In this document: piece by piece, positions 1 through 64,000 of the stretch | How the letters are laid out: the number at the start of each line of letters is the position of its first letter | Numbering within the stretch: position 1 is the first letter of the stretch | From: a virus | Reading direction: 5' to 3' (one strand) | Virus record (IMG/VR): IMGVR_UViG_3300045988_120652 | Length of the DNA stretch: 64,000 nucleotides | Translations under genes and position numbers: made by a program | Notes under the pieces: generated by a model | Seen by the model: only the letters and a program-made list of their open reading frames with translations | Told to the model about the DNA's origin: nothing | The model's database searches: none

Positions 1-7
1 AAGCGAG

Positions 8-3000
8 ATGAAGCAGGTGGGCGACCAAATGCGCCTTATCGAAGGTCAATACGTCAAGATTGCCGACGGACTAAAGAACGTTTCCAATCAGTCAGACCAG
101 TGGCTCGACAAGGCTATCAAGCAACAGCGCGACCTTGTTGGTTCATTGGAGAAATCGGATGCCGGTTATCAGAAGAACCTCTCTATACTGAAGCAGCTGG
201 AAGCTGAGGAGGATAGACGCAAGGGCAAGATGGGCATTGTGGAAGCTCGTCAGACCGTAACCAGTCAAAACGCTTCGGCATCCGATTTGCGCCGAGCCAA
301 GACCACGCTTACTGAGGCTCGTGACAATACTCCTACAGCAAATACTGGCGACATTGCGCAATACAACAAAGAGCTCCAGGAGATAGAGAAGCGGCTGGAG
401 GCTGTGTCGGGTAAGACTCAGAAAGCATCAATGAGCTGGAAGCAGATGAAGCAGGTATTGGCTGAGCCTAACAAGGCTTCGGGCGAAGACATCAAGCGCA
501 CGATGGAAGTGATACAGCAGAAGATACAGCAACTTCCTGCTGGCAGCAAGTATGTGGCTGACCTCCGTCGCCAATACTCGATGCTTGAACAGACTCTCAA
601 GGGTACCCGTATGTCGCAGAGCGCTCTCAACGACATTCTCGCCCGTAGCAAGCAAGGCAAGGCTTCCCTCGATGAACTGCGTCGTGCCTACAAACAGCTT
701 GAAGAGGAACTGAACCAAATCAATACCAAGAGCAAGGAGTTTGCTGATAGACAGAAGTCTATGAAGGAGCTAAAGAAGAACATCGACGAGGTGACGGGCG
801 CAGCCAACAAGCAGGGCGGAGCATGGCATACAGCCCTGAAGAACCTCACGGCATACGTTGGATTGTTTGCGATGTTCAACAAGGCGAAAGACCTTGTGAC
901 GGGTGCCATCAAGAAGAACTTGGAGTATTCAGGTTCGTTGACCGACATCCGTAAGGTTTCTGGCTTGACGATGGAGCAGGTAAAGCAACTATCTACTGAG
1001 TTGGCCAAAATAGACACCAGAACAAGCGTGGATGGACTGGCACAGCTCGCGTATGAGGCATCTAAGCTCGGCGTAGGAAAGTACGGAGTGGAAGGTATGG
1101 CTCAATTTGTAAGAGCCGCCGATAAAATTAACGTAGCAATCGGCGAGGAAATGGGAGAAAAGGCCCTCCCCTCATTGCTGAAGATGACGGAAGTGTTAGG
1201 TCTTATTCCGAAGATGGGACTTGAGAAATCCATTGAAGCTGTAGGATCTTCCATGTTTAAGTTGGCTTCTACATCTACCGCAACGAGCAACGACATTACC
1301 GAGTTTGCAAAGCGATGTACGGGTGTGGCACGAACAGCCGGAATTACAACCGACCAGTTGCTTGCCCTTGGTAGTGCGTTCAGCGCACAGATGGCTTCGC
1401 CCGAAGTTGCAGCCACCGCCATGTCTAAGTTTATCGTGGCGTTGCAGAAGAACCATAACTTAATAGAAAAAGACCTTGCCATCCCTGCCGGAACCATCAA
1501 TAGCATGTATCAGGCAGGTAACGCAATGGACGCTATTGTCCTTATCCTTGAGAAGATGAAGGAGAAGGGTAATATGAACGCCCTTGGCGAAATTTTCAAA
1601 GACGTAGGCGGCGACGGTCAACGACTCATTTCTTCTATGGTTACTATGGCAAAGAACGTGGATATGCTGAAAGACCATCTCTACGAGTCACAAGAAGCCT
1701 TCAGGGAAGCCACCGCTGTAGGCAAGGAATACTCGATGCAGCAGATGAGCGCAATAGGCATTCTCGAACGTGCCAATAACCTTTGGGAGAAGGCTTTTGT
1801 CAATCCCGATGGCGTGGACGCGGTAAAGGGTATGGCAGAATGGTGGTATGAGATGTCGAAGACCATGACAAGCAGTCCACTGCTGAAAGGTACGCTTCAA
1901 ATCGCTCTGCAAATGGTATTATGGACATTGAAGGGTGTTGCAACATTACTACCAGTTATCATAGGCTACATGGCTTCGCAGGGTGTTTACTCCGGATTGA
2001 GACTTCTGTATCAGTATTTAGCGGCACTCGGTATGGCTGGAAAGGCCATGTTCCAATACGTAAGAGCTCTTTTCGCGGCTAACGCAGCGCAAAGCACGTT
2101 GAACAAAACGATGAAACTGAATCCGTGGATAGCCCTCGCGAGCATCATTATCGGTGTAGCAGGAGCTATATATGGATATACGCAACGGGCAAAGGAAGCG
2201 GCTGCGGCAGCAAAGGAAGCGCAGCGACAAGCTAACGCATGGCGCGAAACTCTCGGACAGGCAGCGGTAGAAACGGAAAACTTAAAGGAAAAGCTCAAGA
2301 ATTACAAGCGAATGATGGGCGAGGAGAACCTTTCGCAAAAGGAACGTCAAGGCCTTATATCGCGTTTCAACAGGGATTTCCGTTCGTACATCGACAACCT
2401 TGGCATTGAAATCAAAAATGTCAAGGATTTGCGCGACCATTACTCTGAGTTGGCACAGGAGGCTGAAAAGGCTACTTACTACCGTATGCGTGAGCAAGCA
2501 AAGCAGCAGGCATTGCCTAAGTTGGACAATGACGTAAACACTGCGTCCAATGCGGTTATGGCGAATGTAGAGAAGTTAGGTTTGGATAAACTTGGCGTAA
2601 AGTTTGAGGATATATACCGGTGGGTAAAAGCAGGAATGAGTGCCAAAGACATTACTATGAAACTGGCAAAAATGCTACCAAAGGACAAGTCGGGTTTGTT
2701 TGATGGATTTAACTGGAAAATAGGAAAACATGGATATATCTATCGTGATACCTACGACAAAAACAGAAAGGCGGGTCCTGCTTCGGATTTTCAGACACAA
2801 CAGCAAATCGCCCAAATGTATAGTGATAACCTTTGGTTTGTCAATGCGTACAGAAGAAGAGGCAATACATTAAATCAAATCAACAAGGCTTACAAAAACT
2901 TTGTGGATGAAGACTACCAGTCGACTCCTCCCGAAACGCCTGGCACTCTTGACAACAACGCCAAGGATAAAGACGCAATAGCCGAAGAGAAACGAAGGGA

Positions 3001-5854
3001 GAACGATCAGAAACGTGCTTGGCGCGAGGATTTACAGCAGAAGCAAGACCAGGCGAAAGCTATCATGGACGATGTGGATAACTACTACGACCGTCAGATT
3101 AACGCTAAGATTGCTCAAGCCATATCTCTTAATATGGACGAAGCCGAGCAGAAGCAGTTTGTCCTTCCCTTGAAGCAAAACAGAGAAATAGTCCGTTCGC
3201 AGGTGCGTCTTGCTGTGGCTGGCAAGGAAAACAAGTGGGAGGATGCGAAGAAGATGATGGCTGCTGATATGGTGGAGCAAGCGGACGAAACAGGTGTGAA
3301 CCTTTCAAAGGATTTGCTTGACGGCATCTTAAACAACAACATTGAGGGCCTGCATAAGCTCATGGGGGTCTTGGGCAAAAATCTTGGCATGTCAATGAGT
3401 TCCATTACAGCGCAGATTTTTGCAAAATCCACTCGTAGCGAACAGGAACTTCTGAAGATGCAGTTCAAGCAGATGGAGGCTCGCCGTAAGATTGCTATGG
3501 AGCATGACTTTACGGGCATTGTTCAGCAGAACTCGTATGACAACTTCAACGAAATGGGGTATGCCGCGCCTACAAAGGAGGAGACTACTGTCACAAAGAA
3601 AATGGTAGACGGCAAGGAAGTTCTCGATACATCTGCTTTTGATAAGCGCAGGAAAGCCATCAAGGATATGTACGAGACAGCTCGCAAGAGTCTCGCCCAG
3701 CTCTATACCATTGATGTTTCAACAACGGATGGCAAAGGTATGCTAATGAAGATGCTGTTCGGGGATGACCCCGACGGCATGGCTGCTCGAATTAAAGCGT
3801 CGTTGGGCGAAAGCGAAGAAAGCTGGAAGGCGTTTTATCTGAATCTTATCCAGTATTCTGACGACTATGCCGCAGCCGAGAAGAAAAAATATGACGAAGC
3901 TAAGAGAATCACTGATTTTTGGTGGTCTTCCAATAAGCGCAATCTTGCCCAACAGGAACGCATACGCAAGATGCAGAACGAGAGCAATCTTTTCGGCAAG
4001 CGTACAAACCTCCTCTCTAATCTCGGTCTTGCCAATCTTACAGCCGACCCCGAGATAGAGCTGATGAAGGCTCGTATGCAAGCTGCCGAAGACTACTATG
4101 CCTTTGTGGAACGCAACACGAAGAACAAGCAGCTAATCGACGAGGCAGAACGTGCCCGTCAGGAAGCCGAGCTTGCTTATGTTAATCAGATGGCTACAGC
4201 AATGAAGTCGCGTCTCTCACAGATGAAGGAACTCGTGCAGCCTATCGAGAATTTCGGTGCTGCCGTAGGACAGGCTCTCGCAGAAATGCGCTATGATGCC
4301 GAGAGCGCAAACGACGCTATCAAATCTGCCCTTAAATCCATGCTTGAATCATGGGGTAAGATGGCTCTCAACGATGTCAACACACAGATGTGGAAAGCCA
4401 TTAATGACGCAGCAGCCAAGCGAGGTAAGGATAAGGCACAGCCCGATATTGAAGCAGCTCGTGCGAACGCAAAAGTCAATTATACCGACTTCAGCGGTAT
4501 CGACTGGCATAATTTTGGCACAGAGTCTAATCCGTTGTGGGTACGCTGGACTGGTGACCATTACGAGAATAAATCGGGCGATGCTGTCTATACCAAGGAG
4601 GATGGCACACCGTTGCCTAACCCCGATGGCAGTGTTCCTCAGTCTAACGAACCTCCAAGAGCATGGAAAAAACGCCATCCCGACGGAACCATTGACGACT
4701 ATAACAAGGAAATAAAAAGCCTTGGCGGGCAGATGGGCACGTCGATGGCAGAACAGACTGGCACTGCCGTAGCCGGTGCCGTTACCGGAAATAGTGGTTT
4801 TGGCGATGCTGCCGCTGGTATTGCCATGAGTGGTGCGGATGCTCTTCTTAACGCTCAGATTAAAAAACCTTCAAAGAGCGAAAAAGAAAAGAAGAACCAA
4901 CTCAAGGAAGAGAAGAAACATCAAAAAGACCTTACCAAGGAAACAAAGAAAGGTCTCTCTGACCGTGAGAAGGCTACCGACAAGGGAGTTAAGAATATCA
5001 CAAAGACAACCGAGCAGGGCAATGACGAACAAAGCAAGGGTACGGAGTTGGCGCAAAAAGGATTGCTTGCAGGAACGGAAACCTTCTTGAACACTTCTTT
5101 CCAACTGAAACAAAAGAACAATAACGAACAGGCAAAGGCTGATGCGGATCTTGCAGAACAGCAGATGACGTTCTCTATAGCTGGTGCTATTGGTAAGTGT
5201 TTCCAATTCTTAGGTCCGATTGCAGGACCTATTGCAGCAGCTGTAGTAATGTCAACCCTTACGGGATTGATGCAGTGGGCATTAAGTTCGGCTTTCAATA
5301 AGAAGAAAAGTTCGTCCAAAGGTCCAAATACGAAGGTTGTTTCCGGTATGCTCACCTACGATTCCGGCAACGTGCAGGACCTCCGTCCGTTCGTAGGCAA
5401 CGATGGCAGTCTCTATTGGGCAACCGAGGACAACAAGCCACACAACGGTGTGTCGCTCCTCACACAGCCTACGGCCACTACCATTAACGGGCATCCGTCC
5501 CTGGTAGCCGAGAATGGTCCCGAGCTGGTAATCGGACGTGAGACCACGCAAGCAATGATGATGAACAATCCTCAGTTGCTCAAGGCTCTCGTAAATTACG
5601 ACCGCAACTATTCCGGTCGCCGAGCTTATGACAACGGCAATATTGCGGAATCATCCGCCACAATCGCCCCACAGCTGTCCGCAACTGATGAAATGTTATC
5701 TGCACAAGCCAATACTAATATTGCGCTCCTGCAAGCCGTAAACACGCTCCTGCAACGCTTGGAGCAGCCTATCGAAGCCAAGATTGATATGTATGGCCGT
5801 GGCAAACTCTACGACAGCATGACAAAGGCTAATCAGTTTATGAAGAACAAGTGA
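8..5854 (+). CDS. Tail tape measure protein (~1948 aa). The frame is open to the window edge, so the N-terminus may lie upstream
   Basis: Very long ORF. The central region (ALKNLTAYVGLF...SGSLTDIRKVSGLT...LAQLAYEASKLGV...INVAIGEEMGEKALPSLLKM) resembles the TP901-type tape-measure core. It also has coiled-coil-like K/E/Q-rich stretches and hydrophobic segments. The many antisense ORFs inside it are taken as spurious. Confidence 0.85.
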   Translation: MKQVGDQMRLIEGQYVKIADGLKNVSNQSDQWLDKAIKQQRDLVGSLEKSDAGYQKNLSILKQLEAEEDRRKGKMGIVEARQTVTSQNASASDLRRAKTTLTEARDNTPTANTGDIAQYNKELQEIEKRLEAVSGKTQKASMSWKQMKQVLAEPNKASGEDIKRTMEVIQQKIQQLPAGSKYVADLRRQYSMLEQTLKGTRMSQSALNDILARSKQGKASLDELRRAYKQLEEELNQINTKSKEFADRQKSMKELKKNIDEVTGAANKQGGAWHTALKNLTAYVGLFAMFNKAKDLVTGAIKKNLEYSGSLTDIRKVSGLTMEQVKQLSTELAKIDTRTSVDGLAQLAYEASKLGVGKYGVEGMAQFVRAADKINVAIGEEMGEKALPSLLKMTEVLGLIPKMGLEKSIEAVGSSMFKLASTSTATSNDITEFAKRCTGVARTAGITTDQLLALGSAFSAQMASPEVAATAMSKFIVALQKNHNLIEKDLAIPAGTINSMYQAGNAMDAIVLILEKMKEKGNMNALGEIFKDVGGDGQRLISSMVTMAKNVDMLKDHLYESQEAFREATAVGKEYSMQQMSAIGILERANNLWEKAFVNPDGVDAVKGMAEWWYEMSKTMTSSPLLKGTLQIALQMVLWTLKGVATLLPVIIGYMASQGVYSGLRLLYQYLAALGMAGKAMFQYVRALFAANAAQSTLNKTMKLNPWIALASIIIGVAGAIYGYTQRAKEAAAAAKEAQRQANAWRETLGQAAVETENLKEKLKNYKRMMGEENLSQKERQGLISRFNRDFRSYIDNLGIEIKNVKDLRDHYSELAQEAEKATYYRMREQAKQQALPKLDNDVNTASNAVMANVEKLGLDKLGVKFEDIYRWVKAGMSAKDITMKLAKMLPKDKSGLFDGFNWKIGKHGYIYRDTYDKNRKAGPASDFQTQQQIAQMYSDNLWFVNAYRRRGNTLNQINKAYKNFVDEDYQSTPPETPGTLDNNAKDKDAIAEEKRRENDQKRAWREDLQQKQDQAKAIMDDVDNYYDRQINAKIAQAISLNMDEAEQKQFVLPLKQNREIVRSQVRLAVAGKENKWEDAKKMMAADMVEQADETGVNLSKDLLDGILNNNIEGLHKLMGVLGKNLGMSMSSITAQIFAKSTRSEQELLKMQFKQMEARRKIAMEHDFTGIVQQNSYDNFNEMGYAAPTKEETTVTKKMVDGKEVLDTSAFDKRRKAIKDMYETARKSLAQLYTIDVSTTDGKGMLMKMLFGDDPDGMAARIKASLGESEESWKAFYLNLIQYSDDYAAAEKKKYDEAKRITDFWWSSNKRNLAQQERIRKMQNESNLFGKRTNLLSNLGLANLTADPEIELMKARMQAAEDYYAFVERNTKNKQLIDEAERARQEAELAYVNQMATAMKSRLSQMKELVQPIENFGAAVGQALAEMRYDAESANDAIKSALKSMLESWGKMALNDVNTQMWKAINDAAAKRGKDKAQPDIEAARANAKVNYTDFSGIDWHNFGTESNPLWVRWTGDHYENKSGDAVYTKEDGTPLPNPDGSVPQSNEPPRAWKKRHPDGTIDDYNKEIKSLGGQMGTSMAEQTGTAVAGAVTGNSGFGDAAAGIAMSGADALLNAQIKKPSKSEKEKKNQLKEEKKHQKDLTKETKKGLSDREKATDKGVKNITKTTEQGNDEQSKGTELAQKGLLAGTETFLNTSFQLKQKNNNEQAKADADLAEQQMTFSIAGAIGKCFQFLGPIAGPIAAAVVMSTLTGLMQWALSSAFNKKKSSSKGPNTKVVSGMLTYDSGNVQDLRPFVGNDGSLYWATEDNKPHNGVSLLTQPTATTINGHPSLVAENGPELVIGRETTQAMMMNNPQLLKALVNYDRNYSGRRAYDNGNIAESSATIAPQLSATDEMLSAQANTNIALLQAVNTLLQRLEQPIEAKIDMYGRGKLYDSMTKANQFMKNK

Positions 5855-5960
5855 CCTTGCGCAACAAGCAGTCCACGTCAAGCGGACTGCGATACATATC
5901 TTCCGCAAGCAATCTTTTCAAGTGACAAAGCATATATTCTCAAGCAACAAATCATTTATT

Positions 5961-5995
5961 AGGTCGTCGCGCCGTTAGGCGTGGCGACCTTTTTC
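5961..5995 (+). terminator. Intrinsic terminator after the tape measure gene
   Basis: AGGTCGTCGCGCC-GTTA-GGCGTGGCGACCT forms a 13-bp stem (two G-T pairs), followed by TTTTT. Confidence 0.7.
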
Positions 5996-6031
5996 TATCA
6001 TTCTTTTATTGTTTTCTATCATATAAAGAAT

Positions 6032-6694
6032 AAACTTCAGTCCCCAAAAGTCCAAAATCTCGAATTTTCGTAACTACCTAATAATCATGGACTTTATCTG
6101 AAGTCTACTCTTCAAAAGTCCAAAAATCTACTAATTCAGGCTACTACTATATATAAATTTCGCCAATTTTCTTTCTTTCCTATTTTCAAAACTCCCCAAC
6201 CCTAACAATATAATTAGTAGCATTAATGCCTATGGCGTAAATAGTTGATATTTAATAAGTTAAGGGGTATGAGAAAAGGCAACTAAGCGAGAGAAACACT
6301 ATAAAAATGGCCTTATTTCTACTATTCTTTATATATTTTTTGTTCTTTGCGCTCGTATAAGTATATAAAAAATTACCCCGTTTTTAAACTTTTAATAGAT
6401 AAATAGCGGAAAATCAGAAAGTTAAATCACTTTTTGAAAAATTCATTGGGGGGTCACGATGTGGATTTTGGGTGGACAGTAGAAGCGTTTTTCAAAATTA
6501 CGAACTTTTCAGTTTTCGGCGTTTTTTTGGAAAATGGACTCAAAGTTTAAAATTTGGACTTTTGGAGGCTGTAAAGTTCAAAACTAAACTTCAGACTTTG
6601 TACAGTTAAACAACGGTAAGAATTGTTGATAAATAAAATAAAAGTTAATAACAATAGTAAGAATTGTTTTTATCAATTATAATTATTAAATTTG
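6032..6694. repeat. AT-rich ORF-free region with iteron-like repeats (possible origin or early control region)
   Basis: CAAAAGTCCAAAA occurs at 6045-6057 and 6113-6125, and inverted at 6553-6565. AAACTTCAG occurs at 6032 and 6586 and inverted near 6097. GTAAGAATTGTT occurs twice (about 6615 and 6657). No ORF of 60 aa or more lies between 5909 and 6731. Confidence 0.4.
6687..6694 (+). promoter_or_regulatory. Bacteroidetes-type -7 promoter element TAAATTTG upstream of the 6732 gene
   Basis: Matches the TAnnTTTG consensus, 38 nt upstream of the ATG. Confidence 0.45.
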
Positions 6695-6731
6695 CAACGG
6701 TAAAATACAATGGTTACTAATTATATAAAAT

Positions 6732-7832
6732 ATGTTCGACGAGATATGCTCCATATATCAAGATGCGCATGATGCCAAGGGAAAGTTTGTTGACCAAGAA
6801 ACTGGCGAGTGCATCACGCAGATGTCTATCCGTGAGTTCTGCTTGACGGATAGATGGAAGCCCTATGTGCAGCATCTTCGCGCTATGCGCAAGGAGTATG
6901 GCAGTAAGGCGAAGCAGATGCCGGAGTATATCAAAACAAAGAAAAAGTTACCTGGTGCCACTCTTAGCGGCTTGTTCGCTCTATATGAAGATGACAGCCT
7001 TACACATCCAGGACAGCGGGTAATGGTGAGCCGTCGGGAGACCCACTTGAAGCAACATACCGGCTGGCTCGCCATCGACATAGACCTCGACGACAACAAG
7101 CACCTTACTCAGTTCGATAATGTGCGTTTTGTATGCCAATATCGCCCTGAGATAGCCTTGCTGATGCGGTCATGCTCTGGCAGCGGATATTTCGGTCTTG
7201 TGCGCTTGGCTTATCCAGCCAGGCATAAAGACCAGTTCAAGGCCCTGTTGAAGGATTATGCTGCTTGTGGCATTACGCTTGATAGGTCGTGCGGTAATAT
7301 AGGTCGTGTACGTTTTGCGTCATGGGATGATCCTGAGCATATATATATCAATGAGAAGGCAACTGCCTATACGGGACTAAATGACCAAGTGGTGATGCCT
7401 CTGCCTTTGTCTCGCTTACATCATTCATCTTATGCGGAAACTCGCCATGGATCTTCAGCTAAGAATGGTGTTGTCATTGGCGATTGGCATGATGACACCC
7501 CCGAAATAGTTTACCGTAAGGTGAAACGACTTGTTGAGAAGGTAGAGCAACAACATGTAGATTTGATGGCAGGACACGATGCTGGATATATAGAGTGGGT
7601 GTATTGTGGAATGTCTCTTTATCATCTGGTAGGGCAGGTTGGTTACGACTTCTGGAAGCGTGTATCGCGATTCCGTCCGGCGGATTCTACTTGCGGACAC
7701 CATGAGAGCGACTTCGCTAAGAGGTGGCCGTCGTTTGCCCAATACTCCAATACAAAAAATTTCTTCTTCAAGCAGTGTATGGATAAAAAAATCACATTGA
7801 CGAGGGATGATTTGTTGGAGATATACGGATAA
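6732..7832 (+). CDS. Putative replication protein, archaeo-eukaryotic primase-like (BT4734/VirE N-terminal-like)
   Basis: WLAIDIDLDDN (DxD-type motif) followed by MRSCSGSGYFGLVRL. The gene sits next to the putative origin region. The family assignment is from memory of motif patterns only. Confidence 0.45.
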   Translation: MFDEICSIYQDAHDAKGKFVDQETGECITQMSIREFCLTDRWKPYVQHLRAMRKEYGSKAKQMPEYIKTKKKLPGATLSGLFALYEDDSLTHPGQRVMVSRRETHLKQHTGWLAIDIDLDDNKHLTQFDNVRFVCQYRPEIALLMRSCSGSGYFGLVRLAYPARHKDQFKALLKDYAACGITLDRSCGNIGRVRFASWDDPEHIYINEKATAYTGLNDQVVMPLPLSRLHHSSYAETRHGSSAKNGVVIGDWHDDTPEIVYRKVKRLVEKVEQQHVDLMAGHDAGYIEWVYCGMSLYHLVGQVGYDFWKRVSRFRPADSTCGHHESDFAKRWPSFAQYSNTKNFFFKQCMDKKITLTRDDLLEIYG

Positions 7833-7985
7833 AGAACCTAAGATTTCAACGAAACACTTTTTCACAAGCGTTAAATCGAAAACTCGAAAAGCGGCTAAAA
7901 CACCCCGATTTTCGCAAAAAGCGAAGCCTATGCGAAGCTTACGCATATTTTACGGTTATTTTACGATCCTTTACTGATTGCTCAA

Positions 7986-8510
7986 ATGTTAAAATTCAAA
8001 CAAAAACGAGATATGAAATTAATAACAATTACCGGTCCGAGTGGTGCAGGAAAGGACACTGTGGCTCGGATGCTTTCCGACTTGGGCGGCTATAAAGTGA
8101 TATGTTCTTATACCACCCGTCCGAAGCGTGAAGGCGAAATTGACGGTGTGGAACATCACTTTGTGGAGAAGTGTGCTGTGCCGCACGACAAGATGCTGGC
8201 TTATACGCAATATGGCGGCTATGAGTATTGGACCACCGTAGAGCAGGTGGGCGACAAGGCTATCTATGTCATTGATGAAGACGGATTGAAGTCGCTTTGC
8301 AAGAAGTTTCCTGATATAGAGCTGTTCAAGATTTGCGTGTCGGCAAAAGAGCGTACACGTCTTCGCCGAGGCGTTACTCCTGAACGTATGGCACGTGACA
8401 AGCAGCGCAAGTGTCTGCCGTTATCGTTCTTCAATGCGGTAATCTTCAACAACGATTCGCCAAGCGATTTACAGGAAGAAGTGCAGCGTGTGAGATACAT
8501 GATTGTGTAA
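7986..8510 (+). CDS. Guanylate kinase-like nucleoside monophosphate kinase (likely start at ATG 8013)
   Basis: P-loop ITITGPSGAGKDT, and YTTRPKREGEIDGVEHHFV matching the guanylate kinase signature TTRxxRxxExxGxxYxFV. Confidence 0.75.
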   Translation: MLKFKQKRDMKLITITGPSGAGKDTVARMLSDLGGYKVICSYTTRPKREGEIDGVEHHFVEKCAVPHDKMLAYTQYGGYEYWTTVEQVGDKAIYVIDEDGLKSLCKKFPDIELFKICVSAKERTRLRRGVTPERMARDKQRKCLPLSFFNAVIFNNDSPSDLQEEVQRVRYMIV

Positions 8511-8565
8511 GCATCGAGAATGAGAATGCACTATCTATTAAATAATCAACTAAAATTCATAAGCA

Positions 8566-9462
8566 ATGAAATTCACCGAGCCACAAGTAGAATGGTGGCA
8601 GCAGACCTCTCTTGCACAACATATAGCAAGAGTGGGCAGAATATGCTACAAGACTAAGGGCAAGCAGCCAGAAGAAGGAATGACCGAAGAGGAGGTGGAA
8701 GCCTTCATTCAGAAGCGCGACGAGGAACGCTGCAAGGGCTTCTGGGAAAGCGGACATCGCTCGATGTATCGTCACGGCACCGTCTACTTTTTCATGCCCA
8801 GCGAAAAGGGTCTTCCTAACTACATCTGGGCGTATCTGAATGCTTCGCCTTACATCGACTATGCCACAAAGAACCATAAGGTATGGATCAGCACTAACAT
8901 GCAGTTCATGCTTGAGAACAAGAATCTTATGGACGCGCTTAGTCCGTATGGTGTCAGCGAGGACGAGTTTATTGAGAAGGCTCAGAAGTACGAGTGTGAG
9001 GAGGCATTCTCCATTATCCGCATGACGCTGGTAGTAACCACGCAGATAAGCACATCGCGCGAGCTCAACCGCACATCGCCCAACAGCATAGCCGAGCAAA
9101 GCACGCGCTACTGTAATATGGAGAAGAAGGGAGGCGTACAGATAGCACGTCCGCATTGGTACGATGAAGGCACTCGTTGGCAGCGCATGGTGTATGGCTT
9201 TGTATGCCGAGTATGCGAGTGGGGCTACAACCGATTGCTGAAGGCGGGATTGAAGCCGCAGGATGCACGAGGTGTTTTGCCTCTTGACACCTATACCGTT
9301 GTGGCATATACATACACTATTGCCGACTGGAAGCATATTCTTGACTTGCGCTATCACGGCAAGACCGGCACACCGCATCCCAATGCAAAGATTGTTGGCG
9401 AGAAGATACGCAACATCATCCTTGAGCGTATGCGCCAATACTTTGCGGTGTTTGACATTTAA
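8566..9462 (+). CDS. thyX: Flavin-dependent thymidylate synthase (ThyX)-like protein with an atypical signature motif
   Basis: ESGHRSMYRHGTVYF resembles the ThyX GHxSxxEH block. TSRELNRTSPNSIAEQSTRY aligns with the ThyX signature SRxxxRHRxxSxxxxSxRY, but RHR is replaced by NRT. Confidence 0.6.
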   Translation: MKFTEPQVEWWQQTSLAQHIARVGRICYKTKGKQPEEGMTEEEVEAFIQKRDEERCKGFWESGHRSMYRHGTVYFFMPSEKGLPNYIWAYLNASPYIDYATKNHKVWISTNMQFMLENKNLMDALSPYGVSEDEFIEKAQKYECEEAFSIIRMTLVVTTQISTSRELNRTSPNSIAEQSTRYCNMEKKGGVQIARPHWYDEGTRWQRMVYGFVCRVCEWGYNRLLKAGLKPQDARGVLPLDTYTVVAYTYTIADWKHILDLRYHGKTGTPHPNAKIVGEKIRNIILERMRQYFAVFDI

Positions 9463-9486
9463 TCATCAATATAAACTATATATATC

Positions 9487-9876
9487 ATGGCGAATTTAAC
9501 ATTAAACGAATATCAGAACAAGGCAATGAGTACTTGTATGCCTGAGAGTGACAATCTCTTCTATATGCTTGCTAATCTCGTAGGCGAGGTCGGCGAGTTT
9601 GCAAGCAAAGCCGGCAAGCACATGCGTAAGGGCAAACTGCATATAACTACAACACAACGCGACGAAGAAGGCAAGATCTTGCATACACAGGTGTGGAATG
9701 TATCTGACGAGGAACGTCATCTTATGCTTTCAGAAATCGGCGACATTCTCTGGCAGACTGCAGGACTGGCAAAAGTAATGGGCGTTACGCTCGAAGATGT
9801 GGCAGAAGAAAACCTCGCAAAACTTGCCTCTCGCAAGCAGCGAAATGTCATTGCTGGTGATGGTGACGAGCGTTAG
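9487..9876 (+). CDS. MazG-like nucleoside triphosphate pyrophosphohydrolase
   Basis: LNEYQNKAMST...LANLVGEVGEFASKAGK...EIGDILWQTAGLAKVMGVTLEDVAEENLAKL is the typical small all-helical MazG pattern with the EVGE acidic motif. Confidence 0.8.
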   Translation: MANLTLNEYQNKAMSTCMPESDNLFYMLANLVGEVGEFASKAGKHMRKGKLHITTTQRDEEGKILHTQVWNVSDEERHLMLSEIGDILWQTAGLAKVMGVTLEDVAEENLAKLASRKQRNVIAGDGDER

Positions 9877-9919
9877 TATTTTACTTCGATAATCGACCTT
9901 ATGATAAATAGCACAAATT

Positions 9920-10876
9920 ATGGCTAAATCAAATCCTATCAAAGCGCGAGAAGAACTGGTGCGCAGTCAGCCCACCATCTACTCTTTCAACTTCCGTGAT
10001 GTGCCTTCAAGCAAGTATGTTGAGACACTGGACGTGCTTTTTCATAATCCGGATTATAGCGAAGCCGTTGAGAAGCGCAATCGACTTGTAAAGTCTGCCG
10101 AACGTCTGCGTACTGGTTCAAGTGAAATGGCAAATCTTGTGCGTACCATCCAGCAGCATGACCGCAAATTGGCGGACACCATGTATGCCTCCATCGTGCA
10201 GACAAATCTACATTCAGAGGTTAGCTATGATTTTCTTTCGTTCGGCACTCTACTGAAGTACTACGTTGATTACAAGAAGGACGGTATGCGTGAGCGTGTT
10301 GACCGCATGGCAGCTAATCTTGATAAGGTTACGTTCCTCGCCGACATGCTTGAGAGTATTGTTACTGACGTGAAAGCCGATATGCGGGAGGTGTTTGATG
10401 GCAGCATTGAGTTCAATCAGTTTGATGCGGTACTGCAGGTCCTTACTCAATTAAGAGGATTCTTTAAGTCTGCCCGACGTGGCGATGCTGATTCGCCCGA
10501 AGCCCAACTTTATTTCGATTACTCCGACTCCATCAACGAGTATATCGAGAAACGACTGAAAACGTACACTGCCAAATATCGCAAGATACATCCTGTGGCT
10601 AAGGTCTACACCGAAGCCGACCTTGTGGAAGGTCTCAATCAGTTCTTTGGTCGTAATGATAAGTTCGACATGAGCGTTATCGGTCATACCGAGTCAGGAG
10701 GTTGCTATATTGACTTGGCGCAGCTCTGTCTCCGTCTTAGTCGTAATGACATCGAGAAGATAGAAAAAGTGGTTGGAAAGATGCAGTCTAACAACATGAC
10801 CGATGCCGCATTGCGCTACAGCTTCAATGCCACTGATTTAATTATGAGTCAATACAAACGGCCCAAACCAAAATAA
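9920..10876 (+). CDS. Hypothetical protein
   Basis: 318-aa ORF in the co-oriented gene string. No recognisable motif. Confidence 0.5.
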   Translation: MAKSNPIKAREELVRSQPTIYSFNFRDVPSSKYVETLDVLFHNPDYSEAVEKRNRLVKSAERLRTGSSEMANLVRTIQQHDRKLADTMYASIVQTNLHSEVSYDFLSFGTLLKYYVDYKKDGMRERVDRMAANLDKVTFLADMLESIVTDVKADMREVFDGSIEFNQFDAVLQVLTQLRGFFKSARRGDADSPEAQLYFDYSDSINEYIEKRLKTYTAKYRKIHPVAKVYTEADLVEGLNQFFGRNDKFDMSVIGHTESGGCYIDLAQLCLRLSRNDIEKIEKVVGKMQSNNMTDAALRYSFNATDLIMSQYKRPKPK

Positions 10877-10884
10877 TAACCATT

Positions 10885-11619
10885 ATGCCTAACATTTACC
10901 TTCGCCTACCCACCAGCCGTTGCCAGTTTTTCCGCAATCGTGAGCCTAAGCACGTGCTTGCCAAGGACGAGCCGTTGGTGTTTAGTCCGTATATGCCTCA
11001 CCACTTCGTACTGCGCAAGTATATAACCAACATTCCTGCCGTTGCACAAAAGGTGAACCCGCAATGCTTCTCACATCAACAATGGCGTAACATGATGCAA
11101 GGCAAACACCCCAACGGTGGTGAGATTGTCACAAAGCGCGATTCGCATGAATATTTGTCTTTTGACGAGGTGCAACGGTTTTATGGAATACAGGAATACT
11201 CTAAAAGTGACAAAGAAGACTATTTGTGTATAAAGCTACCTTCGGAGGTAGAGGTGATAGACGTGGTTCGTCAGGTCACGCCGGCATGGAATCTGAGTAC
11301 GCGCGGCATCCGTCAGTTGCTTATCATGCTGAACGACGATTTTAAGCGTAGTGTCGTAGAATGGGCTTTAGCCACATTCGACTATTGCACATCCAACAAG
11401 CGTATAATTTGCCGTCGTCAGACAGCCATGCTTGAGCGTTTCTTGATGCGCTATGGCATAGACCAGAACGAGAACGAAAAAGACACCATGCGTCGCATCA
11501 TCAATCGATGGCTAAGCTCGGATCATAGCAATTTCAAAGCCTATTCATGCGCTGATATGCAGTACATAGATGAAAGCGAGAAGGTTTACTTCGTAGATGA
11601 TGTATTGTTCGATGATTAG
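10885..11619 (+). CDS. Hypothetical protein
   Basis: 244-aa ORF, 8 nt after the preceding stop. No recognisable motif. Confidence 0.5.
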   Translation: MPNIYLRLPTSRCQFFRNREPKHVLAKDEPLVFSPYMPHHFVLRKYITNIPAVAQKVNPQCFSHQQWRNMMQGKHPNGGEIVTKRDSHEYLSFDEVQRFYGIQEYSKSDKEDYLCIKLPSEVEVIDVVRQVTPAWNLSTRGIRQLLIMLNDDFKRSVVEWALATFDYCTSNKRIICRRQTAMLERFLMRYGIDQNENEKDTMRRIINRWLSSDHSNFKAYSCADMQYIDESEKVYFVDDVLFDD

Positions 11620-11688
11620 GGCAATGTAAACAAGAGTTAAATTGAAGTTTAAAACAAGTTAAAAAACAACCATTTTAGGTGTACAAAA

Positions 11689-12180
11689 ATGCAACTACCC
11701 AATAAATGCAAAGAATTGTTCCTTGATGGCATTACCGATGTAATGTTTTATCCAATGGAAGAGTGTGTAATCCCTGTGCCGTTCAATATGGCACAAGTGT
11801 TATATATCAATAATTGTAGTTTGCCTGCCGAGCCTGCTTTGCGCTTGGCTACGAGTGGCGAAAACTACGTTATTGTAGAGAATCTTAAAGTGAAGATGAC
11901 GCTCGCCAAACAGGGCAATGGCACTATATATACCTATGATATTAGTGCTAATGTGGTAAATGGAGGCGAAAATGTGCGTGAAGCCTACAGAAATATGCGC
12001 GATAAGGAGTATTATGTGGTGTTGCGCAAGCTGGACGGTTCGTTGCAGTTATGCTACACCCTACCCCATACATTCGGTATTGGTGGCACCTCGGATAATA
12101 GCCAGACTGAGTTGGCGCGAACCTTCACAGCCACCACACAAGCCTTGTCGGAGCCAATACCTATCACGCTTCGAGAATAA
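11689..12180 (+). CDS. Hypothetical protein
   Basis: 163-aa ORF followed by a strong terminator. Confidence 0.5.
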   Translation: MQLPNKCKELFLDGITDVMFYPMEECVIPVPFNMAQVLYINNCSLPAEPALRLATSGENYVIVENLKVKMTLAKQGNGTIYTYDISANVVNGGENVREAYRNMRDKEYYVVLRKLDGSLQLCYTLPHTFGIGGTSDNSQTELARTFTATTQALSEPIPITLRE

Positions 12181-12224
12181 AAGATGTGAGCCATTTTTTT
12201 TGATACCTTATAATATAATGTTTG

Positions 12225-12257
12225 AGCCGCTATTCGTGAGAATGGCGGCTTTTTTTG
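12225..12257 (+). terminator. Intrinsic terminator (GTGA tetraloop hairpin plus T7)
   Basis: AGCCGCTATTC-GTGA-GAATGGCGGCT followed by TTTTTTT. Confidence 0.75.
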
Positions 12258-12282
12258 TCCTAATGTTAAAAACCTTGGTCTT

Positions 12283-12290
12283 TAATTTTG
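12283..12290 (+). promoter_or_regulatory. -7 promoter element TAATTTTG upstream of the head-module operon
   Basis: TAnnTTTG match between the terminator at 12225 and the 12365 start. Confidence 0.45.
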
Positions 12291-12364
12291 CATACGGATA
12301 ACATAGGCAACCAGGTAAAAGGGTTGTATTCAGGATAACACAACACAAAACACAGATTTTACTA

Positions 12365-14056
12365 ATGAAAGGCTTATTTGAAATACTTACCGAAAAGAAG
12401 TGGATGGTCAGTCCCGACTTTGTGCATGGTATTCGCAAGTCGCTTGAGCATAATCTGAATACTCATGCGACTTTCAGCAAGCCGGAGAAGACTTGTGGCT
12501 ATGTCACAGCTAAGGATAAGGATGGCAACATCTATTATCCAGAGGAATATCAGGTTTCAGAGGATGGTACACAGGTGAGAGGCAACTGGTGTCTGGGCCT
12601 CCCTGCTGATGACGAGGATGCGCAGACGTTTCCTTTCGTTTCGGTTCTTACTGTTGACGGCCCTATCACACGCAACGGCGGCTATTGTTCGTATGGTTCA
12701 ATAGACCATCGCGACATGATGATGCGAGCAGCCGATCATCCTCTTTGTCGTGGTCATGTTTTCATCATCAACACTCCTGGCGGTTCTGCTTGGGCAAAGA
12801 ACGATTATGCTCTTGCCATCGACTATGCCCACTCAAAGGGTCAGAAGGTTATAGCCTTGGTTGATGGTCTTTGTGCTTCAGCTGGTATGTACTTCGCTTC
12901 GCTTTGCGACGAACGCTATTACATGAATACGAAAGACCAGGTTGGTTGCATCGGTGTAATGGCAGCGTTCTATACTCTTGCCGATGGCACGGTAAATCAG
13001 TTTACCGATGAAACTTATCACGAGCTTTATGATCCGAAGTCGTTTGACAAGAACAAGGCTTATCGCGACCTCGCTAATAAGGATGATGACAAGGAACTTA
13101 TCAAGGAACTTGCTGATCTTGGTGTTGAGTTCCGTGCCGACGTAAAGAAAGCTTGCCCTAATGCTACCGACAAACATCTGCATGGCAAGGTGTTTAATGC
13201 CGAGGACGTGAAGGGCATTCTGATGGATGGTCAGTCATCATTTATGGGAGTGGTGCAACATGCCTTTGAACTTTATGATGGCAGAGCCGAACTTATCAAC
13301 CGTGAGCAGACGGTTGAGCCACAGAACGAGCCGGAGAATGAGCCGGAACCAGAGAAACCGGAAGCAACCAACACAAACACTAATATAAATATGGAGAAAT
13401 ATCCTCTTATTTGCAAAGCTTGTGGATTGCAGGCTGGCGAGATTGCCGTTACTGAGGAGGGCGCGTATATGAACGCCTCGCTTCTTGACTCTCTCGAAGC
13501 TCACATGAAGGAAGTCGAGCAGAAGGTGACTGATGCCGAGCTGAAAGCCACCACAGCGGAGAACGCTCTCGCAGAATTGCAGGGCAAGTTTGATGAACTC
13601 TCCGCCAATGTAAACGCAGCCAACGAAGCAAAAGCAGTCGCGGAGACCGCACTCGCCCAGGCTAACGAGGCTCACAGTACAGAACTAAGCGACCTTAACG
13701 CACAGCACACCGAGGCTCTTGCCAAGAAGGACGACGAGCTGAAAGCTCTCGCCGAGGCAAAGGGCAAGGAGATTGCCCAGCTCACAGCCGACAAGACTGA
13801 TGCCGAGGCAAACCTTCAGACTGCTAAGGACGCACTCGCCACAGCCGAGCAGTCGCTTGCCGACAAACAGGCTCAGATAGCTGCCCTCACCAATGAGGCT
13901 GGCGAAGAGCTAAACAGCGGCGAGGCTCCTGAGAACAATGGCGAGGGAGCTAACATAAAACATGCTCAGACCGGCTATCCAAAATGGAACCAAGCCGATC
14001 CCGTAGGCTCAAAGAAGGCTATCGACGAATACAAACGTAAGAACGGTATCCTTTAA
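12365..14056 (+). CDS. Prohead protease of the S49 (SppA/ClpP-fold) family fused to a coiled-coil scaffold-like C-terminal half
   Basis: IINTPGGSAWAKNDYALAIDYAHSKGQKVIALVDGLCASAGMYFASLCDERY matches the S49 peptidase core with its nucleophile Ser context. The C-terminal ~200 aa are Ala/Glu/Lys-rich heptad-like sequence. The gene lies directly upstream of the capsid gene. Confidence 0.75.
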   Translation: MKGLFEILTEKKWMVSPDFVHGIRKSLEHNLNTHATFSKPEKTCGYVTAKDKDGNIYYPEEYQVSEDGTQVRGNWCLGLPADDEDAQTFPFVSVLTVDGPITRNGGYCSYGSIDHRDMMMRAADHPLCRGHVFIINTPGGSAWAKNDYALAIDYAHSKGQKVIALVDGLCASAGMYFASLCDERYYMNTKDQVGCIGVMAAFYTLADGTVNQFTDETYHELYDPKSFDKNKAYRDLANKDDDKELIKELADLGVEFRADVKKACPNATDKHLHGKVFNAEDVKGILMDGQSSFMGVVQHAFELYDGRAELINREQTVEPQNEPENEPEPEKPEATNTNTNINMEKYPLICKACGLQAGEIAVTEEGAYMNASLLDSLEAHMKEVEQKVTDAELKATTAENALAELQGKFDELSANVNAANEAKAVAETALAQANEAHSTELSDLNAQHTEALAKKDDELKALAEAKGKEIAQLTADKTDAEANLQTAKDALATAEQSLADKQAQIAALTNEAGEELNSGEAPENNGEGANIKHAQTGYPKWNQADPVGSKKAIDEYKRKNGIL

Positions 14057-14112
14057 AACACAACAACACAAGACAATTAAAAGCACAACCAACACAAAAA
14101 TTAAACAAGACT

Positions 14113-15402
14113 ATGGCAACACCTAAAGACTTTATTGGTATCAGCGCACTTCAGGAAGTGGCTAATCAGGTATTCGCAAGTGTAGTACAGGGTCCTGCTT
14201 TTGCTAATCCCGAGGAGATGAAGCGACTCGGCATCAAGACTATTAGCGGAGTCCAGTACAAGCGCACAATGAACGTGTTCGTCCGCAAGGGTGGCACTAC
14301 TCGCCGTAAGGACATGAACCCGACCATGAACGGCACAATCGGATTCCTCAAGGAGCGTGTTTTGACAGCTAAACTCGCCTGGTTTAAGGGTACTGACAAT
14401 ATCGACCGCTACTGTGAGACAGTATTCGGCGTAAACGCACAGGGTGCTTATCCTCTCTCTACCGTGGCAGTGGAAGCAGTAATCAAGACTCACGCCGACG
14501 ACCTTTACAACAACCTCTGGTGGGGCGACATCGACAACGACGTGCCAGGTGCATCGGAGGAGAAGAAGGCAATGGGCCTTTACGACGGTTTCATCACTTG
14601 CATCAAGCACGACATCGAGGACGGCATCATCAGTGAGGCTAACCATAACCTCATTCACTGTGAGGCAATCTCGGCTCCTGCCGACGCTACTGACTCATCG
14701 GCTTACAAGAACTTCCGTGAGGCTTATATGAGCCTTGATCCACGTCTGCGTCGTCAGAAGGTTTACGCCTATATGACTCCCGAGACTGCCATCAACATTG
14801 CTGACGGCTACGCTCTTCAGTCATACGGCACACACAAGCTCAATGTTGTGGACGGTGGCAACTACGTCATCCCCGAACTGCCTAAGCTCACCATCGCGCC
14901 GGTTGAGGGCATGGGCGCAGGCGACCGCATCATCTTCTCAGTAGAGGGCAACCTTATCTATGCTGTTGACACCGAGAGCAACCAAACTTTCGTTGAAGTG
15001 GCTCTTGGCTCTGACAACGATTTGAGAGACGTTGTTTTTCAGTGTCAATCAATACAGGGATCAATGGTGGCCTCTACGCTGGCTTCCTCGTTTGCCGTCA
15101 CAGACGGTTCGCTTGAGAGCACAGACTTCCAGTCGGGCGACTACACCCACTCTAACCTTGTCGTTACTCTTGCTCATTCTGACTCAGACACAGGCAAGAT
15201 TGACGCAAAGGTTAAGGTGGACGGCGTAGAATACAAGACTCCGATTGAGACGACTCCAAACCAGATTATCTCTCTCGTAGCTGAAGACAGCACAACTTAC
15301 AAGTTTGTGTCATGGAGCAACGGCAAGACCGATAAGACAATCCAGCTTACCGCTTCCGGTATGAACATGGGCTTGACAGCCTTCTTCAAGAAGAACGGCT
15401 AA
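14113..15402 (+). CDS. Putative major capsid protein with a C-terminal decoration-like domain
   Basis: The call rests on position directly after the protease-scaffold gene and on size (429 aa). The C-terminal ~70 aa (YKFVSWSNGKTDKTIQLTASGMNMGLTAFF) resemble a divergent InlB B-repeat/Ig-like module. The fold was not verified. Confidence 0.55.
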   Translation: MATPKDFIGISALQEVANQVFASVVQGPAFANPEEMKRLGIKTISGVQYKRTMNVFVRKGGTTRRKDMNPTMNGTIGFLKERVLTAKLAWFKGTDNIDRYCETVFGVNAQGAYPLSTVAVEAVIKTHADDLYNNLWWGDIDNDVPGASEEKKAMGLYDGFITCIKHDIEDGIISEANHNLIHCEAISAPADATDSSAYKNFREAYMSLDPRLRRQKVYAYMTPETAINIADGYALQSYGTHKLNVVDGGNYVIPELPKLTIAPVEGMGAGDRIIFSVEGNLIYAVDTESNQTFVEVALGSDNDLRDVVFQCQSIQGSMVASTLASSFAVTDGSLESTDFQSGDYTHSNLVVTLAHSDSDTGKIDAKVKVDGVEYKTPIETTPNQIISLVAEDSTTYKFVSWSNGKTDKTIQLTASGMNMGLTAFFKKNG

Positions 15403-15526
15403 TCTTTCAACGGAGTTTCTTTCACTCTATATTTTCAAGGGCGATGGTCGTGGCTGACCTGACGGAATATGCGAACCCGTCGCCCTTCTTTTTAATCAAC
15501 ACAACAACACAAAAACTTATAAGAAT

Positions 15527-16090
15527 ATGGCAGTAACAGCAACATGTCCTGAGATTAAGGACGTTCTCGCAGCTAATGAATGTCTTGAGAACTTTGGTGG
15601 TCTTGGTGTCAATGTCTACGTCTTCAATAAGGCAGACCTTAAAGCTCCCTTGAAGGCCGAAAAGAACATCTACCCTGCATTGACCTCTGAGTCGTTCAAC
15701 ACTGGTAAAGGTCTTTACAAATTCGAGTGTAAGGAGAGTAGCCAGGGTCACTCTTTTGAGTCACTTGGCCGAAGAGGCGGTTATAAACAGACGATTGACT
15801 ATGTACTCGAAAGCGTAAACGCAGAGTCGGCAGAAGTGGCACGTGCTCTGAACAACCTCGATCTTGGCTACATCTTCCAGGATGGTGAGAAGAGCATCAT
15901 CGTGTATGATTCTCAGCATAAGGTGGAGTATGCCTCTGGTGGCATTAAGGGCGACACGGGCAAGAAATCTGACGATGACCGTAGCGTTGTTTGTAGCGGA
16001 ACTCTCCAGCCTACAGCCTACGGACGTTATGAGATTCCAGAGCCTGAGACCGGCGGTTGGGACTCGCTTCTCGCTTCAAAAAAAGAGTAA
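15527..16090 (+). CDS. Virion structural protein (possibly tail tube). A possible -1 frameshift extension would run to 16212
   Basis: 187-aa ORF after the capsid gene. It ends in TCA AAA AAA GAG TAA, with a hairpin 6 nt downstream (see the next feature). Confidence 0.45.
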   Translation: MAVTATCPEIKDVLAANECLENFGGLGVNVYVFNKADLKAPLKAEKNIYPALTSESFNTGKGLYKFECKESSQGHSFESLGRRGGYKQTIDYVLESVNAESAEVARALNNLDLGYIFQDGEKSIIVYDSQHKVEYASGGIKGDTGKKSDDDRSVVCSGTLQPTAYGRYEIPEPETGGWDSLLASKKE

Positions 16091-16124
16091 GCGATATTGA
16101 CGCACAGAGCGAGGACAATATCGC
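16078..16124 (+). promoter_or_regulatory. Candidate programmed -1 ribosomal frameshift signal
   Basis: A AAA AAA heptamer at 16078-16084 in the zero frame, a 6-nt spacer, then a 9-bp stem GCGATATTG/CAATATCGC (16091-16099 / 16116-16124). The -1 frame stays open for 42 codons (RVSDIDAQSEDNIAKEVLDDADSSFFSTSDEEEGTTAKKSKK) to TAA at 16210-16212. Confidence 0.4.
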
Positions 16125-16249
16125 AAAAGAAGTGCTCGACGATGCCGATTCTTCTTTTTTCAGCACAAGTGACGAAGAGGAAGGAACAACGGCAAAGAAG
16201 AGCAAGAAATAATCGCTCATACGAGGAAGGTTTTTCATCATACGACAAA

Positions 16250-16298
16250 ATCCCTGCATCAATCCTTTATATAAAAGGTATTGATGCAGGGATTTTTT
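16250..16298 (+). terminator. Intrinsic terminator upstream of the LysR cassette
   Basis: 14-bp stem ATCCCTGCATCAAT / ATTGATGCAGGGAT followed by a T-run. Confidence 0.75.
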
Positions 16299-16384
16299 AT
16301 TATACACATATTAGTATTTTGACAAAATAATACTAAAATTAGTATTTTTAATACCAAAGCGAAACCAAATACGATAAATGTCTG

Positions 16385-16392
16385 TAATTTTG
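16385..16392 (+). promoter_or_regulatory. -7 promoter element TAATTTTG for the LysR gene
   Basis: TAnnTTTG match about 67 nt upstream of ATG 16459. Confidence 0.45.
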
Positions 16393-16458
16393 CAATTAAG
16401 AAAGATTTTTTGATTATGTTTTGTTATAAGCGTAGTATAACTAAAACTTATAGGATTT

Positions 16459-17385
16459 ATGGAACTAAGACATTTGCGTTCGTTTGTAAACGTAGCTGAA
16501 ACCAAGTTATTTAGTATGGCAGCCACACGTTGTTGCGTTACCCAGTCGGCGGTAAGCCAGCACATTCGTGCCCTGGAGGACGAGTTGGGCTGCAAATTGC
16601 TTATCCGCACATCACACGGCATTATGCTCACCGAAAGCGGCGAAGCCCTGTTGCCTCGTGCAAAAGAAATACTGAAACAGACCGAGGACTGCAAAGAGCA
16701 AATCTATGCCCTCAACAACTGCATGACGGGCGAACTGCGTATAGGCGTAGGCTCGTTTATATCTCCATACATCCGCATGGCAGCATTGATATTCATGGAG
16801 AGATATCCAAACGTCCGTATCAATGCCGACTTCACCAAAGCCTACCTTCTCAACCAATCACTAAGGGCGCACATGTTAGACCTCGCCTTCACCATGAACA
16901 TGGCATACAGCCACGAAGGTATAGAGACTATACCCTGCATACCTTTTAACGTATATGCCATCATGCGCGACACCCATCCGCTTGCCTCGCTCTCAAAGGT
17001 GTCGTATGAGGACATTCTGAAGCACCCAATCATCATGCCCGACATAGGCGAACGTGCCATTGAGACTTTTCATCAATACATACAGCGCGACCTATATAAG
17101 CTCAACATTAAGTGCATCATCAGCGACCCCGACGAAGCCCTTGCCTCGGTGGAAGAAACCAAGTATATAACCTTCATGCCTAAGCTCTACCTGCGCAACC
17201 ACCCTACCCTTGTGGCGCGTCCCATCGTCGGACTCGAACAGCAGTTGATGAGCAACGCCCACTGTATGCAGGACGTACCTAAGAAGCGAGCTGCACAACT
17301 CTTCCTCGACATCATCCGCGACGAGGTAGTGCCATACATTTCCGTAGCCGAAGAGTCGCAAGGGAAGTTCACACCGCCACCTTGA
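16459..17385 (+). CDS. LysR-family transcriptional regulator
   Basis: N-terminal winged HTH MELRHLRSFVNVAETKLFSMAATRCCVTQSAVSQHIRALEDELGCKLLIRTSHGIMLTESGEAL is the canonical LysR signature. The remaining ~200 aa look like a substrate-binding-like domain. Confidence 0.9.
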   Translation: MELRHLRSFVNVAETKLFSMAATRCCVTQSAVSQHIRALEDELGCKLLIRTSHGIMLTESGEALLPRAKEILKQTEDCKEQIYALNNCMTGELRIGVGSFISPYIRMAALIFMERYPNVRINADFTKAYLLNQSLRAHMLDLAFTMNMAYSHEGIETIPCIPFNVYAIMRDTHPLASLSKVSYEDILKHPIIMPDIGERAIETFHQYIQRDLYKLNIKCIISDPDEALASVEETKYITFMPKLYLRNHPTLVARPIVGLEQQLMSNAHCMQDVPKKRAAQLFLDIIRDEVVPYISVAEESQGKFTPPP

Positions 17386-17414
17386 TAGTCATTAGATTTT
17401 CTTATAATGAACCG

Positions 17415-17443
17415 AGCCTCACGTTAGCAGCGTGAGGCTTTTT
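17415..17443 (+). terminator. Intrinsic terminator after the LysR gene
   Basis: AGCCTCACG-TTAGCAG-CGTGAGGCT followed by TTTTT. Confidence 0.75.
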
Positions 17444-17527
17444 AATTTTAGTATTAGCCGAAATTATATGTTATCCCATAGCAAGAACACTTAATAAGAA
17501 ACTCTTCGCCCCCACCACTTTCTCCCA

Positions 17528-17535
17528 TACCTTTG
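17528..17535 (+). promoter_or_regulatory. -7 promoter element TACCTTTG
   Basis: TAnnTTTG match 15 nt upstream of ATG 17550. Confidence 0.4.
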
Positions 17536-17549
17536 CAATAAGTTCAATA

Positions 17550-18095
17550 ATGAACGAAACCAACCAAACACAAACAACTATGCAGATTAAAACTAATGAC
17601 GGCAACTATGATGTTGCCAGCAAGGGACTCGGCAACACAGCCTTGGGTCTCGGCATCGCAGGCTTGGCAACGAGCCTATTGGGAGGCAGCGCCTCGCTTC
17701 TGGGCATTGGAAGGAACAACGGCATGACAGCCAACCCGTCCGACCCTGACGCGCGTTTCGTAACTAAGAGTGAGACTAACCTTATCCAGGAGAACAGCAC
17801 TCTGAAGACCGAACTCGCCATTCAGAAGAGCGAGAACTACACCGACAAGAAGCTCGTGGAAGTGACACAGTATCTCGACGCGAAGTTGCGCCGTGTGGAA
17901 GACAAAGTGGATGCAAACAAGGATGCGCAGCAAGCCGTCAACGCACAGCAGATGGCTTACAATGCGGCTGCTAACGCCAGCATCGACGTGCTCAAGTCGC
18001 AGGTGGCATCGTTGTCGAGCGTAACCAAGCTGTTCATCCCTTCAACCAACGTATGCCAGACCGGTTGCGGTTGCGGTTGCGGATGCAATCAGTAA
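17550..18095 (+). CDS. Membrane-anchored coiled-coil protein with a C-terminal (Gly-Cys)4 tail
   Basis: Gly/Ala/Leu-rich hydrophobic segment (GLGNTALGLGIAGLATSLLGGSASLLGIG), then heptad-like sequence, ending CQTGCGCGCGCNQ. The tail is encoded by GGTTGC x3 plus GGATGC (18063-18086). Confidence 0.55.
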   Translation: MNETNQTQTTMQIKTNDGNYDVASKGLGNTALGLGIAGLATSLLGGSASLLGIGRNNGMTANPSDPDARFVTKSETNLIQENSTLKTELAIQKSENYTDKKLVEVTQYLDAKLRRVEDKVDANKDAQQAVNAQQMAYNAAANASIDVLKSQVASLSSVTKLFIPSTNVCQTGCGCGCGCNQ

Positions 18096-18121
18096 GAGAA
18101 TGACGTAATCCAGTTATATAT

Positions 18122-18544
18122 ATGGAATACAAAAACTCACAGATCTTGGCGGCAGTCGTGTCCGAATGGGCACGACCCGCCATTTCGCAGATAGCTGCAG
18201 GCAACCTCATGCGCCTACCTATGCTTCAGTCTCTGCAAGCCACCATCAGCTCGTTAGGCATTGTCAGTGGCAACTATGCCCTACAGAAGGACATCGAACC
18301 ACTCATTCAGCCCATCGTCAACTCGCTCGTCGCACCTATGCTTGCCCGATATTTCGGTCAGATACCCGAAGAGAGCATACCGCAGATGGCACACGACTTA
18401 GTGGAGAAGATGCGAGGTAACGGACCGCTGTCGGTGCTCGAAGGCATGGTGACGTTTGAGGAGGAAGACCTCAACGAGCTTGCCGATCTTCTTGACAAGA
18501 ACCTTCCCGTAGAGCAGACGCAAGGCTATCAGGTAAAACATTGA
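18122..18544 (+). CDS. Hypothetical protein
   Basis: 140-aa ORF in an operon-like string. No motif recognised. Confidence 0.45.
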   Translation: MEYKNSQILAAVVSEWARPAISQIAAGNLMRLPMLQSLQATISSLGIVSGNYALQKDIEPLIQPIVNSLVAPMLARYFGQIPEESIPQMAHDLVEKMRGNGPLSVLEGMVTFEEEDLNELADLLDKNLPVEQTQGYQVKH

Positions 18545-18602
18545 ACAGAGTAACAAACCAAGCGGCGGCAAGCATCGTCGCTATAATAAAACAAAAACGA
18601 TT

Positions 18603-19031
18603 ATGAACAAACGTACCATTCCGGCTATCATCATAGCCACACTTGCGGCAGGTGCAACCGCCGCCGCACCCTATTATGATGTCAACATCACACAGCAGCT
18701 CTGCACACCGGCTTGTGTAGACGAGACACCCGTGTTCGCTCCGAAGTTTTCCGTCAAGAGCATTGCCAACGTAGGCACATCACAGTATATCATCGTCATT
18801 CACGTTGAGGGCGTAATAAGCTACATCCCTTGCAACTGCGGCTCGTGCTGCACACGCTCACAAGTGGTGTCGCAAGACTTCACCATACCCGTGTTCAGCG
18901 CCACCGCCATCAATTCGGCAACAATAGCAGTGGGAACCGTCCAGAACGGCATTGCACGCATATCGTGCTGCAACTGCTCCAAGACTTTTGTTTCCGACTG
19001 TCCCGTAACGCTCACCATTGTAACTACATAA
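18603..19031 (+). CDS. Secreted cysteine-rich protein
   Basis: N-terminal signal-like segment MNKRTIPAIIIATLAAGATAAA. Clustered Cys residues follow (CTPAC, CNCGSCC, CCNCS, DC). Confidence 0.5.
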   Translation: MNKRTIPAIIIATLAAGATAAAPYYDVNITQQLCTPACVDETPVFAPKFSVKSIANVGTSQYIIVIHVEGVISYIPCNCGSCCTRSQVVSQDFTIPVFSATAINSATIAVGTVQNGIARISCCNCSKTFVSDCPVTLTIVTT

Positions 19032-19035
19032 AGCC

Positions 19036-19335
19036 ATGATAGTTCTGATAGCTATAGCCACCATGATAGCCGCCACGCTCGCCCAACACCTCGGACTGGC
19101 CGAAGCCATTGCCCGTGTTGTTGACAAGGTGGCATCGTGCCCTCAGTGTTTCACCTTTTGGGTTACAATGTCGGCATTGCTCTACCTCGGCCACGATGTC
19201 TACACATCGGCATTGGCGGCTATTGTGGTGGCGTATCTGTCAAACTGGTTTGTGTTGTTGCTGCTTATTCTTCAACGAAAATTCACAAAGCTATATGAAA
19301 AAGAAAGACACACAACCGACCGCCTCGACCATTGA
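19036..19335 (+). CDS. Small integral membrane protein (about 3 TM segments)
   Basis: The 99-aa ORF is mostly hydrophobic (MIVLIAIATMIAATLAQ..., FWVTMSALLYLG..., ALAAIVVAYLSNWFVLLLLIL). Confidence 0.5.
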   Translation: MIVLIAIATMIAATLAQHLGLAEAIARVVDKVASCPQCFTFWVTMSALLYLGHDVYTSALAAIVVAYLSNWFVLLLLILQRKFTKLYEKERHTTDRLDH

Positions 19336-19409
19336 GGCAAAGGCAGAAAGCAAGCCCGAGGCGCAGACATTCTTTCCTATATTGCATGTCTCTGTGCAAA
19401 AAAGTCTGA

Positions 19410-19442
19410 TTGTCCCACATTTTCGGGGCATTTGTCCCACAT
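19410..19442 (+). promoter_or_regulatory. Direct repeat TTGTCCCACAT x2 (22-bp spacing) upstream of the 19468 gene
   Basis: Identical 11-mers at 19410-19420 and 19432-19442, 26 nt upstream of the ATG. Confidence 0.35.
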
Positions 19443-19467
19443 GTTAAACATATAAAACTCAAACAAA

Positions 19468-19971
19468 ATGAATTACAAACAGATGATTGAACAGGCTCGT
19501 GCCAATGGCATGGCTACCGAGAAGAAGATGTGGGCAGCAGTAGAAACTCTCTCTACCGACCTCCTTGCGCTTGAGCAGACCGACCCTAAGCTCTACTGGC
19601 ACATCCTGCGCCGTCAGCACGCTGTTCTCTACGGACGGCACTACTCTGAGAAGATGGCCAACCACGATGTGAACGCCCTCGTCTATAGCGGCATGTACGA
19701 TGAAGAGGGTATGCCAACCGACGGAGGCGCACACTGGACCCGTCTCAAGGTAGACGAGCTGACTAAGGGCATGAAGTTTCACGCTAACGTCAACGCATGG
19801 GACAAATATGTCGCCTTCAACTCTATGTATGCCGACCTTTGTGCTTGCATGAGCGAGGAAGAGATAATCAAAGCCGCCTACGCTTTCTACTTTTGCGATG
19901 ACGACTGGCAACCATGCGAAGATGATTGCACTAAGGTGTGGGACTATAACGCCCTACACGCCACCCTCTAA
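19468..19971 (+). CDS. Hypothetical protein
   Basis: 167-aa ORF. No motif recognised. Confidence 0.5.
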   Translation: MNYKQMIEQARANGMATEKKMWAAVETLSTDLLALEQTDPKLYWHILRRQHAVLYGRHYSEKMANHDVNALVYSGMYDEEGMPTDGGAHWTRLKVDELTKGMKFHANVNAWDKYVAFNSMYADLCACMSEEEIIKAAYAFYFCDDDWQPCEDDCTKVWDYNALHATL

Positions 19972-20154
19972 CACTCGGCTTTTACATTTGTTTTTAAGCC
20001 AATGGAAAACTCGAAATTAACAGAAAATTTGCACTCTTTTCTGTTTCTTTTGTGTATTCTGTTGGCTTATATTTTTTCGTGCAATTAGCGAAATTCGTTG
20101 TTTCTCCCCTCCGTTGTCCGCTTTCGATGTCCGCCTCACCAAAATAACTTCCCC

Positions 20155-20162
20155 TATCTTTG
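20155..20162 (+). promoter_or_regulatory. -7 promoter element TATCTTTG
   Basis: TAnnTTTG match 32 nt upstream of ATG 20194. Confidence 0.4.
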
Positions 20163-20193
20163 TCCTCGGAAAGTTTAATTAATTTATTGTTTT

Positions 20194-21276
20194 ATGTTCA
20201 ACACACCCGATACCCGAAGCATCGACCTGCGTATGCCCCGTTCGTGGAACGAGTGCTCCACCACGCAGCTTGAGCTAATCTCCCGCGTCATGCTTGAGCA
20301 GATACAGCGCGTAGACCGCTATCATCCCTTTGACATGCGCAACGTGAAGATAGCTTGTTTCTTCCTGCTTGCCGAAGTAGATATAGTGAAAGGTCCTGAC
20401 GAGTCGCTGCCCATCGAAGACCAGTACTATCTGTGCCGGATGGCATCCGACCGTCCTCGCCGCATACGTCTGCCCCGCAAGAGCGATGACGAGAAGGTTT
20501 TCCCTATTTATCTCTGGCAGCTCAACCATTGGCTCACGGCCAAGCCCAAGACCGACGACCGCAACTCGCCCGAATACATTGCTGCAGGAGCTGGCACACT
20601 CGACTGGATGGATAGCGAGAAGGACAGTCCGCTCACGCGTTTCCCCTACCCCACGCTTCGCCTACGCAATCCGCAGCACTGGTTACGCAAGCGCACCGAG
20701 TTCTCCGGTCCGGCACCCGACATGGACGGATTCTCATGGCAGCAATACCGCTTCGCTACCGACCTCATGGGCCAATACACCCAGCTCTCCAACAATCTCA
20801 TTAAGATGAAGATGGGTAAGTTCACGGCCGAGCAGATGCAGTTGCAAGCTGACAGCGTAGACCAGGCACGCTCCATGTTCCTCGCCACCATCTTCAACCA
20901 ACGCATCCCCTACCTCGACCCGAACACCTCGCTGCGCACCGTAGACTTCCATTACGACACCCGTCAGTTCAACGACAACGCAGCCTACTTCCGTCGCTTC
21001 CCCGACTACCAATGGCAACCCATCCTCTTCTGGTGGACCGGCATGATGCACACCCTCTCACGGCGTTATCCTCATGTGTTCAAGGTGCAGAAGATCGACC
21101 GCACACAGCGACCCTCCACCCCACTTGAGATATACACTGCCACCATCGCCACCATGCAGAAATACGCTTCGCTCACCGAAGACCAGGTGAACAACCAGTC
21201 GTACTCGCTTGTGCTGGAGCATCTGGAGCGACTCTCGAAGGAGAATGAGGAGATGGAGAAACTACGGAAGAACTGA
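20194..21276 (+). CDS. Hypothetical protein
   Basis: 360-aa ORF. No motif recognised. Confidence 0.5.
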   Translation: MFNTPDTRSIDLRMPRSWNECSTTQLELISRVMLEQIQRVDRYHPFDMRNVKIACFFLLAEVDIVKGPDESLPIEDQYYLCRMASDRPRRIRLPRKSDDEKVFPIYLWQLNHWLTAKPKTDDRNSPEYIAAGAGTLDWMDSEKDSPLTRFPYPTLRLRNPQHWLRKRTEFSGPAPDMDGFSWQQYRFATDLMGQYTQLSNNLIKMKMGKFTAEQMQLQADSVDQARSMFLATIFNQRIPYLDPNTSLRTVDFHYDTRQFNDNAAYFRRFPDYQWQPILFWWTGMMHTLSRRYPHVFKVQKIDRTQRPSTPLEIYTATIATMQKYASLTEDQVNNQSYSLVLEHLERLSKENEEMEKLRKN

Positions 21277-21395
21277 TAGATATTATTGTCATCGGATGAA
21301 ACGGATTTTTGTTCATCATCGAATGAAGTAAATGAGACAAACTGAGAAATCCGTGAAATCCGATGTTAAGTAAAACAACGAAAATATAGAGAATC

Positions 21396-21779
21396 ATGGG
21401 AAGATATGCAACAAGGGCGACATTAAGGTATTATTGCGCCCAAGCCGACATCACGCTCTACCCCCATCGGCTCGATGGTGTCTCCTATCAGTATTGTGCC
21501 GGAGGATATGTCGTGAATGGCTATTTGGGACGTAGCAAGTCATGGTCTGATTTGAAATATTGTATGCAGCAAAAACTTATCTTTTTGCTAAAGTATGGCT
21601 CTGATGACAATCCTACGATATACAGCGATGGAACAGTTATAGAGTGGCACAAAGAGCCGCACGCAATTCTGCCGTTAGCCCAACCTCTTATCGACAACAA
21701 CGGCATGAAGATACGCACACTTTGGCCACCCGAATGTGACGAGGAATTACAGGATTACTACAATCTTCTTAAATCATAG
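21396..21779 (+). CDS. Hypothetical protein
   Basis: 127-aa ORF preceded by the 17-nt motif AACGAAAATATAGAGAA. Confidence 0.45.
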   Translation: MGRYATRATLRYYCAQADITLYPHRLDGVSYQYCAGGYVVNGYLGRSKSWSDLKYCMQQKLIFLLKYGSDDNPTIYSDGTVIEWHKEPHAILPLAQPLIDNNGMKIRTLWPPECDEELQDYYNLLKS

Positions 21780-21816
21780 CAAGCGATAAAGTATTAACGA
21801 AAATATAGAGAACATT

Positions 21817-22326
21817 ATGAGAACATTCAAATTCAGAGGCAAGTGTACAGATCCTAAGTACGATGGCAAAACGGCATGTGGCTCGCTGCTTTCTTTCCCC
21901 AATGGAGAGACAAAGATTTTTGAGCACGACCACGACAAGACGTTCAACTATTTCGGTGTTGACCCCGCGACCGTCTGCCAGTTCACCGGTTTCCTTGACA
22001 AGAACGGCAAGGAGATTTATGAAGGCGACGTGTTGCGGTCAGACGAATATCCTTATAGCTGCATCGGAGATAAAAAACGCGACAACTATTATGCCGTAGT
22101 TTATTACTGTGAGGAAGGAGCTTGCTTTGGCACTGTGACGGCCAAGAATCCCAGTTCTGACGTAAGAGGCATTTCAGACGGCATACTTGATGATGTAGAG
22201 CGAGAGAAAATGAAGACCTTCGAGGTTGTCGGCAATATCCATGAAGAGAAGTGGCAACAATACGGCGAATATTTTAAGACTGAAGAAGAAAAGGAGGCAG
22301 ACAATGATTTATGCAGAAGACCTTAG
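21817..22326 (+). CDS. YopX-family protein
   Basis: MRTFKFRGK...VCQFTGFLDKNGKEIYEGDVL matches the YopX hallmark (KFRxW... QxTGLxDKNGKxIYEGD). Confidence 0.7.
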   Translation: MRTFKFRGKCTDPKYDGKTACGSLLSFPNGETKIFEHDHDKTFNYFGVDPATVCQFTGFLDKNGKEIYEGDVLRSDEYPYSCIGDKKRDNYYAVVYYCEEGACFGTVTAKNPSSDVRGISDGILDDVEREKMKTFEVVGNIHEEKWQQYGEYFKTEEEKEADNDLCRRP

Positions 22327-22765
22327 AATAGGCGACATTGTGCAGATAAACAAAGACTGCATGTTTCCGAAAGACACGTTGTGCATCGTTACCGAAATCC
22401 ATCCCGACCGACAGTATGAAGACAAGAAGGGAGTTGTCAGTCTGAAGGCTGTCAACGACGACGATGACGGACCATGGGGGGCTTGGTGCTGTAATATTGA
22501 AGGCGTGCCCGTCACGCCCGAAATACTTCGCAATAATGACTTTAAGGAAGAGGTCGAGGGCAAGTACTTCACAAGACCAATTAAAGCCAGATTTGGCAGT
22601 TCCCTTGCCAGATATTTGGTTGTAGAACGGAAAAAATACGCTTGGGCAATATTCATAAAGTATTACAACGTGACAGGCTTTGCACTCTTATGTCATATAA
22701 AGTACGTTCACGAACTACAGCTCGTCCTCAAGATAATGAAATTTAGTCCGGAAATTAAAGTATAG
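22304..22765 (+). CDS. Hypothetical protein (start chosen at ATG 22304 within ORF 22226..22765)
   Basis: An in-frame ATG preceded by AAGGAGG. This start overlaps the YopX gene end by 23 nt. Confidence 0.45.
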   Translation: MIYAEDLRIGDIVQINKDCMFPKDTLCIVTEIHPDRQYEDKKGVVSLKAVNDDDDGPWGAWCCNIEGVPVTPEILRNNDFKEEVEGKYFTRPIKARFGSSLARYLVVERKKYAWAIFIKYYNVTGFALLCHIKYVHELQLVLKIMKFSPEIKV

Positions 22766-22769
22766 CTCT

Positions 22770-22876
22770 ATGAAAGCAAAAAACAAGGTGCTGCTTGACA
22801 GAAACGAGAGTTCTCGCCCGCCCTTCTAGCCACCGACTACAAATGCCTACACTGTATAATGATTGAATATGATTAA
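22770..22876 (+). pseudogene. TRD-like mini-ORF U1 (frame-disrupted)
   Basis: ATG 22770 opens MKAKNKVLLDRNESS..., which stops at TAG 22827. Another frame reads EFSPALLATDYKCLHCIMIEYD*, a paralog of U4. It is not connected to an in-frame ATG. Confidence 0.5.
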
Positions 22877-23003
22877 GCAGCATCCATTCGACGATTTTCA
22901 TCAGCGCATCTATTGGAGCGGAACCTGTATAGGAACCGTAACTCAACAATGGGGTAATCCTGCGCCTCGTCACGGATGGAGATTAATGATTGAATATGAC
23001 TGA
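22869..23003 (+). CDS. TRD-like mini-ORF U2 (44 aa)
   Basis: MIKQHPFDDFHQRIYWSGTCIGTVTQQWGNPAPRHGWRLMIEYD*. The ATG lies 5 nt before the U1 stop. RIYxxxGxxxTV resembles the C5-MTase variable-region pattern. Confidence 0.55.
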   Translation: MIKQHPFDDFHQRIYWSGTCIGTVTQQWGNPAPRHGWRLMIEYD

Positions 23004-23313
23004 CCCTCACTACAAACGCGGCACCATCCGCAAGGATGGCAAGCTGTATGGCCGCTATCCCGACGGATCGCTCTACCGCATCTACTCCTCCACCGACCTA
23101 CCTTTCCTACAGTTGGTGGACCGAGCGGGCGAGACGTTCCTACGCATACGCCAAGCCACCGAGCTGGGCTACACCGACTGTCCCTGCCCTGGAGCCGCCG
23201 ACCTAAGTTATCCGTCCTCGGCTCTGAGGCGTAGTCGCACAGTCGGGAGGGGTAAGCTCGTAAACGCTCTGACCGCTGCAAGTGGCGGAATTTGCGTGTT
23301 TGTTGAATTATAA
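22996..23313 (+). CDS. TRD-like ORF U3 (105 aa)
   Basis: IRQATELGYTDCPCPGAADLSYPSSALRRSRTVGRGKLVNALTAASGGICVFVEL* resembles the ATKxGY...PxSxTRRGRVGxxxxxTLT block seen in the variable region of many Dcm-type enzymes. Confidence 0.55.
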   Translation: MTDPHYKRGTIRKDGKLYGRYPDGSLYRIYSSTDLPFLQLVDRAGETFLRIRQATELGYTDCPCPGAADLSYPSSALRRSRTVGRGKLVNALTAASGGICVFVEL

Positions 23314-23328
23314 AAGGAGAAATAAATT

Positions 23329-23700
23329 ATGATTATAACGAATGATTGGCGGCTCTGGCTCGCATCAATGTTGTTTACGTTTGTCGTAACAATTTTGTTT
23401 ATGGCTTACATTTGGTGGACAGAGCGAAAGCTAAAGAAAGAGATAAAAAATGATAGAGAAATAGACTATCAGAATTGTGATGGGTATTTCTTGTGTGTGT
23501 TTACCAAAGGTGGTGGATGCGATTTGCACAGAGCCTCGGATGTCAAGCAGGTTGTTTCGTCTGTAAATAAAGATTACATCAACGTAATAATGACAGATGG
23601 TGAAGTAACGCATTATGAAGATGTCGTATCGTATGAGTTCAAACACGTTTTAGATTTGTCCTTGTATAATTTGAATACAGTAAAAAGAGTAGCTGAATAG
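23329..23700 (+). CDS. Membrane-anchored hypothetical protein
   Basis: One N-terminal TM segment (WRLWLASMLFTFVVTILFMAYIWW). The gene interrupts the TRD array. Confidence 0.45.
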   Translation: MIITNDWRLWLASMLFTFVVTILFMAYIWWTERKLKKEIKNDREIDYQNCDGYFLCVFTKGGGCDLHRASDVKQVVSSVNKDYINVIMTDGEVTHYEDVVSYEFKHVLDLSLYNLNTVKRVAE

Positions 23701-23729
23701 GCTTGTAGAACATTTAACTAATAAAATTT

Positions 23730-24101
23730 ATGAAAAGAGAAAAACGACTGCCCGATGTGCTGTTAATGTCGGCTAAAGCATCCACCTTAATGTCAAACTC
23801 AACCAAGGACGCTTGCATCTGCGTCGAGTCTGACGAACAAAGTGTAAGTTTTAAGGACGAACCGTCGGAAGGTGTAACGATGGATATTACAGCCGAGTAT
23901 CGCAACATCGTTCAGTTGTGGCACCCTGCCACAGAAAAGCCTCATTGCATAGGTCAACTTCTCTGTTGGTGTTACGACAGAACATTCTTCGTACACAACC
24001 ATTACAGCCATGACGATGAAAATTGGCATTTATTCATCAGCACTAACAACATAAAGCGTTATTGCTATATTTCCAATTTGGAACCCGAATGGTTTATTTG
24101 A
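23730..24101 (+). CDS. Hypothetical protein
   Basis: 123-aa ORF. Its stop lies 2 nt before the U4 ATG. Confidence 0.45.
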   Translation: MKREKRLPDVLLMSAKASTLMSNSTKDACICVESDEQSVSFKDEPSEGVTMDITAEYRNIVQLWHPATEKPHCIGQLLCWCYDRTFFVHNHYSHDDENWHLFISTNNIKRYCYISNLEPEWFI

Positions 24102-24102
24102 G

Positions 24103-24234
24103 ATGACTGACATTAAGATATCCGTGCATCCCGTTAGCCATCGGCTCGAATGGCGAGGATGGGGTGATTTCTCGCCCTCCCTTCGAGCCACCGACTACAA
24201 ATGCCCACACTGTATAATGATTGAATATGACTAA
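24103..24234 (+). CDS. TRD-like mini-ORF U4 (43 aa)
   Basis: MTDIKISVHPVSHRLEWRGWGDFSPSLRATDYKCPHCIMIEYD*. SPSLRATDYKxP matches the sPTLtAxDYKxP pattern of C5-MTase target-recognition regions. Confidence 0.6.
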   Translation: MTDIKISVHPVSHRLEWRGWGDFSPSLRATDYKCPHCIMIEYD

Positions 24235-24355
24235 TCTTGACTTCTACCAATATCCTCGTGGCAAAAACGGGGGGGTACTAAACACTATGATTTGTCCGAC
24301 CGTTACTATATCTTCATGGCAGCACAACTATTTTCTGATTGAAGAATATGATTGA
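24227..24355 (+). CDS. TRD-like mini-ORF U5 (42 aa), contains a G7 tract
   Basis: MTNLDFYQYPRGKNGGVLNTMICPTVTISSWQHNYFLIEEYD*. The G7 run at 24269-24275 is in frame. The ATG lies 5 nt before the U4 stop. Confidence 0.55.
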   Translation: MTNLDFYQYPRGKNGGVLNTMICPTVTISSWQHNYFLIEEYD

Positions 24356-24488
24356 CATCCAACCCTTAAATGTCTGTATGGGAGGAATAGCAGTAACACT
24401 GAATACACGATACGAGCGACTTTGCATTGAGCATTTGATGTCACTTGCCCACTTTCCGAGGACAGGCGTAATGATAGAATACGAATAA
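24348..24488 (+). CDS. TRD-like mini-ORF U6 (46 aa)
   Basis: MIDIQPLNVCMGGIAVTLNTRYERLCIEHLMSLAHFPRTGVMIEYE*. It ends 10 nt before the motif IX-X ORF. Confidence 0.55.
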   Translation: MIDIQPLNVCMGGIAVTLNTRYERLCIEHLMSLAHFPRTGVMIEYE

Positions 24489-24498
24489 CAGTAACTAT

Positions 24499-24936
24499 AT
24501 GATCACAAAACTCAATTTCACCGACCGCACCATCAAGAGCTATGCCATCCGCAAGCTCACGCCCAAGGAGTGTTTCCGCTTGATGGGCGTTCGCGACAAC
24601 GTAATCGGCACGATGCAGAGCAGCAATGCCCAGGCAGCCGAACGTCTGCCCGACTGGAAGGGCAAGGGTAAACCCGAAGACATGGCTATATCTGCATCAC
24701 AGCAGTACAAGCAAGCTGGAAACAGCATCGTGGTGGACGTGTTGGCCCACATCTACGAGCAGCTTTTCTACCCCGCCCCGCCCAAGCCTCGCCCTGGCGA
24801 ACAGCTCACGCTCTTCGACGACCTCGAAGACTCGCTGCCCGCTTTGCCGCCCCCCCCGCAGCCGACAAGAACGAGGAGAAGATATTCCTCACCACGTTCT
24901 CCGGCTACGACTCTCAGCTCATGGCAGCCGACGTGA
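24499..24936 (+). CDS. C5 DNA methyltransferase C-terminal module (motifs IX and X) plus a Pro-rich linker; the reading frame is lost at the C8 tract
   Basis: IRKLTPKECFRLMGV is motif IX and QQYKQAGNSIVVDVL is motif X. After ...DDLEDSLPALPPPP, the tail (QPTRTRRRYSSPRSP...) looks like out-of-frame sequence. Confidence 0.8.
   Translation: MITKLNFTDRTIKSYAIRKLTPKECFRLMGVRDNVIGTMQSSNAQAAERLPDWKGKGKPEDMAISASQQYKQAGNSIVVDVLAHIYEQLFYPAPPKPRPGEQLTLFDDLEDSLPALPPPPQPTRTRRRYSSPRSPATTLSSWQPT
24850..24857 (+). repeat. C8 homopolymer at the junction between the motif IX-X and motif I-VIII reading frames
   Basis: Read as GCCG-CCCCCCCC-GCAG. One extra C would give ...LPALPPPPAADKNEEKIFLTTFSGYDSQLMAADV..., fusing the two ORFs in frame. 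Confidence 0.8.
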
Positions 24937-25811
24937 TACGCGAGTGGCATCCCGACTTCCGATGGACGTGCAAGGGATGGAGCGACATCGACAAATACGC
25001 CTGTCAGATGCACAACCTCGTCTTCCCTCAGTTTGCCGACTGCGCCCTGGGCGACATCACCAAGATTGACTGGCACGAGGTGAAACGCTCGCTCAAAGGC
25101 CGCGAGGTTGACCTCTTCACCTATTCCTCGCCCTGCCAGGACATCAGTCAGGCTGGCAAGCAGATGGGTTTGCAGGAGGGCAGCGATACCCGAAGCGCAC
25201 TGCTTTGGCGTGTGGCGGATGCCGTGGAGGTGCTTCGCCCGAAGTATCTCTTGCAGGAGAACGTGGCGGCACTGGTAAGCCAGAAGTTCATGCCCGACTT
25301 TCAGAAGTGGCTCGACAAACTCTCCTCGCTCGGCTATGTCTCTCGCTGGGCTCGTCTTAACGCCAAGAACTACGGTGTGCCGCAGAACCGCGACCGTGTG
25401 TTCTGCCTCTCCATGCGCCGTGACGTGGCCTTCGACTATCAGTTTCCCGAACCCTTCGAGCTGCTTATCCGACTGGAGGATGTGCTCGAAGAGGAAGTGT
25501 CCGACCGCTATTTCCTCAAGGATGATGCCGTGAGCAAGTTCCTCAAGGCAAACGACTCTGACAATGCCTTATTCCTTCAATTCGACCTGCCACCGACACA
25601 TGAGGCGGCAATGTTCCTCAAGACATGGCTCACGCTGCGCATGAACACTTTCAACGGATGGGAGAGGGATTTGGACGAACTGCGCGATTGCATCGAGAAC
25701 GAGCGAGATGTATTAAACAGCGATTTTGCAAGTTTCAGCGAGTATCATACATTCCCTTGCGAAGGTTTTGAGGAATTGTTTAAGGAGAATATGAAGAGGA
25801 AGAAGGAATGA
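24921..25811 (+). CDS. C5 DNA methyltransferase catalytic module (motifs I-VIII). Motif I lies upstream of the first ATG in the same open frame
   Basis: This frame is open back to at least 24783 and encodes KNEEKIFLTTFSGYDSQL (motif I, 24897-24917) before ATG 24921. It continues with WSDIDKYA (II), SSPCQDISQAG (IV, catalytic PCQ), TRSALLW (V), LLQENV (VI) and NYGVPQNRDRVF (VIII). A ~100-aa tail of unknown function follows, with no motif IX/X. Confidence 0.85.
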   Translation: MAADVIREWHPDFRWTCKGWSDIDKYACQMHNLVFPQFADCALGDITKIDWHEVKRSLKGREVDLFTYSSPCQDISQAGKQMGLQEGSDTRSALLWRVADAVEVLRPKYLLQENVAALVSQKFMPDFQKWLDKLSSLGYVSRWARLNAKNYGVPQNRDRVFCLSMRRDVAFDYQFPEPFELLIRLEDVLEEEVSDRYFLKDDAVSKFLKANDSDNALFLQFDLPPTHEAAMFLKTWLTLRMNTFNGWERDLDELRDCIENERDVLNSDFASFSEYHTFPCEGFEELFKENMKRKKE

Positions 25812-25999
25812 GAACTGACAACCCACCCGACCGTGTAATCCGTATCATAGCTGATATGATTAGGGGTGGTAGGTTGCTCACCTGCCCTGCCTCGATGTTC
25901 AGCGCAGAACGTTTCAACGGAGCATTTCACGGCATAGCAATAACCATCATGTCGCGCACCGATTGCAGCGACGTATTCTTTGTAGCAGTAGAATTATGA
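25808..25999 (+). CDS. TRD-like ORF U7 (63 aa)
   Basis: ATGA start/stop overlap with the catalytic module. ...RFNGAFHGIAITIMSRTDCSDVFFVAVEL* has the same VEL ending as U3 and U16. Confidence 0.5.
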   Translation: MRTDNPPDRVIRIIADMIRGGRLLTCPASMFSAERFNGAFHGIAITIMSRTDCSDVFFVAVEL

Positions 26000-26142
26000 T
26001 ACTCCCATTTAACACAGAATCCGATGGTACATCACACACTATTAAATCCCAATATTTCAAAATGGGAGCAGCGAATGTGCTCGCCATTTCGTTTGACGGT
26101 GCCAACTTCAAAGCCACTGGCGCAATCGTGATATATGAATAA
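25996..26142 (+). CDS. TRD-like mini-ORF U8 (48 aa)
   Basis: MILPFNTESDGTSHTIKSQYFKMGAANVLAISFDGANFKATGAIVIYE*. TxKSQYxKMGxxN resembles a known C5-MTase TRD pattern. ATGA overlap with U7. Confidence 0.55.
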   Translation: MILPFNTESDGTSHTIKSQYFKMGAANVLAISFDGANFKATGAIVIYE

Positions 26143-26287
26143 CAACCCTCGCCCCATTATCCTCGGCTCCTACAGCCCCTCGCAGAACGGCATCATCGTG
26201 TCGCCACACGGCATAGCCTTGTGCATAGTCGGGGGAGGTAAGGGTCACGACGTGGATAAACCGAAAATATTGATAGAGTATGATTAA
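26135..26287 (+). CDS. TRD-like mini-ORF U9 (50 aa)
   Basis: MNNNPRPIILGSYSPSQNGIIVSPHGIALCIVGGGKGHDVDKPKILIEYD*. It resembles SQxxRVYxxxGxxPTLxAxxGGxxxxxPxIL. Confidence 0.6.
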   Translation: MNNNPRPIILGSYSPSQNGIIVSPHGIALCIVGGGKGHDVDKPKILIEYD

Positions 26288-26463
26288 TCGTTCCGTCCTC
26301 GTCCAACTACCGCACCGAGGAAGCCAAAGCCTTCCGTCAAGAGCATGGCGACCGAGGAGGGTGTAAATACGGCGACAAGTATCACCGCCCAAGTCCGTGG
26401 CCGTAGAGCAATTCGATAACAACAGTAACAAAAGACAACCTATTATGCTTAACATTCATCTGA
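26280..26463 (+). pseudogene. TRD-like unit U10 (degenerate)
   Basis: The TRD-like frame reads NYRTEEAKAFRQEHGDRGGCKYGDKYHRPSPWP(TAG)SNSITTVTKDNLLCLTFI*. It is a paralog of U11, but the ATG (26280) is in another frame and there is an in-frame TAG at 26404-26406. Confidence 0.45.
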
Positions 26464-26621
26464 TACACGAAGCCAGAACCGAACACGCGAAAGCCGTGCG
26501 TCGCTTAATCGGCACTAACGACTTCCGTGATAAGGAATGGCATCTGCGACAAGGATGTTGGATGCAATGTATAGGTACTTCCCTCACCACTGACAATCTG
26601 ATTGCAATATGTTACGATTAA
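26397..26621 (+). CDS. TRD-like ORF U11 (alternative start ATG 26445)
   Basis: ...HEARTEHAKAVRRLIGTNDFRDKEWHLRQGCWMQCIGTSLTTDNLIAICYD* fits the RTExAKxxR...R...LTTxxKDNL class of Dcm variable regions. Confidence 0.5.
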   Translation: MAVEQFDNNSNKRQPIMLNIHLIHEARTEHAKAVRRLIGTNDFRDKEWHLRQGCWMQCIGTSLTTDNLIAICYD

Positions 26622-26648
26622 TAGTACAAATAATAAACAAAAAGAAAT

Positions 26649-26942
26649 ATGAGTCTTTACGCAGAAAAAATAATAGTCAGAGACCACGAACGTAATGAAG
26701 ATGTTGATGTGGCTTTCGGGCACAACACTATTTGCGACTGTGTTACTATCCGCCGAGGAGAAGATACTGTTTGTTTGTCGGACGACGAGTTCGATGCCCT
26801 TGCAGTGTTGATGATACGCGACTTTGTATCGAGGGAGAGTATCGAAAACGCAATAGAGCTAACCAGTACAGACAAGAAGAACCCATATCGCATATTCATA
26901 GCACGAACTGTGGATGATGAAAAATGGAATGGGGATGATTGA
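26649..26942 (+). CDS. Hypothetical protein embedded in the TRD array
   Basis: 97-aa acidic ORF with no TRD-like pattern. It ends ...GDD*, with the U12 ATG 5 nt before its stop, which is the same junction geometry. Confidence 0.45.
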   Translation: MSLYAEKIIVRDHERNEDVDVAFGHNTICDCVTIRRGEDTVCLSDDEFDALAVLMIRDFVSRESIENAIELTSTDKKNPYRIFIARTVDDEKWNGDD

Positions 26943-27106
26943 CTTTCGCATAGCAGCCTTCCGAGGCCGTGCCCCCGATAATCCGTCCAACCGCAAGCAT
27001 CCCTCCAACGGACGCTTCTTTCAGCGAATGGAGATAAACGGGGGGTACAACCAACACCCTCACATCAGTAGGCAAAGACAATATGGTATTGATAACGTAT
27101 GATTAA
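26935..27106 (+). pseudogene. TRD-like unit U12, out of frame at a G6 tract
   Basis: MIDFRIAAFRGRAPDNPSNRKHPSNGRFFQRMEINGG runs up to G6 (27040-27045). The next frame continues TTNTLTSVGKDNMVLITYD*. Seven Gs would give one intact ORF of the RGRxxxNP...QRxE...NTLTSVxKDN class. Confidence 0.55.
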
Positions 27107-27247
27107 ACAAATCCCTTTCGTACAACGCATATCCCAGCTCTGCCCACGTCGGGGTATTCCACGGCATTGTCCGCCCGCTACGACGGATGGGCAGGGCTCT
27201 ACGATGAACACGGACAGCACGCCATTGTATTGATAGAATATGAATAG
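27099..27247 (+). pseudogene. TRD-like unit U13, out of frame at a G4 tract
   Basis: The ATG frame reads MIKQIPFVQRISQLCPRRG (like U2). The TRD-like continuation GYSTALSARYDGWAGLYDEHGQHAIVLIEYE* (like U6) is in another frame. One extra G at 27151-27154 would join them. Confidence 0.45.
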
Positions 27248-27380
27248 GCATACACTAAATTGTCCGTCCGGCATCTGCTGCGTCCTGACATCGCATTACG
27301 CAAGAGAAGGATGGGCGAATATAGCAAGCAATACAACATCACAATGCAAAGCACCCGCAGTATTGATAGAATATGATTGA
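27240..27380 (+). CDS. TRD-like mini-ORF U14 (46 aa)
   Basis: MNRHTLNCPSGICCVLTSHYAREGWANIASNTTSQCKAPAVLIEYD*, a paralog of U8. Confidence 0.55.
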   Translation: MNRHTLNCPSGICCVLTSHYAREGWANIASNTTSQCKAPAVLIEYD

Positions 27381-27543
27381 CAAGTATTACATCGGATGGG
27401 TACGCAGCGGCAAGGGCCTCGTAAAGAGACTACCGCGCAAACGGATAGCCAATGCCGTGACAACATCGCCACCAGGCTGCTTTGCCGACCCTCGCGATGG
27501 ACTGGGCAACACCACACCGCATATAGTATATGAATATGAATGA
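27373..27543 (+). CDS. TRD-like mini-ORF U15 (56 aa)
   Basis: MIDKYYIGWVRSGKGLVKRLPRKRIANAVTTSPPGCFADPRDGLGNTTPHIVYEYE*. Confidence 0.5.
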   Translation: MIDKYYIGWVRSGKGLVKRLPRKRIANAVTTSPPGCFADPRDGLGNTTPHIVYEYE

Positions 27544-27700
27544 CACCGCACGCATCTTCGTAGTCGGCATGATGCAGACACCACCCTACGACCGAATGTT
27601 TGAGCAGAGCTGCCGCGTGTATTCCGCAAAAGGAATATCGCCTACGCTGCATACGCAAGGGGGGGGGGATAGAGAGATAAAGGTATTAGTGGAACTATAA
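27530..27700 (+). CDS. TRD-like mini-ORF U16 (54-56 aa), contains a G10 tract
   Basis: M(NM)NDTARIFVVGMMQTPPYDRMFEQSCRVYSAKGISPTLHTQGGGDREIKVLVEL*. RVYSxxGISPTLxxxGGG is a classic Dcm variable-region pattern. The G10 run (27659-27668) is in frame and encodes GGG. Confidence 0.6.
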   Translation: MNMNDTARIFVVGMMQTPPYDRMFEQSCRVYSAKGISPTLHTQGGGDREIKVLVEL

Positions 27701-27712
27701 TACACAGAAATT

Positions 27713-27856
27713 ATGGAAGAAATGTTATTGAGCGACTATATCGCTATGCTCCAGAAATTAAAGGAACAGCATGGCAACATAATAGTGAGAAGTGATAGCG
27801 GATGCGATTTGTCCGCTTACTATTCTGACTGGGATGATGTGATAGTAGTGAATTAG
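27713..27856 (+). CDS. Small hypothetical protein (47 aa, below the ORF-track cutoff)
   Basis: MEEMLLSDYIAMLQKLKEQHGNIIVRSDSGCDLSAYYSDWDDVIVVN*. It fills the gap between U16 and the next gene. Confidence 0.35.
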   Translation: MEEMLLSDYIAMLQKLKEQHGNIIVRSDSGCDLSAYYSDWDDVIVVN

Positions 27857-27876
27857 CAAAAAACAAAAGATTGAAC

Positions 27877-28245
27877 ATGAGAGAATTTGTGAGAAAGGCA
27901 TTGCGAAACTACGGCTACCGATTTCTTGGGTATCAGAGCGGTAGCTACATTTTTGGCAAACCGCTTGGCTACGGCATACTTAGTGCGGAAATGCGCGAGG
28001 GTGAAAACTCCGTAAGTGTCATGCTGATGGTTAAAGGAAACATGAAGGACGGCAAGCGCCCGAATCTGCTATGGCAGGAGACAAGCCGGGACTTTCCCGA
28101 AGAACATGACGAACAGAAGATGTACGAGGCGTTGGTGCAAGCTGTTGCCGACTGTGAGGCAGACATCTTCTCTAAAACGCCTGTGGCTTGGTTGCAAAAC
28201 CGAGACGTGAGATACGACTTCGAGGAGAATGTCCATATCGAGTAA
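27877..28245 (+). CDS. Hypothetical protein
   Basis: 122-aa ORF starting at the ATG within ORF 27871..28245. Confidence 0.45.
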   Translation: MREFVRKALRNYGYRFLGYQSGSYIFGKPLGYGILSAEMREGENSVSVMLMVKGNMKDGKRPNLLWQETSRDFPEEHDEQKMYEALVQAVADCEADIFSKTPVAWLQNRDVRYDFEENVHIE

Positions 28246-28295
28246 AAGGAATAATCTACCTTTGCCCATAGTAGAACCAACCGCTAAAAACGTGA

Positions 28296-28349
28296 GGTTC
28301 GAACCTTTGAATGAAAAGGTTCGAACGAATTGAGCAAAACGTTCGAACC
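28296..28349. promoter_or_regulatory. Three GTTCGAAC palindromes at exact 22-bp spacing (operator-like array)
   Basis: GGTTCGAACC at 28296-28305, GGTTCGAAC at 28318-28326 and GTTCGAACC at 28341-28349. Their centres are 22 bp apart, and the array ends about 30 nt upstream of ATG 28380. Confidence 0.5.
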
Positions 28350-28379
28350 CATGTGGTTTGCTCATAAAACTTAATAACT

Positions 28380-28916
28380 ATGGCGATTAAAGCTAAAGTG
28401 ATAGTAAGAAGCAATTCTATCACGAAAGAAAAGGTTGCAAGTGCCAACATCGTTGACTTGCAGCCGATGTCATTCACCGAGTTTTGCGACTACATGGCGC
28501 AGGACTCTACAGTAGGCGTGGCGGACGTGATGGCCGTGATGACGCAGTTGGAGAAGAAGTTGCCGCTTCTGCTCGCTCTGGGCACCAAGGTGCAGGTGTC
28601 TGCCGAGGGCATGGTGGTACGCCCTACCGTTAGCGGCTCGCTCACTCAGAGCCAGCTCAAGGCGAAGCTCGAAGCTCGCAAGGCAGAGGGCGAGGATGTT
28701 GACGTGAACCGCGAGATTACCGCTGCCGACCTCACCACTAAGGACCTCACAGCAGGCGTGGCCATCGACTTCTCAAGGAAGTTCAACGCTGCCTTCGCAC
28801 AGCACGGAATGTTCAAGCGTGTGGGCGACGCTGCTGCAACGAACGCTCCGTCGGCTCCCGGAACAGGTGGCGAGCAGAAGCCGGATGGAACACCGGGCGG
28901 CGAGGTGGACGCATAA
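28380..28916 (+). CDS. Bacteroidetes-type HU-like DNA-binding domain protein
   Basis: SFTEFCDYMAQDSTVGVADVMAVMTQLEKKLPLLLALGTKVQVSAEGM resembles the HU_2-type domain common in Bacteroidales. The C-terminal tail is low-complexity Gly/Pro. Assignment is from memory of the family pattern. Confidence 0.5.
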   Translation: MAIKAKVIVRSNSITKEKVASANIVDLQPMSFTEFCDYMAQDSTVGVADVMAVMTQLEKKLPLLLALGTKVQVSAEGMVVRPTVSGSLTQSQLKAKLEARKAEGEDVDVNREITAADLTTKDLTAGVAIDFSRKFNAAFAQHGMFKRVGDAAATNAPSAPGTGGEQKPDGTPGGEVDA

Positions 28917-28924
28917 TATTCGGA

Positions 28925-29009
28925 ACTACAGAGAACACAGAGAACACAGAGACAGTTTTTACATCGGATTCTTCGGATTGAACTCCGTGTCCTTTGTGTC
29001 CTTTGTAGT
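28925..29009. terminator. Long imperfect hairpin (CTACAGAGAACACAGAG family)
   Basis: Arms at 28925-28951 and 28983-29009 pair over about 27 positions, with G-T pairs and two mismatches. A related hairpin lies at 53931-53992. Confidence 0.45.
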
Positions 29010-29167
29010 TCTACTTCCCACTTATCCCGAAGGCCAAGGGACCGTACTCAGTGAGCCGCATGTCGCCACTCCGTTCAACGTATCTAACGGGCTCTGGTGC
29101 AGACGAGCGAGGAGAAGGAAAACTCAACCACTGCACATTTCTTTCATTAACGGATTTATAGAGAACA

Positions 29168-29791
29168 ATGAACACATTTATATCTACTTTTTTAGGATGG
29201 GCATTCTTTCTTGCTGCCATCTTCGGCTGGACGTTTTTTCTCGCCTTTGTCGTTTGGCGTGTGCGGATAATGCACAAGGAACGTCTTGCAAAGAAAAGCC
29301 AGCGGAAGAGAGAGGAGAAGCGGAAGACCGACTCTGACGACATGCCTGTGCTCCTCAATCCGAAAGAGCGTCGCGAATACATGCTCAACCACATCGAGGA
29401 CGGACGTTTTTACGCAATCTCCTCGCTCCGTGGCTCTGACACCACCATTGTATGCGCCAAGCCGTATGATGCCGAAGAACAAATGCTATCTTGCTACGCT
29501 TACCTCTGGATAAGCGGGCGTGGTGTGTATAATCTGCACGTTAGTGACCCTCGCGGTATATTAAAATTTCGTGATTTTTTTGGCAACAAGGCCCTGCGCA
29601 TCGACTTCGACCGTAATCCTCACCTTGTTGTCTTTGAAGAAGAGAACATTTCTCAGTATATCGTAGATAGAGACTACAACGACTTCGTGCAAAGCTTGCA
29701 AAAGGCAGGATTCGACTGGAAGATTGAGAAGGGCGAAGATAACGGACTGGGCTCTTATAAATATCTCTTGAAAGAAACAAGAACAAAATAG
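29168..29791 (+). CDS. Membrane-anchored hypothetical protein
   Basis: N-terminal TM (FISTFLGWAFFLAAIFGWTFFLAFVVW), then a soluble domain of about 150 aa. Confidence 0.5.
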   Translation: MNTFISTFLGWAFFLAAIFGWTFFLAFVVWRVRIMHKERLAKKSQRKREEKRKTDSDDMPVLLNPKERREYMLNHIEDGRFYAISSLRGSDTTIVCAKPYDAEEQMLSCYAYLWISGRGVYNLHVSDPRGILKFRDFFGNKALRIDFDRNPHLVVFEEENISQYIVDRDYNDFVQSLQKAGFDWKIEKGEDNGLGSYKYLLKETRTK

Positions 29792-29830
29792 CAAGCAACA
29801 ATTCAATAAAACAATTAAATTTCATTTCTT

Positions 29831-30649
29831 ATGAGAAAATTATTTTCAATTCTTTTTGCGTTTGTCGCAGTAGTGATGTTATCCTCGTGCCGTTTTGTGT
29901 CGCCCGATGCCGACGAGGAAGCCGTGTTGGTGAAGAAGCCTTGGTTCTTCGGACACGGAGGAGTAGACAACGACCCCGTTCAGAGTGGTCTGACATGGTG
30001 TGCCATGAGCACACGTGCCGAGACGTTCAAGATTGTTCCGGTACGCCATGAGGTTGTTCTTGACGACATCTTCTCTGACGACAACACACCGCTTGACTTC
30101 CATTCTGTCATAGTCACTCAGGTGGAGCAAGGCAAGTCGCCCGTGCTGTTGCAGAACTATGGACGCGACTGGTTTAACACCAACCTCTACAACTACTTCT
30201 GCAATCTTGTCAGAGACCATATCTCGCAGTATAGTCCGTTCGACTTGATGTCTAACCGTCAGGTATTGAGCACCATCGACAAGAAGATTCTGAAGCAGAT
30301 GCAGGAGTACGTTGCTGCCCTCTCCAAGCACAAGCCGATGCCCGTCATCATCAAGGACGTTATCATCGGCAAGGCTACACCCAACAAGGAACAGCTTGCC
30401 GAAATGAACCGCACGGCAAAGATGGTACAGGCCAAGCAGACGCAGGAACGTGAATATGAGGTTCAGGTGGCTCGCGAGAAGGCCGAGCGCCAAAAGGCTG
30501 TGGCAGACAAGGCGTATATGAGCGAGATGAATCTTAGCCCGCAGCAGTTTATTCAGCTTAAATGGGTGGAGACGGTGGCTCAGAAGCAGGGCGCAAACAT
30601 AGACGTGCTCGTAGGCCCGGCTGAGCACATGTGGAATATCAAACGATAA
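29831..30649 (+). CDS. SPFH/band-7-like lipoprotein
   Basis: Lipoprotein signal MRKLFSILFAFVAVVMLSSC. The body has a prohibitin-like pattern and a C-terminal coiled coil (QAKQTQEREYEVQVAREKAERQKAVADKA). The 260-aa antisense ORF is considered spurious. Confidence 0.55.
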   Translation: MRKLFSILFAFVAVVMLSSCRFVSPDADEEAVLVKKPWFFGHGGVDNDPVQSGLTWCAMSTRAETFKIVPVRHEVVLDDIFSDDNTPLDFHSVIVTQVEQGKSPVLLQNYGRDWFNTNLYNYFCNLVRDHISQYSPFDLMSNRQVLSTIDKKILKQMQEYVAALSKHKPMPVIIKDVIIGKATPNKEQLAEMNRTAKMVQAKQTQEREYEVQVAREKAERQKAVADKAYMSEMNLSPQQFIQLKWVETVAQKQGANIDVLVGPAEHMWNIKR

Positions 30650-30678
30650 AAAGTATATCAATCAAAAATAAAATAATC

Positions 30679-31092
30679 ATGAATATCATTTTTTCAACAC
30701 TCATCGTGATTCTCATCATCCTGCTGTTCACCATCTTTGCAGCATGGATAGACAAGTTCAACGCAAAGCACAAGGAGGCTTTCATTGAGGAAACTCTCGA
30801 CCGTAAGGAGGCGTTCATTGAGAAAGCCATTGACAAGGTTTCATCGCTCCTTACTTCCAAAATCGCCGTGGTGATGGATCAGTACAAAGCTGGTCCGTGG
30901 TATCTTGTGGTATATACCAAGGAAGCCAACCACCCTATATGGATCTCTAACAACAATATCCGCAGCGTACACCCCGACCCGAAGAACCGCAAAATCATTA
31001 TCAAGCAGTTCTGTAATGAGGATATGGTGATTGAGAACGTGGAGAACTACGAGTTGTGCTCTGCCAACGAAATGTGCGACTACGACATGTAG
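30679..31092 (+). CDS. Membrane-anchored hypothetical protein
   Basis: Start chosen at MNIIFSTLIVILIILLFTIFAAW (TM segment). Confidence 0.45.
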   Translation: MNIIFSTLIVILIILLFTIFAAWIDKFNAKHKEAFIEETLDRKEAFIEKAIDKVSSLLTSKIAVVMDQYKAGPWYLVVYTKEANHPIWISNNNIRSVHPDPKNRKIIIKQFCNEDMVIENVENYELCSANEMCDYDM

Positions 31093-31152
31093 GCAACGAA
31101 TACTTCATACTTTGACTGGATGTTTCATACGGAAATGTTAACTTTTGCTTTA

Positions 31153-31185
31153 GCTCTGCCGTCCGTGAGGATAGCAGGGCTTTTT
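31153..31185 (+). terminator. Intrinsic terminator (GTCC-GTGA-GGAT hairpin family)
   Basis: GCTCTGCCGTCC-GTGA-GGATAGCAGGGC followed by TTTTT. Confidence 0.7.
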
Positions 31186-31215
31186 CTATGTCCGCACCTT
31201 CTCCCCGTCTTTCCT

Positions 31216-31223
31216 TAACTTTG
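31216..31223 (+). promoter_or_regulatory. -7 promoter element TAACTTTG
   Basis: TAnnTTTG match between the terminator and ATG 31260. It argues for the 31260 start rather than 31188. Confidence 0.4.
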
Positions 31224-31259
31224 CGCTATAGACATTCAACAAAACACATATTCAACACA

Positions 31260-33020
31260 ATGACAACAGTTAGCAACTTAAACGAGCTCCAACAACGTAG
31301 TGAGGAGCTTCAGTCGCAAGGCTACGAGGCCGTTCTGCCTGGCGCGTTCTGTGCGCCCAAGCAGGGAGGCAGCAGTGTGTGTTCATGGGGCGATTACGTT
31401 CACCAGAAGCTCACGGCTTCGGCCACCATGACCGGAGCGGAAGGCAATGCGGCAAGACGGGAGATTTCTGCCGTGTTCGGCTCGTCGGGCGGCGAGAACA
31501 AAGCCAAACCCGAAGGTGTGGGCACTAAGGGATTGGGCTTTATGGAGTGGGGATTGGACAACCGACTGCCTAACCTCATATATCTGCTCTCCAAGATGTC
31601 GCCCTTTCCGGCAGCGGGAGTTGACTTCGTGAAGAAAATCCTCGTGGGCCGTGGGCCGTGCGCCAAGTATCACTATACGCAGTATGTCGGTGGCAATATC
31701 ACCGAGAAGTCTATTTCCTACCCTTCGGCTGGCACCTTGCTCCGCGGGCAGATAGCCGACCTCAAGGCTAAGGAAAAGCAAATGTCAGAATCGGAAAACC
31801 AATCTTCACAATCGGATAACCAATTCACAAAATCGGTTAATCAACTCTCACAATCGGCAAACAATTCTGAGAGTGAAGACAGCGAGGAAATGAAGTCGTT
31901 GAAGGCAGCATTGGAAGAATGGAAGCGCACCAACGAGGAGTTGCAAGCCTTCATCGAGAACAACGACCTCCACAAGACCTACCTTGAGATGGCAGGCGAT
32001 ATGTCGCTCATGTCGCAATGCTTCTGCGAGTTGCAGCTCAATCAACGCCAGTTGGACGAAAACGGCCGTCCCGTGCCTACGTCGCAGTGGAACCCGAAGA
32101 TTGTGGGCATAAAGCCTCGCTCGGTGTTCACCACCCGACTGGAGCGCATGGACAGTCAGTATCGCATCAACTATGCCTACCTCTCTAACCAGTGGCTCGA
32201 CTCCACGCAGACGCTCGCCGAAACCGACCGTCGCATTGCCGCCGTGCCTTATCTCGCAGCCGACACAGCCGTAGCTGATCTCAACCGCCATGTGCGTGAG
32301 GCTCGTCAGCAGCGTGTGAGCCGCAAGAACCGCCCAACACGCTTCATCATGTCGCCACGCGACTTTGGCGGTCCTTACTATGCCGATGCCATGTGGCACA
32401 GCATCTTTGCCGGAAGCATCTTCGAGTATGCCTTCACCATCATCGACGACCGACTCACTCGCAAGCGCAACAGCAACATTATCGGTCGTGTCATATACAT
32501 CCATCAGGAATACCTCAAGCAGCTCTACACGCAGCAGGGCGAGAACAAAAGCAAGACGATGGCTCAGATACAGCAGGAGGTGTTCACCGACATCAACCGC
32601 TGGCTCTCCAATCCCGACAATGCAGGTCAGGCTCTTATCTCTGCCGTGTTTACCGGACTGGACGGCAAGGAGCACAAGGCATGGGAGATTGTGGAGATTG
32701 AGAGCAAGGCCAACTCGCAAGCGCAAGCCGAGAAGACCGAGCTTCAGGAAATATCTTCCATCATCTTCTTTGCCATGGGCTTGGACTCGAAGCTCATTGG
32801 CAACACCCCAGGCGACGCTACATCATCGGGCGGCACCGACCTCCGCGAGCGTTTCCTTGTAAAGCAAATTCAGTTCGCCCCATTGCAGCAGCTCATGCTC
32901 CGACCGTTGGAGGTGATAAGCAAGTTCAATAAATGGGACTCGCACCTTGTGTGGCAGATAGACCGCGAAGTGCTCACCACGCTGGATAACTCGAAAACAG
33001 GGGTGACGATGCAGGAATAG
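31260..33020 (+). CDS. Large virion-module protein, possibly portal (not verified)
   Basis: 586-aa ORF at the head of a late operon, with an internal Ser/Gln/Glu-rich linker. No diagnostic motif was recognised, so the portal idea rests on size and position only. Confidence 0.3.
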   Translation: MTTVSNLNELQQRSEELQSQGYEAVLPGAFCAPKQGGSSVCSWGDYVHQKLTASATMTGAEGNAARREISAVFGSSGGENKAKPEGVGTKGLGFMEWGLDNRLPNLIYLLSKMSPFPAAGVDFVKKILVGRGPCAKYHYTQYVGGNITEKSISYPSAGTLLRGQIADLKAKEKQMSESENQSSQSDNQFTKSVNQLSQSANNSESEDSEEMKSLKAALEEWKRTNEELQAFIENNDLHKTYLEMAGDMSLMSQCFCELQLNQRQLDENGRPVPTSQWNPKIVGIKPRSVFTTRLERMDSQYRINYAYLSNQWLDSTQTLAETDRRIAAVPYLAADTAVADLNRHVREARQQRVSRKNRPTRFIMSPRDFGGPYYADAMWHSIFAGSIFEYAFTIIDDRLTRKRNSNIIGRVIYIHQEYLKQLYTQQGENKSKTMAQIQQEVFTDINRWLSNPDNAGQALISAVFTGLDGKEHKAWEIVEIESKANSQAQAEKTELQEISSIIFFAMGLDSKLIGNTPGDATSSGGTDLRERFLVKQIQFAPLQQLMLRPLEVISKFNKWDSHLVWQIDREVLTTLDNSKTGVTMQE

Positions 33021-33042
33021 TAACGAATAAATGATATAGAGA

Positions 33043-33813
33043 ATGATAGAACTGAATAAGATATATAATGAAGACTGCCTCGAAGGAATGAAAAGGATTC
33101 CAGACGGGAGCGTGGATTGCATCGTATGCGATTTGCCGTATGAAGTTCTGAACAAAGGCAATGAAAAGGCACGATGGGATAACATTATCCCGATGGAGCC
33201 TCTATTCAAGGAATACTGGCGAATAGCAAAAACTAACGCTCCTATTATTCTCTTCGGTCAAGGAATGTTTACGGCACAGCTAATGATGGCAGAACCTGAC
33301 ACATGGCGATATAATCTGATTTGGCAAAAAGACAGACCAACAGGATTTCTCAATGCGAAGCGGATGCCTATGCGGAGCCATGAGGATATTGCTGTGTTCT
33401 ATCGTGCGCTACCTACATACAATCCACAAATGAGACAAGGTTTCCCCTCTCACACACGAGGGCATAAACACGGAAAAGCAAAGGGTAATGTCTGTTATGG
33501 CAACTATAATATTGAGACCTACTCAAAAGAAGTAACAACAGAGAAATATCCTATATCTGTATTGTTCTTCGACAAAGAAAAGAATCTTGATATGCACCCC
33601 ACTCAAAAGCCCGTAGCTCTTATTCAGTACCTCATTCGCACTTACTCCAACGAGGGCGACACCATCTTAGACAACTGTATGGGTAGCGGAACCACCGCCA
33701 TTGCAGCCATCCGCGAGAAGCGCAACTTCATCGGCTTCGAGCTCAACAAGGAGTATTACGACAAGGCTTGCAAACGCATTAAGTTGGAGCAAGCGCAGCT
33801 CAAGCTGTTCTGA
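33043..33813 (+). CDS. N6-adenine or N4-cytosine DNA methyltransferase (beta class)
   Basis: The catalytic motif IVCDLPYEV (DPPY-type) is N-terminal. The SAM-binding motif ILDNCMGSGTTAIAAIREKRNFIGFELNKEYY is C-terminal. This order is typical of beta-class amino-methyltransferases. Confidence 0.85.
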   Translation: MIELNKIYNEDCLEGMKRIPDGSVDCIVCDLPYEVLNKGNEKARWDNIIPMEPLFKEYWRIAKTNAPIILFGQGMFTAQLMMAEPDTWRYNLIWQKDRPTGFLNAKRMPMRSHEDIAVFYRALPTYNPQMRQGFPSHTRGHKHGKAKGNVCYGNYNIETYSKEVTTEKYPISVLFFDKEKNLDMHPTQKPVALIQYLIRTYSNEGDTILDNCMGSGTTAIAAIREKRNFIGFELNKEYYDKACKRIKLEQAQLKLF

Positions 33814-33829
33814 CAACTCAAAAATGGAT

Positions 33830-33878
33830 AATTCCTAATCGCCAACGGCGACAATTCAAAATTCAAAACTCAAAATTC
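33830..33878 (-). repeat. Intergenic repeat family copy (inverted): short GC hairpin plus GAATTTTGAGTTTTGAAT-type flank
   Basis: AATTCCTAATCGCCAACGGCGACAATTCAAAATTCAAAACTCAAAATTC is the reverse complement of the element at 52801-52850. Confidence 0.6.
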
Positions 33879-33882
33879 GCAC

Positions 33883-34920
33883 ATGATACTATCAACCACC
33901 AAGGAGCTTCGGCTCCACATCCCCAGCAACGCCATTGACGACATCAGCTATCTTCAAGGCATACTCGACAACAGCGAGAAAGATTTTCTGCGCGACAAGT
34001 TGGGCGACTCGCTCTACAACCGTTTGTGCGAGTATTATCATACCGTTTCGCCCGACGACTTCTACATGGCAGTCTGTAACGGAGAGCACACACAGCAGCC
34101 CTGGATGCAACTCCTGCTTATGGCACAGCGCATGGTGACATACGATGCCATGTCGCGCTTCGCCTACACACAGGCCCTCTCCATCAACGGCACCGGCATC
34201 AACGTGGCTTCAAGCGAAGACTACGGCACGGCATCCAAAGACCTTCTCGACAAGGGAGTGCAAGGCTACAAGCGCGAGGCAATGGTGTCGCTCAACCAAA
34301 TGCTTGTGATGCTCGAAGGTTGGGCTAAGAAGATGGCTACACCCGCAGCCATTGCCGAAGCCGACTCCACCGACCCACCGACCACCGAACCAAAGGACGA
34401 GGAGCACAAAGCCATTGAAGAGATAAGCCTATTGTGGCAGGAGAGCCAGTACTACTACGCCCACCACGACCTCCTCATTGCCACATGTGCCGACCTTCAG
34501 CACTACCTCGACATCTACGAGAGCCGTGAGAAGTTCATCCGTCTTCTGCCTGATCTCCACTTCATTCAAGACGAATACATCAGTGAGGCAATAGGCGAGC
34601 CGATGGTGCAGCACCTGCTCACCACCACCGACCCTGCCGACAAGCCACTCCTTCGCAAGGTACGCCGCCTGATGGTAGCTCACCTCGAAGAGCGCACAAC
34701 AATTCTCACTATTGACAAGGCACGCCGAGCCGCTGCCCACAACGAAGCCATCGCCCTACGCACCTCGGTGCTCCGGCTCATGGAAATGCGCAAGGCAATG
34801 GACGCTGCCAACGCCACCCCTACCGACAAGCCCTCAACCAACACCACCGACTCAACAAGCAAAGGCTACGAGAACAACCAGCCAGACAGTAAAATATTCG
34901 TGTCGCCACTACTGTATTAG
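33883..34920 (+). CDS. Late-module hypothetical protein
   Basis: 345-aa ORF. No motif recognised. Confidence 0.5.
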   Translation: MILSTTKELRLHIPSNAIDDISYLQGILDNSEKDFLRDKLGDSLYNRLCEYYHTVSPDDFYMAVCNGEHTQQPWMQLLLMAQRMVTYDAMSRFAYTQALSINGTGINVASSEDYGTASKDLLDKGVQGYKREAMVSLNQMLVMLEGWAKKMATPAAIAEADSTDPPTTEPKDEEHKAIEEISLLWQESQYYYAHHDLLIATCADLQHYLDIYESREKFIRLLPDLHFIQDEYISEAIGEPMVQHLLTTTDPADKPLLRKVRRLMVAHLEERTTILTIDKARRAAAHNEAIALRTSVLRLMEMRKAMDAANATPTDKPSTNTTDSTSKGYENNQPDSKIFVSPLLY

Positions 34921-34929
34921 TATTCCCAA

Positions 34930-35006
34930 GGCTTAGAAAGGCCCAGTAAGGGTCATAATCCCCAAAGGCTTAGAAAGGCCCAATAAGGCCCAGTAAGGCT
35001 TAAAAA
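34930..35006 (+). repeat. Array of 10-bp phased decamers GGCYYAGWAA (7 units in 2 blocks)
   Basis: Units start at 34930, 34940, 34950 and at 34967, 34977, 34987, 34997. The array ends 10 nt before ATG 35016. Confidence 0.8.
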
Positions 35007-35015
35007 TAAAAATTT

Positions 35016-36077
35016 ATGGAAGAAATAATCCGCATCCTAACCCCTGCCCTCTCCGCTCGCATGCTCACCTCCGACCAGCGTGAAGCTTTCGAGCGTGGTC
35101 TTACTCTTCTCGAGCAGAATCCACGGGCAACGTCGTTCGTAAAGGAGAGCCGACGATTCCGCGACTACCATCGTCGTGTGCGTCAGCTCCTCACCTATCT
35201 GCAAACCATGCAGACCTCTCGTACGGAGATAAAGCGTCACGTCGGTCGTCCCACCCGTGAGGAACAGGCACTCTATGCCGAGCAGCAGAAGGAGAAGGCT
35301 CTTGAGGAAGCGCGTCGCTCGCTCTTCCCCGACTTGCAGCCCGACCTCACCTTGCAGCCTCTCACCTACGGCGGCATCGTGGCCAACCCTAACGGTGAGA
35401 CCATCGCGTCCACCATGCCCAACCTCATGCAGCTCCGACCGTTCCTCTCCGAACGTCTGCAAGAGCAAGTCAACTCCGTGCGCTCCCTGCGCAACGAGAT
35501 GGCAGCAAAGTCTGAGCAAGCCAAGACCATGGCCGAAGCCAACGAGAAGGCTGGCCTACCTATCTACACCGAAGAAGAGATTGCCCTTCTCGCCACCCGT
35601 GCCGTAAAGATAGAAAGCGAAATCCTGCCTCGTATCTACATCAACGTTGACCGCGAAATAGGCGAGGCATACCTTCGCCTATCCCCACGCACCGGCGACC
35701 CCGAATACATCGCCCGAATAGAGAAGGCGTGCAACGTTCCACCGCAGAACCTACGCGCCCAGTTCCGTCCCTTCTACGACAAGGCACTCGCCCGTGACCC
35801 TCTCTTCGCCCAGTCGGTAGCCGACAAGATAGCCAACGACCGCCCCGAGGTGAAAGCCGCCCGCGATGCAGCAGCCAAGCATAAAGCCGAAGCCGACGCT
35901 CTCATCAAGTACATCATGCGCAAGGACAAGCCATCGACCAAAGCCCGCATAAAGGGCCTTACCGACCGTATCGCCAAGCTCCGCAAAGACTACGCCGACA
36001 TTGTGAGCGAGGACGAACTGAAAGGCTACGAGGCTATCTTAGAGAATGTTAAGAGAAAAGTGAAAAGTGAAAAGTGA
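35016..36077 (+). CDS. Late-module hypothetical protein (helical, charged)
   Basis: 353-aa ORF. The 3' end contains GAAAAGT x4. Confidence 0.5.
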   Translation: MEEIIRILTPALSARMLTSDQREAFERGLTLLEQNPRATSFVKESRRFRDYHRRVRQLLTYLQTMQTSRTEIKRHVGRPTREEQALYAEQQKEKALEEARRSLFPDLQPDLTLQPLTYGGIVANPNGETIASTMPNLMQLRPFLSERLQEQVNSVRSLRNEMAAKSEQAKTMAEANEKAGLPIYTEEEIALLATRAVKIESEILPRIYINVDREIGEAYLRLSPRTGDPEYIARIEKACNVPPQNLRAQFRPFYDKALARDPLFAQSVADKIANDRPEVKAARDAAAKHKAEADALIKYIMRKDKPSTKARIKGLTDRIAKLRKDYADIVSEDELKGYEAILENVKRKVKSEK

Positions 36078-36114
36078 AAAATCCAATAGCTAAGAGCAAT
36101 CAAGTTTCACCACG

Positions 36115-36184
36115 GCTTAGAAAGGCCTAAAAAGGCTTAGAAAGGCCCAGTCAAAAATAAAAAGGCTTAGTAAGGCTTAAATAC
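36115..36184 (+). repeat. Array of 10-bp phased decamers GGCYYAGWAA (6 units plus one A-rich unit)
   Basis: Units start at 36115, 36125, 36135, 36145, (36155), 36165 and 36175. The array ends 8 nt before ATG 36192. Confidence 0.8.
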
Positions 36185-36191
36185 AAGACCC

Positions 36192-36833
36192 ATGACCTCA
36201 TTCGATCAACTCAAACAAATCTGCACCACCGCCTGCCACGACCGCCACGCTTGCGCCGAAGGCTATCGTGCCATGCTCGCCACCGAAAATATCAGTCAGC
36301 TAATGGCTGTGTGGCGAGCCAACTGGGAAGACCTCGTTGAGAGCAAATACGCCGACATTATCAACGAACTGCTTCCTGTTTTCTACCCCTCACTAAAGGA
36401 AGAAATGAACGCAGCTGGCATCTACGTCAACGAATGTCCGCAGACAGCACCCGAGTACGTCCTTGTTATTGTTACCGACTACGACCACATCGTTGAGATA
36501 AACGACTACGCCAAGTGTTACGTCATTGGAAAGGCATGGGTTCGAGCCTTGGATCACGCCCAGGTGTATAGCGAAAAAAGCAAAAGAGCCTTCATTGCTC
36601 TTTACGATTACTCCTACGGTCACGTCAGCAAAGGTAAGACGGTAGCCTTTGGTCGATCTCGTCTATGGACCTCCACCAACGCTTCGCTTAATGGCAGCGT
36701 GACGTGCGAAGCCCACGGCGGCGAGATACATACCATCAGCTATCTGAAGATTGAAGCCTATGGCGATACCAAGGTGTTCAGCAAAACCGACCGCAATATC
36801 ACACTATACGGCAACGCCAAGATAATAGTATAA
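36192..36833 (+). CDS. Late-module hypothetical protein
   Basis: 213-aa ORF. Confidence 0.5.
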   Translation: MTSFDQLKQICTTACHDRHACAEGYRAMLATENISQLMAVWRANWEDLVESKYADIINELLPVFYPSLKEEMNAAGIYVNECPQTAPEYVLVIVTDYDHIVEINDYAKCYVIGKAWVRALDHAQVYSEKSKRAFIALYDYSYGHVSKGKTVAFGRSRLWTSTNASLNGSVTCEAHGGEIHTISYLKIEAYGDTKVFSKTDRNITLYGNAKIIV

Positions 36834-36840
36834 CAAGAAA

Positions 36841-36880
36841 GCCCAGTAGACCCCAGTAAGGCTCTGTAAGACCCATTAAA
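36841..36880 (+). repeat. Degenerate array of the same 10-bp phased decamers (4 units)
   Basis: GCCCAGTAGA CCCCAGTAAG GCTCTGTAAG ACCCATTAAA, directly upstream of ATG 36892. Confidence 0.6.
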
Positions 36881-36891
36881 AAACAACCAAA

Positions 36892-39729
36892 ATGAACAGC
36901 AAACTCACAATTCTTGCCGACGGCAAGCCGCTCGCCCTAAAGGAAGACGCATCCATCAGCATAGAGTTGAGCAATCCTTTGTTCAACGACACCGAGATGT
37001 TCTCCTATCCCGTGGAGCTGCCCATCGAAGGCAACCGACATTTCCTAAAAAACGTGGATGATGTCAGCAGCGACATCCGTCCAGTGAGCTACGAACACAC
37101 GCCGATGCAGATCATTGCCGACGGAGTGCCCTTTGCCTCCGGCACAGCCATCATTCAGGAAAACGAACGGATAGAAGACTCTCTCTCGCTCAATGTCGAT
37201 GCAAGCACACAGTCGTTCTCCGACCTCATTAGCGACCTCAAGTGCAACGAAGTGCCTATACCGCAGAAATATCACGACCAGCTCTTGATAGGCGAGAAGA
37301 TAGACAAGGTGGACGTGAGCGTGAAATACAACACGAGCGTTGTCATAAAATACGAAGGCAAGAAAGGCAATAAGAAGTATGGCTCGGTGGGCGAAGACAA
37401 GACCGAAGCGTCCTTTTCTCCGCAAGCTCTCGGCTTCTCTTATCCGGCGCAATGTGTGGAGGAAGGCAACAATCACGAAGCCAAGCTGAAGAAGACTTAC
37501 ACCTATCCGCGCGGCAACGAAGTTAAGGTGCCCGAAGTGCTGAAATCATATATCAACGTAAGCGACCCCTACCCTCTGAAGCCATACTGCAATGCCCGTG
37601 TCTGCTATAAGCATTACGATATTGACGAAAAAGGAGAAACATCATCCGATGTAGTAAATTCTATCACCGGTCGTGATGGTGAGAACAACCTAAGCACACT
37701 GGAGCAGGAAATGTACGAAGACCGTGGTCCTGTATGGGTATTGGATGCCGACCGCCCGCAGTCGGGCATCTGCTTCTATGTGCTGTTCTTCCTCGACTGT
37801 CTCTTTGAACATCTTGGCGTACAGTTCGACAATTCGGCTCTTACAGCCATCGGCGACTTGAACCGCTTATGCTTCTTCACCACAAAATGCGCCTACAACA
37901 TCGAACCGCTTTATGCCAAGGAAACCTACAAGGAGAACGATAAAGAGGTTATTGCCGGACTGAAAAAAAAGGGCGACGTGAAGGTTGGCTTTTTCCAGAA
38001 ACAAGCCAACAGCGAAAAGGACGTTGCTAATCTGTTCGATGATGTAAACGCATGGCTCAGTTCGCGCGGTTGTGGCGGCAAACTGAAACTTGAAAATCCG
38101 AAAGACAAGAGCGTTCAGGAGGTGAAGTATCGCAAGGTGACGTATAAGGTAGTAGAGAAGCCGTATGATGGTAGCTTCTACAACCAAGGCGTGTTTAAGG
38201 ACACCGAGGTTGTGACGGTGGAAGATGATAGTTGGACTACCGTCACTGTAGGCACCGATAAAGTGGCAAGCATCACTTGTAAGAGCACCATCAAGTCGGC
38301 ACAGATGAGTGCAAGTATCTTCCGTATGTATGCCAATGAGCAGAACTTCCCTGCTGAGTCGGTATCAGATGTTATCAACTCGCTTGAGCAGCAGTTCGGC
38401 ATTAAGTTTCATTACGACTACGAGCAGAAGAAGGTAACTGCCTATCTTATCCGTGACGTGTTCCGCAAGCAGAATCCCGACCCTCGCACCTTCCATGCCG
38501 AAGTGCTGTCTATGGTGCCCATGACGGAGAAGATAACCGGTGTACGTGCCGGATATGCAGCCGAGAGTGAGGCGAAAGAGCAGAAAGACAACGTAAAGAA
38601 TGCCGTTAAGGATTTCAATACCGATTACGACTATATCGGATACCCTAAAGACCACACCGTGACGAGTCTTACATATAAAGACATCATTCATCGTGTCAAG
38701 AATACTGAAATGAGCGTGTTCGTAGACCTTCAGACGGGCAACAAATATCGTGTAAAGATAGACAAGAATTTTACTGATGCAAGCAATATGGAGCCTCGCT
38801 TGTTTGAGGTGGCAGCCATGAAGGGAGTGGAAGTAGGTGATTGTTCGACAATAAACGAAGACTTTATTCAGGAATTTAAGTCATCGTTCGTTCCCGTTGG
38901 TATGGTGGATGCCAACTATCGCAAAGCCCTATCGTCAAGCACGGGCAGCAAATGCGCCACTGACAACACAAAGCAACCTGCCGAGGTGGGCAAGCAATAC
39001 AGCGGATATGAGTTTGGCGAGATAAACGGATCTTACGCCAAGACTCAGATGGCAGCTCTCATTGACGAGGATATGGAGCATGAGTTTGTGAAGCAGTACA
39101 TCAAGAATACCATGTCGTCAATGGTAGCCGACTTCTACGTTACCGAAGAACTCTCGCTGCGTGAGAGCTATGACCCCTCGAAGACCGATGACGGCAACTC
39201 GCCCCTTCAGTCATACGATTGGGGCTTGTCGGTGGCTATCATGCGAGGTGGCGGCGTGGACTCAACACACGAAGCCTATGATTACAACTATGACGGGTTC
39301 GGTAACTCCAAATGGCGCACCAAGGCGGGCGAGTATGCCCTGACTACCGACTCCATCGACCCCTACGGCGTAGAGTACGACTACAATGGCATTGAGCCGG
39401 GCAATGGTAACGAGGAGCGTTTCTCCCTGAAGCCTCGTGCTTGGGTGCAGCCCGAATGGGCAGATGCTCCGCTTGTGGTAAACACTCCGTCGGTCAAGAA
39501 CCGTGGCTATGTAGACGTGTTCCTCGTCGATTACATCTATTTTCTCCTACATCGCAAGAAGTATTACGTCAAGTGTCTTGCCTCTGTCGCTCAGATAGCC
39601 GATATTCAGAATCATTGGAAAGAGTGGTGGACCATCGACGGCAAGAAATGCCTTATCAACAAGGTAAATGCTGACGTATCGGCAAAGGAAGGAATGGGAG
39701 AAGTAGAGCTTGAAATTTATAGCATTTAA
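36892..39729 (+). CDS. Large tail/baseplate-associated structural protein
   Basis: 945-aa ORF in the late module, immediately upstream of the fibre genes. No specific motif recognised. Confidence 0.5.
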   Translation: MNSKLTILADGKPLALKEDASISIELSNPLFNDTEMFSYPVELPIEGNRHFLKNVDDVSSDIRPVSYEHTPMQIIADGVPFASGTAIIQENERIEDSLSLNVDASTQSFSDLISDLKCNEVPIPQKYHDQLLIGEKIDKVDVSVKYNTSVVIKYEGKKGNKKYGSVGEDKTEASFSPQALGFSYPAQCVEEGNNHEAKLKKTYTYPRGNEVKVPEVLKSYINVSDPYPLKPYCNARVCYKHYDIDEKGETSSDVVNSITGRDGENNLSTLEQEMYEDRGPVWVLDADRPQSGICFYVLFFLDCLFEHLGVQFDNSALTAIGDLNRLCFFTTKCAYNIEPLYAKETYKENDKEVIAGLKKKGDVKVGFFQKQANSEKDVANLFDDVNAWLSSRGCGGKLKLENPKDKSVQEVKYRKVTYKVVEKPYDGSFYNQGVFKDTEVVTVEDDSWTTVTVGTDKVASITCKSTIKSAQMSASIFRMYANEQNFPAESVSDVINSLEQQFGIKFHYDYEQKKVTAYLIRDVFRKQNPDPRTFHAEVLSMVPMTEKITGVRAGYAAESEAKEQKDNVKNAVKDFNTDYDYIGYPKDHTVTSLTYKDIIHRVKNTEMSVFVDLQTGNKYRVKIDKNFTDASNMEPRLFEVAAMKGVEVGDCSTINEDFIQEFKSSFVPVGMVDANYRKALSSSTGSKCATDNTKQPAEVGKQYSGYEFGEINGSYAKTQMAALIDEDMEHEFVKQYIKNTMSSMVADFYVTEELSLRESYDPSKTDDGNSPLQSYDWGLSVAIMRGGGVDSTHEAYDYNYDGFGNSKWRTKAGEYALTTDSIDPYGVEYDYNGIEPGNGNEERFSLKPRAWVQPEWADAPLVVNTPSVKNRGYVDVFLVDYIYFLLHRKKYYVKCLASVAQIADIQNHWKEWWTIDGKKCLINKVNADVSAKEGMGEVELEIYSI

Positions 39730-39758
39730 ATAATAACTACTAAATAACAACTGAAGCA

Positions 39759-40805
39759 ATGGCAAGTTTACTTAGATTACATTCAGGTTCGGTATTTAAT
39801 GGCAATCCTATTGTCTTCATCGTCTGGCCTATCGCACTTAAAGAAACGCCTTCGTTTCATCGTATGATATTCGAGGTGAAGTGTCGCATGAGTGGCATGA
39901 GTGACGGCAAATACGAGACAATAAAGATGTCCGAGCCTATAAACAACGAAAAAGGCAATCCAATAACTGTAGATATTTCGTCTGCCCTGCGCTCCTTCCG
40001 CGACTCCTATGAGTATTCGCCTGAGCCAGGTGTTATGCCAGTAGTGAAATTTAACGTTTCGGCATACGACGAGTATATGACTAATGGCGAACTGCATAAG
40101 TCGGAACCCGTGTCGTATCTCGCTGGCGAGGACGTGAAGCAAACCTTGTTCGGTGGATTCTCTGACTACGACCGACTTATGGCTACAAACGACACTATGC
40201 CCGTTAGCCGAATGACTCGCAAGCCTACCACCATACCACAGTTGGCGTGTGTAGGCGAAACCATCATCTACGTAGAGCCATACTCTCCTGCCGTTGACTT
40301 CACAACCGCCACATGGGAAGCTCCCGAAGCCAAAGCCTACAAAATAACGGCAGAAGGCGCACAGACCGTAGGCGGACAGCAGCTCTTTGCCCTGCCTGCT
40401 TCCGAGGCAGCACGTCGCACGGAGTTCCGCTTCATCAATTCGTTCGGCGTATTGGAGAGCGTCAGCGTGCCGAGAGTGTATAGCAAGAAACTTGGCATTA
40501 CCACCACCAACTACACCGTGACACGGAAGGAAACACTACGCTCGTTCTCTCGGGCTACAGTACGCAAGCAGGGCAACATGGAAGGTTGGAACTATATGAC
40601 CGACCCGTTGGATGAAAAATGGCTCGCTTGGTATCTTCACGAATTGCTCATGTCCGAACACGCATGGATAAACATCAACGGCAAGTTCCTGCCTTGCACC
40701 ATTACAGCCGACGAAGAAATCTCGTTTGACGATAAGACTAAGGAAACGATGCACAGTGTGTCGTTCACGGCAAAACTCGACTTCCATGGAAGCACAATCA
40801 TTTAA
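39759..40805 (+). CDS. Tail/baseplate-associated structural protein
   Basis: 348-aa ORF. The call is by position. Confidence 0.45.
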   Translation: MASLLRLHSGSVFNGNPIVFIVWPIALKETPSFHRMIFEVKCRMSGMSDGKYETIKMSEPINNEKGNPITVDISSALRSFRDSYEYSPEPGVMPVVKFNVSAYDEYMTNGELHKSEPVSYLAGEDVKQTLFGGFSDYDRLMATNDTMPVSRMTRKPTTIPQLACVGETIIYVEPYSPAVDFTTATWEAPEAKAYKITAEGAQTVGGQQLFALPASEAARRTEFRFINSFGVLESVSVPRVYSKKLGITTTNYTVTRKETLRSFSRATVRKQGNMEGWNYMTDPLDEKWLAWYLHELLMSEHAWININGKFLPCTITADEEISFDDKTKETMHSVSFTAKLDFHGSTII

Positions 40806-40870
40806 ATTAGGAATTACGAGTTAGGAGTTTTGAGTTAGGATTTAAGAATTGGTCGTTTGCGTATGTCCGT

Positions 40871-43800
40871 ATGAATAAAACGTTTTATACTAAATTCGCA
40901 GTAGAAAAAACTAAATATATGACATTAACAACAACTAAAGACTATTGGGTCTCGCCCACTGCCCTACACATAGAACTTAACGCTATGTCACGCCCCGACT
41001 ACGTACAGGCATCGTGTACCGGTGAAGCTCAGATACTTGTGTATGTCAAGGACATCATTGACTACGATGCTGGACATAACTATCGCCGTTGGCCATTGCA
41101 GGCCTCGCCTACTGTCTTTAATAGTCATTCTGAAAAATATGTCTATGCGGCTATACCTCGTAGTCTAAATTCGGCTGCGTCCGCATGGATTGTTTTCCCT
41201 TCCGAACAGATTGATATCTACGGCAAAAACGAGAAAGAAGAGCAGATTGGTGACGAGCGTTTTTATTATATCTTCCTGCAAGGCATTATTACTTCTTCGG
41301 GCGATAACGGTACGGTAAATCGAGATTGGAAAGTTGAATATTTCTCTGGCTATTTGTCTTCCGACGAAGCTATCTCATCGATCTTGAACGATTCAGTTTG
41401 GTATAGCTACAGTACAGTGTCTAATACGGTCACATTTCTAAAGAATATGACCATGAAAGCGGGTACTTGGTTTCGTGATTTTTTCGCTAAGACCGTTACT
41501 ATAGTGTCAGGCGGCAGTATCACGTTCGAAGGTGACAAACAGGCTTCGTTGTCGGGTATAGCTCACGAAAACACTTCGCTTGAAGTAGAAGACCGAATCG
41601 TGACACCTAAATATCTTGACCTGAAAGCCCTCTCGAAAGTACATGACGATGAAGCGCAGGGAATGATCCGTTTTTTGAACGGGCTGAAACTCGGGAATAC
41701 GGAAAAAGGACTAACAGGAGTAGGTGACGCTGTGCTGGGCGATGTTATCGTTGACCGTGTGCATGACGTGGACTCTACTCCTGCCGACCGTGTGGTTGTG
41801 GGCGCACAGGGCTTCGACCTGTACTTGGGCAAAGACGGCAAGAGTCACCTGTATATTGACTACCTGGTGGCGAGGGTGAAGGCTTTCTTCGCACAGTTGG
41901 AGATTCGCAGGGTGTCGTACTCGGGCGGCACGACTATCTTCTCGAACGCGGGCTCGACTATAGCAAAGGTAATGGAGCTGAAAAACGGCAATGAGACAGT
42001 GGCGTACAAGTGCTATGCCGTTGCCGACGACGGCACTACGAAAACGATGAACTGGTGGCATGTGGGCATGATGGCGCTGTGTCAGACGTTCAACGTGAAG
42101 TCGGACACGAGCAATGATGTGTCGAACCGATACTATTGGCGACTTGTGGTTGACACCGGGCAGGAGGTGCTGGCTGACGGCAAGACTTACGACTATGTTG
42201 TGTTGTCGAACTTAAAGGATTTTGACGGCAATGGTACGGTGCACGGGGATATAAGACCGTTGTCTGCTTTGTTTGAGGAGTACGAGAAAAAGACTGCTGA
42301 CGATAGCAAAACCCCGGTAGCGAGCCGTAGGTTTTACGGCTACGAGGCTGTGGACGGTGGCGAGCCTGACGCTCCTGCGGAGGGTGACGTGATTGTGCAG
42401 GTGGGCGACCAGATCAGGTGGGAGTCGTATGGCAATGTGATAAAGCTCGCTACTTCGACCGAGGATAATAACACGGGCAATGCTCCTTCTATTACGATGT
42501 ATCACGGCATTGGCGCGCCTCGCATGGTGGGCACTGCGGTCACGCCTTACGTATGGCAGGAGGTGACGTGTATTCTGTCGCCGGGGAAGGTGAGAATAAA
42601 TGCTGACATGTTCGAGTTGTTTTCGGCCAGTACGGGCAATGTGATTGAGCCTTACGTGGTGTCGTATGAGCTGGTGCCTACGAGCAGGACGCTTGTAAAG
42701 CACGACGACGGCACGACGACTCCGAATGGCTTCGGGGTGGACGTGATAAAGCGTGTGGGCAGCTCGAAGACGGTGCTAAAGGCTGATGAATACACGGTGA
42801 AGGCTGAGGTGACGTATGAGGATGGAAACACGGAGACGTTTAGTCTTGCTGACCTGTACGAGAGTGTACTTCGCAATCTGACTGCCTTGAAGCTGGTAGC
42901 TTGCAGCGCAAAGGATGCTACTGATGTGCTTGCAGAGACAGACATTGCCGTGCTGAGTGACGGCAAGAAGGGCGCTGACGGTGCAAATGGAAACGACGGT
43001 GCAAACGGTACGGACGGTGAGAGTGCGATTGATGTGATATGGTATCCTAATCCGCTTGTTATCAACACGACGAGCGACGGCAGTGGCAATGTGTATGCTG
43101 ACTGTAGCAATGCTACGGCACGAGTGAGTTTTTGGCGCGACAACGAAAATTGGGGAGAAAGATATATCGACCAAATCTCTGTGCAGAATGAGGTAAACTG
43201 CCATGCGACCGCCGAGATTCAGAATGGCGATTTTACGGTTAAGATATTAAGCATTGAACATGATAGTATAAAAACTAAAGACGGTAAGTCGATAACGGTG
43301 CCTCGTACTACTGCGAGCGTGACGATAGCAGCCCGCTATTGGGTGACTGCGAGCATGTTCACTCACGTATTCGCAACGCTGTCTATCAACGTCAACGTAT
43401 CGGCGGTGTGGGGCGGCATCGAGATGAATATGTACGGGTTGACAAGTAGTTTCTCTGAGATTAGCAATAAATACAATGGCCTACCGCTGAAGACACAGGG
43501 CGAGCTGACGGACTATACTTCGACTATCAAGCAGACGGCACGGGATATTTCGCTGAAGGTGAGCGAAACGGCTGTGGGCAGGAAGAATATGCTTGTGGGC
43601 TGTGCGCTGAGACGGCAGGGTGAAGGAGTGAGAATACAAACACAAGAAGGTGGCGGTATAGAGACTATCGGAGGCGTAGGCGGTGTGAATTGCGTTCACG
43701 TAGTAGCTACAACAGCGAATCACTACTCGGGATTATTCTGGTGGGGAATCACTCCCAATGATACGAAGTGTATAAAGATTGAAAAAAACAAGACTTACAC

Positions 43801-45652
43801 GGCATCTGTTTGGGTGAAATGCGACAGAACTGATGCTAAGGTTTACATCGAGGCTAAGTGGGCGGAGACTGCAACTGGTGGCGAGCGCCTTGACTCCGTG
43901 ATACAAAGCGGCGACAATCTGTTTTCTGTCAAGCAGGCGAACACATGGCAGTTCTGCTCGGTGACGTTCAACACCAACGACGAGACAAAGTTCAAGGACT
44001 ACATCGAAATGAACTTTTGGGTTAACAACAAAACCGAGGGAATAACTACTAATGCCTGGTTCTGTCAACCCATGTTGGTCGAGGGCGACGAATATGTAGG
44101 ATGGTCTATGTCGAAGGAGGATGCTGAGTATGTTGGCGGCAACCTGCTGGATAATACTGATACGCTGAAGACTGGCGGCACGCTGACAGTGGCGACTGAG
44201 AATACGTGGCTGCATCCGACAAACGGCAGCGCGGACGAAATTGCACGGCAGACTTATAACGGTTGCGCTACGCTCAACTCGGACGCTCGCTACTATACGA
44301 AAAACATCGACACTGTACAGTGGGATTTGGGTGATACGGGCTTTATTAAGCGAGGACAGGACTATATGCTTAGTTTTTGGGCTAAAGGCAACAAGGGCGA
44401 ACGTTTTTGTGCATATCTGTATAAGGACGGCTCGCAGGGTATTTATGCAGAGGTGCTTGACCATGTTGACGGGCATAACCAGCTGACAAGCGGTGACGGT
44501 TACGCCATGGTGGAGTTTGACAAGAATTATGAATGGAAGCAGTACTGGGTGCATTGGAGAGTGGTAGACAGCAATCTGCCTAAATACGTGCTTATACGCT
44601 GTGTGCAGGGTTGTAACCTCTGCATATCTCAGCCTAAGCTGGAGTATGGCGCTACGGTGACGGACTACACCACAAGCCGCTCTATGTCGTCGCGACTGCT
44701 TGACGCTGGCATAGACATAAACAGCAAGCAGATAATGCTGACGGCAGACAAGACTAAGTTCCGCACGCAGTCTGGGGATGAGGTGGCTGTGTTTGACGAT
44801 AAGGGTATTAATGCAAAGCTGCTCAATGTGGATAATGCTGTTGCTAATGTAATAAAAACCAATGAATTGACAGCTAAAAATCTGAATGTGACAGGCAGCA
44901 GTACGTTCGGAATATGGAAGATTGAGCATGACAGTACTTATAACTGCGACATCATCACTGCCAATGTTGATACGTGGGGAGGGGTGAACATAAGCGGCAG
45001 CATGATACAGTACACCCCTGCCTTTGTGAGGAGCGGCGACCCTTTGAGCGGATACATGCGTGTGGGCGCTTACGTGACGGAGTTCGGCTTCGGCGAGAGC
45101 AGCGGTCAGTACTATTCTGGGGTGTGGCTGGGCAGGGCTGCATATACTGTTGCTAACGGAAAGCAGAACAGCTGGGGTCTGCCTTCGGCATACAAGATGG
45201 CGGATGAGTCTGTGGACGCGACGAAATTCGTAGCTTACGTATACTCGCCTTATAGCGGCAATACGCCGTCGGTGTACATGTACAAGCCGAAGGGTGGCGT
45301 GGTGATGGAGACGAATGCAGGTATACGTGCTGCCTTTATCAGTCATGTGCACGACACTGGCAGCGATTCGGGTGCAGGTGACAGCACTGGACTCATAGTC
45401 ACTACCAACAACAGCTACAGTATCACGGTGAAGCTGCCGAATAACCCTATAGCTGGACAGCAGGTGACGGTGGTGCAGAAGGGCCGCGGCAAGGTGAAAA
45501 TAAAAAGCACAACGGCGAACATACGCACAGCTGGCGAGTCTTCGGCTACGCAGCAGCGTATTAGCGACTCGCAGGGACAGATAAGTCTTTTTGTGTTTGA
45601 CGGCACTGACTGGAACTGCTCTTACTTTAACAGCAGAATGTATTCGAGCTAA
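40871..45652 (+). CDS. Giant tail fibre / host-adhesion protein (1593 aa)
   Basis: The call rests on size and position. There is a short collagen-like Gly-X-Y run (GADGANGNDGANGTDG, about 42960-43020). Two regions resemble carbohydrate-binding jelly-roll modules (...QPMLVEGDEYVGWS..., ...ISQPKLEYGATVTDYT...). The 539-aa antisense ORF is treated as spurious. Confidence 0.6.
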   Translation: MNKTFYTKFAVEKTKYMTLTTTKDYWVSPTALHIELNAMSRPDYVQASCTGEAQILVYVKDIIDYDAGHNYRRWPLQASPTVFNSHSEKYVYAAIPRSLNSAASAWIVFPSEQIDIYGKNEKEEQIGDERFYYIFLQGIITSSGDNGTVNRDWKVEYFSGYLSSDEAISSILNDSVWYSYSTVSNTVTFLKNMTMKAGTWFRDFFAKTVTIVSGGSITFEGDKQASLSGIAHENTSLEVEDRIVTPKYLDLKALSKVHDDEAQGMIRFLNGLKLGNTEKGLTGVGDAVLGDVIVDRVHDVDSTPADRVVVGAQGFDLYLGKDGKSHLYIDYLVARVKAFFAQLEIRRVSYSGGTTIFSNAGSTIAKVMELKNGNETVAYKCYAVADDGTTKTMNWWHVGMMALCQTFNVKSDTSNDVSNRYYWRLVVDTGQEVLADGKTYDYVVLSNLKDFDGNGTVHGDIRPLSALFEEYEKKTADDSKTPVASRRFYGYEAVDGGEPDAPAEGDVIVQVGDQIRWESYGNVIKLATSTEDNNTGNAPSITMYHGIGAPRMVGTAVTPYVWQEVTCILSPGKVRINADMFELFSASTGNVIEPYVVSYELVPTSRTLVKHDDGTTTPNGFGVDVIKRVGSSKTVLKADEYTVKAEVTYEDGNTETFSLADLYESVLRNLTALKLVACSAKDATDVLAETDIAVLSDGKKGADGANGNDGANGTDGESAIDVIWYPNPLVINTTSDGSGNVYADCSNATARVSFWRDNENWGERYIDQISVQNEVNCHATAEIQNGDFTVKILSIEHDSIKTKDGKSITVPRTTASVTIAARYWVTASMFTHVFATLSINVNVSAVWGGIEMNMYGLTSSFSEISNKYNGLPLKTQGELTDYTSTIKQTARDISLKVSETAVGRKNMLVGCALRRQGEGVRIQTQEGGGIETIGGVGGVNCVHVVATTANHYSGLFWWGITPNDTKCIKIEKNKTYTASVWVKCDRTDAKVYIEAKWAETATGGERLDSVIQSGDNLFSVKQANTWQFCSVTFNTNDETKFKDYIEMNFWVNNKTEGITTNAWFCQPMLVEGDEYVGWSMSKEDAEYVGGNLLDNTDTLKTGGTLTVATENTWLHPTNGSADEIARQTYNGCATLNSDARYYTKNIDTVQWDLGDTGFIKRGQDYMLSFWAKGNKGERFCAYLYKDGSQGIYAEVLDHVDGHNQLTSGDGYAMVEFDKNYEWKQYWVHWRVVDSNLPKYVLIRCVQGCNLCISQPKLEYGATVTDYTTSRSMSSRLLDAGIDINSKQIMLTADKTKFRTQSGDEVAVFDDKGINAKLLNVDNAVANVIKTNELTAKNLNVTGSSTFGIWKIEHDSTYNCDIITANVDTWGGVNISGSMIQYTPAFVRSGDPLSGYMRVGAYVTEFGFGESSGQYYSGVWLGRAAYTVANGKQNSWGLPSAYKMADESVDATKFVAYVYSPYSGNTPSVYMYKPKGGVVMETNAGIRAAFISHVHDTGSDSGAGDSTGLIVTTNNSYSITVKLPNNPIAGQQVTVVQKGRGKVKIKSTTANIRTAGESSATQQRISDSQGQISLFVFDGTDWNCSYFNSRMYSS

Positions 45653-45684
45653 TGCTAAAAAAGTCTAACATAATTGATTGAAAT

Positions 45685-46467
45685 ATGAAAAAGATTGTAA
45701 GAGGTAATGATTTTACGCTTCGCATCCCGGTGCGTAAAATCGTGGGTGGGCAGACGGAAAAATTTCCGCTGCCTGCCTGTGAGGAGGTGGAGGTGAACCT
45801 TGTGAATGCCTTCAGGCGCAGAAAGCTGACGTTCGCGATTAGTGCGGAAGACGACTCGCTGATAGAGGCTACGGTGCGAAGCTCGGAAATGGCACTCGGC
45901 TCATACGCCCTGGAGGTACACGGAAAGCTGTTCGGCTGTTCTTGGCGCAGTAACGAGTATGAGCAGATTATGCTCGTGGACAATAATGCCAAGGGTGATA
46001 CGGCGTTTGGCGAGGTGATAGAGGGCGAGGACTCGGTGGAGATGGACACGGCTATCGTTGTGCTGCCTCCGAGCGTGGAGCTGGGCAAGCTGATTGAGAG
46101 CGCTGGCGAGGCTATCGGCAAGGTGGACGCTAAACTGAGCGAGGTGGACGTGCGCATAGACAAGGCTGTAGGGGATGCTGGCGCTGCTACCATATCGGCT
46201 AATACCGCTGCCGGATATGCTAACGAGCAGGGCGACCGTGCCAAGGCGCTGGCTGACCATCCGAACATCATCGGTGAGGACGGATATTGGATGAAGTGGA
46301 ATGAGGAGACGGGAGAATATGAAAAAACAGACAAATACTCCAAGGGTTCGTTTGATTACCCGACGTTTGACGTGGTAGAAGGTAAGCTGATTGCCTGTAT
46401 CACGGAGGGCGATATGGACAGATTCAAATTGTCGGAAGAAGGACATCTGCTCGTAGCACAGAACTAA
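45685..46467 (+). CDS. Tail fibre-associated protein
   Basis: 260-aa ORF between two fibre genes. Confidence 0.45.
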   Translation: MKKIVRGNDFTLRIPVRKIVGGQTEKFPLPACEEVEVNLVNAFRRRKLTFAISAEDDSLIEATVRSSEMALGSYALEVHGKLFGCSWRSNEYEQIMLVDNNAKGDTAFGEVIEGEDSVEMDTAIVVLPPSVELGKLIESAGEAIGKVDAKLSEVDVRIDKAVGDAGAATISANTAAGYANEQGDRAKALADHPNIIGEDGYWMKWNEETGEYEKTDKYSKGSFDYPTFDVVEGKLIACITEGDMDRFKLSEEGHLLVAQN

Positions 46468-46494
46468 TACGAAGAACGATTTTTATAATAACAA

Positions 46495-49194
46495 GTGAAT
46501 ATGGAAAAGAAGTACATTGACATGGGTAGTGTCGGCATGCACCCTAAAGGGGCATACGACGCGAGTGTGACTTACTGTAAGCTACAGCTTGTGACGCACG
46601 GCGGCAACACCTATCTGAGCAAGGCGGACGGCAACATCGGGCACGAGCCTGTGGGTGAGGACGAGTGGTGGAGCCTGCTCGTGGACGCTAAGAGCGCTCA
46701 CGACGGTGCTCAGAGTGCGCAGGAGGCTGCGGAAGCGGCTAACGCTGCCGCCCAGACTGCTAATGACAAGGCTGCGGAAGCTGCCCAGGCTGCGGAGAGC
46801 GTGACTACTGCTACGGCAGGGCTACAGGCTGCTTTGGACAAGGTGGATGCAGCGGCTACGGCTGCGACTTCGGCTTCGGCTTCGGCACAGGCTCAGGCAA
46901 GCCGTGCGCAGGAGGCTGCTGAGCAGGGCGAAGCTCTCAACCTACAGCTTACCGACACGCTGCGTAAGGCTAAGGCGGAGGTGGATAAGGCTGTGGCTAT
47001 TAACAATACGGCAACAGCTAATGAGCAGGAGCGCGTGAAGGCTGAGCATGAGCGTGCAGATGCCAGCCAGCAGGCTGTGATGAACGCTAACACGGCTGCT
47101 GATTCTGCAAATACTGCTGCCGAGAAGGCTAACGGAGGCGCAGAAAAGGTGTCTGCTGCGGTAACTGCTGCCAGCAACGTTAACGCGACTCTTGCTGACG
47201 ACGGATTGCTGACTGTGACTAATCGCAACGGTGAGAGTAAAAGCGTGAAAGTAGGTGAAGGCGAGAAGGTGAACCAGCTTGTAGCGGACATGAAGGAGAC
47301 TAAGGAGGCTGTGGCACAGAACGCTGCGGACATTGCCGAACTGAAGGAGAACGTTAAGGACTACTATGTAGGCGAGAACGACGAGGTGACGGGCGACCCT
47401 CACTTCAAGAACTGCAAGGGCAACAAGGATTTCTTGGGCGAATGGCATCCGTTCCTTATCGACCATACCGACAACACTGGCGAGGCTACACACCCCGTAG
47501 GTCAGCTGATGGACAATAATCACTTCCGCTTTGTGTCGGGTGCGTTTGCGCCTACCGTTGGTATTACAGAGGAAATGCGTGCTGCGTGTGATGTACAACT
47601 CTATACCGATGCCGAGCACACTACCCCACTGACACTGAAAAATGGTGTCGTCGTTACTGATAAGGCTGGCGCACATCCTTACGATGCAACAGAGGTGTAC
47701 AACTCGCTTGGTTTGGTAGACTTGTACGACGGCGAGGGTAACAAGGTGCGTCAGTTATTGCCTTGGGAGACCACAGAGACCAAGTATTCGGTGATGATTG
47801 GTCGCTACGACACCCTATATCCAGTAGACCGCCAGACAGGCGAGAGCGGTAAGGTGCTGTCGGGTATATTCAAGCGTCAGGTGCGCTACGACGGCATTGA
47901 TACGGGCAAATACCCGTTGCTTGGTACGGCATTGGCACCATGCCTGGTGACGACAGTGGGCAACAAGACACGCAACTTCTTCTTTGCGTATGCGGTAGGT
48001 GACGCTAATACTGCAAGCGGTGCGAGCTCAGCAGGCGCGGACATGTGCTCGATGTTTGACGGAGAGGACAGGACTTATCCGCGGTACAGTATTAACCAGA
48101 TGAGTGACATGCAGTACGCACGAGCTAACAATGCTGACGTAAATGCACCAGTGCCGTTTGCCGAAGGCGGTTATCACGCTATCAACACCTTCACGTTGTG
48201 CATGGAACTGCTTTATGGTACAAAGTATCTGCATGACAAGAACTTGTTCGGCTCGGGAATATCGAGCAACGACTCATGTGCATCGGCGGATGACTGGATG
48301 AATAACGGTGGCGTGAGGGTGCGCGAGAAAGGCACTACAGACTGGACATATAAAAAATGGGGCGACCAAACGCCGTTTGGCGTAAAGTCGGATATGAGCA
48401 AGGTTGGTTTTTCGAACTTTGTCAATCAGGAGAAACCGAAGGAGCAGTGTATGGAGAGTCAGATGGCAGCATCGTGGGCTGTGGAATTTGGCATAGCAGA
48501 AGATACGGAGTATGAGGCATACGGACAGACGTATCGCTACAGAAATGTGACAGGAGTAAAGGGACTGGCTGACGGCGTGATGAACTGCAAGGTGTATCGC
48601 ATCAAGACAGGTGCGTGTATGGGTTATAAGGCTGCGGACAGTAAGGTTGAGTATGACTGTGAGTTGTGTCTACGTCTTAGTCTTGTACATGGTATGAACC
48701 TAAGCGGAGACGTGTTCGGCTACTGGGGCGGCGGCATGGAAATGGTGGGCACGGGAAAGCAGCAGGAGAATACTATCCAGGACAAGATAAAGAACACCTA
48801 CATAGACTTCTACCTTGAGCCAAAACAGAAGAACTGGCTCATGGAAAATAAAACCACCCTTAGCGACTTCAAGACGTTTGCATTTGAGGGCGTGTATGCC
48901 AAGATAGGCACGTTCGGACCTCCAATATTAGGCGGCGGTTACTTCAAGAAGCGTATGGGGCTAACTCCTTACAAGACGGAGAACGGCGGAAATATAGATT
49001 CTTATCAATGCTGCTACGGATGGGCAGAACCGTATTGGCTTGACCGATACGGGCAGCGCGTTCGTATAGCCGTGCGCTTTCGTGGCTTTGCGTCTGCTGC
49101 GTATTGTTCGCCTCGGTTTCTGTATGCGTACTACTCGGCTGCTCATACGTCCGTGTCTTATGGCGGTTCTGCCCAGTGTCGCATCGTGCAATAG
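46495..49194 (+). CDS. Tail fibre / receptor-binding protein carrying the DGR variable region at its C-terminus (likely start ATG 46501)
   Basis: Ala/Gln/Glu-rich coiled N-terminal part. The C-terminal 38 codons are the VR (RFRGFASAAYCSPRFLYAYYSAAHTSVSYGGSAQC), which corresponds to the TR-encoded RFRGNANNANCSPRYLNANNSAANTNVNNGGSAQR. Confidence 0.8.
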   Translation: MNMEKKYIDMGSVGMHPKGAYDASVTYCKLQLVTHGGNTYLSKADGNIGHEPVGEDEWWSLLVDAKSAHDGAQSAQEAAEAANAAAQTANDKAAEAAQAAESVTTATAGLQAALDKVDAAATAATSASASAQAQASRAQEAAEQGEALNLQLTDTLRKAKAEVDKAVAINNTATANEQERVKAEHERADASQQAVMNANTAADSANTAAEKANGGAEKVSAAVTAASNVNATLADDGLLTVTNRNGESKSVKVGEGEKVNQLVADMKETKEAVAQNAADIAELKENVKDYYVGENDEVTGDPHFKNCKGNKDFLGEWHPFLIDHTDNTGEATHPVGQLMDNNHFRFVSGAFAPTVGITEEMRAACDVQLYTDAEHTTPLTLKNGVVVTDKAGAHPYDATEVYNSLGLVDLYDGEGNKVRQLLPWETTETKYSVMIGRYDTLYPVDRQTGESGKVLSGIFKRQVRYDGIDTGKYPLLGTALAPCLVTTVGNKTRNFFFAYAVGDANTASGASSAGADMCSMFDGEDRTYPRYSINQMSDMQYARANNADVNAPVPFAEGGYHAINTFTLCMELLYGTKYLHDKNLFGSGISSNDSCASADDWMNNGGVRVREKGTTDWTYKKWGDQTPFGVKSDMSKVGFSNFVNQEKPKEQCMESQMAASWAVEFGIAEDTEYEAYGQTYRYRNVTGVKGLADGVMNCKVYRIKTGACMGYKAADSKVEYDCELCLRLSLVHGMNLSGDVFGYWGGGMEMVGTGKQQENTIQDKIKNTYIDFYLEPKQKNWLMENKTTLSDFKTFAFEGVYAKIGTFGPPILGGGYFKKRMGLTPYKTENGGNIDSYQCCYGWAEPYWLDRYGQRVRIAVRFRGFASAAYCSPRFLYAYYSAAHTSVSYGGSAQCRIVQ
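49068..49181 (+). repeat. DGR variable region (VR)
   Basis: 114-nt alignment with TR 49424-49537. There are 19 differences, and at 18 of them the TR base is A, mostly at positions 1-2 of AAY codons in the VR reading frame. The remaining one is C in TR versus T in VR. Confidence 0.9.
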
Positions 49195-49202
49195 GCGCAG
49201 CC

Positions 49203-49236
49203 GGGTGCAACCCAGTGCAGCGCGGTGCAACCGCGC
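49203..49236 (+). promoter_or_regulatory. Hairpins just downstream of VR (GGTGCAACC x2); candidate DGR homing-enhancing structure
   Basis: GGGT-GCA-ACCC (49203-49213) and GCGCGG-TGCAA-CCGCGC (49220-49236), 22-55 nt after the end of the VR homology. Confidence 0.5.
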
Positions 49237-49423
49237 CATGTCTTTGGCAATCAGAAACAAAATTAGTAACTTTATAGTGGTTTAAAAGATAGAATAAAAT
49301 GAATCAAGACAAAATATTTCCTCAAAAACAGGACAAGCTCAGCATGAGGGCCGAAGCCTCTGAAGCCTGCATGAGAGGTGACGCTATCCATATAGATGAT
49401 AGCTAAAGAGGTTGGTGTCTCCG

Positions 49424-49537
49424 AGCCGTGCGCTTTCGTGGCAATGCGAATAATGCGAATTGTTCGCCTCGGTATCTGAATGCGAACAACTCGGCTGCTA
49501 ATACGAACGTGAATAATGGCGGTTCTGCCCAACGTCG
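49424..49537 (+). repeat. DGR template region (TR)
   Basis: Adenine-rich counterpart of VR, lying in non-coding sequence 226 nt upstream of the RT gene. Confidence 0.9.
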
Positions 49538-49763
49538 GGCATCATAAATGATGCAGAACTAAGAACACGGGAACACCACTCTCGCTCAGGAGAAGCAGAA
49601 AATATCAAAGACAAGGGATGTGAGCGTAGCACGATGGCTGTACGTGATGCGGCGAACGTGACCGAGAGACATCCTGACGGGCAGACAGTCCCGTCAACCT
49701 TTTAAGCCCGACACTGAATATCAACAGCGGAGAAATCCGCATAAAAACATATATATAACAAAC

Positions 49764-51152
49764 GTGCATAGACCTAACTACATCCCCTTCACTGCCGACG
49801 ACTACATAAAGGCTGTGTGGAGTGCCGCAAAAGGCAGAAAGAAAAGACCCGAGGTAAAGGAGGCATTGAAGGATGTAAAAGGGCTATGCGCAAGTATTGA
49901 ACAACATCTCAAAGATGGAAGCTGGCATGAGGACATCAAGTACCGGAAGCTGACCAAGGTGAACAACAACAAGAAGGTGAGGCATATCGACGCGCCTACG
50001 TTCAGAACTTTAGTGTATGAACATCTGCTGAAGAACAAGTTGGAGCCGATATACCGCAGACGCGACCCGTTGGTGTCGATTAACTGCAAGGAAGGATGCG
50101 GAATAACACCATCGGCGAAGCACAAGGAACTGAAAAGCCACTATGTGCTGCCAAGAGTGAAGCACCTGTTCTACGACCTGCGGGATATGGACTGGGTAGT
50201 GACTGCCGACCAACGTCAATGCTACGCTCACGTGAAGCCGAGCGTACTGCGCAAGGAACTGAAATATCTTATTGGCGACAAGTGGCTGATAGACTTCGCT
50301 GTGGAGCTGTGCTTTGTTGACGGGCAGTTGCCTGTAGGCACACCTACGAGTCCGCTGGCTCACCACATACTGATGCTGAGATTCCATGAATGGCTGTGCC
50401 GAAACACCGAATGGCGGCTGTGCTATGCCGACAACTGCATGGTAGCTTGCCGGACGAAGGAAGAAGCACAACAGATGAAGTGGCGAATAAGGCAGTATTG
50501 GTGGTATGAGCTGAAGATGAGGGCGAAGCGTACAGATACGAAGGTTGCTAATATCAACGACGGTAGAGGGATTGACTTCTGCGGTTATAGGGTGATACGC
50601 AACGCCGACAAGAACGTGACAGACTCGAACAAGGGATATTGCCTTATACGCAAGGGCACATTGCTGAGAGCAAGGATGTGTAACAACGACAATTCGTGGG
50701 GCAGCTACTTCGGACTGATGCGGCACACGGACGGATTCGGAGAGATGGTAAAAATAGAAAAGGAGATGAAGTTAAGAGAACTGACAAAAAAGATTCGCAT
50801 AGACCGCAAGATGGACGCTCCGAATATCAAGCCTCTGGAGTTGGCACGTAGCGGACAGGCGTTCACGGTGTTCGATTACGAGATACGCAAGAGCGAGAAG
50901 TCGGGCGAGCCTAACTGGATTAAGATGCTGATAGGTATGCCGGAGGTGACCGAAGACGGCGAGCTTACGGGCAAGATTGTTGCCAGGGAGGTGCATGGTG
51001 GAATGATGGGCATTGTGGCTTGGATGGTGGCAGCGGAGCAGGAGTATGGCAAGAAGACCTTGCTGCCGTTGGAGGACGTGAGGATTGTGGACGAGTGCGG
51101 ATATATCTTTGAAGGCTCGACTAATCAGATGCAGTACATTGATGAATGTTGA
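49764..51152 (+). CDS. Reverse transcriptase (DGR-associated, divergent; GTG start)
   Basis: RT-like blocks are DQRQCYAHVKPSVLRKEL (motif 2-like), QLPVGTPTSPLAHHIL (motif 4-like) and RLCYADNCMVAC (motif 5, YADN in place of YxDD). A C-terminal extension of about 140 aa follows. The gene is adjacent to the TR. Confidence 0.8.
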   Translation: MHRPNYIPFTADDYIKAVWSAAKGRKKRPEVKEALKDVKGLCASIEQHLKDGSWHEDIKYRKLTKVNNNKKVRHIDAPTFRTLVYEHLLKNKLEPIYRRRDPLVSINCKEGCGITPSAKHKELKSHYVLPRVKHLFYDLRDMDWVVTADQRQCYAHVKPSVLRKELKYLIGDKWLIDFAVELCFVDGQLPVGTPTSPLAHHILMLRFHEWLCRNTEWRLCYADNCMVACRTKEEAQQMKWRIRQYWWYELKMRAKRTDTKVANINDGRGIDFCGYRVIRNADKNVTDSNKGYCLIRKGTLLRARMCNNDNSWGSYFGLMRHTDGFGEMVKIEKEMKLRELTKKIRIDRKMDAPNIKPLELARSGQAFTVFDYEIRKSEKSGEPNWIKMLIGMPEVTEDGELTGKIVAREVHGGMMGIVAWMVAAEQEYGKKTLLPLEDVRIVDECGYIFEGSTNQMQYIDEC

Positions 51153-51189
51153 GTGTTGAATTTTAAATGTTTAATGTTAATTTTTTATT

Positions 51190-51774
51190 ATGGAGAAGTA
51201 TTATTTTGACGAGGCACAGCCGAGACTGACTGTTGGCGACGGTGTCGTTCTGCTGCTTATCAACGGCAAGGAAGAGACGGAGTTTTCGGACGGTATGCCT
51301 GACGAGAACGGAATGGCGACTACCGAAGCGGTGGTGCGCAAGGTGTGGGTATATGACGGTGTGCGCCTGGAGACGGGCGGCATGACATCGGAGGCTGCGC
51401 TTACTGCTGCGGCACAGAAGATGGTGTTGGCGGAGATTGAGAAGTACGACACGTCTCCTGCTGTAAACAGCTTCATCCTTAACAGACAGCGTGTGTGGCT
51501 GGACAAGGCGACTCGTGTGGGACTGATGAACTCTACTACTATCGCTAAGGCTATGGGACAGCCTACTACTACGCTGTGGCTTGGCGATGCGAAGCTGGTG
51601 GTGGAGTGCGACAAGGCGATACAGTTGCTCTCGGCACTGGAGATGTATGCTCTGGAGTGCTTTAATGTTACGGCTGCGCATAAGAAGGCGGTAGCGGAAA
51701 TGAGCACGGTGGAGAGTGTACTGGGGTATGACTATACGAAGGGGTACCCAGAGGTGCTGACGATGAACGTTTAA
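51190..51774 (+). CDS. DUF4376-like protein (possible tail fibre assembly/chaperone)
   Basis: The C-terminal pattern ...LECFNVTAAHKKAVAEMSTVESVLGYDYTKGYP resembles the DUF4376 ending (HK..I..L.T.EEL..YD...GWP). This is from memory only. Confidence 0.4.
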   Translation: MEKYYFDEAQPRLTVGDGVVLLLINGKEETEFSDGMPDENGMATTEAVVRKVWVYDGVRLETGGMTSEAALTAAAQKMVLAEIEKYDTSPAVNSFILNRQRVWLDKATRVGLMNSTTIAKAMGQPTTTLWLGDAKLVVECDKAIQLLSALEMYALECFNVTAAHKKAVAEMSTVESVLGYDYTKGYPEVLTMNV

Positions 51775-51791
51775 CTTTTAACTTTAAGAAT

Positions 51792-52265
51792 ATGGTAGTA
51801 TTGAGTTTTATTGCGGCATTGCTGTTTGTAGCTTTGCTGTACATAGTGATTAATAAGTATGGAGTGCCTGACATGGTATCGTCTATCTATTACTTGATGG
51901 GCAAGAAGGGTTGGGTGTTCCAAGTGGTGATGATGCTGTTTGGTGCAATGATGATGGTGTGCTTGCTCGACAGCGGACTGGGTGTGCCGTGCCTTGCTTT
52001 CTTGGCTTGTGCAGGGCTGATGTTCGTGGGTGCTGTGCCGAGGTTCCTGGATGAGAGCGAGAGGAAGGTGCATAAGACGGGTGCTATCGTGTCGGCTGTG
52101 GCGAGCGTAGGCTGGTGTCTGACGGTGGATTGGAAGATTGTGGTTGCACTGTTGGGGTGGTATGCAGTGTTCTGGGCGTGTAGGAGCGAGGACGACCATC
52201 CGTGGTTTATGGCGGAGATAACGGCTGTATGGATGGTATTGTTGACGTACTGGAGCGTATTCTGA
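51792..52265 (+). CDS. Multi-pass membrane protein, candidate holin
   Basis: 157 aa with about 4-5 hydrophobic segments, immediately upstream of the lysozyme gene. Confidence 0.45.
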   Translation: MVVLSFIAALLFVALLYIVINKYGVPDMVSSIYYLMGKKGWVFQVVMMLFGAMMMVCLLDSGLGVPCLAFLACAGLMFVGAVPRFLDESERKVHKTGAIVSAVASVGWCLTVDWKIVVALLGWYAVFWACRSEDDHPWFMAEITAVWMVLLTYWSVF

Positions 52266-52372
52266 ATGTTGAATTTTGAATGTTGAGTTTTGAATGGTGC
52301 GCCGTTGGCGCATGTTGAATTATTCAATTATGAATTGAGTTTTTTTGTGTTAAATTTTTAACTTATAAATTT

Positions 52373-52804
52373 ATGAAAGCAAGTGACGTATTGATTGAGA
52401 AGATTAAGCAGTTTGAAGGGTATCGGGCGAAGGCGTACCGATGCCCTGCTGGGGTGTGGACGTGTGGGTATGGGCATACCAAGGGTGTGACGGCTCGCAC
52501 GGTGTGCGACAAGAAGAAGGCGGAGGAGTGGCTGAGGGCTGACCTTGCTCCTATCGAGAGCTTCTTGTCTGCCGTGCCGGAGGTGTGTAAGTCGCAAGGA
52601 CGCTTTGACGCTTGTGCGGACTTCTGTTTCAATCTTGGTACGGGTGCGTTCCGTGGGGCTACGCTGTTTAAGCTGATACAGAAGAAGGCTTCGGTGGCTG
52701 CTATCCAGGCGGAGTTCTTGAAGTGGGTGTATGCCGGAGGTAGACAGATTGAAGGACTGAAGACGAGGAGACGGTGGGAAGCGGGACGCTTCGCGGAGTT
52801 TTGA
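52373..52804 (+). CDS. Endolysin, GH24 (T4/lambda-type) lysozyme
   Basis: IKQFEGYRAKAYRCPAGVWTCGYGHT aligns with T4 lysozyme [23 protein letters not shown]. The catalytic Glu and Thr26 equivalent are conserved, while Asp20 is replaced by Cys. Confidence 0.85.
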   Translation: MKASDVLIEKIKQFEGYRAKAYRCPAGVWTCGYGHTKGVTARTVCDKKKAEEWLRADLAPIESFLSAVPEVCKSQGRFDACADFCFNLGTGAFRGATLFKLIQKKASVAAIQAEFLKWVYAGGRQIEGLKTRRRWEAGRFAEF

Positions 52805-52874
52805 ATTTTGAGTTTTGAATTAGGAATTGGTCGCCTTTGGCGATTAGGAGTTATTAATTTTTGAGTTTTGAATT
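52801..52874 (+). repeat. Intergenic repeat family copy: TTGAATTTTGAGTTTTGAATTAGGAATTGG-TCGCC-TTT-GGCGA-TTAGGAG
   Basis: Related copies lie at 33830-33878 (inverted), 40806-40860, 52262-52330 (hairpin GCGCC-GTT-GGCGC) and 63976-64000. A degenerate copy lies at 51153-51189. Confidence 0.6.
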
Positions 52875-53117
52875 ATGGAGAATGTTATTACAAAGCTTGT
52901 GGATAAGGTGGGTAGCGATAAGGTGATGCACGTTGAGACGTGTGCGCTTATAGCTGTTGTGGCGAAAAGATGTTCGGGCAGTGTGGTGATAGGAGCTGCT
53001 GTTGCCCTTGGTGTAGGACTGCTTAAGGAGCTGTATGATGTGGCTACGGGAGAGGAGTTTGACATGAAGGACGTGGCGGCAGATGCTGTGGGAGCGGTAA
53101 TTGGAGCAACGATGTAA
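52875..53117 (+). CDS. Small membrane protein (lysis-cassette associated)
   Basis: 80-aa ORF with hydrophobic stretches and acidic residues (KELYDVATGEEFDMKDVAADAVGAVIGA). Confidence 0.4.
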   Translation: MENVITKLVDKVGSDKVMHVETCALIAVVAKRCSGSVVIGAAVALGVGLLKELYDVATGEEFDMKDVAADAVGAVIGATM

Positions 53118-53190
53118 AAAAGTAAAAGAGTAAAAAAGGTAAAAAAGTAAAAAGAGTAAAAAAGTAAAAAAGGCAAAAGGGTAAAAAATA
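53114..53190 (+). repeat. A-rich tandem repeat, about 9 units of GTAAAAAR (8-9 bp period)
   Basis: GTAAAAAA GTAAAAGA GTAAAAAAG GTAAAAAA GTAAAAAGA GTAAAAAA GTAAAAAAG GCAAAAGG GTAAAAAATAAGG. Confidence 0.8.
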
Positions 53191-53191
53191 A

Positions 53192-53217
53192 GGCTGCTGT
53201 CCTCACGGATAGCAGCC
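53192..53217. terminator. Bidirectional terminator hairpin (inverted member of the GTCC-GYGA-GGAT family)
   Basis: GGCTGCTGTCC-TCAC-GGATAGCAGCC, with an A-run upstream and TTT downstream. The loop is the reverse complement of the GTGA seen in the other copies. Confidence 0.65.
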
Positions 53218-53319
53218 TTTAAGTTTTTAACATTTTAAATACTTTATAGAATATGTAATTCTAATAAAATACTTGTGCAAAGGTACACATTTTTTCTTTC
53301 TCCTGCAAGACAGCTCGCA

Positions 53320-53889
53320 TTAATTGACAAGCATTGGTCCTGTATTGCGGCCTGTAAACGATATGTTGATGTCGCGGGCATAGTCGCCATTCTTTTCCGT
53401 CATTTCGTCAACGTGTAGCGTCACGCGGAACGTCTTTCTTCCATACTCGTCGCCTTTGTCGAGAGTCTTTATCTCCGCCCATGCGCCTTTGACAGGCTGG
53501 TTGTTGTCCCATGTGCTCAGTTCGTTCTTCTTGTATTCGGGCTGCCACTGCTCCTTCCATCCCCACACCGAAGCATTTACTTGCATCACTTCATAACGAC
53601 CGTCGTACATGTCGTTCTGCGGAGCATTATATACTATTATTCCTATTGTATAATAGTCGTTTTTGAAATTGCCTTCCATTGGGTCGCTATAGAGGGCGAA
53701 AAAACCCTTGCCGTAATTCTGTCCGTAACTCAACTGATGTACTGGCTTCTCCTTGAGAAGTTTTGAAAAAGCCGACTCCACCGGCACATATTCCTCTTCC
53801 TTGTCCTCGCCACTACTACAACTCGCTACACTTGCGCCCATGGCAAGCAGCATGGCTGACATGAACAAAAAACTGAAAATCTTTTTCAT
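53320..53889 (-). CDS. Lipoprotein (moron-like, minus strand)
   Basis: MKKIFSFLFMSAMLLAMGASVASCSSGEDKEEE has a lipobox (VASC). It is one of the few minus-strand genes. Confidence 0.7.
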   Translation of the reverse strand: MKKIFSFLFMSAMLLAMGASVASCSSGEDKEEEYVPVESAFSKLLKEKPVHQLSYGQNYGKGFFALYSDPMEGNFKNDYYTIGIIVYNAPQNDMYDGRYEVMQVNASVWGWKEQWQPEYKKNELSTWDNNQPVKGAWAEIKTLDKGDEYGRKTFRVTLHVDEMTEKNGDYARDINISFTGRNTGPMLVN

Positions 53890-53930
53890 TGTGAATTTAT
53901 TGTTTTTAGTTAATAATGTTATTTTTTTAA

Positions 53931-53998
53931 ACTACAGAGGACGCAGAGAACACGGATTGTGGGGTATTCGTGTCCTCTGTGCTCTCTGTAGTTTTTTT
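53931..53998. terminator. Long imperfect hairpin (CTACAGAGGACGCAGAGAACACG family) plus T-run
   Basis: Arms at 53931-53954 and 53969-53992, followed by TTTTTTT. Related to the hairpin at 28925-29009. Confidence 0.5.
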
Positions 53999-54258
53999 AC
54001 GCCACACCCCGATGTCCGATGTTTCACGCGCCTTTTTTATACCTTTAAAGGTGGAAAGTTCGGGGTGTCGGACTGGAGTGAACAATCAGTGAATAACAAG
54101 TGAATATGAAGTGAATATGCAGTGAATACGTTTTTGGACGTTTTCGGCTGCTTTTTCGGTCATTTTCGGTCGTTTTCTTGCGGAATGTTTCACGGATTCT
54201 CGTTGTCGGTCCACGCTCACGTTTTCCTGTATACTTTATGTTTAACATCTAAATCTTT

Positions 54259-54708
54259 TTGCGTATGCCAAAGGTTAGATTTTCTTCGGACATTCAGTCC
54301 ATTTCCGGTAAGTTATGCTCCCGAGAGGGCGTAATTTACAGTGTGAACAAACAGACGGGCGAGACCTACCGTTCCGACCGTCACAGTCATCACGATGCCA
54401 ACACTGCCGAGCAGCAGCAGACTCGCGCCTCCTTCAAAAAGAAGTCGCAGTTTGCGTCTTCTTGGTGGAAGCAGAACCGCCCGTCCGCAACGTCGTCCAA
54501 GGGCACGGAGGCTTACCTCGCCGTGATGAAGGCCTACAAGGCGCAGCACAAAATCGGCAACCCTTACAGCTACATGCGTTCCCTCGTCACCGATGACCTC
54601 AAGGTCATGCTTGCCGGCAACGATATCACGGGTGGCGTGAAGCCCGGCGGCTCCACCACTGAAGGTGGCGGTGGCTCAACGGGCAATCCAGGCGAAGTGG
54701 ATGGATAG
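54259..54708 (+). CDS. Hypothetical basic protein with a Gly-rich tail
   Basis: 149-aa ORF. The C-terminal GGSTTEGGGGSTGNPGEVDG resembles the tail of the HU-like protein at 28380 (GTPGGEVDA). Confidence 0.4.
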   Translation: MRMPKVRFSSDIQSISGKLCSREGVIYSVNKQTGETYRSDRHSHHDANTAEQQQTRASFKKKSQFASSWWKQNRPSATSSKGTEAYLAVMKAYKAQHKIGNPYSYMRSLVTDDLKVMLAGNDITGGVKPGGSTTEGGGGSTGNPGEVDG

Positions 54709-54865
54709 TCCGTCGCACACGCTAAGGCGGTCATTTCCCACGGTAGGCACACGAGGCTTGCCGTGGGATTTTTTGTTTGCTGTAAAGTATGTAAAAGTGT
54801 TGCAAAGATACAAACAATCTTTCATAAAAACAAAGAAAGTCGAAAAGCGTTACCCCCCTATGTTT

Positions 54866-55309
54866 TTACCCTACCCCATTCTTCTCCTCTGCATACCGTG
54901 GAATGTTGGTTACGAGAAAAGCCGTGGCGCAGTTGGGGCATACCAATACCTGACGTGCGTTTTGCGGTTCTTGTGCGAAGAGCGGACCGAGCCGTTCACG
55001 CTCGGCATACTCCTTCAGTTTCTCGAAGCTCACCTTTGGTTCTTCGATGATGGTGCCATCGGGAGCCATGCGATAGAAGAAGTCGCGAGGGTCAACGTCT
55101 ATTGCCCATGCTATCTTATAGATAGTTGACATGTTCGGGTTGCCCGAAATCATTTGCGATACGGCTGCCTTGGTTACGCCCAATCGCTCTGCCACTTCTT
55201 GAAACGATACGCCACTTCGATGCAGCGTCTCCTTGATGTTCAACTCTGTCACGGGGGTATAAGGCTGTATCACCTTGCGTCCGTCCTTCTTAATCTCAAT
55301 ATCTACCAT
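54866..55309 (-). CDS. XRE-family HTH regulator (repressor-like) with a C-terminal CxxC segment
   Basis: GVSFQEVAERLGVTKAAVSQMISGNPNMSTIYKIAWAIDVDPRDFF is a classic XRE HTH. The C-terminus contains VCPNCATAF. Confidence 0.75.
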   Translation of the reverse strand: MVDIEIKKDGRKVIQPYTPVTELNIKETLHRSGVSFQEVAERLGVTKAAVSQMISGNPNMSTIYKIAWAIDVDPRDFFYRMAPDGTIIEEPKVSFEKLKEYAERERLGPLFAQEPQNARQVLVCPNCATAFLVTNIPRYAEEKNGVG

Positions 55310-55699
55310 AATACAGTGTTGTTTTGTTTGTTTGTGTTGTGTATATAATGCAAAGTTAAGGTATTTTATTTTATTGGTCGGACATACTGTGCGTTTCGGG
55401 CGTTTTTGGTTAAGTTTGTTGTAAGAAATAAGCTTTGTGAGTGTAGTTTTTAGTTATTTTTAGGGATAAAATAGCCTTGTTTTTTTTAATAAAATATACC
55501 CTAAGAACATTGTTTTATTTCCCTATGTGTAAAGAGCCGTCTTTGCGTGCAGCCTCCTGCAATCGAATCTAAGTTTCTATTTGATAGAGAATAAGTTAGC
55601 GTTTTCGATGCCGCCGCACAACGGGCAGCAACCACCGCACTGTAACCCATTGGTTTAGTGTCGGTTAGTCAAATCTTACCATATATTCGGACGCACACC

Positions 55700-55925
55700 C
55701 CAGACGGGGCGAGGGTGCACGGCTGGGCACAGAGGGCGCACGGCTCAGGGCGTGAGGCATACCAGACGGGGCGAGGGTGTGGCGGTCGGTGCTCGGCTCC
55801 TGATGTGTCGGCGGTGTTAGCTGTGGATCTTGTGGCGGTCGGTGGCTCTCGTTGTCGGTGCTGTGGATGCCTGAACGGTGGCGAGGTGGTGGGTGGTGGT
55901 GGTTGCCTCTCACCTCTTTTAATAA
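55700..55925 (+). repeat. GC-rich, G-skewed island with short direct repeats in otherwise AT-rich non-coding DNA
   Basis: CCAGACGGGGCGAGGGTG x2 (55700-55717, 55762-55779), GTGGCGGTCGGTG x2 (55778-55790, 55832-55844), GTCGGTGCT x2 and CTGTGGAT x2. The ORFs called here overlap in several frames and are low-complexity. Confidence 0.6.
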
Positions 55926-55996
55926 GCAAGCAAGAAAAAAAATAAATATACTACAAAAAAGTTATATAAAAATTTGGTTGTATAACGTTTTTGTAG

Positions 55997-56004
55997 TACC
56001 TTTG
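55997..56004 (+). promoter_or_regulatory. -7 promoter element TACCTTTG for hicAB
   Basis: TAnnTTTG match 43 nt upstream of ATG 56047. Confidence 0.45.
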
Positions 56005-56046
56005 CAGTGTGTTAATAAAACAAATGTTTAATCAATTAAAAACAAA

Positions 56047-56229
56047 ATGAAATGGAATGAATTAAAAAGACAGGCTTTAAAACATGGTTTCGTACTTGAC
56101 AAGCACGGCAGCAAGCACGATATTTATGTTAATGAAAAAACAGGCGTTACCGTGCAACTTGAAAGACATGGAGCTGCAGAAGCAAAAAAGGGCATCGCCT
56201 TAAAGCTTCGCAAGCAAATAGGATTCTAA
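56047..56229 (+). CDS. hicA: HicA-family mRNA interferase toxin
   Basis: MKWNELKRQALKHGFVLDKHGSKHDIYVNEKTGVTVQLERHG... fits a 60-aa HicA pattern (GFxxxxxxGSxHxxxxxxxxxxxxxxPxH-like). Confidence 0.8.
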   Translation: MKWNELKRQALKHGFVLDKHGSKHDIYVNEKTGVTVQLERHGAAEAKKGIALKLRKQIGF

Positions 56230-56286
56230 CAACAAGGGCGAGGGGGTGGCACTCCTCCCCCTCGCCTTTAAAAAGATATTAAACAG

Positions 56287-56700
56287 ATGAAAGATAATAA
56301 TTTTTTTGTGACCATCGAGAAAGACAGCGACGGCACATTTATAGCGTACAACGTAGACGAAAGCCCCTACACGCTCATAGGGCGAGGGGCTACAGTGAAG
56401 GAAGCAAAGGCAGACTTTGCAAACTCCATGCAGGAAGTAAAGGCAAGCGAGGAGGAAAGGGAAGGCGCAGCCGCTCCCATTCTGTCGGCTGTGCCTGTGT
56501 TTAGCTTCGATCTCTCGTCGCTGTTTGAATATTATTCGATGCTGAACGTGAGCGCCTTTGCGCGCTATCTGGGCATTAACGAGACTTTAATGCGTCAGTA
56601 TAAGAAAGGAAATACATATATTTCTGATGTGCAACTACAAAAGATTGAAGACGGTTTGCACCGTTTAGGGGCTGACTTCCTCGGGCTTCGGCTCGTGTAA
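56287..56700 (+). CDS. hicB: HicB-family antitoxin with a C-terminal HTH
   Basis: FFVTIEKDSDGTFIAYNVDESPYTLIGRGATVKEAKADF fits the HicB N-domain pattern. The C-terminal FARYLGINETLMRQYKKGNTYIS is HTH-like. Confidence 0.7.
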   Translation: MKDNNFFVTIEKDSDGTFIAYNVDESPYTLIGRGATVKEAKADFANSMQEVKASEEEREGAAAPILSAVPVFSFDLSSLFEYYSMLNVSAFARYLGINETLMRQYKKGNTYISDVQLQKIEDGLHRLGADFLGLRLV

Positions 56701-56730
56701 GGGCTGCGCCCTTTCGTTTCATTTCATTTT

Positions 56731-56767
56731 ATCCCGACAAGGTTTTCACCCTGTCGGGATTTTTTTT
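56731..56767. terminator. Bidirectional terminator between hicB and the convergent HTH gene
   Basis: ATCCCGACAAGG-TTTTCA-CCCTGTCGGGAT followed by TTTTTTT. Confidence 0.75.
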
Positions 56768-56772
56768 GCTTT

Positions 56773-57120
56773 TTATTTCTTTGCTTCTTCTTCTCGCTCC
56801 AGCTTCTCAACGATAGCGCGGAGCTGCTGCACGGTGTCGGCGGTGTAGATCTCACAACCTGCACGCACAACACCCACCAAGCCACCACCGCCACCGGCTG
56901 AACGCTGCGCCCTGGCTTGCTTCAGCTCCTCCACAACGGAAGGAGGGGCGAGGAGCTGCCACGGTTCGACATCTAAGGCGGCGGCAATGCGCTCCAGGGT
57001 GGGAAACGAGGGGCGCGAAATTGTGGCGGACACACTGGGACGCGTAACGCCTAAAAGGTCGGCTAAAGCCTGTTGCGTCATGCCCTTTTGTGTTAATATC
57101 TCTTTTATGTATGCTTTCAT
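56773..57120 (-). CDS. XRE-family HTH regulator
   Basis: MKAYIKEILTQKGMTQQALADLLGVTRPSVSATISRPSFPTLERIAAALDVEPWQLL. The start is chosen at the MKAY methionine inside ORF 56773..57171. Confidence 0.75.
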   Translation of the reverse strand: MKAYIKEILTQKGMTQQALADLLGVTRPSVSATISRPSFPTLERIAAALDVEPWQLLAPPSVVEELKQARAQRSAGGGGGLVGVVRAGCEIYTADTVQQLRAIVEKLEREEEAKK

Positions 57121-57237
57121 CTTTTTATTTATTTTGTGCAAAGATACACATATTATATATAAGGTAAACAAGTGTTTACGTTAATTAATGTTTAAGGTAA
57201 AGGAATATTTTCGTATATGTTTGCTTGGTAAAGATAT

Positions 57238-57295
57238 GTTTACTATCTTTACAAGCGAAAACAAATAACAAACAAAAAAATACAAGATTATGAAA
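57238..57295 (+). promoter_or_regulatory. Promoter-leader cassette, copy 1 (TTTACTATCTTTACAAGCGAAAACAAATAACAAAC...TACAAGATTATGAAAG)
   Basis: Near-identical to 58023-58081. It contains TATCTTTA, one mismatch from TAnnTTTG, and ends at the ATG of the 57290 ORF. Confidence 0.5.
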
Positions 57296-57442
57296 GAGAA
57301 AATAAAAGATTTCGGAGAGTTCAACGTTTTTCGCGGTTGCATGGGTTTGTATTTCAATACAAAACAGCTTCGCCCCTTGAAGAAGTACGGTATAACAGCC
57401 GCTACAACGTTAGAAGAAGCATATAACATTATTAACGAATAA
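57290..57442 (+). CDS. Small hypothetical protein (50 aa, below the ORF-track cutoff)
   Basis: MKEKIKDFGEFNVFRGCMGLYFNTKQLRPLKKYGITAATTLEEAYNIINE*. It starts at the same position in the duplicated leader as the 58075 gene. Confidence 0.4.
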   Translation: MKEKIKDFGEFNVFRGCMGLYFNTKQLRPLKKYGITAATTLEEAYNIINE

Positions 57443-57451
57443 TATAGCAAT

Positions 57452-57661
57452 ATGGATTTTAACGAACTTACAACGATTTCGGGGGCGGTTGTCTTCATCA
57501 AACGCCCCGCCCCCTGGAACTGGCAAGCTATAGACGATAAAGGCGTAATTTGTGCAGCTCCTACAAAAAGAGAGTGCCAGCGCAAAGTAAATGTAATGCG
57601 CAAGGCTGGGCGTTATTCTCCATCCTTGGATAAATCAACGTGTAAAGGCTTCCCGCAATGA
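57452..57661 (+). CDS. Small hypothetical protein
   Basis: 69-aa ORF. Its 3' end overlaps the convergent HTH gene. Confidence 0.4.
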   Translation: MDFNELTTISGAVVFIKRPAPWNWQAIDDKGVICAAPTKRECQRKVNVMRKAGRYSPSLDKSTCKGFPQ

Positions 57662-57897
57662 GGACACACAAGGCGCACGCCTTGCCCCGTCTCTTGCGGT
57701 GTGCTGGCTGCAACCTCTTCAGGGCTGGCAAAAAGTTGCCACATCGGAATATTAAGCACGGCCGCCCACTTCTCTAACGTGGGATATGATGGCGTTTTGA
57801 TTTGCTGATACAAACCGACTGGAGAGATACCGAGCAGGGCGGCGAACTCCTTTTGCGTAATATTTCGCTCTTTTAGTATTTGCTTTATCCTATTCAT
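57613..57897 (-). CDS. XRE-family HTH regulator with a C-terminal CxxC segment
   Basis: MNRIKQILKERNITQKEFAALLGISPVGLYQQIKTPSYPTLEKWAAVLNIPMWQLF, then ...LVCPHCGKPLHV. Confidence 0.75.
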   Translation of the reverse strand: MNRIKQILKERNITQKEFAALLGISPVGLYQQIKTPSYPTLEKWAAVLNIPMWQLFASPEEVAASTPQETGQGVRLVCPHCGKPLHVDLSKDGE

Positions 57898-58022
57898 AAT
57901 ATATAATATTAGTATTTGGTATTGCAAAAGTATATAAAATATTAAAAGTATATAGTATATACTTAGTTAATAAGTATCAAATGTATAGTGTTTTCTATTG
58001 TTTTATTTTGTTATACTAAGTA

Positions 58023-58081
58023 TTTACTATATCTTTGCAAGCGTAAACAAATAACAAAACAAAAATACAAGATTATGAAAG
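58023..58081 (+). promoter_or_regulatory. Promoter-leader cassette, copy 2, with a perfect -7 element TATCTTTG (58030-58037)
   Basis: TTTACTATATCTTTGCAAGCGTAAACAAATAACAAAACAAAAATACAAGATTATGAAAG. Confidence 0.55.
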
Positions 58082-60414
58082 CAACATTTAATGAAATCAT
58101 CGAGAACTTAGTAAAAGTATTAACCGACAAGGCCGAGAGCGCACAGTATTACAGCGATAACGAGCAATATATTTGCCTGTGCGGATGGTGTGGCATCATG
58201 TCGCCCGTATCTCGCCCGGCATACGTTAAGACATTCGGCAAGGACACAACCGAGGAAGCCGAGGCCAAGGCCCGCGAGATCATCGCCAAGAAGGAGGCAG
58301 CACGCCAGCGCACCAAGTACGCAGAGCACGCACGCGAAGCCGACAACCTCGAAGGAGTGCCCGCCGTTGGTGGCTTTTTCTGGGCAGATAATAGCGGGCT
58401 AAAGTGTGACGGAGGCCGCGGCCTATTCGAGGAGCTGCACGCCCTCAACTACTACACACACGCAGCCGAGAAGCCCGCCCGCTTGTGCTGCGTTGAGCAA
58501 ATTATAAAAGTATCTGATGAAGATCTTGCACGCCCTGGACTCGCCGACGAGCTTGTAACACGTTACAACCTTCAGGGCTTCGCACGCTCTGAGGATGTGA
58601 ACGAAGATGATAACACATATAACGACGACCCCGAGAAATTGGCAACCTTTTACACCGTTGGCGCTCTCGTTGTGTCGCCGTCGGGCAAATACTACCTAAT
58701 CGACTCCGAGGGCTACAACTACGCCCGTTATATTTACGTCCCTATCGAATGGCCCGTAATGCTCGCCGACGAGGTGGCAAGCGTCAAGGCAGAGGAAGAA
58801 GCACGCAAGGCAGAAGAGGAGCGCCAGGCAGCAGAGGAGAAGGCGCAGCGCCTCGCTGAGTATCGCGCACGCTGTGCGAAGTGGTCGCCCCTTATGCGTA
58901 ACGTGGAGGAAATGGAGCAGGACGGCACAGCAACCGCCCGAAAGATAGACAACGCTCGAAAGGCTAATATATTGGCCATGTGTGCCGCTGCCTTCCCCGG
59001 TGTCAAGTTCTCCGTATCTGTTCGCCGTGGCTGGGGTGCCGATTTTGAATTAACATGGACCGACGGCCCGACGGTTGAAGAGTTCAACGAAAAAACCGAC
59101 CTTAATTTGTTTTGCAGCCGTCGCGACACATTCGACGGCTGGGACGATTCAACCGATGTTATTTTCTCCGAGTTTTCCTACTTCGCACGCCTGACGATGG
59201 GCAGCAACGGCGGAAACGTTAAGACCATCCGCGAAATGTCGGACGAGGCACGCGCCGAACTGTTGGCGCAGATCTTCGAGGCCGTGCCAGCTGCCAACAA
59301 CCGCGACAAATACGGCTATACAGTAGCGTACACCTACACCAACAAGGAGGCCGAGGCAGTGGCCGCAGCCTTAGGCGTGGACGTGTTCGACATCTTCGCG
59401 CACGGCTACACCGAGAACGCCGAGACCATCGCCCGCCGTGCCTGGAATGTGCGCAGCTACACCAAGACCACAACGCCAGAGCCTACCGACCCGAAGCCGG
59501 GCAAGGCTCAGGCGAAGGCGACCGAGCAGACCGAAGCCGCACCCGCTCAGGATGCAGCACAGACCGACGACGCACCCGCCGAAGGTCTGGAGCTGGTAGA
59601 GACCGCCGAGGGCGTGGCAGTGATAGGCGACAGCCGCACGACATACCGCAACCGCAAGGCGATAAAAGCACACGGCGCACGATGGAACAAGACCGCGCAG
59701 CAGTGGCAAGCAAGCGAGCCGGAGGCCGTGGCACGTCTGCGCGAGTGGTTCGGGGTATCAACTACCCCGACCGTTGAAGAAGGCGACACAACCAACGAGA
59801 GCGAGCCGCAGGACGAGCACACACACACCACCGAGAGCGACAGCACAACCGCCCAGACTGCCGCAGATGCTACGTTATACGAGGCCGACGAAATCACGGC
59901 AACCGCACCGACCGACACCGCCGAAGACTTTGCGGACGTGCTGGCAGCCGACCGCCTGAAACTGTTGCGCAGTGCTGCCGCTGACTTTGACCGACTGACA
60001 CAAGCCGGGGAGCATGTAGCCGCAGTAAATGCGCGGCTTTCCGCCCTCTTTGCGTGTGGCGTGGACGTTGCCGACCTCGTGCGGCTTCACGACTACAAGG
60101 CCGACTATTACGCGCGACAGCGTGCCGCCGTAGTGCTCACGGCTGACGAGTTCCGCACGTTGTACGGTTGCAGCAAGGAGCACGCCGAGGACTGCGGCAG
60201 GGTGTGGCAGTTCGCACGGGGAACGTATAACGCCATCGACTACGAATTGCACGAAATTCGAGAGTTTGGCGGGGTTTATAGTATCGTGTTTAATTTATGC
60301 GAGCTATTCCCCGAGGGTTCCTTTTCTGTTAGTTATAACACCTACGAAGAAGCTGCGGCGAAACTTGAAAAACTTCGCCCTGGTGTGCGACTGATTGCCG
60401 AACCTGCGGCATAA
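58075..60414 (+). CDS. Large early protein (779 aa) with an Ala/Glu-rich coiled segment and a DUF5710-like module
   Basis: The start is set by the duplicated leader. SRTTYRNRKAIKAHGARWNKTAQQWQA resembles the KxxAKxLGARWDxxxKxW module found at the ends of some primase/topoisomerase-type proteins. Function unknown. Confidence 0.55.
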   Translation: MKATFNEIIENLVKVLTDKAESAQYYSDNEQYICLCGWCGIMSPVSRPAYVKTFGKDTTEEAEAKAREIIAKKEAARQRTKYAEHAREADNLEGVPAVGGFFWADNSGLKCDGGRGLFEELHALNYYTHAAEKPARLCCVEQIIKVSDEDLARPGLADELVTRYNLQGFARSEDVNEDDNTYNDDPEKLATFYTVGALVVSPSGKYYLIDSEGYNYARYIYVPIEWPVMLADEVASVKAEEEARKAEEERQAAEEKAQRLAEYRARCAKWSPLMRNVEEMEQDGTATARKIDNARKANILAMCAAAFPGVKFSVSVRRGWGADFELTWTDGPTVEEFNEKTDLNLFCSRRDTFDGWDDSTDVIFSEFSYFARLTMGSNGGNVKTIREMSDEARAELLAQIFEAVPAANNRDKYGYTVAYTYTNKEAEAVAAALGVDVFDIFAHGYTENAETIARRAWNVRSYTKTTTPEPTDPKPGKAQAKATEQTEAAPAQDAAQTDDAPAEGLELVETAEGVAVIGDSRTTYRNRKAIKAHGARWNKTAQQWQASEPEAVARLREWFGVSTTPTVEEGDTTNESEPQDEHTHTTESDSTTAQTAADATLYEADEITATAPTDTAEDFADVLAADRLKLLRSAAADFDRLTQAGEHVAAVNARLSALFACGVDVADLVRLHDYKADYYARQRAAVVLTADEFRTLYGCSKEHAEDCGRVWQFARGTYNAIDYELHEIREFGGVYSIVFNLCELFPEGSFSVSYNTYEEAAAKLEKLRPGVRLIAEPAA

Positions 60415-60430
60415 ACTCCTATATTATAGC

Positions 60431-60459
60431 GTGTGCGAAATATTGAGGATTCCGCACAC
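60431..60459 (+). terminator. Hairpin after the large early gene
   Basis: GTGTGCG-(15 nt)-CGCACAC with no clear T-run. It is flanked by two CCTATATTATAG motifs. Confidence 0.4.
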
Positions 60460-60509
60460 GCTCGAGAAAGAAACCCTATATTATAGAATCCTTAGAACAT
60501 TAGAAAATT

Positions 60510-60779
60510 ATGGCAAATCACAATCCAGTTATAACAAACACCCTCCCTACATGGGTATTTATTCAGTCCACAGCATCAGGCAACTATCGCCACGAAATTC
60601 AGCGCGTGCCTTCTGGCTTCATGGTGTTCGTCAACGTGAGCGACGAGAACGGCGGTGGCTGCTCCTTTCCTCAGAAGTTCGCCACCTATCAGGCAGCATT
60701 TGAAATGCTTGTGCACTTTCGCCCTGGCTCAAAGCTCACGGAGCGAATCAACGGAGCCGGCGACATCAAAATTTATTAA
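60510..60779 (+). CDS. Hypothetical early protein
   Basis: 89-aa ORF preceded by CCTATATTATAG (60475-60486). Confidence 0.45.
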   Translation: MANHNPVITNTLPTWVFIQSTASGNYRHEIQRVPSGFMVFVNVSDENGGGCSFPQKFATYQAAFEMLVHFRPGSKLTERINGAGDIKIY

Positions 60780-60815
60780 ACCTATATTATAGACCCTATA
60801 AAATATTGAGGACTT

Positions 60816-61100
60816 ATGAAACGAGTATATATATTAAACACTTGCGATGAATGGAAATCGTGGAGTTCATTCCATCTTTATGGTATCTGGGCATCTTCTA
60901 AGGCTGGCACCCGTCGTCTTTTAAATGCTATTATTGCAGGCATTGAAAAATACTATTTTTCGTATGAAGACAAGTATATGGATATAGCGCAACAAATAGA
61001 AAGTTTGCGTGAAGATGCAAAAACAGATTGCAACACCTTTTATTCTCTTTTGCAGAGTAAATTGATTTACGGATCAATCGAATTGGTGGAGATTCAGTAA
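60816..61100 (+). CDS. Hypothetical early protein
   Basis: 94-aa ORF preceded by CCTATATTATAG (60781-60792). Confidence 0.45.
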   Translation: MKRVYILNTCDEWKSWSSFHLYGIWASSKAGTRRLLNAIIAGIEKYYFSYEDKYMDIAQQIESLREDAKTDCNTFYSLLQSKLIYGSIELVEIQ

Positions 61101-61153
61101 TAACGAAGCATTGACATTTTAATACTTTATAGAATCGTATTTTTTGTTTTTAG

Positions 61154-61236
61154 GCTGTTGGCGGTCCGTGAGGATAGCCACAGCACACCGCCCGCACGGA
61201 TGGCACGTGGACGAGGTTCGACTCCTTGTCGGGCGA
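61154..61236 (+). ncRNA. Structured element copy 1: GNRA-loop hairpin (61154-61184) plus tRNA-like acceptor/T-arm minihelix (61189-61236)
   Basis: Acceptor-like stem CGCCCG/CGGGCG (61189-61194 / 61230-35). Inner hairpin CACG-GATGGCA-CGTG. T-arm CGAGG-TTCGACT-CCTTG (61212-61228). There is no D arm or anticodon arm. Confidence 0.4.
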
Positions 61237-61269
61237 CTATGTTATAAACCCTATAAAAAATTAGACGAT

Positions 61270-61551
61270 ATGAAAGCAACAGTAACAACACCGACCGCGC
61301 CAGACGTGAGCGCAGCGGACGTGGCAAGATCTCTCGGCAGATGCCTGGCGCTCTGCCTTATGTTCCTCTTGCAGTGTATGGCGAAAGCCTTCGGATTGGC
61401 ACAGCGTGCAGTATTGAGCGTGTGTCAGTGGCTTAATACTCGCCACAACTTCACCGACCAGGAAGACCCTTTGATTATGACCGGATGGCAATATCTCGGC
61501 TTTGGTGTGATGGTAATGTTCGTGGCAACAGTAATCTCTATTAAATGGTAA
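61270..61551 (+). CDS. Small membrane protein
   Basis: Start at MKATVTT, an internal ATG of ORF 61144..61551 whose upstream part reads through the structured element. Two hydrophobic segments. Confidence 0.45.
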   Translation: MKATVTTPTAPDVSAADVARSLGRCLALCLMFLLQCMAKAFGLAQRAVLSVCQWLNTRHNFTDQEDPLIMTGWQYLGFGVMVMFVATVISIKW

Positions 61552-61602
61552 AAAAGCCCCTCAAGGGTGTCCTATTATAGAACATTAAAAATACTAAGGA
61601 TT

Positions 61603-62226
61603 ATGGCAAAGATATTTGTGGACGAGACTGTAGGTAATTTGCAAAGTTTTGTTGGATTCTATGATTCAATCTGGAGCCCAGATGATGAATTATATTATGA
61701 GTGCGTAGAAGAAGATCTGAAGGAGGATGTTGATTTTACCTTCGACTATAAGCAGTATCAGAACGACATCTGCAAAGCATATACGGAGGTCTGGGAATTG
61801 TGGATGCAGGAGTTTATCAGCGACGATATAGAACTGGAGTTCGTAGAGGTTCACAGTCCACGATACTACAATTTCGAAAATGATTCTTGTCGCGTAAAAA
61901 TTAGCTTGACACAGGCTGCGGAGGATGCTATTATAGCCAAGATAGAACAACACCGCAATCAGCTGGCCAAGTGGATAAAGAAGAACCACACAAGCTATGA
62001 TGGCTTCTTTTCTAATCTATCCAACGACATCGATCAGTGGCCCATTCGTTTATTTGACAACGATGAAACTTTTCAGTCTGCCTATCTCTTTTGTATGCTC
62101 TATTATATTGTTAAGGCAGAATATATAGCGACAGGAGAAACTGAAAGTCTTGAATACGAGGCATGCGGTCGCATACGTAAAGATATTAGCGTAACTTCAT
62201 ATATGAAGGATATAAAAGTTGCTTGA
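61603..62226 (+). CDS. Hypothetical early protein
   Basis: Start at MAKIFVDE, preceded by CCTATTATAG (61571-61580). Confidence 0.5.
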   Translation: MAKIFVDETVGNLQSFVGFYDSIWSPDDELYYECVEEDLKEDVDFTFDYKQYQNDICKAYTEVWELWMQEFISDDIELEFVEVHSPRYYNFENDSCRVKISLTQAAEDAIIAKIEQHRNQLAKWIKKNHTSYDGFFSNLSNDIDQWPIRLFDNDETFQSAYLFCMLYYIVKAEYIATGETESLEYEACGRIRKDISVTSYMKDIKVA

Positions 62227-62490
62227 TTGTATGAAAACATCCAGTACAATTCATTCCTTCCTGCTCAGTGAGCAGGAAGGATACGCTCCTCACGGCTCAG
62301 GAACGCCCCTGAAGCGTGTTGCAGGTTATACCCACCACTCCGGCAGACTTCGATCGCACGGTGGCAGCTCTCAAGGAGCGAGGCATGATAGCCCATCACG
62401 ATACCGACCGCACATTCTGCATCATCCACCTGGCAAGCGGCGACCACGACGGGAAGCACCCAGAACGGCACATTGCCATCACCTATTACA

Positions 62491-62569
62491 GGCGGTCCGC
62501 GAGGATAGCCACAGCACAACGCCCACCACGGCAAGGCGTGGCACCAGGTTCGAGTTCCTGAATGGGCGA
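62491..62569 (+). ncRNA. Structured element copy 2: hairpin (62491-62510) plus tRNA-like minihelix (62520-62569)
   Basis: Acceptor-like stem CGCCCA/TGGGCG. Relative to copy 1, G-C is replaced by A-T at the same pair. Inner hairpin CCACG-GCAAGG-CGTGG. T-arm-like CAGG-TTCGAGTT-CCTG. The 3' flank GGGCGACTATGTTATAAACCCTATAAAAA is identical to copy 1. Confidence 0.4.
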
Positions 62570-62601
62570 CTATGTTATAAACCCTATAAAAATTAAGCAA
62601 T

Positions 62602-63231
62602 ATGATTCTACAATTAACAAAACAGAGTACAGCCCAAGAAATAAAGGCGTACTTTGAAGAAGTATTAAAATTGTCGAAAGACAGCAAGGAATTTTCGGTT
62701 AATCTGGATGATGTGTGGCCGTTGGTGTATTCGGCTAAAGAAAAAGCGGTCAGAGCTTTAAAATCTAACGATTTGTTTCTGCAAAACGTTGATTATCAAG
62801 TTTTAGCCCAAAATGGCGAAAACTCTGGAGTTTTAGCCCAAAACGGGGGAAAAGTCAGAGATGGTCGCCCGACAGAGATTTACATGCTTTCCGTCCCCTG
62901 CCTTGAGTTCTTCATCGCCCGTAAGGTTCGCCCAGTGTTCGAGGTCTACCGTCAGGTATTCCATAAGGTGGCAAGTGGTGAGATTATTCATCCGGTACCT
63001 GTATACTCTAAGCCTTGCGACCTGGAAACTACCCTCTTGCCATTGCGAGACTACACAAATGAGATTTATCAGCGTTGGAAGCGGCTCTTCAACCTCTCAA
63101 ATAATAGCGACCGAGTAAAAAAAGAATATGATAACTGGATTGATACATATGAGAACCTCTGTTATTACACCTCGCAGATGATATATCTGGAGACGATGGA
63201 GAAGCTGGAGGGAAATCATTTTATAAAATAG
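62602..63231 (+). CDS. Phage antirepressor-like protein (Ant/KilAC-like; tentative)
   Basis: DDVWPLVYSAKEKAVRALKSN...GRPTEIYMLSVPCLEFFIARKVRPVFEVYRQVFHKV resembles phage antirepressor domains. There is an internal duplication VLAQNGENSGVLAQNGGKV. Confidence 0.4.
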   Translation: MILQLTKQSTAQEIKAYFEEVLKLSKDSKEFSVNLDDVWPLVYSAKEKAVRALKSNDLFLQNVDYQVLAQNGENSGVLAQNGGKVRDGRPTEIYMLSVPCLEFFIARKVRPVFEVYRQVFHKVASGEIIHPVPVYSKPCDLETTLLPLRDYTNEIYQRWKRLFNLSNNSDRVKKEYDNWIDTYENLCYYTSQMIYLETMEKLEGNHFIK

Positions 63232-63265
63232 AGAAGTATTTACGAACAAATAAGAATAAACAACA

Positions 63266-63445
63266 ATGGAAAAGACAGTTATAACAATCGACATGGACAA
63301 AGCAAGCCTCCGTGAGGCAATGACACGCATCATCGAGTACATCACTCTTACACCTCCCGATCCCGACGAGTTCGGCAGCAAGGAGCGTATAGAGTACAAC
63401 TTAGGACTGGACGCATTATTCACCTGTTTGCGCCAAACTTACTAA
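63266..63445 (+). CDS. Small hypothetical protein (59 aa, below the ORF-track cutoff)
   Basis: MEKTVITIDMDKASLREAMTRIIEYITLTPPDPDEFGSKERIEYNLGLDALFTCLRQTY*. Confidence 0.4.
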   Translation: MEKTVITIDMDKASLREAMTRIIEYITLTPPDPDEFGSKERIEYNLGLDALFTCLRQTY

Positions 63446-63510
63446 AAAGACGGCATGATATAACATCATACGTATTAATCAAATCATTAACTAACAAAAA
63501 TTCAGAATTT

Positions 63511-63846
63511 ATGAACAAAGAGAAATCTGACAAGCTTAAGAAGCTGATCAATGACTTTCGCGCCGACTTTCAGAAGTTGACGGAAGGAGAGAAAGGCTTC
63601 GGCCTTGTGCTTGTACATCACAACGAAATAGAGCCGGCGGAAGAAGACGGCAACGTTGCCGTAGCCACTTTTGTTGCAGGCGAGAAAAGCGACGTATTGT
63701 ATTCTTTGCATGCGCTTGACAAAAAGACGGATCTGATAAGTGATTACGCCAGACTGCGTGCATCAATAGCCTTAGACAAATTCAAGGAGTTGCTGTTAGG
63801 CGACTCCGAGAAGAAGGACGGCGAGAGCAACAAGCTCGCTAACTAA
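63511..63846 (+). CDS. Hypothetical early protein
   Basis: 111-aa ORF. Confidence 0.45.
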   Translation: MNKEKSDKLKKLINDFRADFQKLTEGEKGFGLVLVHHNEIEPAEEDGNVAVATFVAGEKSDVLYSLHALDKKTDLISDYARLRASIALDKFKELLLGDSEKKDGESNKLAN

Positions 63847-63855
63847 CACACTCCA

Positions 63856-63905
63856 TCCCGCGCCCGGCAAGGCCCTTTGCGAAGGTTCGACTCCTTCGGT
63901 GGGAT
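63856..63905 (+). ncRNA. tRNA-like minihelix copy 3
   Basis: Acceptor-like stem TCCCGC/GTGGGA (one G-T pair). Perfect T-arm GAAGG-TTCGACT-CCTTC (63881-63897). About 36 nt downstream lies a terminator of the same hairpin family. Confidence 0.4.
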
Positions 63906-63941
63906 CTTATAATCATAATCAAAGTATTTTTTTTGTTTCAG

Positions 63942-63978
63942 GCTGCTGGCGGTCCGCGAGGATAGCGAGCAGCTTTTT
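63942..63978 (+). terminator. Intrinsic terminator (GTCC-GCGA-GGAT hairpin family)
   Basis: GCTGCTGGCGGTCC-GCGA-GGATAGCGAGCAGC followed by TTTTT. Confidence 0.7.
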
Positions 63979-64000
63979 GAATTTTGAATTAGGAATGTTG

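Follow-up and report, generated by a model that had tools for sequence, protein, structure and literature searches.

TRD-like minigenes around a TRD-less, circularly permuted C5-methyltransferase core in a gut phage: a candidate split methyltransferase with phase-variable specificity subunits

Organization of the Locus

The window, i.e. the whole 64,000-nt stretch of gut phage DNA that was analyzed, harbors between positions 22,771 and 27,700 a set of 16 units resembling target-recognition regions (TRDs), all of them on the + strand and arranged around a C5-methyltransferase core; a scan of the window revealed no further TRD-like units elsewhere in it. The features of the locus are listed below (after U11, the unit numbering differs slightly from that of the original prediction).

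22771..22876, +, U1, defective copy of a U4-type unit, 5'-truncated or frame-broken
22869..23003, +, U2 minigene, 44 aa, end LMIEYD-TGA (22 loci; dN/dS 0.11)
22996..23313, +, U3 minigene, 105 aa, end VFVEL-TAA, closes its block, no overlapping ATG
23329-23700, +, S1, unrelated small gene, membrane-like, inserted in the array
23730-24101, +, S2, unrelated small gene, inserted in the array
24103..24234, +, U4 minigene, 43 aa (relatives: G7/G8 run at the RGWG(G) position)
24227..24355, +, U5 minigene, 42 aa, G7 run 24269-24275, in frame here
24348..24488, +, U6 minigene, 46 aa, end VMIEYE-TAA, Tyr codon TAC, no overlapping ATG
24499..25811, +, C5-methyltransferase core, TRD-less, circularly permuted, split at C8 run 24850-24857
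25808..25999, +, U7 minigene, 63 aa, start overlaps the core stop (ATGA)
25996..26142, +, U8 minigene, 48 aa
26135..26287, +, U9 minigene, 50 aa, most widespread unit type (74 loci)
26281..26463, +, U10, pseudogene of a ~60-aa RTEEAK...TKDNLL-type unit, out-of-frame start, TGG to TAG
26445..26621, +, U11 minigene, 58 aa
26649..26942, +, S3, unrelated small gene, 97 aa
26935..27106, +, U12 unit, frame-broken at G6 run 27040-27045 (G5 would restore the frame)
27099..27247, +, U13 unit, frame-broken at a G4 run (G5 in relatives)
27240..27380, +, U14 minigene, 46 aa
27373..27543, +, U15 minigene, 56 aa
27530..27700, +, U16 minigene, 54-56 aa, HhaI/MpeI-like RVYS..GISPTL..GGG loop, G10 run 27659-27668, in frame

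The units end in (V/I)(L/M)IEY(D/E)-stop or VEL-stop, and TAA, TGA, and TAG are all in use, as had been predicted from the sequence along with the three unrelated small genes between the blocks. The original prediction also gave every unit its own start and stop, which is true of the 12 that run uninterrupted from ATG to stop (U2-U9, U11, and U14-U16) but not of the four defective ones (U1, U10, U12, and U13). In U1, the ATG at 22771 lies in another frame, and the TRD-like part spans positions 22799-22873 and is followed by TAA; the proposed paralogy of U1 and U4 is borne out by 69 nt that they have in common at 93% identity.

The core starts 10 nt downstream of U6 and matches PF00145 (E = 1e-48). 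Its motif order is circularly permuted, with motifs IX-X (motif IX at residues 15-49), a linker, motifs I-VIII (residues 158-352), and a C-terminal extension of three confidently predicted helices, and it lacks a TRD both in the window and in relatives. Whereas the core had been taken as undivided, motifs IX-X (24499-24936) and I-VIII (about 24870-25811) lie in different frames here because the C8 run exceeds the CCCACC of relatives by 2 nt. When 80 related loci and the window were considered together, a single intact core ORF of ~437 aa was present in 75 of the 81, and the best 120 core matches of ~7,500 proteins were nearly all single ORFs of ~435-449 aa with no TRD at the end.

The Units Are Conserved as Separate Genes

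Each unit type recurs in 22-74 of the 80 related loci, so the pattern of 16 units at 22.77-27.70 kb, recognized in the original prediction, goes far beyond chance. The comparison of junctions with relatives that had been proposed there showed the same start and stop positions across the 80 loci, the stop codon of a given unit varying among TAA, TGA, and TAG while its position is kept, and the pooled dN/dS of the units was 0.148 in the coding frame, as opposed to 1.50 and 1.93 in the two alternative frames. On this comparative evidence, the units are real coding genes under purifying selection and not a graveyard.

Two facts could suggest decay or error: in the window, the core and four units are defective, and homopolymer runs are prone to sequencing error. 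The array might then be what is left of one or two multi-TRD methyltransferase genes, or its stops might be artifacts of sequencing or assembly. The original prediction had itself named a graveyard of TRD fragments as its alternative and assembly-error stops as a refutation. The conserved boundaries, kept across 80 independent assemblies despite the changing stop codon, and a pooled dN/dS of 0.15 in frame but above 1 out of frame rule out the graveyard; moreover, long ORFs are intact elsewhere in the window, and the 62% of units with a G run of at least 6 that are out of frame are far too many for consensus sequencing error. This explanation is contradicted by the comparative data and is hardly credible. 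No multi-TRD ORF was noticed in a non-systematic inspection of proteins and locus ORFs, and the only fusions found join a single unit to the core (P0117 and P0290/P0358).

Consecutive units overlap head to tail, and the start codons bear a separate mark of selection. TAT encodes the Tyr in 387 (94%) of the 412 Y(D/E)-stop ends, versus 245 TAT and 259 TAC in long ORFs (49% TAT genome-wide). In 375 of 445 cases, an overlapping ATG begins an ORF of 35 aa or more, whereas 179 of the 197 ends without ATG have no downstream unit and use TAC or TTT. As judged from this codon usage, the ATG of each following unit is under selection.

The overlap in different frames and the conserved junction sequence could also be accommodated by recoding, i.e. 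a frameshift, hop, or readthrough at the junctions yielding one multi-TRD polyprotein similar to the Bacillus phage enzymes. Nevertheless, the frame change is inconstant (+1 after IEYD ends, -1 after VEL ends, and, in certain relatives, 0 with a stop in frame), the junction contains neither a slippery heptamer nor a shift-prone codon, and the array is interrupted by unrelated genes. In addition, P0117, a natural fusion carrying a U15-type unit at the core C-terminus, retains the unit's own Met, and gene callers give the units as separate proteins, the U15 family forming 136 clusters of free-standing 47-90-aa proteins. Recoding is accordingly very improbable.

Relationship of the Units to TRDs

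The clearest TRD homology was that of U12, which shares 52-60% identity with internal parts of annotated C5-methyltransferases (E = 2e-6) and which, together with the core N-terminus, aligned collinearly with the TRD-IX-X protein Javan179_0020. U16 matched the variable region of the multispecific enzymes of Bacillus phages H2, rho11s, phi3T, and SPbeta (63-67% local identity; E = 7e-4 and weaker), and its PDB matches (10 of 10, E about 1) fell on M.MpeI 301-329 and M.HhaI 239-257, segments that sit just ahead of motif IX. The proposed resemblance to TRDs thus holds for U12 and U16 and, more weakly, for U3 and U5, but for 9 of the 16 unit types no similarity to the TRDs of characterized enzymes was detected.

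Natural fusions place units next to the permuted core. P0358 carries an N7-type unit N-terminal to it (E = 1e-6), and P0290, judged by eye only, is a fusion of the same kind. The predicted structure of P0358 (mean pLDDT 86, pTM 0.81) had M.MpeI and M.HhaI as best structural matches, with a pLDDT of 37-67 in its TRD part (residues 1-60), and the prediction for the core-U15 fusion had a mean pLDDT of 40.

By sequence, two distant phage lineages have the same layout: the L091 and L092 cores, 44-47% identical to the window core, precede chains of 2 and 5 minigenes, respectively, with ends IEY or VYEL. A U2-type unit is also present in L091, and poly-G runs are also present in L092.

The nine unit types without detectable TRD homology raise the question of whether the mini-proteins, although real, are not TRDs for the core and instead act on host methyltransferases or restriction enzymes, as decoys or inhibitors, or are small DNA-binding proteins, the core acting alone with relaxed or no specificity or through its helical C-terminal extension. 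The confident prediction of that extension, the very few units in some relatives, and the failure of engineered isolated TRDs to complement are in line with this proposal. Against it stand the strict co-localization of units and TRD-less permuted cores in three lineages with cores as divergent as those above, the identity of the common C-terminal strand with the strand ahead of motif IX in canonical enzymes, and the location of core-fused units at the positions expected for a TRD, and we consider it unlikely.

Poly-G Runs and Variation of the Array

Frame-breaking indels were located inside G/C runs of at least 4 in 38 of 71 cases, and many of the remaining ones adjoin a G run (read from the listed contexts, uncounted). 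Nearly all broken units are interrupted at a poly-G run, 5-11 bases long, and G runs of at least 7 numbered 147 in 322 kb of arrays versus 12 in 661 kb of flanks, an enrichment of ~25-fold. Among units with a G run of at least 6, 40 were in frame and 64 out of frame, versus 447 and 13, respectively, among units with shorter runs. Gly-Gly is encoded as GGG-GGN in 125 of 327 cases in units versus none of 50 in long ORFs. Near-identical genomes differ almost exclusively at such runs; two related loci (L032 and L033) differ over 12.9 kb by 4 homopolymer indels and 0 substitutions. Because the broken units sit at hypermutable poly-G runs, the array is better read as switchable than as static, a point absent from the original prediction. 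The G-tract length differences are differences between assemblies rather than inside one population, and neutral hypermutability would account for them as well as selected switching would.

The loci contain a median of 12 and a maximum of 17 units, at least 22 unit types being represented, and a few relatives have merely 1-3 recognizable units beside the core. Relatives differ in unit order and content through gain or loss of whole units. Such changes, the junction repeat TAWTGATWGARTATGAYTRA found at 8 junctions, and the one-unit in-frame core fusions would also be expected of a library of silent cassettes, in which a unit is used only if joined or adjacent to the core and the others are stored until recombination between the junction repeats of roughly 20 nt brings them beside the core or fuses them to it. 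However, the units are all in direct orientation and inverted repeats are absent, which would allow exchange by deletion only, and no recombinase was identified among ~20 scanned flanking gene products. A start codon would be dispensable for silent cassettes, but the ATG is retained precisely at ends with a following unit and missing from ends with none, and poly-G frame switching matters only if each unit is itself translated. We therefore regard such a library as improbable.

A Proposed Split Methyltransferase with Exchangeable Specificity Subunits

Taken together, these results make it reasonably likely that the locus encodes a split, multispecific C5-methyltransferase with exchangeable, phase-variable specificity subunits. 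The ~437-aa catalytic subunit would provide all catalytic and cofactor motifs in permuted order and no TRD, and the 42-105-aa modules of the flanking array would act as separate specificity proteins, each translated by termination-reinitiation from the ATG embedded in the preceding Y-(D/E)-stop end. In canonical enzymes, the strand (V/I)(L/M)IEY(D/E) runs directly into motif IX, which here lies 15 residues from the core N-terminus, and we infer that a module docks on the core via this conserved C-terminal strand. Each module, once docked, would confer a single sequence specificity on the core, so that trans-assembly with different modules would methylate the phage DNA at many motifs and shield it from several host restriction systems. 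Slippage of the poly-G runs in Gly-Gly loops would shift single specificities in and out of frame, and a phage population would then carry many combinations of methylation patterns, plausibly as bet-hedging between Type II restriction, which is methylation-sensitive, and Type IV restriction, which is methylation-dependent. If so, the phage may alter which DNA sites get methylated and thereby escape host restriction. In the window genome, the core is out of frame at the C8 run and the system is therefore probably off or nearly off.

Natural splits (M.AquI and M.EcoHK31I) and artificial splits of C5-methyltransferases can reassemble (PMC3404938, PMC5944983). However, the engineered construct that comes closest, in which [IX-X-I-VIII] was combined with a separate M.MpeI or M.SssI TRD, was inactive in E. 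coli (PMC5944983). This result counts against the split-enzyme reading, as do the unit types without TRD similarity (9 of 16), the low pLDDT of the core-U15 model and of the TRD part of P0358, the relatives with 1-3 units, and the frameshifted core of the window.

Comparison with Known Systems

The original prediction knew of no system in which TRDs are separate minigenes, and likewise we found no published description of such a layout. The multispecific enzymes M.SPRI, M.Phi3TI, M.Rho11sI, M.SPbetaI, and M.H2I of Bacillus phages are likewise phage-encoded and carry on one scaffold several tandem small TRDs, each module being thought to confer one specificity, as proposed here; these TRDs are reportedly, from the 1996 work of Trautner et al., roughly 40-55 aa, a size comparable to that of the units. 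In those enzymes, however, a single polypeptide with canonical motif order holds all the TRDs, which lie between motifs VIII and IX, whereas the present locus has one gene per TRD, a permuted TRD-less core, a far larger array, and poly-G switches in many units.

The type H permutants M.BssHII, M.Alw26I, M2.Eco31I, M.Esp3I, and M2.BsaI have IX-X before I-VIII in one polypeptide (PMC5944983), an order common to them and the window core. All described natural permutants keep an N-terminal TRD (TRD-IX-X-I-VIII), which the core lacks; the relatives P0252, P0290, and P0358 show the type H form.

Separate polypeptides reconstitute activity in M.AquI, M.EcoHK31I, and split M.HhaI, M.SssI, and M.BspRI, with the break in or near the variable region (PMC3404938). 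Those are fixed pairs whose small subunit holds conserved motifs (IX-X, or IX), whereas here the small subunits are TRD only and a single core would pair with many alternative partners.

In hsdM-hsdS systems, specificity comes from a separate, exchangeable, translationally coupled subunit (PMC3510504), and in this respect Type I HsdS is like the units. The Type III mod phasevarions, based on simple-sequence repeats, switch a methylation specificity on and off through in-ORF homopolymers, as proposed here. Both are bacterial adenine methyltransferases unrelated in sequence to the phage C5 system, in which, unlike HsdS and mod, many subunits would be independently switchable.

Layout of the Unit Array

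As proposed in the original prediction, 16 short units resembling target-recognition domains (TRDs), designated U1 to U16, were counted at 22,771-27,700 around a C5-methyltransferase gene (the core), each of them ending in (V/I)(L/M)IEY(D/E)-stop or VEL-stop, and no further unit was found elsewhere in the 64 kb. All genes of the region lie on the + strand, and three unrelated small genes interrupt the array.

23329-23700, + strand, unrelated small gene
23730-24101, + strand, unrelated small gene
24499-25811, + strand, C5-methyltransferase (core)
26649-26942, + strand, unrelated small gene

The proposal that every unit is an ORF with its own start and stop held for 12 units, which are intact from ATG to stop, and failed for the four defective ones.

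U1, truncated
U10, start out of frame and a TGG-to-TAG change
U12, frame broken at a G6 run
U13, frame broken at a G4 run

Between adjacent units, the downstream ATG sits in the TATGA of the Y-(D/E) codons or in the TTATGA of VEL-stop, and neighboring units overlap by 4-8 nt. Pfam searches with the units and the three small genes gave no significant match; at the DNA level the region had no match among GenBank phages, and its protein matches among these phages were all below 60% identity.

A Permuted Core without a TRD

The core matched PF00145 (E=1e-48), with M.MpeI and M.HhaI as its best solved relatives, and it carries the motifs of a C5-methyltransferase in the order IX and X (RKLTPKEC, AGNSIVV), a Pro-rich linker, I-VIII (including TFSGYDSQ, SSPCQD, QENV, and QNRDRVF), and then about 130 aa more, with residues 365-432 predicted to be helical. 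A TRD-like segment is absent from the ORF, which consists of the sequence up to motif VIII plus these approximately 130 aa. The same absence was observed in almost every one of the 120 closest relatives listed; these best 120 of about 7,500 matching proteins are nearly all single ORFs of about 435-449 aa that contain the whole permuted core and a TRD-less end. Natural permuted C5-methyltransferases described to date all retain an N-terminal TRD (PMC5944983). The core shares with type H enzymes the location of motifs IX-X N-terminal to I-VIII, but whereas type H enzymes have their TRD at the N terminus of the same protein, the core begins MITKLNFTDRTIKSYAIRKLTPKEC, and U6, the unit upstream, ends in a stop and sits in another frame.

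Of the 81 loci examined, made up of the window and its 80 relatives, 75 have an intact core. In the window genome, IX-X and I-VIII are in different frames due to a C8 run (24850-24857) that replaces the CCCACC of the relatives, a +2 change, and the next downstream ATG (24921) comes only after motif I, so that the enzyme is probably off in this genome unless slippage restores the frame. The C8 run is confined to the window genome, 73 of the 81 loci having no C run of 5 or more at this point, and the frameshift could reflect an error of assembly, a recent loss of activity, or a newly arisen master off-switch. In four other loci (L043, L046, L047, and L071) the core is split by a frameshift near residues 22-50. 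The C-terminal 70 or so residues of the core (about 25590-25808 in the window) were modeled as a three-helix segment with a pLDDT of 75-85 in an otherwise low-confidence model; this segment varies between relatives and may serve as a docking platform for the units.

Conservation of the Units as Separate Genes

The array was compared with 80 related IMG/VR loci, mostly on contigs of 50-105 kb and with cores 67-99% identical to that of the window. At least 22 unit types were distinguished, each seen in 22-74 loci and always on the same strand as the core, with a median of 12 units per locus (range, 1-17). The check suggested in the original prediction, i.e. whether start and stop junctions are conserved in related phages, showed that the positions of starts and stops are the same across relatives and the stop after every unit is kept in the 80 loci, with the codon itself varying among TAA, TGA, and TAG. 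A reassignment of stop codons was ruled out, because all three stops are used and interchange among orthologues. The pooled dN/dS of the units was 0.148 in the annotated frame versus 1.50 and 1.93 in the other two frames; the value for the core (0.42) came from 10 same-length, possibly misaligned sequences and was not relied on. The possibility, raised at the outset, that the array is a graveyard of TRD fragments is contradicted by these dN/dS values and by the conserved unit boundaries, and a graveyard or a sequencing artefact is accordingly the least credible of the explanations considered here.

The overlapping start codons appear to be under selection as well. The Tyr codon preceding the final D/E is TAT at 387 of 412 unit ends, whereas genome-wide TAT and TAC are used 245 and 259 times, and of the 445 overlapping ATGs, 375 begin an ORF of 35 aa or more. 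Among the unit ends without an ATG, 179 of 197 have no unit downstream, and TAC or Phe TTT is used there. The retention of the ATG where it is needed argues for an independent, coupled translation of the units. That the units are instead joined by recoding into a polyprotein is a reading that we regard as very unlikely, the frame offsets between them being inconsistent and a slippery site being absent. That the units are silent cassettes is also unlikely, although less so, given that their start codons are under selection and that they stand in direct orientation. Switching by inversion, of the shufflon type, was ruled out by the lack of inverted repeats and the single orientation of all units.

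Independent gene calls agree with this picture, the U15 family by itself comprising 136 clusters at 90% identity, all of them free-standing proteins of 47-90 aa that were called as genes in several public sources. Three loci (L067, L073, and L070) have an intact TRD-less core with only 1-3 recognizable units nearby, those of L070 lying about 4 kb downstream.

Similarity of the Units to TRDs

The claim that the units resemble the TRDs of C5-methyltransferases was borne out for U12 and U16 and, more weakly, for U3 and U5, which gave weak matches to methyltransferase interiors, whereas for 9 other unit types no similarity to characterized TRDs was found. Over 84-88% of its length, U12 shares 52-60% identity with the interior of C5-methyltransferases annotated in phages (E=2e-6), and together with the N terminus of the core it can be aligned collinearly with the TRD-IX-X protein Javan179_0020. 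U16 has its matches in the variable region of multispecific Bacillus phage enzymes (H2, rho11s, phi3T, and SPbeta), its residues 27-53 being 63-67% identical to the H2, rho11s, and phi3T enzymes (E from 7e-4 to 9e-3), whereas the other units had no match to enzymes of this type. All 10 of its PDB matches with E up to 10 fell on M.MpeI 301-329 or M.HhaI 239-257, i.e. on the loop RIYSTRGIAITLSAYGGG immediately before motif IX, with individually nonsignificant scores (E about 1). PDB profile searches with U9 and U13 returned nothing significant, and tblastn with the concatenated units returned almost nothing, only U5 (E=0.3). Judged by sequence comparison, homology to TRDs was shown for some of the units. 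It is rather unlikely, in our estimation, that the units are mini-proteins with another role.

A continuous multi-TRD ORF in relatives, which the original prediction had named as evidence against itself, was not encountered among the proteins and locus ORFs inspected, and the only fusions found involve single units. For some of the unit types that lack similarity to characterized TRDs, these fusions offer supporting context. The core-related protein P0117 is a natural in-frame fusion of a core with a U15-type unit, and its AlphaFold model, built from a shallow alignment, reached a pLDDT of 40. In P0358, a unit of type N7 (ending YVAVEL and free-standing in relatives) is fused N-terminally to a permuted core (E=1e-6); its model (pLDDT 86, pTM 0.81) matches the structures of M.MpeI and M.HhaI, with low to moderate confidence in the TRD part. 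A third protein, P0290, was likened to P0358 by eye only. A relationship of U7 to the N terminus of P0358 was unsupported by BLAST, N7 being the related unit type.

The Streptococcus phage Javan179 (L081, MK448694.1 12603-13881) has a prophage methyltransferase annotated as two CDS, the first with motifs I-VIII and a TRD-like segment ending ...GGAVIELIE-stop, like the unit ends of the window, and the second with a U12-like TRD followed by IX-X. This locus may represent a simpler, related form of the split design, or else a gene with a frameshift.

Distant Lineages and a Possible Origin

Two contigs, L091 and L092, show the same design with cores only 44-47% identical to that of the window. In L091, a 357-aa TRD-less permuted core precedes minigenes with the ends ...KDNLLWIEYI-stop and ...KLLIEY-stop, the latter belonging to a U2-like minigene, and in L092 there is a chain of five minigenes, which end in VYEL, VYAI, IYYV, or IYEL. 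On the evidence of these sequences, the layout predates the clade of the window phage.

Two other candidates for relatives were rejected: Bacillus phage Deep Blue, taken at first as permuted, actually has two canonical methyltransferase genes that stand in tandem and share one frame, and L089 (42% identity) encodes a canonical-order split or frameshifted enzyme outside the family of the window core. Tandem canonical genes such as those of Deep Blue suggest a route by which the layout may have arisen, in which the IX-X end of one gene would fuse to the I-VIII start of the next and TRD arrays would be left on both sides of the resulting core.

Poly-G Runs in the Units

The main finding beyond the original description is the presence of poly-G runs. 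The G7, C8, and G10 runs, which are the three longest G/C homopolymers of the window, are all inside the locus, and in the full set of loci 147 G runs of 7 or more were counted in 322 kb of arrays versus 12 in 661 kb of flanks. Frame-breaking indels fall inside G/C runs of at least 4 in 38 of 71 cases, and by eye many of the others abut a G run. Among units whose run is 6 or longer, 40 are in frame and 64 out of frame, which is close to the 1:2 expected under free slippage, and among those with shorter runs 447 are in frame and 13 out. With 62% of the long-run units out of frame, consensus sequencing error does not account for the pattern. In-frame run lengths mostly follow a period of 3, as in U4, which is in frame at G4, G7, and G10 and, with few exceptions, out of frame at G6, G8, and G11. 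Near-identical genomes are distinguished almost solely at the runs, L032 and L033 having 4 homopolymer indels but no substitution in 12.9 kb.

GGG is rare in the window phage (5% of Gly codons), yet Gly-Gly is written GGG-GGN at 125 of 327 sites in units versus 0 of 50 in long ORFs. The runs are also present in the distant contig L092, where the core gene itself contains a G9 run (755) and a further minigene, at the contig end, contains a G11 run. These homopolymers lie within ORFs, vary in length between close relatives, and set the reading frame, and in this comparison between assemblies the pattern is the signature of contingency loci.

A Split Multispecific Methyltransferase as the Proposed Function

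Taken together, the sequence data best support a split multispecific methyltransferase with one catalytic subunit and many TRD subunits. The TRD subunits that work with the catalytic subunit would be made by coupled translation, and each of them would use its conserved terminal strand for docking and could be switched individually. That the core has no TRD and that the units are under selection suggests that both kinds of polypeptide would be needed for activity. M.AquI, M.EcoHK31I, and fragment complementation in other C5 enzymes offer precedents (PMC3404938, PMC5944983). We advance more tentatively, as a real possibility that falls somewhat short of probable, that this is a widespread phage anti-restriction system in which a TRD-less permuted core and exchangeable, poly-G-switched TRD mini-proteins create combinatorial methylomes as bet-hedging against both methylation-sensitive and methylation-dependent restriction. 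No TET-type dioxygenase, which would link the locus to 5hmC hypermodification, was found among the approximately 20 flanking gene products scanned.

In described multispecific enzymes the TRDs lie in one chain, several of them within one polypeptide in the SPR/phi3T type, whereas in the window the TRD-like units are separate genes with a stop after each. In the literature searched, neither free-standing TRD genes nor phage methyltransferases switched by poly-G runs were described, and there is a substantial chance that the locus represents a new class of anti-restriction system. If the mini-proteins work as proposed, this C5-methyltransferase would be the first in which a separate, interchangeable subunit of about 45-60 aa serves as the DNA-reading domain, it would bear on the old question of how several TRDs alternate on one catalytic domain in the Bacillus phage enzymes, and it would offer a minimal natural toolkit for programmable cytosine methylation. 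It would also be a rare case of simple-repeat phase variation in a virus, hundreds of "hypothetical" 40-60-aa ORFs in gut viromes would gain a function, and annotators should then leave apparent G-run frameshifts uncorrected.

Host and Other Features of the Window

Prevotella is the probable host. Cores 93-94% identical to that of the window occur on two Prevotella MAG contigs, one protein of the U15 family is attributed to Alloprevotella, and an HU-HIG protein, of a kind associated with Bacteroidota, adjoins the array; the binning of phage contigs is unreliable, so this assignment is only a hint.

A diversity-generating retroelement is located at 46495-51152.

46495-49194, 899-aa ORF
49068-49181, variable repeat, at the 3' end of the 899-aa ORF
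49424-49537, template repeat
49764-51152, reverse transcriptase ORF (phrog_1423)

The template and variable repeats are 83% identical, the inspected mismatches lying at template adenines, from which it follows that a likely receptor-binding protein is also diversified in this phage. If the proposed function is correct, abundant human-gut phages, probably of Prevotella, would diversify both their epigenetic coat and their receptor-binding proteins. A full-length LysR-type transcription regulator (HTH_1 plus LysR_substrate), an unusual phage cargo, is encoded at 16459-17385. Just downstream of the reverse transcriptase, at 51000-53000, the GC skew is strongly positive (0.32-0.43) and the AT skew is negative, and a 47-nt GAATGTTGAATTTTGA-like repeat occurs in three copies, at 51144, 52264, and 52796.

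Follow-up and report, generated by a model that had tools for sequence, protein, structure and literature searches.

Length-variable G/C tracts in a modular C5 methyltransferase locus of a gut phage lineage: probable phase variation by slippage

Methyltransferase locus of the window

The window, the whole stretch of viral DNA analysed (64 kb), contains a circularly permuted C5 cytosine methyltransferase core surrounded by translationally coupled minigenes, ~16 in number and 42-105 aa long (Table 1). The conceptually fused core protein matched PF00145 with E = 1e-48, and its permuted motif order was seen in PDB matches to M.MpeI and M.HhaI. A single ORF of ~437 aa was found in 133/151 related cores. 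The window also carries a diversity-generating retroelement.

Table 1. Features of the methyltransferase locus. Assignment of minigenes as target-recognition domains (TRDs) is putative.
Feature	Position	Strand	Description
U1	22770-22876	+	remnant of a U4-like minigene, without an in-frame start for the ...FSPALLATDYKCLHCIMIEYD part; lesion not at a G/C tract
U2	22869-23003	+	44 aa, intact TRD minigene, end ..MIEYD
U3	22996-23313	+	105 aa, intact TRD minigene, end ..VFVEL
U4	24103-24234	+	intact TRD minigene
U5	24227-24355	+	42 aa, intact TRD minigene between U4 and U6; G7 24269-24275 (codons AAC GGG GGG GTA)
U6	24348-24488	+	intact TRD minigene
Circularly permuted C5 cytosine methyltransferase core	24499-25811	+	motif order IX-X, Pro-rich linker, I, IV, VI, VIII; frame-broken in window
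C8 tract in core linker	24850-24857	+	motifs I-VIII frameshifted; a C9 or C6 would keep the frame
U7	25808-25999	+	intact TRD minigene; 4 nt overlap with core stop
U8	25996-26142	+	intact TRD minigene
U9	26135-26287	+	intact TRD minigene
U10	26284-26463	+	pseudogene in window; two lesions, neither at a G/C tract
U11	26445-26621	+	58 aa, intact TRD minigene
U12	26935-27106	+	TRD minigene broken at G6 27040-27045, frame 1 to frame 2
U13	27099-27247	+	TRD minigene broken at G4 27151-27154, frame 0 to frame 2; needs +1
U14	27240-27380	+	intact TRD minigene, pN/pS 0.21
U15	27373-27543	+	intact TRD minigene, pN/pS 0.46
U16	27530-27700	+	56 aa, intact TRD minigene; G10 27659-27668 encodes GGG of ...SPTLHTQGGGDREIKVLVEL

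The overlap between a minigene start and the preceding stop is exactly 8 nt or 4 nt (8 nt for both U2 and U3); the U13 start, ATG 27099, fits the 8-nt rule. Minigene pN/pS values were 0.13-0.46 (0.20-0.21 for U4 and U6), and the intact minigenes are under purifying selection. The minigenes look like detached TRDs. U7 aligned to P0403, a single-chain permuted methyltransferase, over its residues 11-54 with 34% identity (E = 7e-6). The matching stretch of P0403 ends 10 aa before the start of core homology, and by this alignment U7 is homologous to the fused N-terminal TRD of that relative. The start-stop overlaps, the pN/pS values and the U7 homology together speak for the minigenes being genuine genes. 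Each TRD minigene would pair with the core in trans. In AlphaFold2 the TRD part was positioned with a pLDDT <40, which counts against TRDs acting in trans, as does the inactivity of the engineered equivalent, in which a TRD-only fragment was combined with a core of M.MpeI or M.SssI (PMC5944983).

The lesions of U10 are an extra A at 26305-26306, where relatives have one A, and a change of TGG to TAG at 26404-26406. The frame structure of U1 is common to seven relatives. The broken U10 and the remnant U1 had been overlooked in the initial annotation of this DNA.

G/C tracts and reading frames in the window

A run scan of the 64 kb bore out the annotated positions of G7, C8 and G10 and the absence of further G/C runs of at least 7. 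Apart from the G6 of U12, the only G/C runs of 6 lie at 6448, 22476 and 54853. G7 and G10, annotated as in frame, are both inside intact minigenes. C8 had been annotated as out of frame, and motifs IX-X are indeed read from ATG 24499 in frame 1 and motifs I-VIII in frame 0, for which the earliest start codon (24921) is already past motif I. The breaks ascribed to the U12 and U13 tracts were also found there. Other long ORFs are intact as described (1948, 1593, 945, 899 and 808 aa), one of them with A8 at 37963. As assembled, the core (C8), U12 (G6) and U13 (G4) are OFF, and U5 (G7) and U16 (G10) are ON.

The initial annotation further held that one added base restores all three broken frames. 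This stands for C8 and for the G4 of U13, but U12 needs -1 (G5) or +2 (G8). At C8 one base does restore the frame, but all in-frame relatives are shorter by 2 nt at this point. The observation was thus confirmed in part.

The tract count inside the window alone is not remarkable. Overlapping G7/C7 matches numbered 7; dinucleotide shuffles gave 2.7 +/- 2.1, and 7/100 of them reached 7. The location of 3/3 runs within 3.4 kb gave p ~0.008 (own calculation, 3r^2-2r^3).

Tract length and frame across related phages

The comparison set comprised 152 related loci on Illumina/SPAdes contigs from human-gut metagenomes; the hosts of this gut-phage lineage are probably Prevotella. The arrays span 562 kb and contain 303 G/C runs of at least 7 (0.54 per kb); the 1213 kb outside them contain 59 (0.049 per kb). 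It is this 11x higher density in the arrays, not the window count, that makes the tracts significant. Such runs number 1-7 in nearly all relatives and are with few exceptions poly-G on the coding strand, and alleles with G6 or longer occur in 15/19 TRD families, intact or broken members among them. GGG makes up 4.8% of Gly codons in the long ORFs of the window. Among Gly-Gly pairs, GGG-GGG was found in 0/48 in these ORFs, 1/191 in flank ORFs and 49/514 in intact minigenes.

Where the longest G run was G5 or shorter, 920 units were intact and 124 broken (12% broken), against 134 intact and 156 broken (54% broken) with G6 or longer, these counts being taken over related loci that are not phylogenetically independent. 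By tract length, intact/broken counts were 261/12 for G5, 16/52 for G6, 31/44 for G7, 71/38 for G8 and 11/19 for G9. A further 66 unit ends had no partner ORF. The frame correction required was -1 in 85 units and +1 in 71, so the argument for under-calling from a consistent +1 fails in the family as well as in the window (U12).

A comparison of tract lengths among relatives had been proposed as a check; near-identical phages differed in length, and ON and OFF lengths occurred at the same sites. The nearest alleles of U5, G6 (L004) and A6CG8 (L001/L002), are OFF. A natural intact U12 allele, P0241, is 98% identical and carries MEINGGGTTNTLTSV, which reads NGGG and corresponds to G8; U12 relatives with an interrupted tract (CGTTGGAGG) were in frame in every case shown. 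At the U13 site relatives mostly have G5, with G8 in L013 and G6 and G7 out of frame. The U16 site has G7, G8, G9 or G11 in relatives, and in ~33/120 database cluster representatives the frame is lost immediately behind TQGGG, with both other frames represented. At sites where G5 or an interrupted tract is the more frequent in-frame allele, G8 alleles are often ON, implying passage through OFF lengths and back.

At the C8 site relatives carry GCCGCCCACCGCAGCC (PPTAAD; ...CCCACC...); in L169/P0135 a C6 keeps the frame (PPPAAD). Across the 152 related loci examined, tracts at this site did not exceed C6. The C8 tract is lineage-specific, not conserved, and may be a one-way loss in the genome of the window. 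In a sister clade a separate C7/C8/C9 tract lies within motif IX, 62 nt away from the ATG of the core, with C8 in frame and C7 and C9 out. In-frame stop codons inactivate nine related cores, most being single-base changes from the usual codon. Broken minigenes made up 16% at core-OFF loci and 21% at core-ON loci; because core-OFF loci have no excess of broken minigenes, the core-OFF state looks recent.

No mismatch was seen over 7 kb in L033/L034 or in L053/L054, yet the first pair differs at 4 tracts and the second at 2. L001/L002 and L048/L049 were identical, tracts included. L034 and L054 were the longer members at every differing tract, and such same-direction differences in two zero-substitution pairs could reflect a sample-level bias. 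Among groups of loci with identical 40-nt flanks, length polymorphism climbed steeply with tract length and was far higher for G/C runs (G5 7.6%, G6 44%, G7 50%, G8 76%, G9 86%) than for A/T runs (A6 4%, A7 20%, A8 25%).

Origin of the tracts and comparison with known systems

The G/C runs are probably real hypermutable tracts, with slippage acting as phase variation of a modular methyltransferase. The tracts would gain or lose bases via slipped-strand mispairing in phage DNA replication. In a system of one catalytic permuted C5 core (IX-X-I-VIII) and ~16 coupled TRD-only minigenes, each tract would be a frame switch, a change of length turning one specificity minigene on or off, and a tract in the core the entire system. 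A phage population would then be a mixture of methylation patterns, a form of bet-hedging between hosts that restrict unmethylated sites and hosts with methyl-dependent nucleases that cut methylated sites. If this is true, the DNA sites that are protected probably differ between related phages.

The tracts could instead be mutational hot spots only, in dispensable minigenes undergoing neutral decay, with Gly-Gly-Gly and Pro-Pro codons forming slippery runs by chance and the whole methyltransferase of the window being lost, without selection for switchability. The 124 broken units not at G runs of at least 6, the 66 partnerless unit ends and the restriction of the C8 site to the window's lineage fit such decay, as do the U1 and U10 lesions off the tracts and the stop codons in nine related cores, which indicate that irreversible loss also happens. 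Decay as the whole explanation is nevertheless judged unlikely. GGG is avoided genome-wide, yet enriched in minigene Gly-Gly pairs; tracts arose in 15/19 families and at two separate core sites; the many G8 alleles that are ON imply return from OFF lengths; and purifying selection on intact minigenes and the lack of excess minigene decay at core-OFF loci point the same way.

Transcriptional slippage at long homopolymers is a known phenomenon of bacteria and viruses, and out-of-frame alleles are common here and otherwise undamaged, as would be seen if RNA polymerase stuttering or ribosomal frameshifting gave some in-frame product at any length and the tracts tuned expression. Such programmed recoding is improbable, since known signals for slippage mostly consist of A or T, in runs of at least 8-9, and intact units make up 134/290 of those with G6 or longer; this excess of in-frame lengths over one third suggests that the DNA frame matters.

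Miscalled tract lengths in a true genome with all frames intact are the least probable explanation: indel errors classically occur at homopolymers, all tracts were shifted the same way in two zero-substitution pairs and an Illumina/SPAdes origin is established for the relatives, not for the window itself, but the required corrections go both ways (+1, -1/+2 and +1 in the window), loci without substitutions differ in their tracts, equal-length A/T runs are much less polymorphic (A8 against G8), easily sequenced G6 runs are OFF in 52/68 cases, OFF tracts are present in Illumina contigs at 100-1200x coverage, the independent contigs L001 and L002 have the same OFF lengths, and the A8/T8 runs and ORFs of 808-1948 aa of the window are intact.

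The comparative data thus favour real slippage, and the phase variation proposed in the initial annotation is supported in part. A phasevarion in the strict sense, a regulon under the control of a phase-variable methyltransferase, is neither shown nor expected in a phage.

In SSR-driven phase-variable methyltransferases of bacteria (Type III mod, Type I hsd), a homopolymer or short repeat shifts the frame between ON and OFF, giving mixed methylation. The likeness is a repeat-driven frame shift in a methyltransferase or specificity gene, whereas here the enzyme is a phage orphan C5 methyltransferase, the putative switches lie in many TRD minigenes and the core, and the system would be expected to serve in escape from host restriction rather than in regulon control. 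The multispecific C5-methyltransferases of Bacillus phages SPR, phi3T, rho11s and H2 carry TRDs concatenated in one polypeptide, all constitutively present. They likewise place several TRDs on one catalytic framework and protect several targets; in the window each putative TRD has an ORF to itself (42-105 aa), and many of these ORFs have a candidate frame switch of their own.

Naturally permuted Type H C5-methyltransferases (M.BssHII, M.Alw26I and others) also have motifs IX-X ahead of I-VIII, and the two-subunit M.AquI and M.EcoHK31I are a precedent for two-polypeptide C5 enzymes, with split points that differ from those of the window (PMC5944983, PMC3404938). The N-terminal TRD of Type H enzymes is on the same chain, as in relatives P0403, P0467 and P0378, whereas here it appears detached and multiplied.

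Bordetella phage BPP-1 has a polyG tract in a methylase gene (Liu et al. 2004, via bioRxiv 10.1101/2025.10.21.683753) and, like the window, a diversity-generating retroelement; it is one tract in one conventional gene and, by the account of the citing preprint, received no further study. Hypermutable polyG tracts are described in Campylobacter Fletchervirus phages (Sorensen et al. 2021, Cell Rep 35:109214) and contingency loci in T2/T4 (bioRxiv 10.1101/2025.10.21.683753). As these sources present them, G runs of 7-11 or other homopolymers give reversible frameshifts and phenotypic subpopulations, a likeness to the tracts proposed here; those tracts are mainly in receptor-binding and other genes, whereas the present ones lie in candidate methylation specificity modules of 15 minigene families.

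A permuted methyltransferase core with putative detached recognition domains

The catalytic core is interrupted at its C8 tract, beyond which the first start codon of the continuing frame falls past motif I. The conceptually fused core protein matched PF00145 in Pfam (E = 1e-48) and aligned in permuted order with M.MpeI and M.HhaI in a PDB search. Motifs I, IV, VI, VIII, IX and X of C5 cytosine DNA methyltransferases were all found, and the core was modelled by AlphaFold2 with a pLDDT of ∼85-95. The order IX-X-I-VIII is that of Type H (M.BssHII-like) enzymes; the N-terminal target-recognition domain (TRD) of that type is not on the same chain, as the core begins ∼15 aa ahead of motif IX without a TRD, and TRD-like sequence is located in separate ORFs. 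The core is one ORF of ∼437 aa in 133 of 151 related loci. Core residues about 350-437 form a ∼90-aa helical extension past the usual post-motif-VIII region (pLDDT 78-90) which, speculatively, might be a candidate docking surface for detached TRD proteins.

Features of the window, with tract lengths found at the same sites in relatives
Feature	Coordinates	Description	Lengths in relatives
Minigene junctions	22869-27700	8-nt form, ..GAA TAT GAn TAA with embedded ATG; 4-nt form, ATGA	
Non-TRD ORFs within TRD arrays	23329-24101, 26649-26942	123 aa, 123 aa, 97 aa	
Minigene U1		Remnant common to relatives	
Minigene U5 tract	24269-24275	G7	G6, G8
Methyltransferase core	24499-25811		
Core motifs IX and X	ORF from 24499, before C8	RKLTPKECFRLMG; QAGNSIV	
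Core tract	24850-24857	C8	
First start codon after C8	24921		
Core motifs I, IV, VI and VIII	Other frame after C8, to 25811	FSGYDSQ; SPCQDIS; LLQENV; VPQNRDRVF	
Core C-terminal extension	25550-25811		
Minigene U10, lesion 1	26305-26306	Extra A	
Minigene U10, lesion 2	26404-26406	TGG-to-TAG	
Minigene U12 tract	27040-27045	G6	G6-G9
Minigene U13 tract	27151-27154	G4	G5-G8
Minigene U16 tract	27659-27668	G10	G7, G8, G9, G11
Only other G/C runs of 6	6448, 22476, 54853		
Diversity-generating retroelement	49068-51152		
Retroelement ORF with VR at its 3' end	46495-49194	899 aa	
Retroelement VR	49068-49181		
Retroelement TR	49424-49537		
Retroelement RT ORF	49764-51152	Reverse transcriptase (phrog_1423)	

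The core is surrounded by ∼16 small ORFs (minigenes) of 42-105 aa, which end in ..IEYD, ..IEYE or ..VEL and contain the T-[LIV]-T/S and GGG loops typical of TRDs. The overlap between each minigene ATG and the stop before it is exactly 8 nt (..GAATATGAnTAA) or 4 nt. The same regular translational-coupling overlap was seen at the end of the 97-aa non-TRD ORF. The repeated ..GAATATGA.. unit junctions were considered as recombination sites, but are more simply read as a C-terminus conserved as ..EYD/E and coupled to the next start codon. The multispecific (SPR/phi3T) arrangement, with several tandem TRDs in one chain between motifs VIII and IX, was not found, every TRD unit having its own start and stop. 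Scanning the locus for sigma-70 promoters and for terminators gave background levels only. The three embedded non-TRD ORFs had no significant family match; one of the 123-aa ORFs has an N-terminal hydrophobic segment.

Individual minigenes had no match in Pfam, nor did sequence searches of the PDB yield anything meaningful for U16 or restored U12. The expected match of U12 and U16 to full-length methyltransferases was not obtained from a collection of 5.8 billion proteins, where the sole homologues were proteins 47-111 aa long that carry no precomputed Pfam domain. It was a search of representatives that connected them to fused enzymes. Among the nearest clusters of the core at 50% identity are the single-chain permuted proteins P0403, P0467 and P0378, with an N-terminal extension of ∼63 aa. 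Minigene U7 aligned with residues 11-54 of P0403 (34% identity, E = 7e-6), and this stretch stops 10 aa short of the core homology. These extensions and this alignment point to the minigenes as copies, now detached, of the TRD that a Type H permuted methyltransferase has at its N-terminus (PMC5944983). To judge a non-covalent assembly of two polypeptides, as required for activity in enzymes of the M.AquI / M.EcoHK31I type, a U7-core fusion was modelled in AlphaFold2 with a 33-row alignment, which gave a folded core and a TRD part of pLDDT 23-36; U16 with the core, run without an alignment, gave a pLDDT of 31. When split by engineering into a core and a TRD-only fragment, M.MpeI and M.SssI were inactive (PMC5944983).

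Reading frames in the window and its relatives

Searching with the fused core found 143 relatives in viral data and 173 in metagenomes, and 80 loci were kept from each of these sets. Genome bins added 8 relatives, and two of the bins bear a Prevotella label. De-duplication of the viral and metagenome sets left 152 unique loci for analysis; the metagenome contigs were SPAdes assemblies of human-gut Illumina data. Among 50,697 phage records, megablast found no match to the locus. Units were called by their conserved end motif and were scored as intact where an in-frame ATG gave at least 38 aa, and as broken where overlapped by an ATG-started ORF in another frame.

In raw counts, which ignore kinship, 1054 units were intact and 280 broken, with at least one broken unit in 129 of the 152 loci. 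The broken fraction was 12% where the longest G run was 5 or shorter and 54% at G6 or longer (134 intact, 156 broken). By length, intact and broken units numbered 261 and 12 at G5, 16 and 52 at G6, 31 and 44 at G7, 71 and 38 at G8, and 11 and 19 at G9. In-frame G8 alleles occur where the commoner in-frame allele is G5 or an interrupted tract, an indirect hint that ON/OFF switching may be reversible. Interrupted tracts were in frame in every case in the alignments examined. Of 120 database clusters in the U16 family, ∼33 are frameshifted right after TQGGG, into both alternative frames. Repair of 270 of the 280 broken units by a single lesion was not used as evidence, being true by construction of the pipeline, and tblastx over 28300-29900 was uninformative on frameshifts as the DNA was too similar in all frames.

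The initial annotation had noted that a consistent need for one added base would also follow from under-calling. Among relatives this does not hold, broken units requiring -1 in 85 cases and +1 in 71. In the window one added base restores the core at C8 and U13, which has G4 where most relatives have G5; the same claim for U12 is incorrect. U12 passes from frame 1 into frame 2 at its G6, which therefore needs -1 or +2, and the intact allele P0241, 98% identical to U12, reads MEINGGGTTNTL, equivalent to G8. Minigenes U10 and U1 are further broken units that had not been listed. At the C8 site every in-frame relative is 2 nt shorter (GCCGCCCACCGCAGCC, PPTAAD) and a single contig (L169/P0135) has an in-frame C6 (PPPAAD); the C8 of the window thus combines an ACC-to-CCC substitution with two added C. 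Because this C8 is unique and the U10 lesions lie off the tracts, the methyltransferase of the window genome may be undergoing loss rather than mere switch-off.

A sister clade carries poly-C inside motif IX (ACC CCC CCC GAA), 62 nt from the ATG. This tract is in frame as C8 (L063, L069) and out of frame as C7 (L066, L068, L151) or C9 (L148, L149); the interrupted form C5TCC is always in frame. Taken with the C8 of the window, it indicates that core-level tract switches probably arose at least twice. A separate, apparently intergenic poly-C of variable length was observed in relatives at L033 11171 (C7), L034 11173 (C8), L048 11643 (C8), L032 11636 and L025 11640. Some 15 nt downstream of it lies TAACTTTG, similar to the Bacteroidetes -7 promoter box TAnnTTTG. 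The tract may be a candidate spacing-type promoter switch for the downstream gene, and has no counterpart in the window.

In-frame stops were found in nine related cores (L006, L022, L050, L053/L054, L077, L116, L127, L138) at conserved positions, e.g. QQYK*AGNS and PCQDIS*AGK, so irreversible and recurrent loss of the methyltransferase also occurs. Stop-codon recoding of these cores was rejected since different stops occur, L053 has two kinds, and most can be reached from the usual codon by a single base change (CAA to TAA, CAG to TAG, TGG to TGA/TAG). Broken minigenes were not commoner in core-OFF loci (16%) than in core-ON loci (21%), which argues that the core-OFF states are young, and minigene pN/pS values of 0.13-0.46 indicate purifying selection. 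Neutral decay at mutational hot spots was judged unlikely as the explanation of the broken frames. Programmed recoding, by which a tract of any length would still give some in-frame product, was given little credence.

Enrichment and length variation of the tracts

A homopolymer census of the 64 kb bore out the initial annotation in that the G7, C8 and G10 tracts are the only G/C runs of at least 7. All three lie inside 3.4 kb (p ∼0.008, our own calculation). Taken within the window alone the G/C-run count is unremarkable, since dinucleotide shuffles give 2.7 ± 2.1 overlapping G7/C7 matches and the window has 7. A/T runs are common up to a length of 8, and the long ORFs with such runs (1948, 1593, 945, 899 and 808 aa) are intact, as had been noted.

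Among relatives 1-7 G/C runs of at least 7 were present in nearly every locus, almost all of them poly-G on the coding strand of TRD arrays. Their density was 0.54 per kb inside the arrays, 11 times the 0.049 per kb outside them. Codon usage is not the cause of this family-wide excess, because GGG makes up 4.8% of Gly codons in the long ORFs of the window and GGG-GGG is concentrated in the minigenes, with 49 of 514 Gly-Gly pairs in intact minigenes, 0 of 48 in window long ORFs and 1 of 191 in flank ORFs. The tracts are thus enriched beyond composition and codon usage, as in contingency loci. They also lie inside coding sequence where they can shift the frame (C8 in the core; G4, G6, G7 and G10 in minigenes), and 15 of 19 TRD families include alleles with G6 or longer.

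The comparison of tract lengths among relatives proposed at the outset showed variation at the U5, U12, U13 and U16 sites. Loci L033 and L034 differ at 4 tracts with zero substitutions over 7 kb, and L053 and L054, likewise without substitutions, differ at 2; L001/L002 and L048/L049 are identical, tracts included. In groups with identical 40-nt flanks, length polymorphism rose from 0% at G3, 0.6% at G4 and 7.6% at G5 to 44% at G6, 50% at G7, 76% at G8 and 86% at G9, with 4%, 20% and 25% at A6, A7 and A8. Tract length therefore varies far above substitution among near-identical genomes, again as in contingency loci, and OFF tracts were present in contigs at 100-1200x coverage. Given the zero-substitution pairs, the polymorphism controls, this coverage and corrections in both directions, systematic miscalling is very unlikely, and a sequencing artefact was the explanation given least weight. 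The tracts are very probably real and hypermutable, and their variation fits slipped-strand mutation.

In both zero-substitution pairs that differ, every differing tract was longer in one and the same member, L034 by +1, +1, +2 and +1 and L054 by +1 and +1; the L023/L028 pair differed in mixed directions. Chance, a technical bias at sample level, or an influence of host or replication on the direction of slippage could each account for the one-sided differences in the two pairs.

Interpretation and known systems

Full phase variation is the reading we favour, with moderate confidence. Replication slippage would toggle single TRD minigenes and, in some lineages including that of the window, also the catalytic core, giving phage subpopulations that differ in methylation repertoire. 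More tentatively, and with somewhat less than even confidence, the locus can be viewed as a combinatorial 'methylation wardrobe' of one permuted core and trans-acting mini-TRDs, many with poly-G switches, and in some lineages a core master switch. A dozen or more detached mini-TRD proteins would then serve one core in trans, and each burst would free progeny with many different sets of protected sites, a hedge against classical and methyl-dependent restriction in diverse hosts. The term phasevarion was not applied because a phage orphan methyltransferase is expected to serve anti-restriction.

The window also contains a diversity-generating retroelement. Its VR and TR form a 114-nt repeat pair with 19 mismatches, 18 of them at template-copy adenines, and the reverse transcriptase lies downstream. 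With the tract locus, the phage thus has two separate diversification devices.

Phase-variable methyltransferases are a textbook bacterial strategy, and hypermutable phage tracts have been recognised only recently, chiefly in receptor-binding genes. In the present locus, that mechanism appears to rule a phage anti-restriction repertoire, module by module, in an abundant human-gut lineage. If so, phages stochastically diversify their epigenetic disguise, so that closely related gut phages may have different host ranges though their coding sequences do not differ. The locus would also offer a natural modular C5-methyltransferase, a core with swappable TRDs of 45-60 aa, usable to engineer methylation specificity. 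Annotation and polishing should not automatically 'correct' frameshifts that fall at G/C runs in these loci.

No paper describing detached, tract-bearing TRD minigenes that would serve one permuted core was found in the literature searched. The mechanism is like that of bacterial phase-variable methyltransferases, of the polyG tracts of Campylobacter phages (Sorensen 2021), and of the T2/T4 contingency loci (bioRxiv 10.1101/2025.10.21.683753), the last source also noting a polyG tract in a methylase gene of Bordetella phage BPP-1. Unlike in those systems, the tracts here fall mainly in detached TRD minigenes that would share one permuted core, and they recur in 15 families.

Follow-up and report, generated by a model that had tools for sequence, protein, structure and literature searches.

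The two reading frames at positions 24499-25811 of the phage record IMGVR_UViG_3300045988_120652 are a frameshift-inactivated (OFF) allele of a circularly permuted 5-methylcytosine DNA methyltransferase core, broken by a slippage-prone run of eight C. The whole stretch of DNA analysed, 64,000 nt, is referred to here as the window, and it derives from a roughly 100-kb tailed gut phage, probably of Prevotella. The core has no target-recognition domain (TRD) of its own, and it appears to take its DNA-recognition modules from about 14 separate mini-genes lying beside it, several of which carry similar slippery runs. We place the probability of this reading at roughly 0.7, with the action of the TRDs in trans being inferred rather than demonstrated.

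A first-pass annotation, made from the sequence alone, had described a C5-methylase with motifs IX-X before I-VIII, split at a C8 tract and without an in-frame start before motif I. Every sequence statement in it was checked, and the observation was confirmed. The core consists of the following parts:

24499-24936, + strand: ORF1, the N-terminal part of the permuted core, with a beta-hairpin, motif IX (24547-24591), motif X (24706-24735) and the Pro-rich linker; after 24857 it runs out of frame into a nonsense tail ending at TGA 24934-24936.
24850-24857, + strand: C8 homopolymer in the disordered interdomain linker, flanked by G on both sides; this is the frameshift site, +2 nt relative to the in-frame 6-nt state.
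24858-25811, + strand: frame-3 continuation of the core, with motif I (24885-24917), IV (25125-25157), VI (25248-25265), VIII (25383-25403), the post-VIII region and a C-terminal three-helix bundle (about 25599-25808); there is no TRD.

ORF1, in frame 1, reads MITKLNFTDRTIKSYAIRKLTPKECFRLMGV...YKQAGNSIVV, followed by the Pro-rich stretch and the nonsense tail. A Pfam search matched its residues 12-89 to positions 270-322 of the 324-position PF00145 profile, which correspond to motifs IX-X. Frame 3 is open from 24672 to 25811, encodes FLTTFSGYDSQ (motif I), SSPCQDISQAG (IV), LLQENV (VI) and QNRDRVF (VIII), and matches PF00145 positions 24-216. The Pfam E-values are 3e-40 and 1e-7. All six motifs, including the AdoMet-binding motif I, the PCQ catalytic cysteine, ENV and QxRxR, are present, and the motif residues are nearly invariant in a 149-sequence alignment. 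Since ORF1 codons start at positions of the form 3n+1 and frame-3 codons at positions of the form 3n, one added C (C9) or two removed (C6) would join the frames. The first ATG, GTG or TTG in frame 3 is the ATG at 24921, downstream of motif I, and the core stop codon overlaps the next mini-ORF by ATGA at 25808-25811.

The permutation is real. In 71 of 80 related viral loci the same two halves form one continuous ORF of 432-467 aa starting MITKLNF, and more than 120 protein clusters cover 100% of the fused query. The core evolves under purifying selection (dN/dS 0.135). In the window as sequenced, the single polypeptide is interrupted by the C8 frameshift. A phmmer search of the PDB aligned residues 190-351 to M.MpeI 113-277 and residues 15-49 to M.MpeI 333-367. 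An AF2 model of the homologue P0117 built with 46 close homologues had a pLDDT of only 41, but adding a second, 40%-identical permuted lineage raised it to 78, with a pTM of 0.74. In this model only the linker, the catalytic loop and a fused TRD are disordered, and the Foldseek top hits are M.HhaI, M.MpeI and M.HaeIII at E about 1e-13. The N-terminus lies just before motif IX and the C-terminus after the post-VIII region, so that the permutation point falls in the variable region. These data also bear on the alternative that the two ORFs are remnants of two tandem methylase genes, the end of one followed by the start of the next. Tandem full-length genes do give the same IX-X then I-VIII adjacency in Bacillus phage Deep Blue, which, like similar hits, looked permuted at first, and this arrangement is a plausible evolutionary origin for the permutation. 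However, as a description of the present gene this alternative is refuted, because in relatives the two halves form one conserved ORF with a conserved linker, evolve under purifying selection and are predicted to fold as one domain, and no second I-VIII or IX-X exists within the array.

The frameshift is also real. The linker normally reads CCG CCC ACC GCA, and in one sublineage an A-to-C change made a pure C6 run, which now slips and is hypermutable. One of the checks set beforehand was tract-length heterogeneity, and it was found between assembled genomes: with the same flanks and in independent samples, C5 occurs at two loci, C6 at a locus encoding an intact 438-aa protein, C7 at another locus, and C8 in the window and at a locus identical to it. 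C5, C7 and C8 are all out of frame. It is very unlikely that the split reflects a sequencing or assembly error, although the site is a homopolymer, the source contig (NODE_76_length_102237_cov_8.97) has only about 9x coverage, and two other frameshifts in the window also sit in G runs. The same 145-aa frameshift product is recorded on 5 contigs from ENA, Logan and JGI, including a SPAdes assembly, and other samples, one at 34x, carry C5 and C7 with the same flanks, while another carries an intact C6. These are short-read SPAdes-type assemblies, in which an 8-nt homopolymer is normally called correctly, and the large ORFs elsewhere in the window are intact. On the other hand, the C tract is not conserved as a feature of the family. 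None of the 80 IMG/VR relatives has 5 or more C at this site, most having the interrupted CCCACC instead, so the tract is a lineage-specific accident that may simply be decay. Moreover, 9 of 80 relatives carry other null mutations in the core (nonsense, or a second poly-C tract), which could reflect relaxed selection rather than adaptive switching.

As sequenced, motif I is read in the wrong frame by ORF1 and lies upstream of any start codon in its own frame, so that no active enzyme is made unless the tract changes length. Programmed recoding, by a -1 ribosomal shift on C CCC CCC or by RNA-polymerase slippage, could in principle make the full-length enzyme at a set low level, the split then being a regulatory design. 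Proline tRNAs can re-pair perfectly one base back on a C run, and the shift needed is exactly -1. Nevertheless, we consider this improbable: the tract is absent from almost all relatives, where the in-frame state is the norm, C5 and C8 need one shift whereas C7 needs another, and the 103 nt downstream show no unusual RNA structure (z = -0.9). A functional two-subunit methylase of the M.AquI type, with the IX-X peptide and the I-VIII peptide assembling non-covalently, is even less likely. Split C5-methylases exist and their fragments can complement (PMC5944983), and the break falls at the linker that joins the natural C- and N-termini, but neither product contains motif I. Related I-VIII-only genes turned out to be deletion remnants with no IX-X nearby, such as P0288, which looked like a naturally split gene with its own ATG.

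Only 16 residues precede motif IX, and after the post-VIII region the chain ends in three helices. Fourteen mini-ORFs of 42-105 aa (22869-24488 and 25808-27700) are TRD homologues, although for the unit at 25808-25999 this rests on position and shared termini only. They are arranged as follows:

22869-23003, + strand: TRD mini-gene (44 aa, ends MIEYD), family 11, in 21 loci and always upstream of the core, dN/dS 0.08; the junction is ATGACTGA.
22996-23313, + strand: TRD mini-gene (105 aa, ends VFVEL), with a blastp match to the TRD region (residues 297-349) of the Streptococcus phage Javan6 multispecific methylase, E 4e-9; 165 homologue clusters, some free-standing and some inside PF00145 proteins; family dN/dS 0.105.
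24103-24234, + strand: TRD mini-gene (43 aa, ending ...SPSLRATDYKCPHCIMIEYD), family 9, in 22 loci, dN/dS 0.19.
24227-24355, + strand: TRD mini-gene (42 aa), with a G7 tract at 24269-24275, in frame here and G6, G7 or G8 among relatives; blastp match to Javan6 TRD 269-297, E 5e-5.
24348-24488, + strand: TRD mini-gene (46 aa, ends VMIEYE), family 7, in 23 loci, dN/dS 0.23; the last unit before the core, which starts 10 nt downstream.
25808-25999, + strand: mini-gene of the array (63 aa, ends VAVEL), overlapping the core stop codon, family 5, in 24 loci, dN/dS 0.10.
25996-26142, + strand: TRD mini-gene (48 aa, ends IVIYE), family 12, in 20 loci, dN/dS 0.19.
26135-26287, + strand: TRD mini-gene (50 aa, ending ...GGGKGHDVDKPKILIEYD), family 0, in 55 loci, dN/dS 0.09.
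26445-26621, + strand: mini-gene of the array (58 aa, ends IAICYD), family 8, in 23 loci, dN/dS 0.17.
26914-27102, + strand: TRD mini-gene broken in this genome, with an out-of-frame G6 tract at 27040-27045; by comparison with a related locus, G8 gives ...INGGGTTNTLTS...IEYE; the tract is G6, G7, G8 or G9 among 13 loci; family 10, dN/dS 0.18.
27099-27247, + strand: TRD mini-gene broken in this genome, with G4 at 27152 where intact relatives have G5, its halves lying in different frames (27099-27233 and 27107-27247); family 1, intact in 47 loci, dN/dS 0.12.
27240-27380, + strand: TRD mini-gene (46 aa, ends VLIEYD), family 6, in 24 loci, dN/dS 0.29.
27373-27543, + strand: TRD mini-gene (56 aa, ends IVYEYE), 61% identical (E 9e-21) to the C-terminal 56 aa of P0117, which is a natural in-frame fusion of a core and a unit of this family.
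27530-27700, + strand: TRD mini-gene (56 aa, ending ...GISPTLHTQGGGDREIKVLVEL), the last unit, with a G10 tract at 27659-27668, in frame here and G8, G10 or G11 among relatives; blastp match to Javan6 TRD 239-268, E 8e-7, and tblastn hits in the methylase genes of Bacillus phages H2, rho11s, phi3T and SPbeta.

Thus, three units align to three different TRDs of the Javan6 enzyme (QBX31077). Homologues of the 105-aa unit inside PF00145 proteins lie upstream of the motif IX-X match. A Pfam search with ten units and a PDB phmmer search with the 105-aa unit found nothing, and megablast of the module against GenBank phages gave no match. There are about 20 unit families, each with a fixed length and a fixed side of the core, and with dN/dS of 0.07-0.29. 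Every unit ends in a stop codon and the next starts in another frame, with 141 of 148 adjacent unit pairs overlapping by 8 or 4 nt. A promoter and terminator scan gave nothing above the shuffled background. Natural fusions of units to the core exist at the C-terminus (P0117) and at the N-terminus (the homologue P0298, at locus L101). Some more distant relatives (P0298, P0312 and the 484-570 aa forms) carry extra N-terminal sequence before motif IX, which we read as TRDs, and a 365-aa TRD-less core in a distant lineage has a free TRD ORF just upstream.

The homopolymers of the module look like switches. All three G/C runs of 7 nt or more in the window lie in this module, and such runs are 4.5-fold denser in the module than in the flanks across the loci. 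Of 31 orthologous tract sites, 30 vary in length. Assigning ON and OFF states to each tract from open-frame lengths was too noisy to be used, but a frame-independent lower bound indicates that at least 41% of alleles must be out of frame. By a crude classifier, broken units were no more frequent in genomes with a dead core than in those with an intact one (36% against 38%).

Altogether, the permuted order in relatives, the in-frame C6 and out-of-frame C5, C7 and C8 alleles, and the loss of motif I from both products of the window are established by our analysis. The remaining steps, including methyl transfer to cytosine itself, are inferred. In the intact state the core is a protein of about 437 aa, and in the inferred view its sequence specificity would come from the 14 flanking mini-genes, each a stand-alone TRD translated by stop-start coupling. 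Each would dock non-covalently on the core, probably through its conserved C-terminal beta-strand (I/L-I/V-E-Y-D/E) and the highly conserved N-terminal hairpin of the core. This would make a multispecific methylase protecting phage DNA from many host restriction enzymes, and the homopolymer tracts would let single specificities, or the whole system, switch on and off, which could be a hedge against methylation-dependent restriction. However, AF2 did not fold or dock the fused TRD of P0117 (pLDDT about 30), leaving no structural evidence for docking, and the closest engineered analogue, a class-J permutant of M.MpeI or M.SssI split into [X-I-VIII] plus [TRD], was inactive (PMC5944983).

An unlikely but not negligible alternative is that the mini-ORFs are silent TRD cassettes that recombine into the core at the conserved ...ATTGAATATGA... 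junctions, only covalently fused TRDs being active, or else that the variable helical C-terminal domain of the core is its real specificity element. The fusions at both ends of the core, the conserved junction sequence, the differing array content between relatives and the inactivity of the engineered split agree with this view, as does the occurrence of the helical domain in several unrelated sequence types. Yet each cassette keeps its own start and stop, overlaps its neighbour as coupled genes do, and is under purifying selection in its own frame. Most genomes carry a TRD-less core under purifying selection, which would be useless under this model. In addition, all cassettes point the same way, so recombination would delete rather than switch them, and the enrichment of frame-switching tracts is most easily explained if the ORFs are translated.

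The interpretation given in the first-pass annotation, a permuted C5-methylase split by a frameshift at a C homopolymer that one more C would repair, is supported, but three details need correcting. First, it placed the TRD at the C-terminus, where the downstream units begin. Natural permutants of the M.BssHII type mostly have the TRD at the N-terminus (TRD-IX-X-I-VIII, type H; PMC5944983), whereas here the chain has none and TRD-like mini-ORFs lie on both sides. Second, it regarded the permuted order as known for only a few enzymes, but 27 REBASE entries were listed in 2018 (PMC5944983), and in our search all 120 best relatives of a second lineage have motif X before motif IV. Third, the ancestral in-frame state is 6 nt (CCCACC or C6), so the window carries +2 nt and is not simply one C short.

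The natural permuted C5-methylases (M.BssHII, M.Alw26I, M2.Eco31I, M.Esp3I and M2.BsaI) also have IX-X before I-VIII in one polypeptide and a permutation point in the variable region between VIII and IX. They keep a TRD in the chain and belong to restriction-modification systems, whereas here motif IX starts at residue 17, the C-terminus is a helical bundle, and the gene is, judged by the Pfam labels of its neighbouring genes, a phage orphan. In the multispecific phage enzymes (Bacillus phages SPR, phi3T, rho11s, H2 and SPbeta, and Javan6) one core is served by several tandem TRDs of about 40-60 aa, with the same likely protective role, but all TRDs lie in one polypeptide between VIII and IX in canonical order. 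M.AquI (alpha/beta) and engineered fragment pairs of M.SssI, M.MpeI and M.BspRI provide a precedent for assembly from separate polypeptides cut near the TRD, although known natural splits give halves that each carry catalytic motifs. Full-text literature searches, which covered few subscription journals, found no description of a subunit consisting of a C5 TRD alone, of free-standing C5 TRD genes or of this locus type. Phase-variable methylases (phasevarions, poly-G Type IIG and Type III mod genes) and the hypermutable poly-G tracts of Campylobacter phages (Sorensen 2021, cited in PMC12823448) likewise have a coding homopolymer that shifts the frame, with ON and OFF alleles coexisting among close relatives. 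The known methylase cases are bacterial genes and the known phage tracts are in receptor-binding genes, whereas here they sit in a phage methylase core and, more widely, in its individual TRD genes, with reversible switching remaining an inference. Type I HsdM/HsdS works in a similar way, with a catalytic subunit lacking specificity and a separate, exchangeable and sometimes phase-variable specificity subunit, but it is an unrelated N6-adenine, gamma-class enzyme with a different TRD fold, and the resemblance is an analogy.

In its fullest form, this reading is possible but somewhat less likely than not: this group of gut phages would encode a combinatorial 5mC methylation system of a kind not yet described, in which a TRD-less permuted subunit is programmed in trans by up to about 14 mini-proteins. 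Each mini-gene, and in some lineages the core, would carry its own hypermutable G/C tract, and a phage population would continuously sample different subsets of specificities, or none. Phage methylases are a main counter to restriction-modification, and multispecific enzymes have been the textbook example of modular DNA recognition since the 1980s. A core taking its recognition domain as a separate small protein would be a new way to build a C5-methylase, and would give a natural toolkit of about 20 or more portable modules for engineering targeted cytosine methylation. Switches on single specificities would be a case of phase variation in a phage anti-defence function, making the trade-off between classical and methylation-dependent restriction directly testable. 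For annotation, these loci are easily misread as pseudogene debris, and the 40-60 aa ORFs are often left uncalled. Locus L090 looked like a distant permuted relative but is a canonical-order gene with a G7 frameshift.

We found that the run CCCCCCCC lies at 24850-24857 between two G residues and separates two reading frames, which together carry the motifs of a C5-cytosine methylase. The relevant features are as follows:
24499-24936, ORF1, which translates to MITKLNFTDRTIKSYA-IRKLTPKECFRLMGV (motif IX) and, further on, YKQAGNSIVV (motif X), followed by a Pro-rich stretch and, after the C run, by a nonsense tail that ends at TGA 24936
24850-24857, the run of eight C
24672-25811, the open frame one base back, which after the C run reads AADKNEEKI-FLTTFSGYDSQ (motif I), SSPCQDISQAG (motif IV), LLQENV (motif VI) and QNRDRVF (motif VIII)
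24921, ATG, the first possible start codon of this second frame, located after motif I
Pfam PF00145 matches ORF1 to profile positions 270-322 and the second frame to positions 24-216. One more C, or two fewer, joins the frames. Hence, the observation made in the first-pass annotation, that a methylase core with motifs IX-X ahead of I-VIII is split at a C8 tract, is confirmed, and all of its statements on the sequence are correct.

The permuted order is the normal state of this gene. A scan of viral contigs with the conceptually repaired protein returned 143 relatives, of which 80 loci at 69-98% identity were kept. In 71 of these 80 loci, the two halves form one ORF of 432-467 aa beginning MITKLNF. 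A large protein database holds more than 120 clusters of 435-449 aa that cover 100% of the query, one of them named 'MAG TPA: Cytosine specific methyltransferase [Caudoviricetes sp.]', and the dN/dS of the core is 0.135. Against solved structures, residues 190-351 align to M.MpeI 113-277 and residues 15-49 to M.MpeI 333-367, and thus the order is inverted relative to a canonical enzyme. When the alignment included a second permuted lineage at about 40% identity, AlphaFold2 gave a confident model of the close homologue P0117 (pLDDT 78, pTM 0.74). The predicted structure comprises an N-terminal beta-hairpin (residues 2-19), the IX-X helices, a disordered linker (about 100-120), the Rossmann-type I-VIII domain, and a C-terminal three-helix bundle (366-437, pLDDT above 90). 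A Foldseek search with this model returned M.HhaI, M.MpeI and M.HaeIII. Of note, the C-terminal helical bundle (core residues about 370-430 in loci L001-L080; window 25626-25778) occurs in several unrelated sequence types between conserved ...FLKT and FKENMERKK... anchors. This mosaic variation could co-vary with the repertoire of small ORFs around the core described below, or it could itself influence specificity. The permuted family is large: all 120 best relatives of the second lineage have motif X before motif IV, and many are only 362-385 aa long. Some relatives returned by the search with the permuted core of L101, a locus of a more distant lineage, carry an intein with a LAGLIDADG domain (PF14890, PF14528; proteins P0332, P0337, P0352 and P0373, 734-738 aa). 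A simple pattern search did not find the catalytic PCQ motif in these proteins, which would fit an insertion at that point.

Relatives read TTG CCG CCC ACC (or ATC, TCC) GCA GCC at the position of the C8 tract, where the window has two extra bases, and none of the 80 viral relatives has five or more C at this site. The exact 145-aa frameshift product was found on five contigs in ENA, Logan and JGI, one of which is a SPAdes contig whose 6.4-kb stretch fetched around the gene is identical to window 21499-27936. Moreover, the 90% cluster of ORF1 contains other truncated N-terminal halves. We examined the DNA of these and of an intact relative. Apart from minor differences in the window's own flank, the flanks match (GCTTTGCCG-Cn-GCAGCCGAC), whereas the tract is C5 in two assemblies (one at 34x coverage), C7, C8 in the window, and C6 in the relative that encodes an intact 438-aa protein. 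A further allele (L097) has lost one base from the interrupted tract. This is the pattern of a slippage-prone homopolymer, which arose by an A-to-C change in one sublineage. It is very unlikely to be a single assembly artefact, but it is not a conserved design of the family either.

A second clade has a different poly-C tract inside motif IX (T-P-P-E-C), at about 6062-6069 of the respective loci. There, C8 is intact in two loci (L063, L069), and C7, or C7 with an extra A, is frameshifted in three (L066, L068, L070). Six more relatives have nonsense mutations, and two of seven MAG copies are also broken. Null alleles of the core are therefore common in nature. In addition, locus L092 (2501-3454) is a deletion derivative in which only the I-VIII half remains, with a new ATG; IX-X is absent and the downstream units have degenerate C-termini. 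As for programmed -1 frameshifting, no downstream RNA structure that would suggest it was found.

On the other hand, the surroundings of the core change the picture. The core is embedded in a one-directional array of mini-ORFs, five upstream (22869-24488) and nine downstream (25808-27700), each of 42-105 aa. Nearly all of them end in I/L-I/V-E-Y-D/E or V-E-L followed by a stop, and the next ATG lies inside TATGAnTRA or TTATGA. Across the related loci, 141 of 148 adjacent pairs overlap by 8 or 4 nt, which is the signature of translational coupling. The units fall into about 20 families, each with a fixed length and a fixed side of the core, found in 5-55 loci and showing dN/dS of 0.07-0.29, whereas a spurious ORF family gave 0.76. 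These data indicate that the units are real genes. Three further ORFs of 97-123 aa that do not look like TRDs are inserted inside the array (23329-23700, 23730-24101 and 26649-26942), the first of which looks hydrophobic at its N-terminus.

The units are also TRDs. The 105-aa unit aligns to residues 297-349 of the multispecific methylase of Streptococcus phage Javan6 (E 4e-9), a segment that lies between motif VIII and motif IX, and two other units align to two other TRDs of the same enzyme (E 5e-5 and 8e-7). The last unit also hits the methylase genes of Bacillus phages H2, rho11s, phi3T and SPbeta. Moreover, an exhaustive profile-free search with the 105-aa unit found 165 clusters, some of which are free-standing proteins of 54-130 aa, while others lie inside PF00145 proteins, upstream of the motif IX-X match.

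The core itself has no TRD, as only sixteen residues precede motif IX and the chain ends in helices. Natural fusions exist in both positions. P0117 (491 aa, nine member sequences) is a core with a unit of the 27373-27543 family fused in frame at its C-terminus, and in the more distant lineage of L101 and protein P0298 a TRD is fused in front of IX, while further free units flank the gene. A 365-aa TRD-less core in yet another lineage has a free TRD ORF (...NTTPYVLIEYEI*) immediately upstream. Conversely, phage contig L100 carries at 3900-5400 an array of about ten TRD mini-ORFs, several of them frameshifted, next to RecT and YqaJ genes, with no methylase core within 9.6 kb; the core is either elsewhere or lost. 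The simplest reading is that the mini-proteins supply recognition to the core in trans. While the permuted gene, its frameshift and the TRD homology of three of the units are shown by our sequence analysis, methylase activity and the action of the units in trans are inferred, and there is evidence against the latter: the closest engineered analogue was inactive (PMC5944983), and AlphaFold2 did not place the fused TRD of P0117. The same study shows that M.BssHII-type permutants mostly carry their TRD at the N-terminus, so the comparison drawn in the first-pass annotation, in which this order would place the TRD at the C-terminus, needs that correction. The central interpretation, a permuted methylase interrupted by a frameshift at the C tract, is nonetheless supported, and the window carries an OFF allele. 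The layout TRDs-IX-X-I-VIII-TRDs is what fusion of two tandem multispecific genes would leave, and tandem genes of that kind exist in Bacillus phage Deep Blue. Of greater interest than the frameshift is the TRD-less permuted core with its array of individually frameshift-prone TRD mini-genes, although the novelty of this free-standing TRD architecture is provisional, as our literature search left out most subscription journals.

The only three G/C runs of 7 nt or more in the 64-kb window are all inside the module, namely the C8 of the core and the G7 and G10 of two units, and two further units are broken at shorter G runs. The tracts inside the TRD mini-genes, with their lengths in relatives, are as follows:
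24269-24275, G7 (G6, G7 or G8 in relatives)
27040-27045, G6, which breaks its unit (G6 to G9 in relatives)
27152-27155, G4, which breaks its unit (G4 or G5 in relatives)
27659-27668, G10 (G8, G10 or G11 in relatives)
Across the loci, runs of 7 nt or more are 4.5 times denser in the module than in the flanks. Of 31 orthologous tract sites within 4.5 kb of the core, 30 vary in length, and whatever the correct frame at each site, at least 86 of 209 alleles (41%) must be out of frame. The only invariant tract is a G7 inside the core of one clade. This looks like contingency-locus behaviour applied to single specificities. Hypermutable poly-G tracts are known in receptor-binding genes of Campylobacter phages (Sorensen 2021, cited in PMC12823448) and in bacterial methylases, but we found no report of them in phage TRD genes.

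The window belongs to a tailed phage, with a tape-measure gene and a head-maturation protease, and the closest MAG copies of the locus are binned as Prevotella. A YopX-family gene (21817-22326, PF09643) lies upstream of the array, and a gene resembling an HU-HIG DNA-binding protein (28380-28916), so assigned only by analogy with L092, lies downstream. The window also carries a classical diversity-generating retroelement (46495-51152), which comprises the following parts:
46495-49194, ORF with the variable repeat at its 3' end
49068-49181, variable repeat
49424-49537, template repeat
49764-51152, reverse transcriptase ORF (phrog_1423)
The two repeats are 83% identical, and within the repeat the differences fall at positions where the template copy has A.
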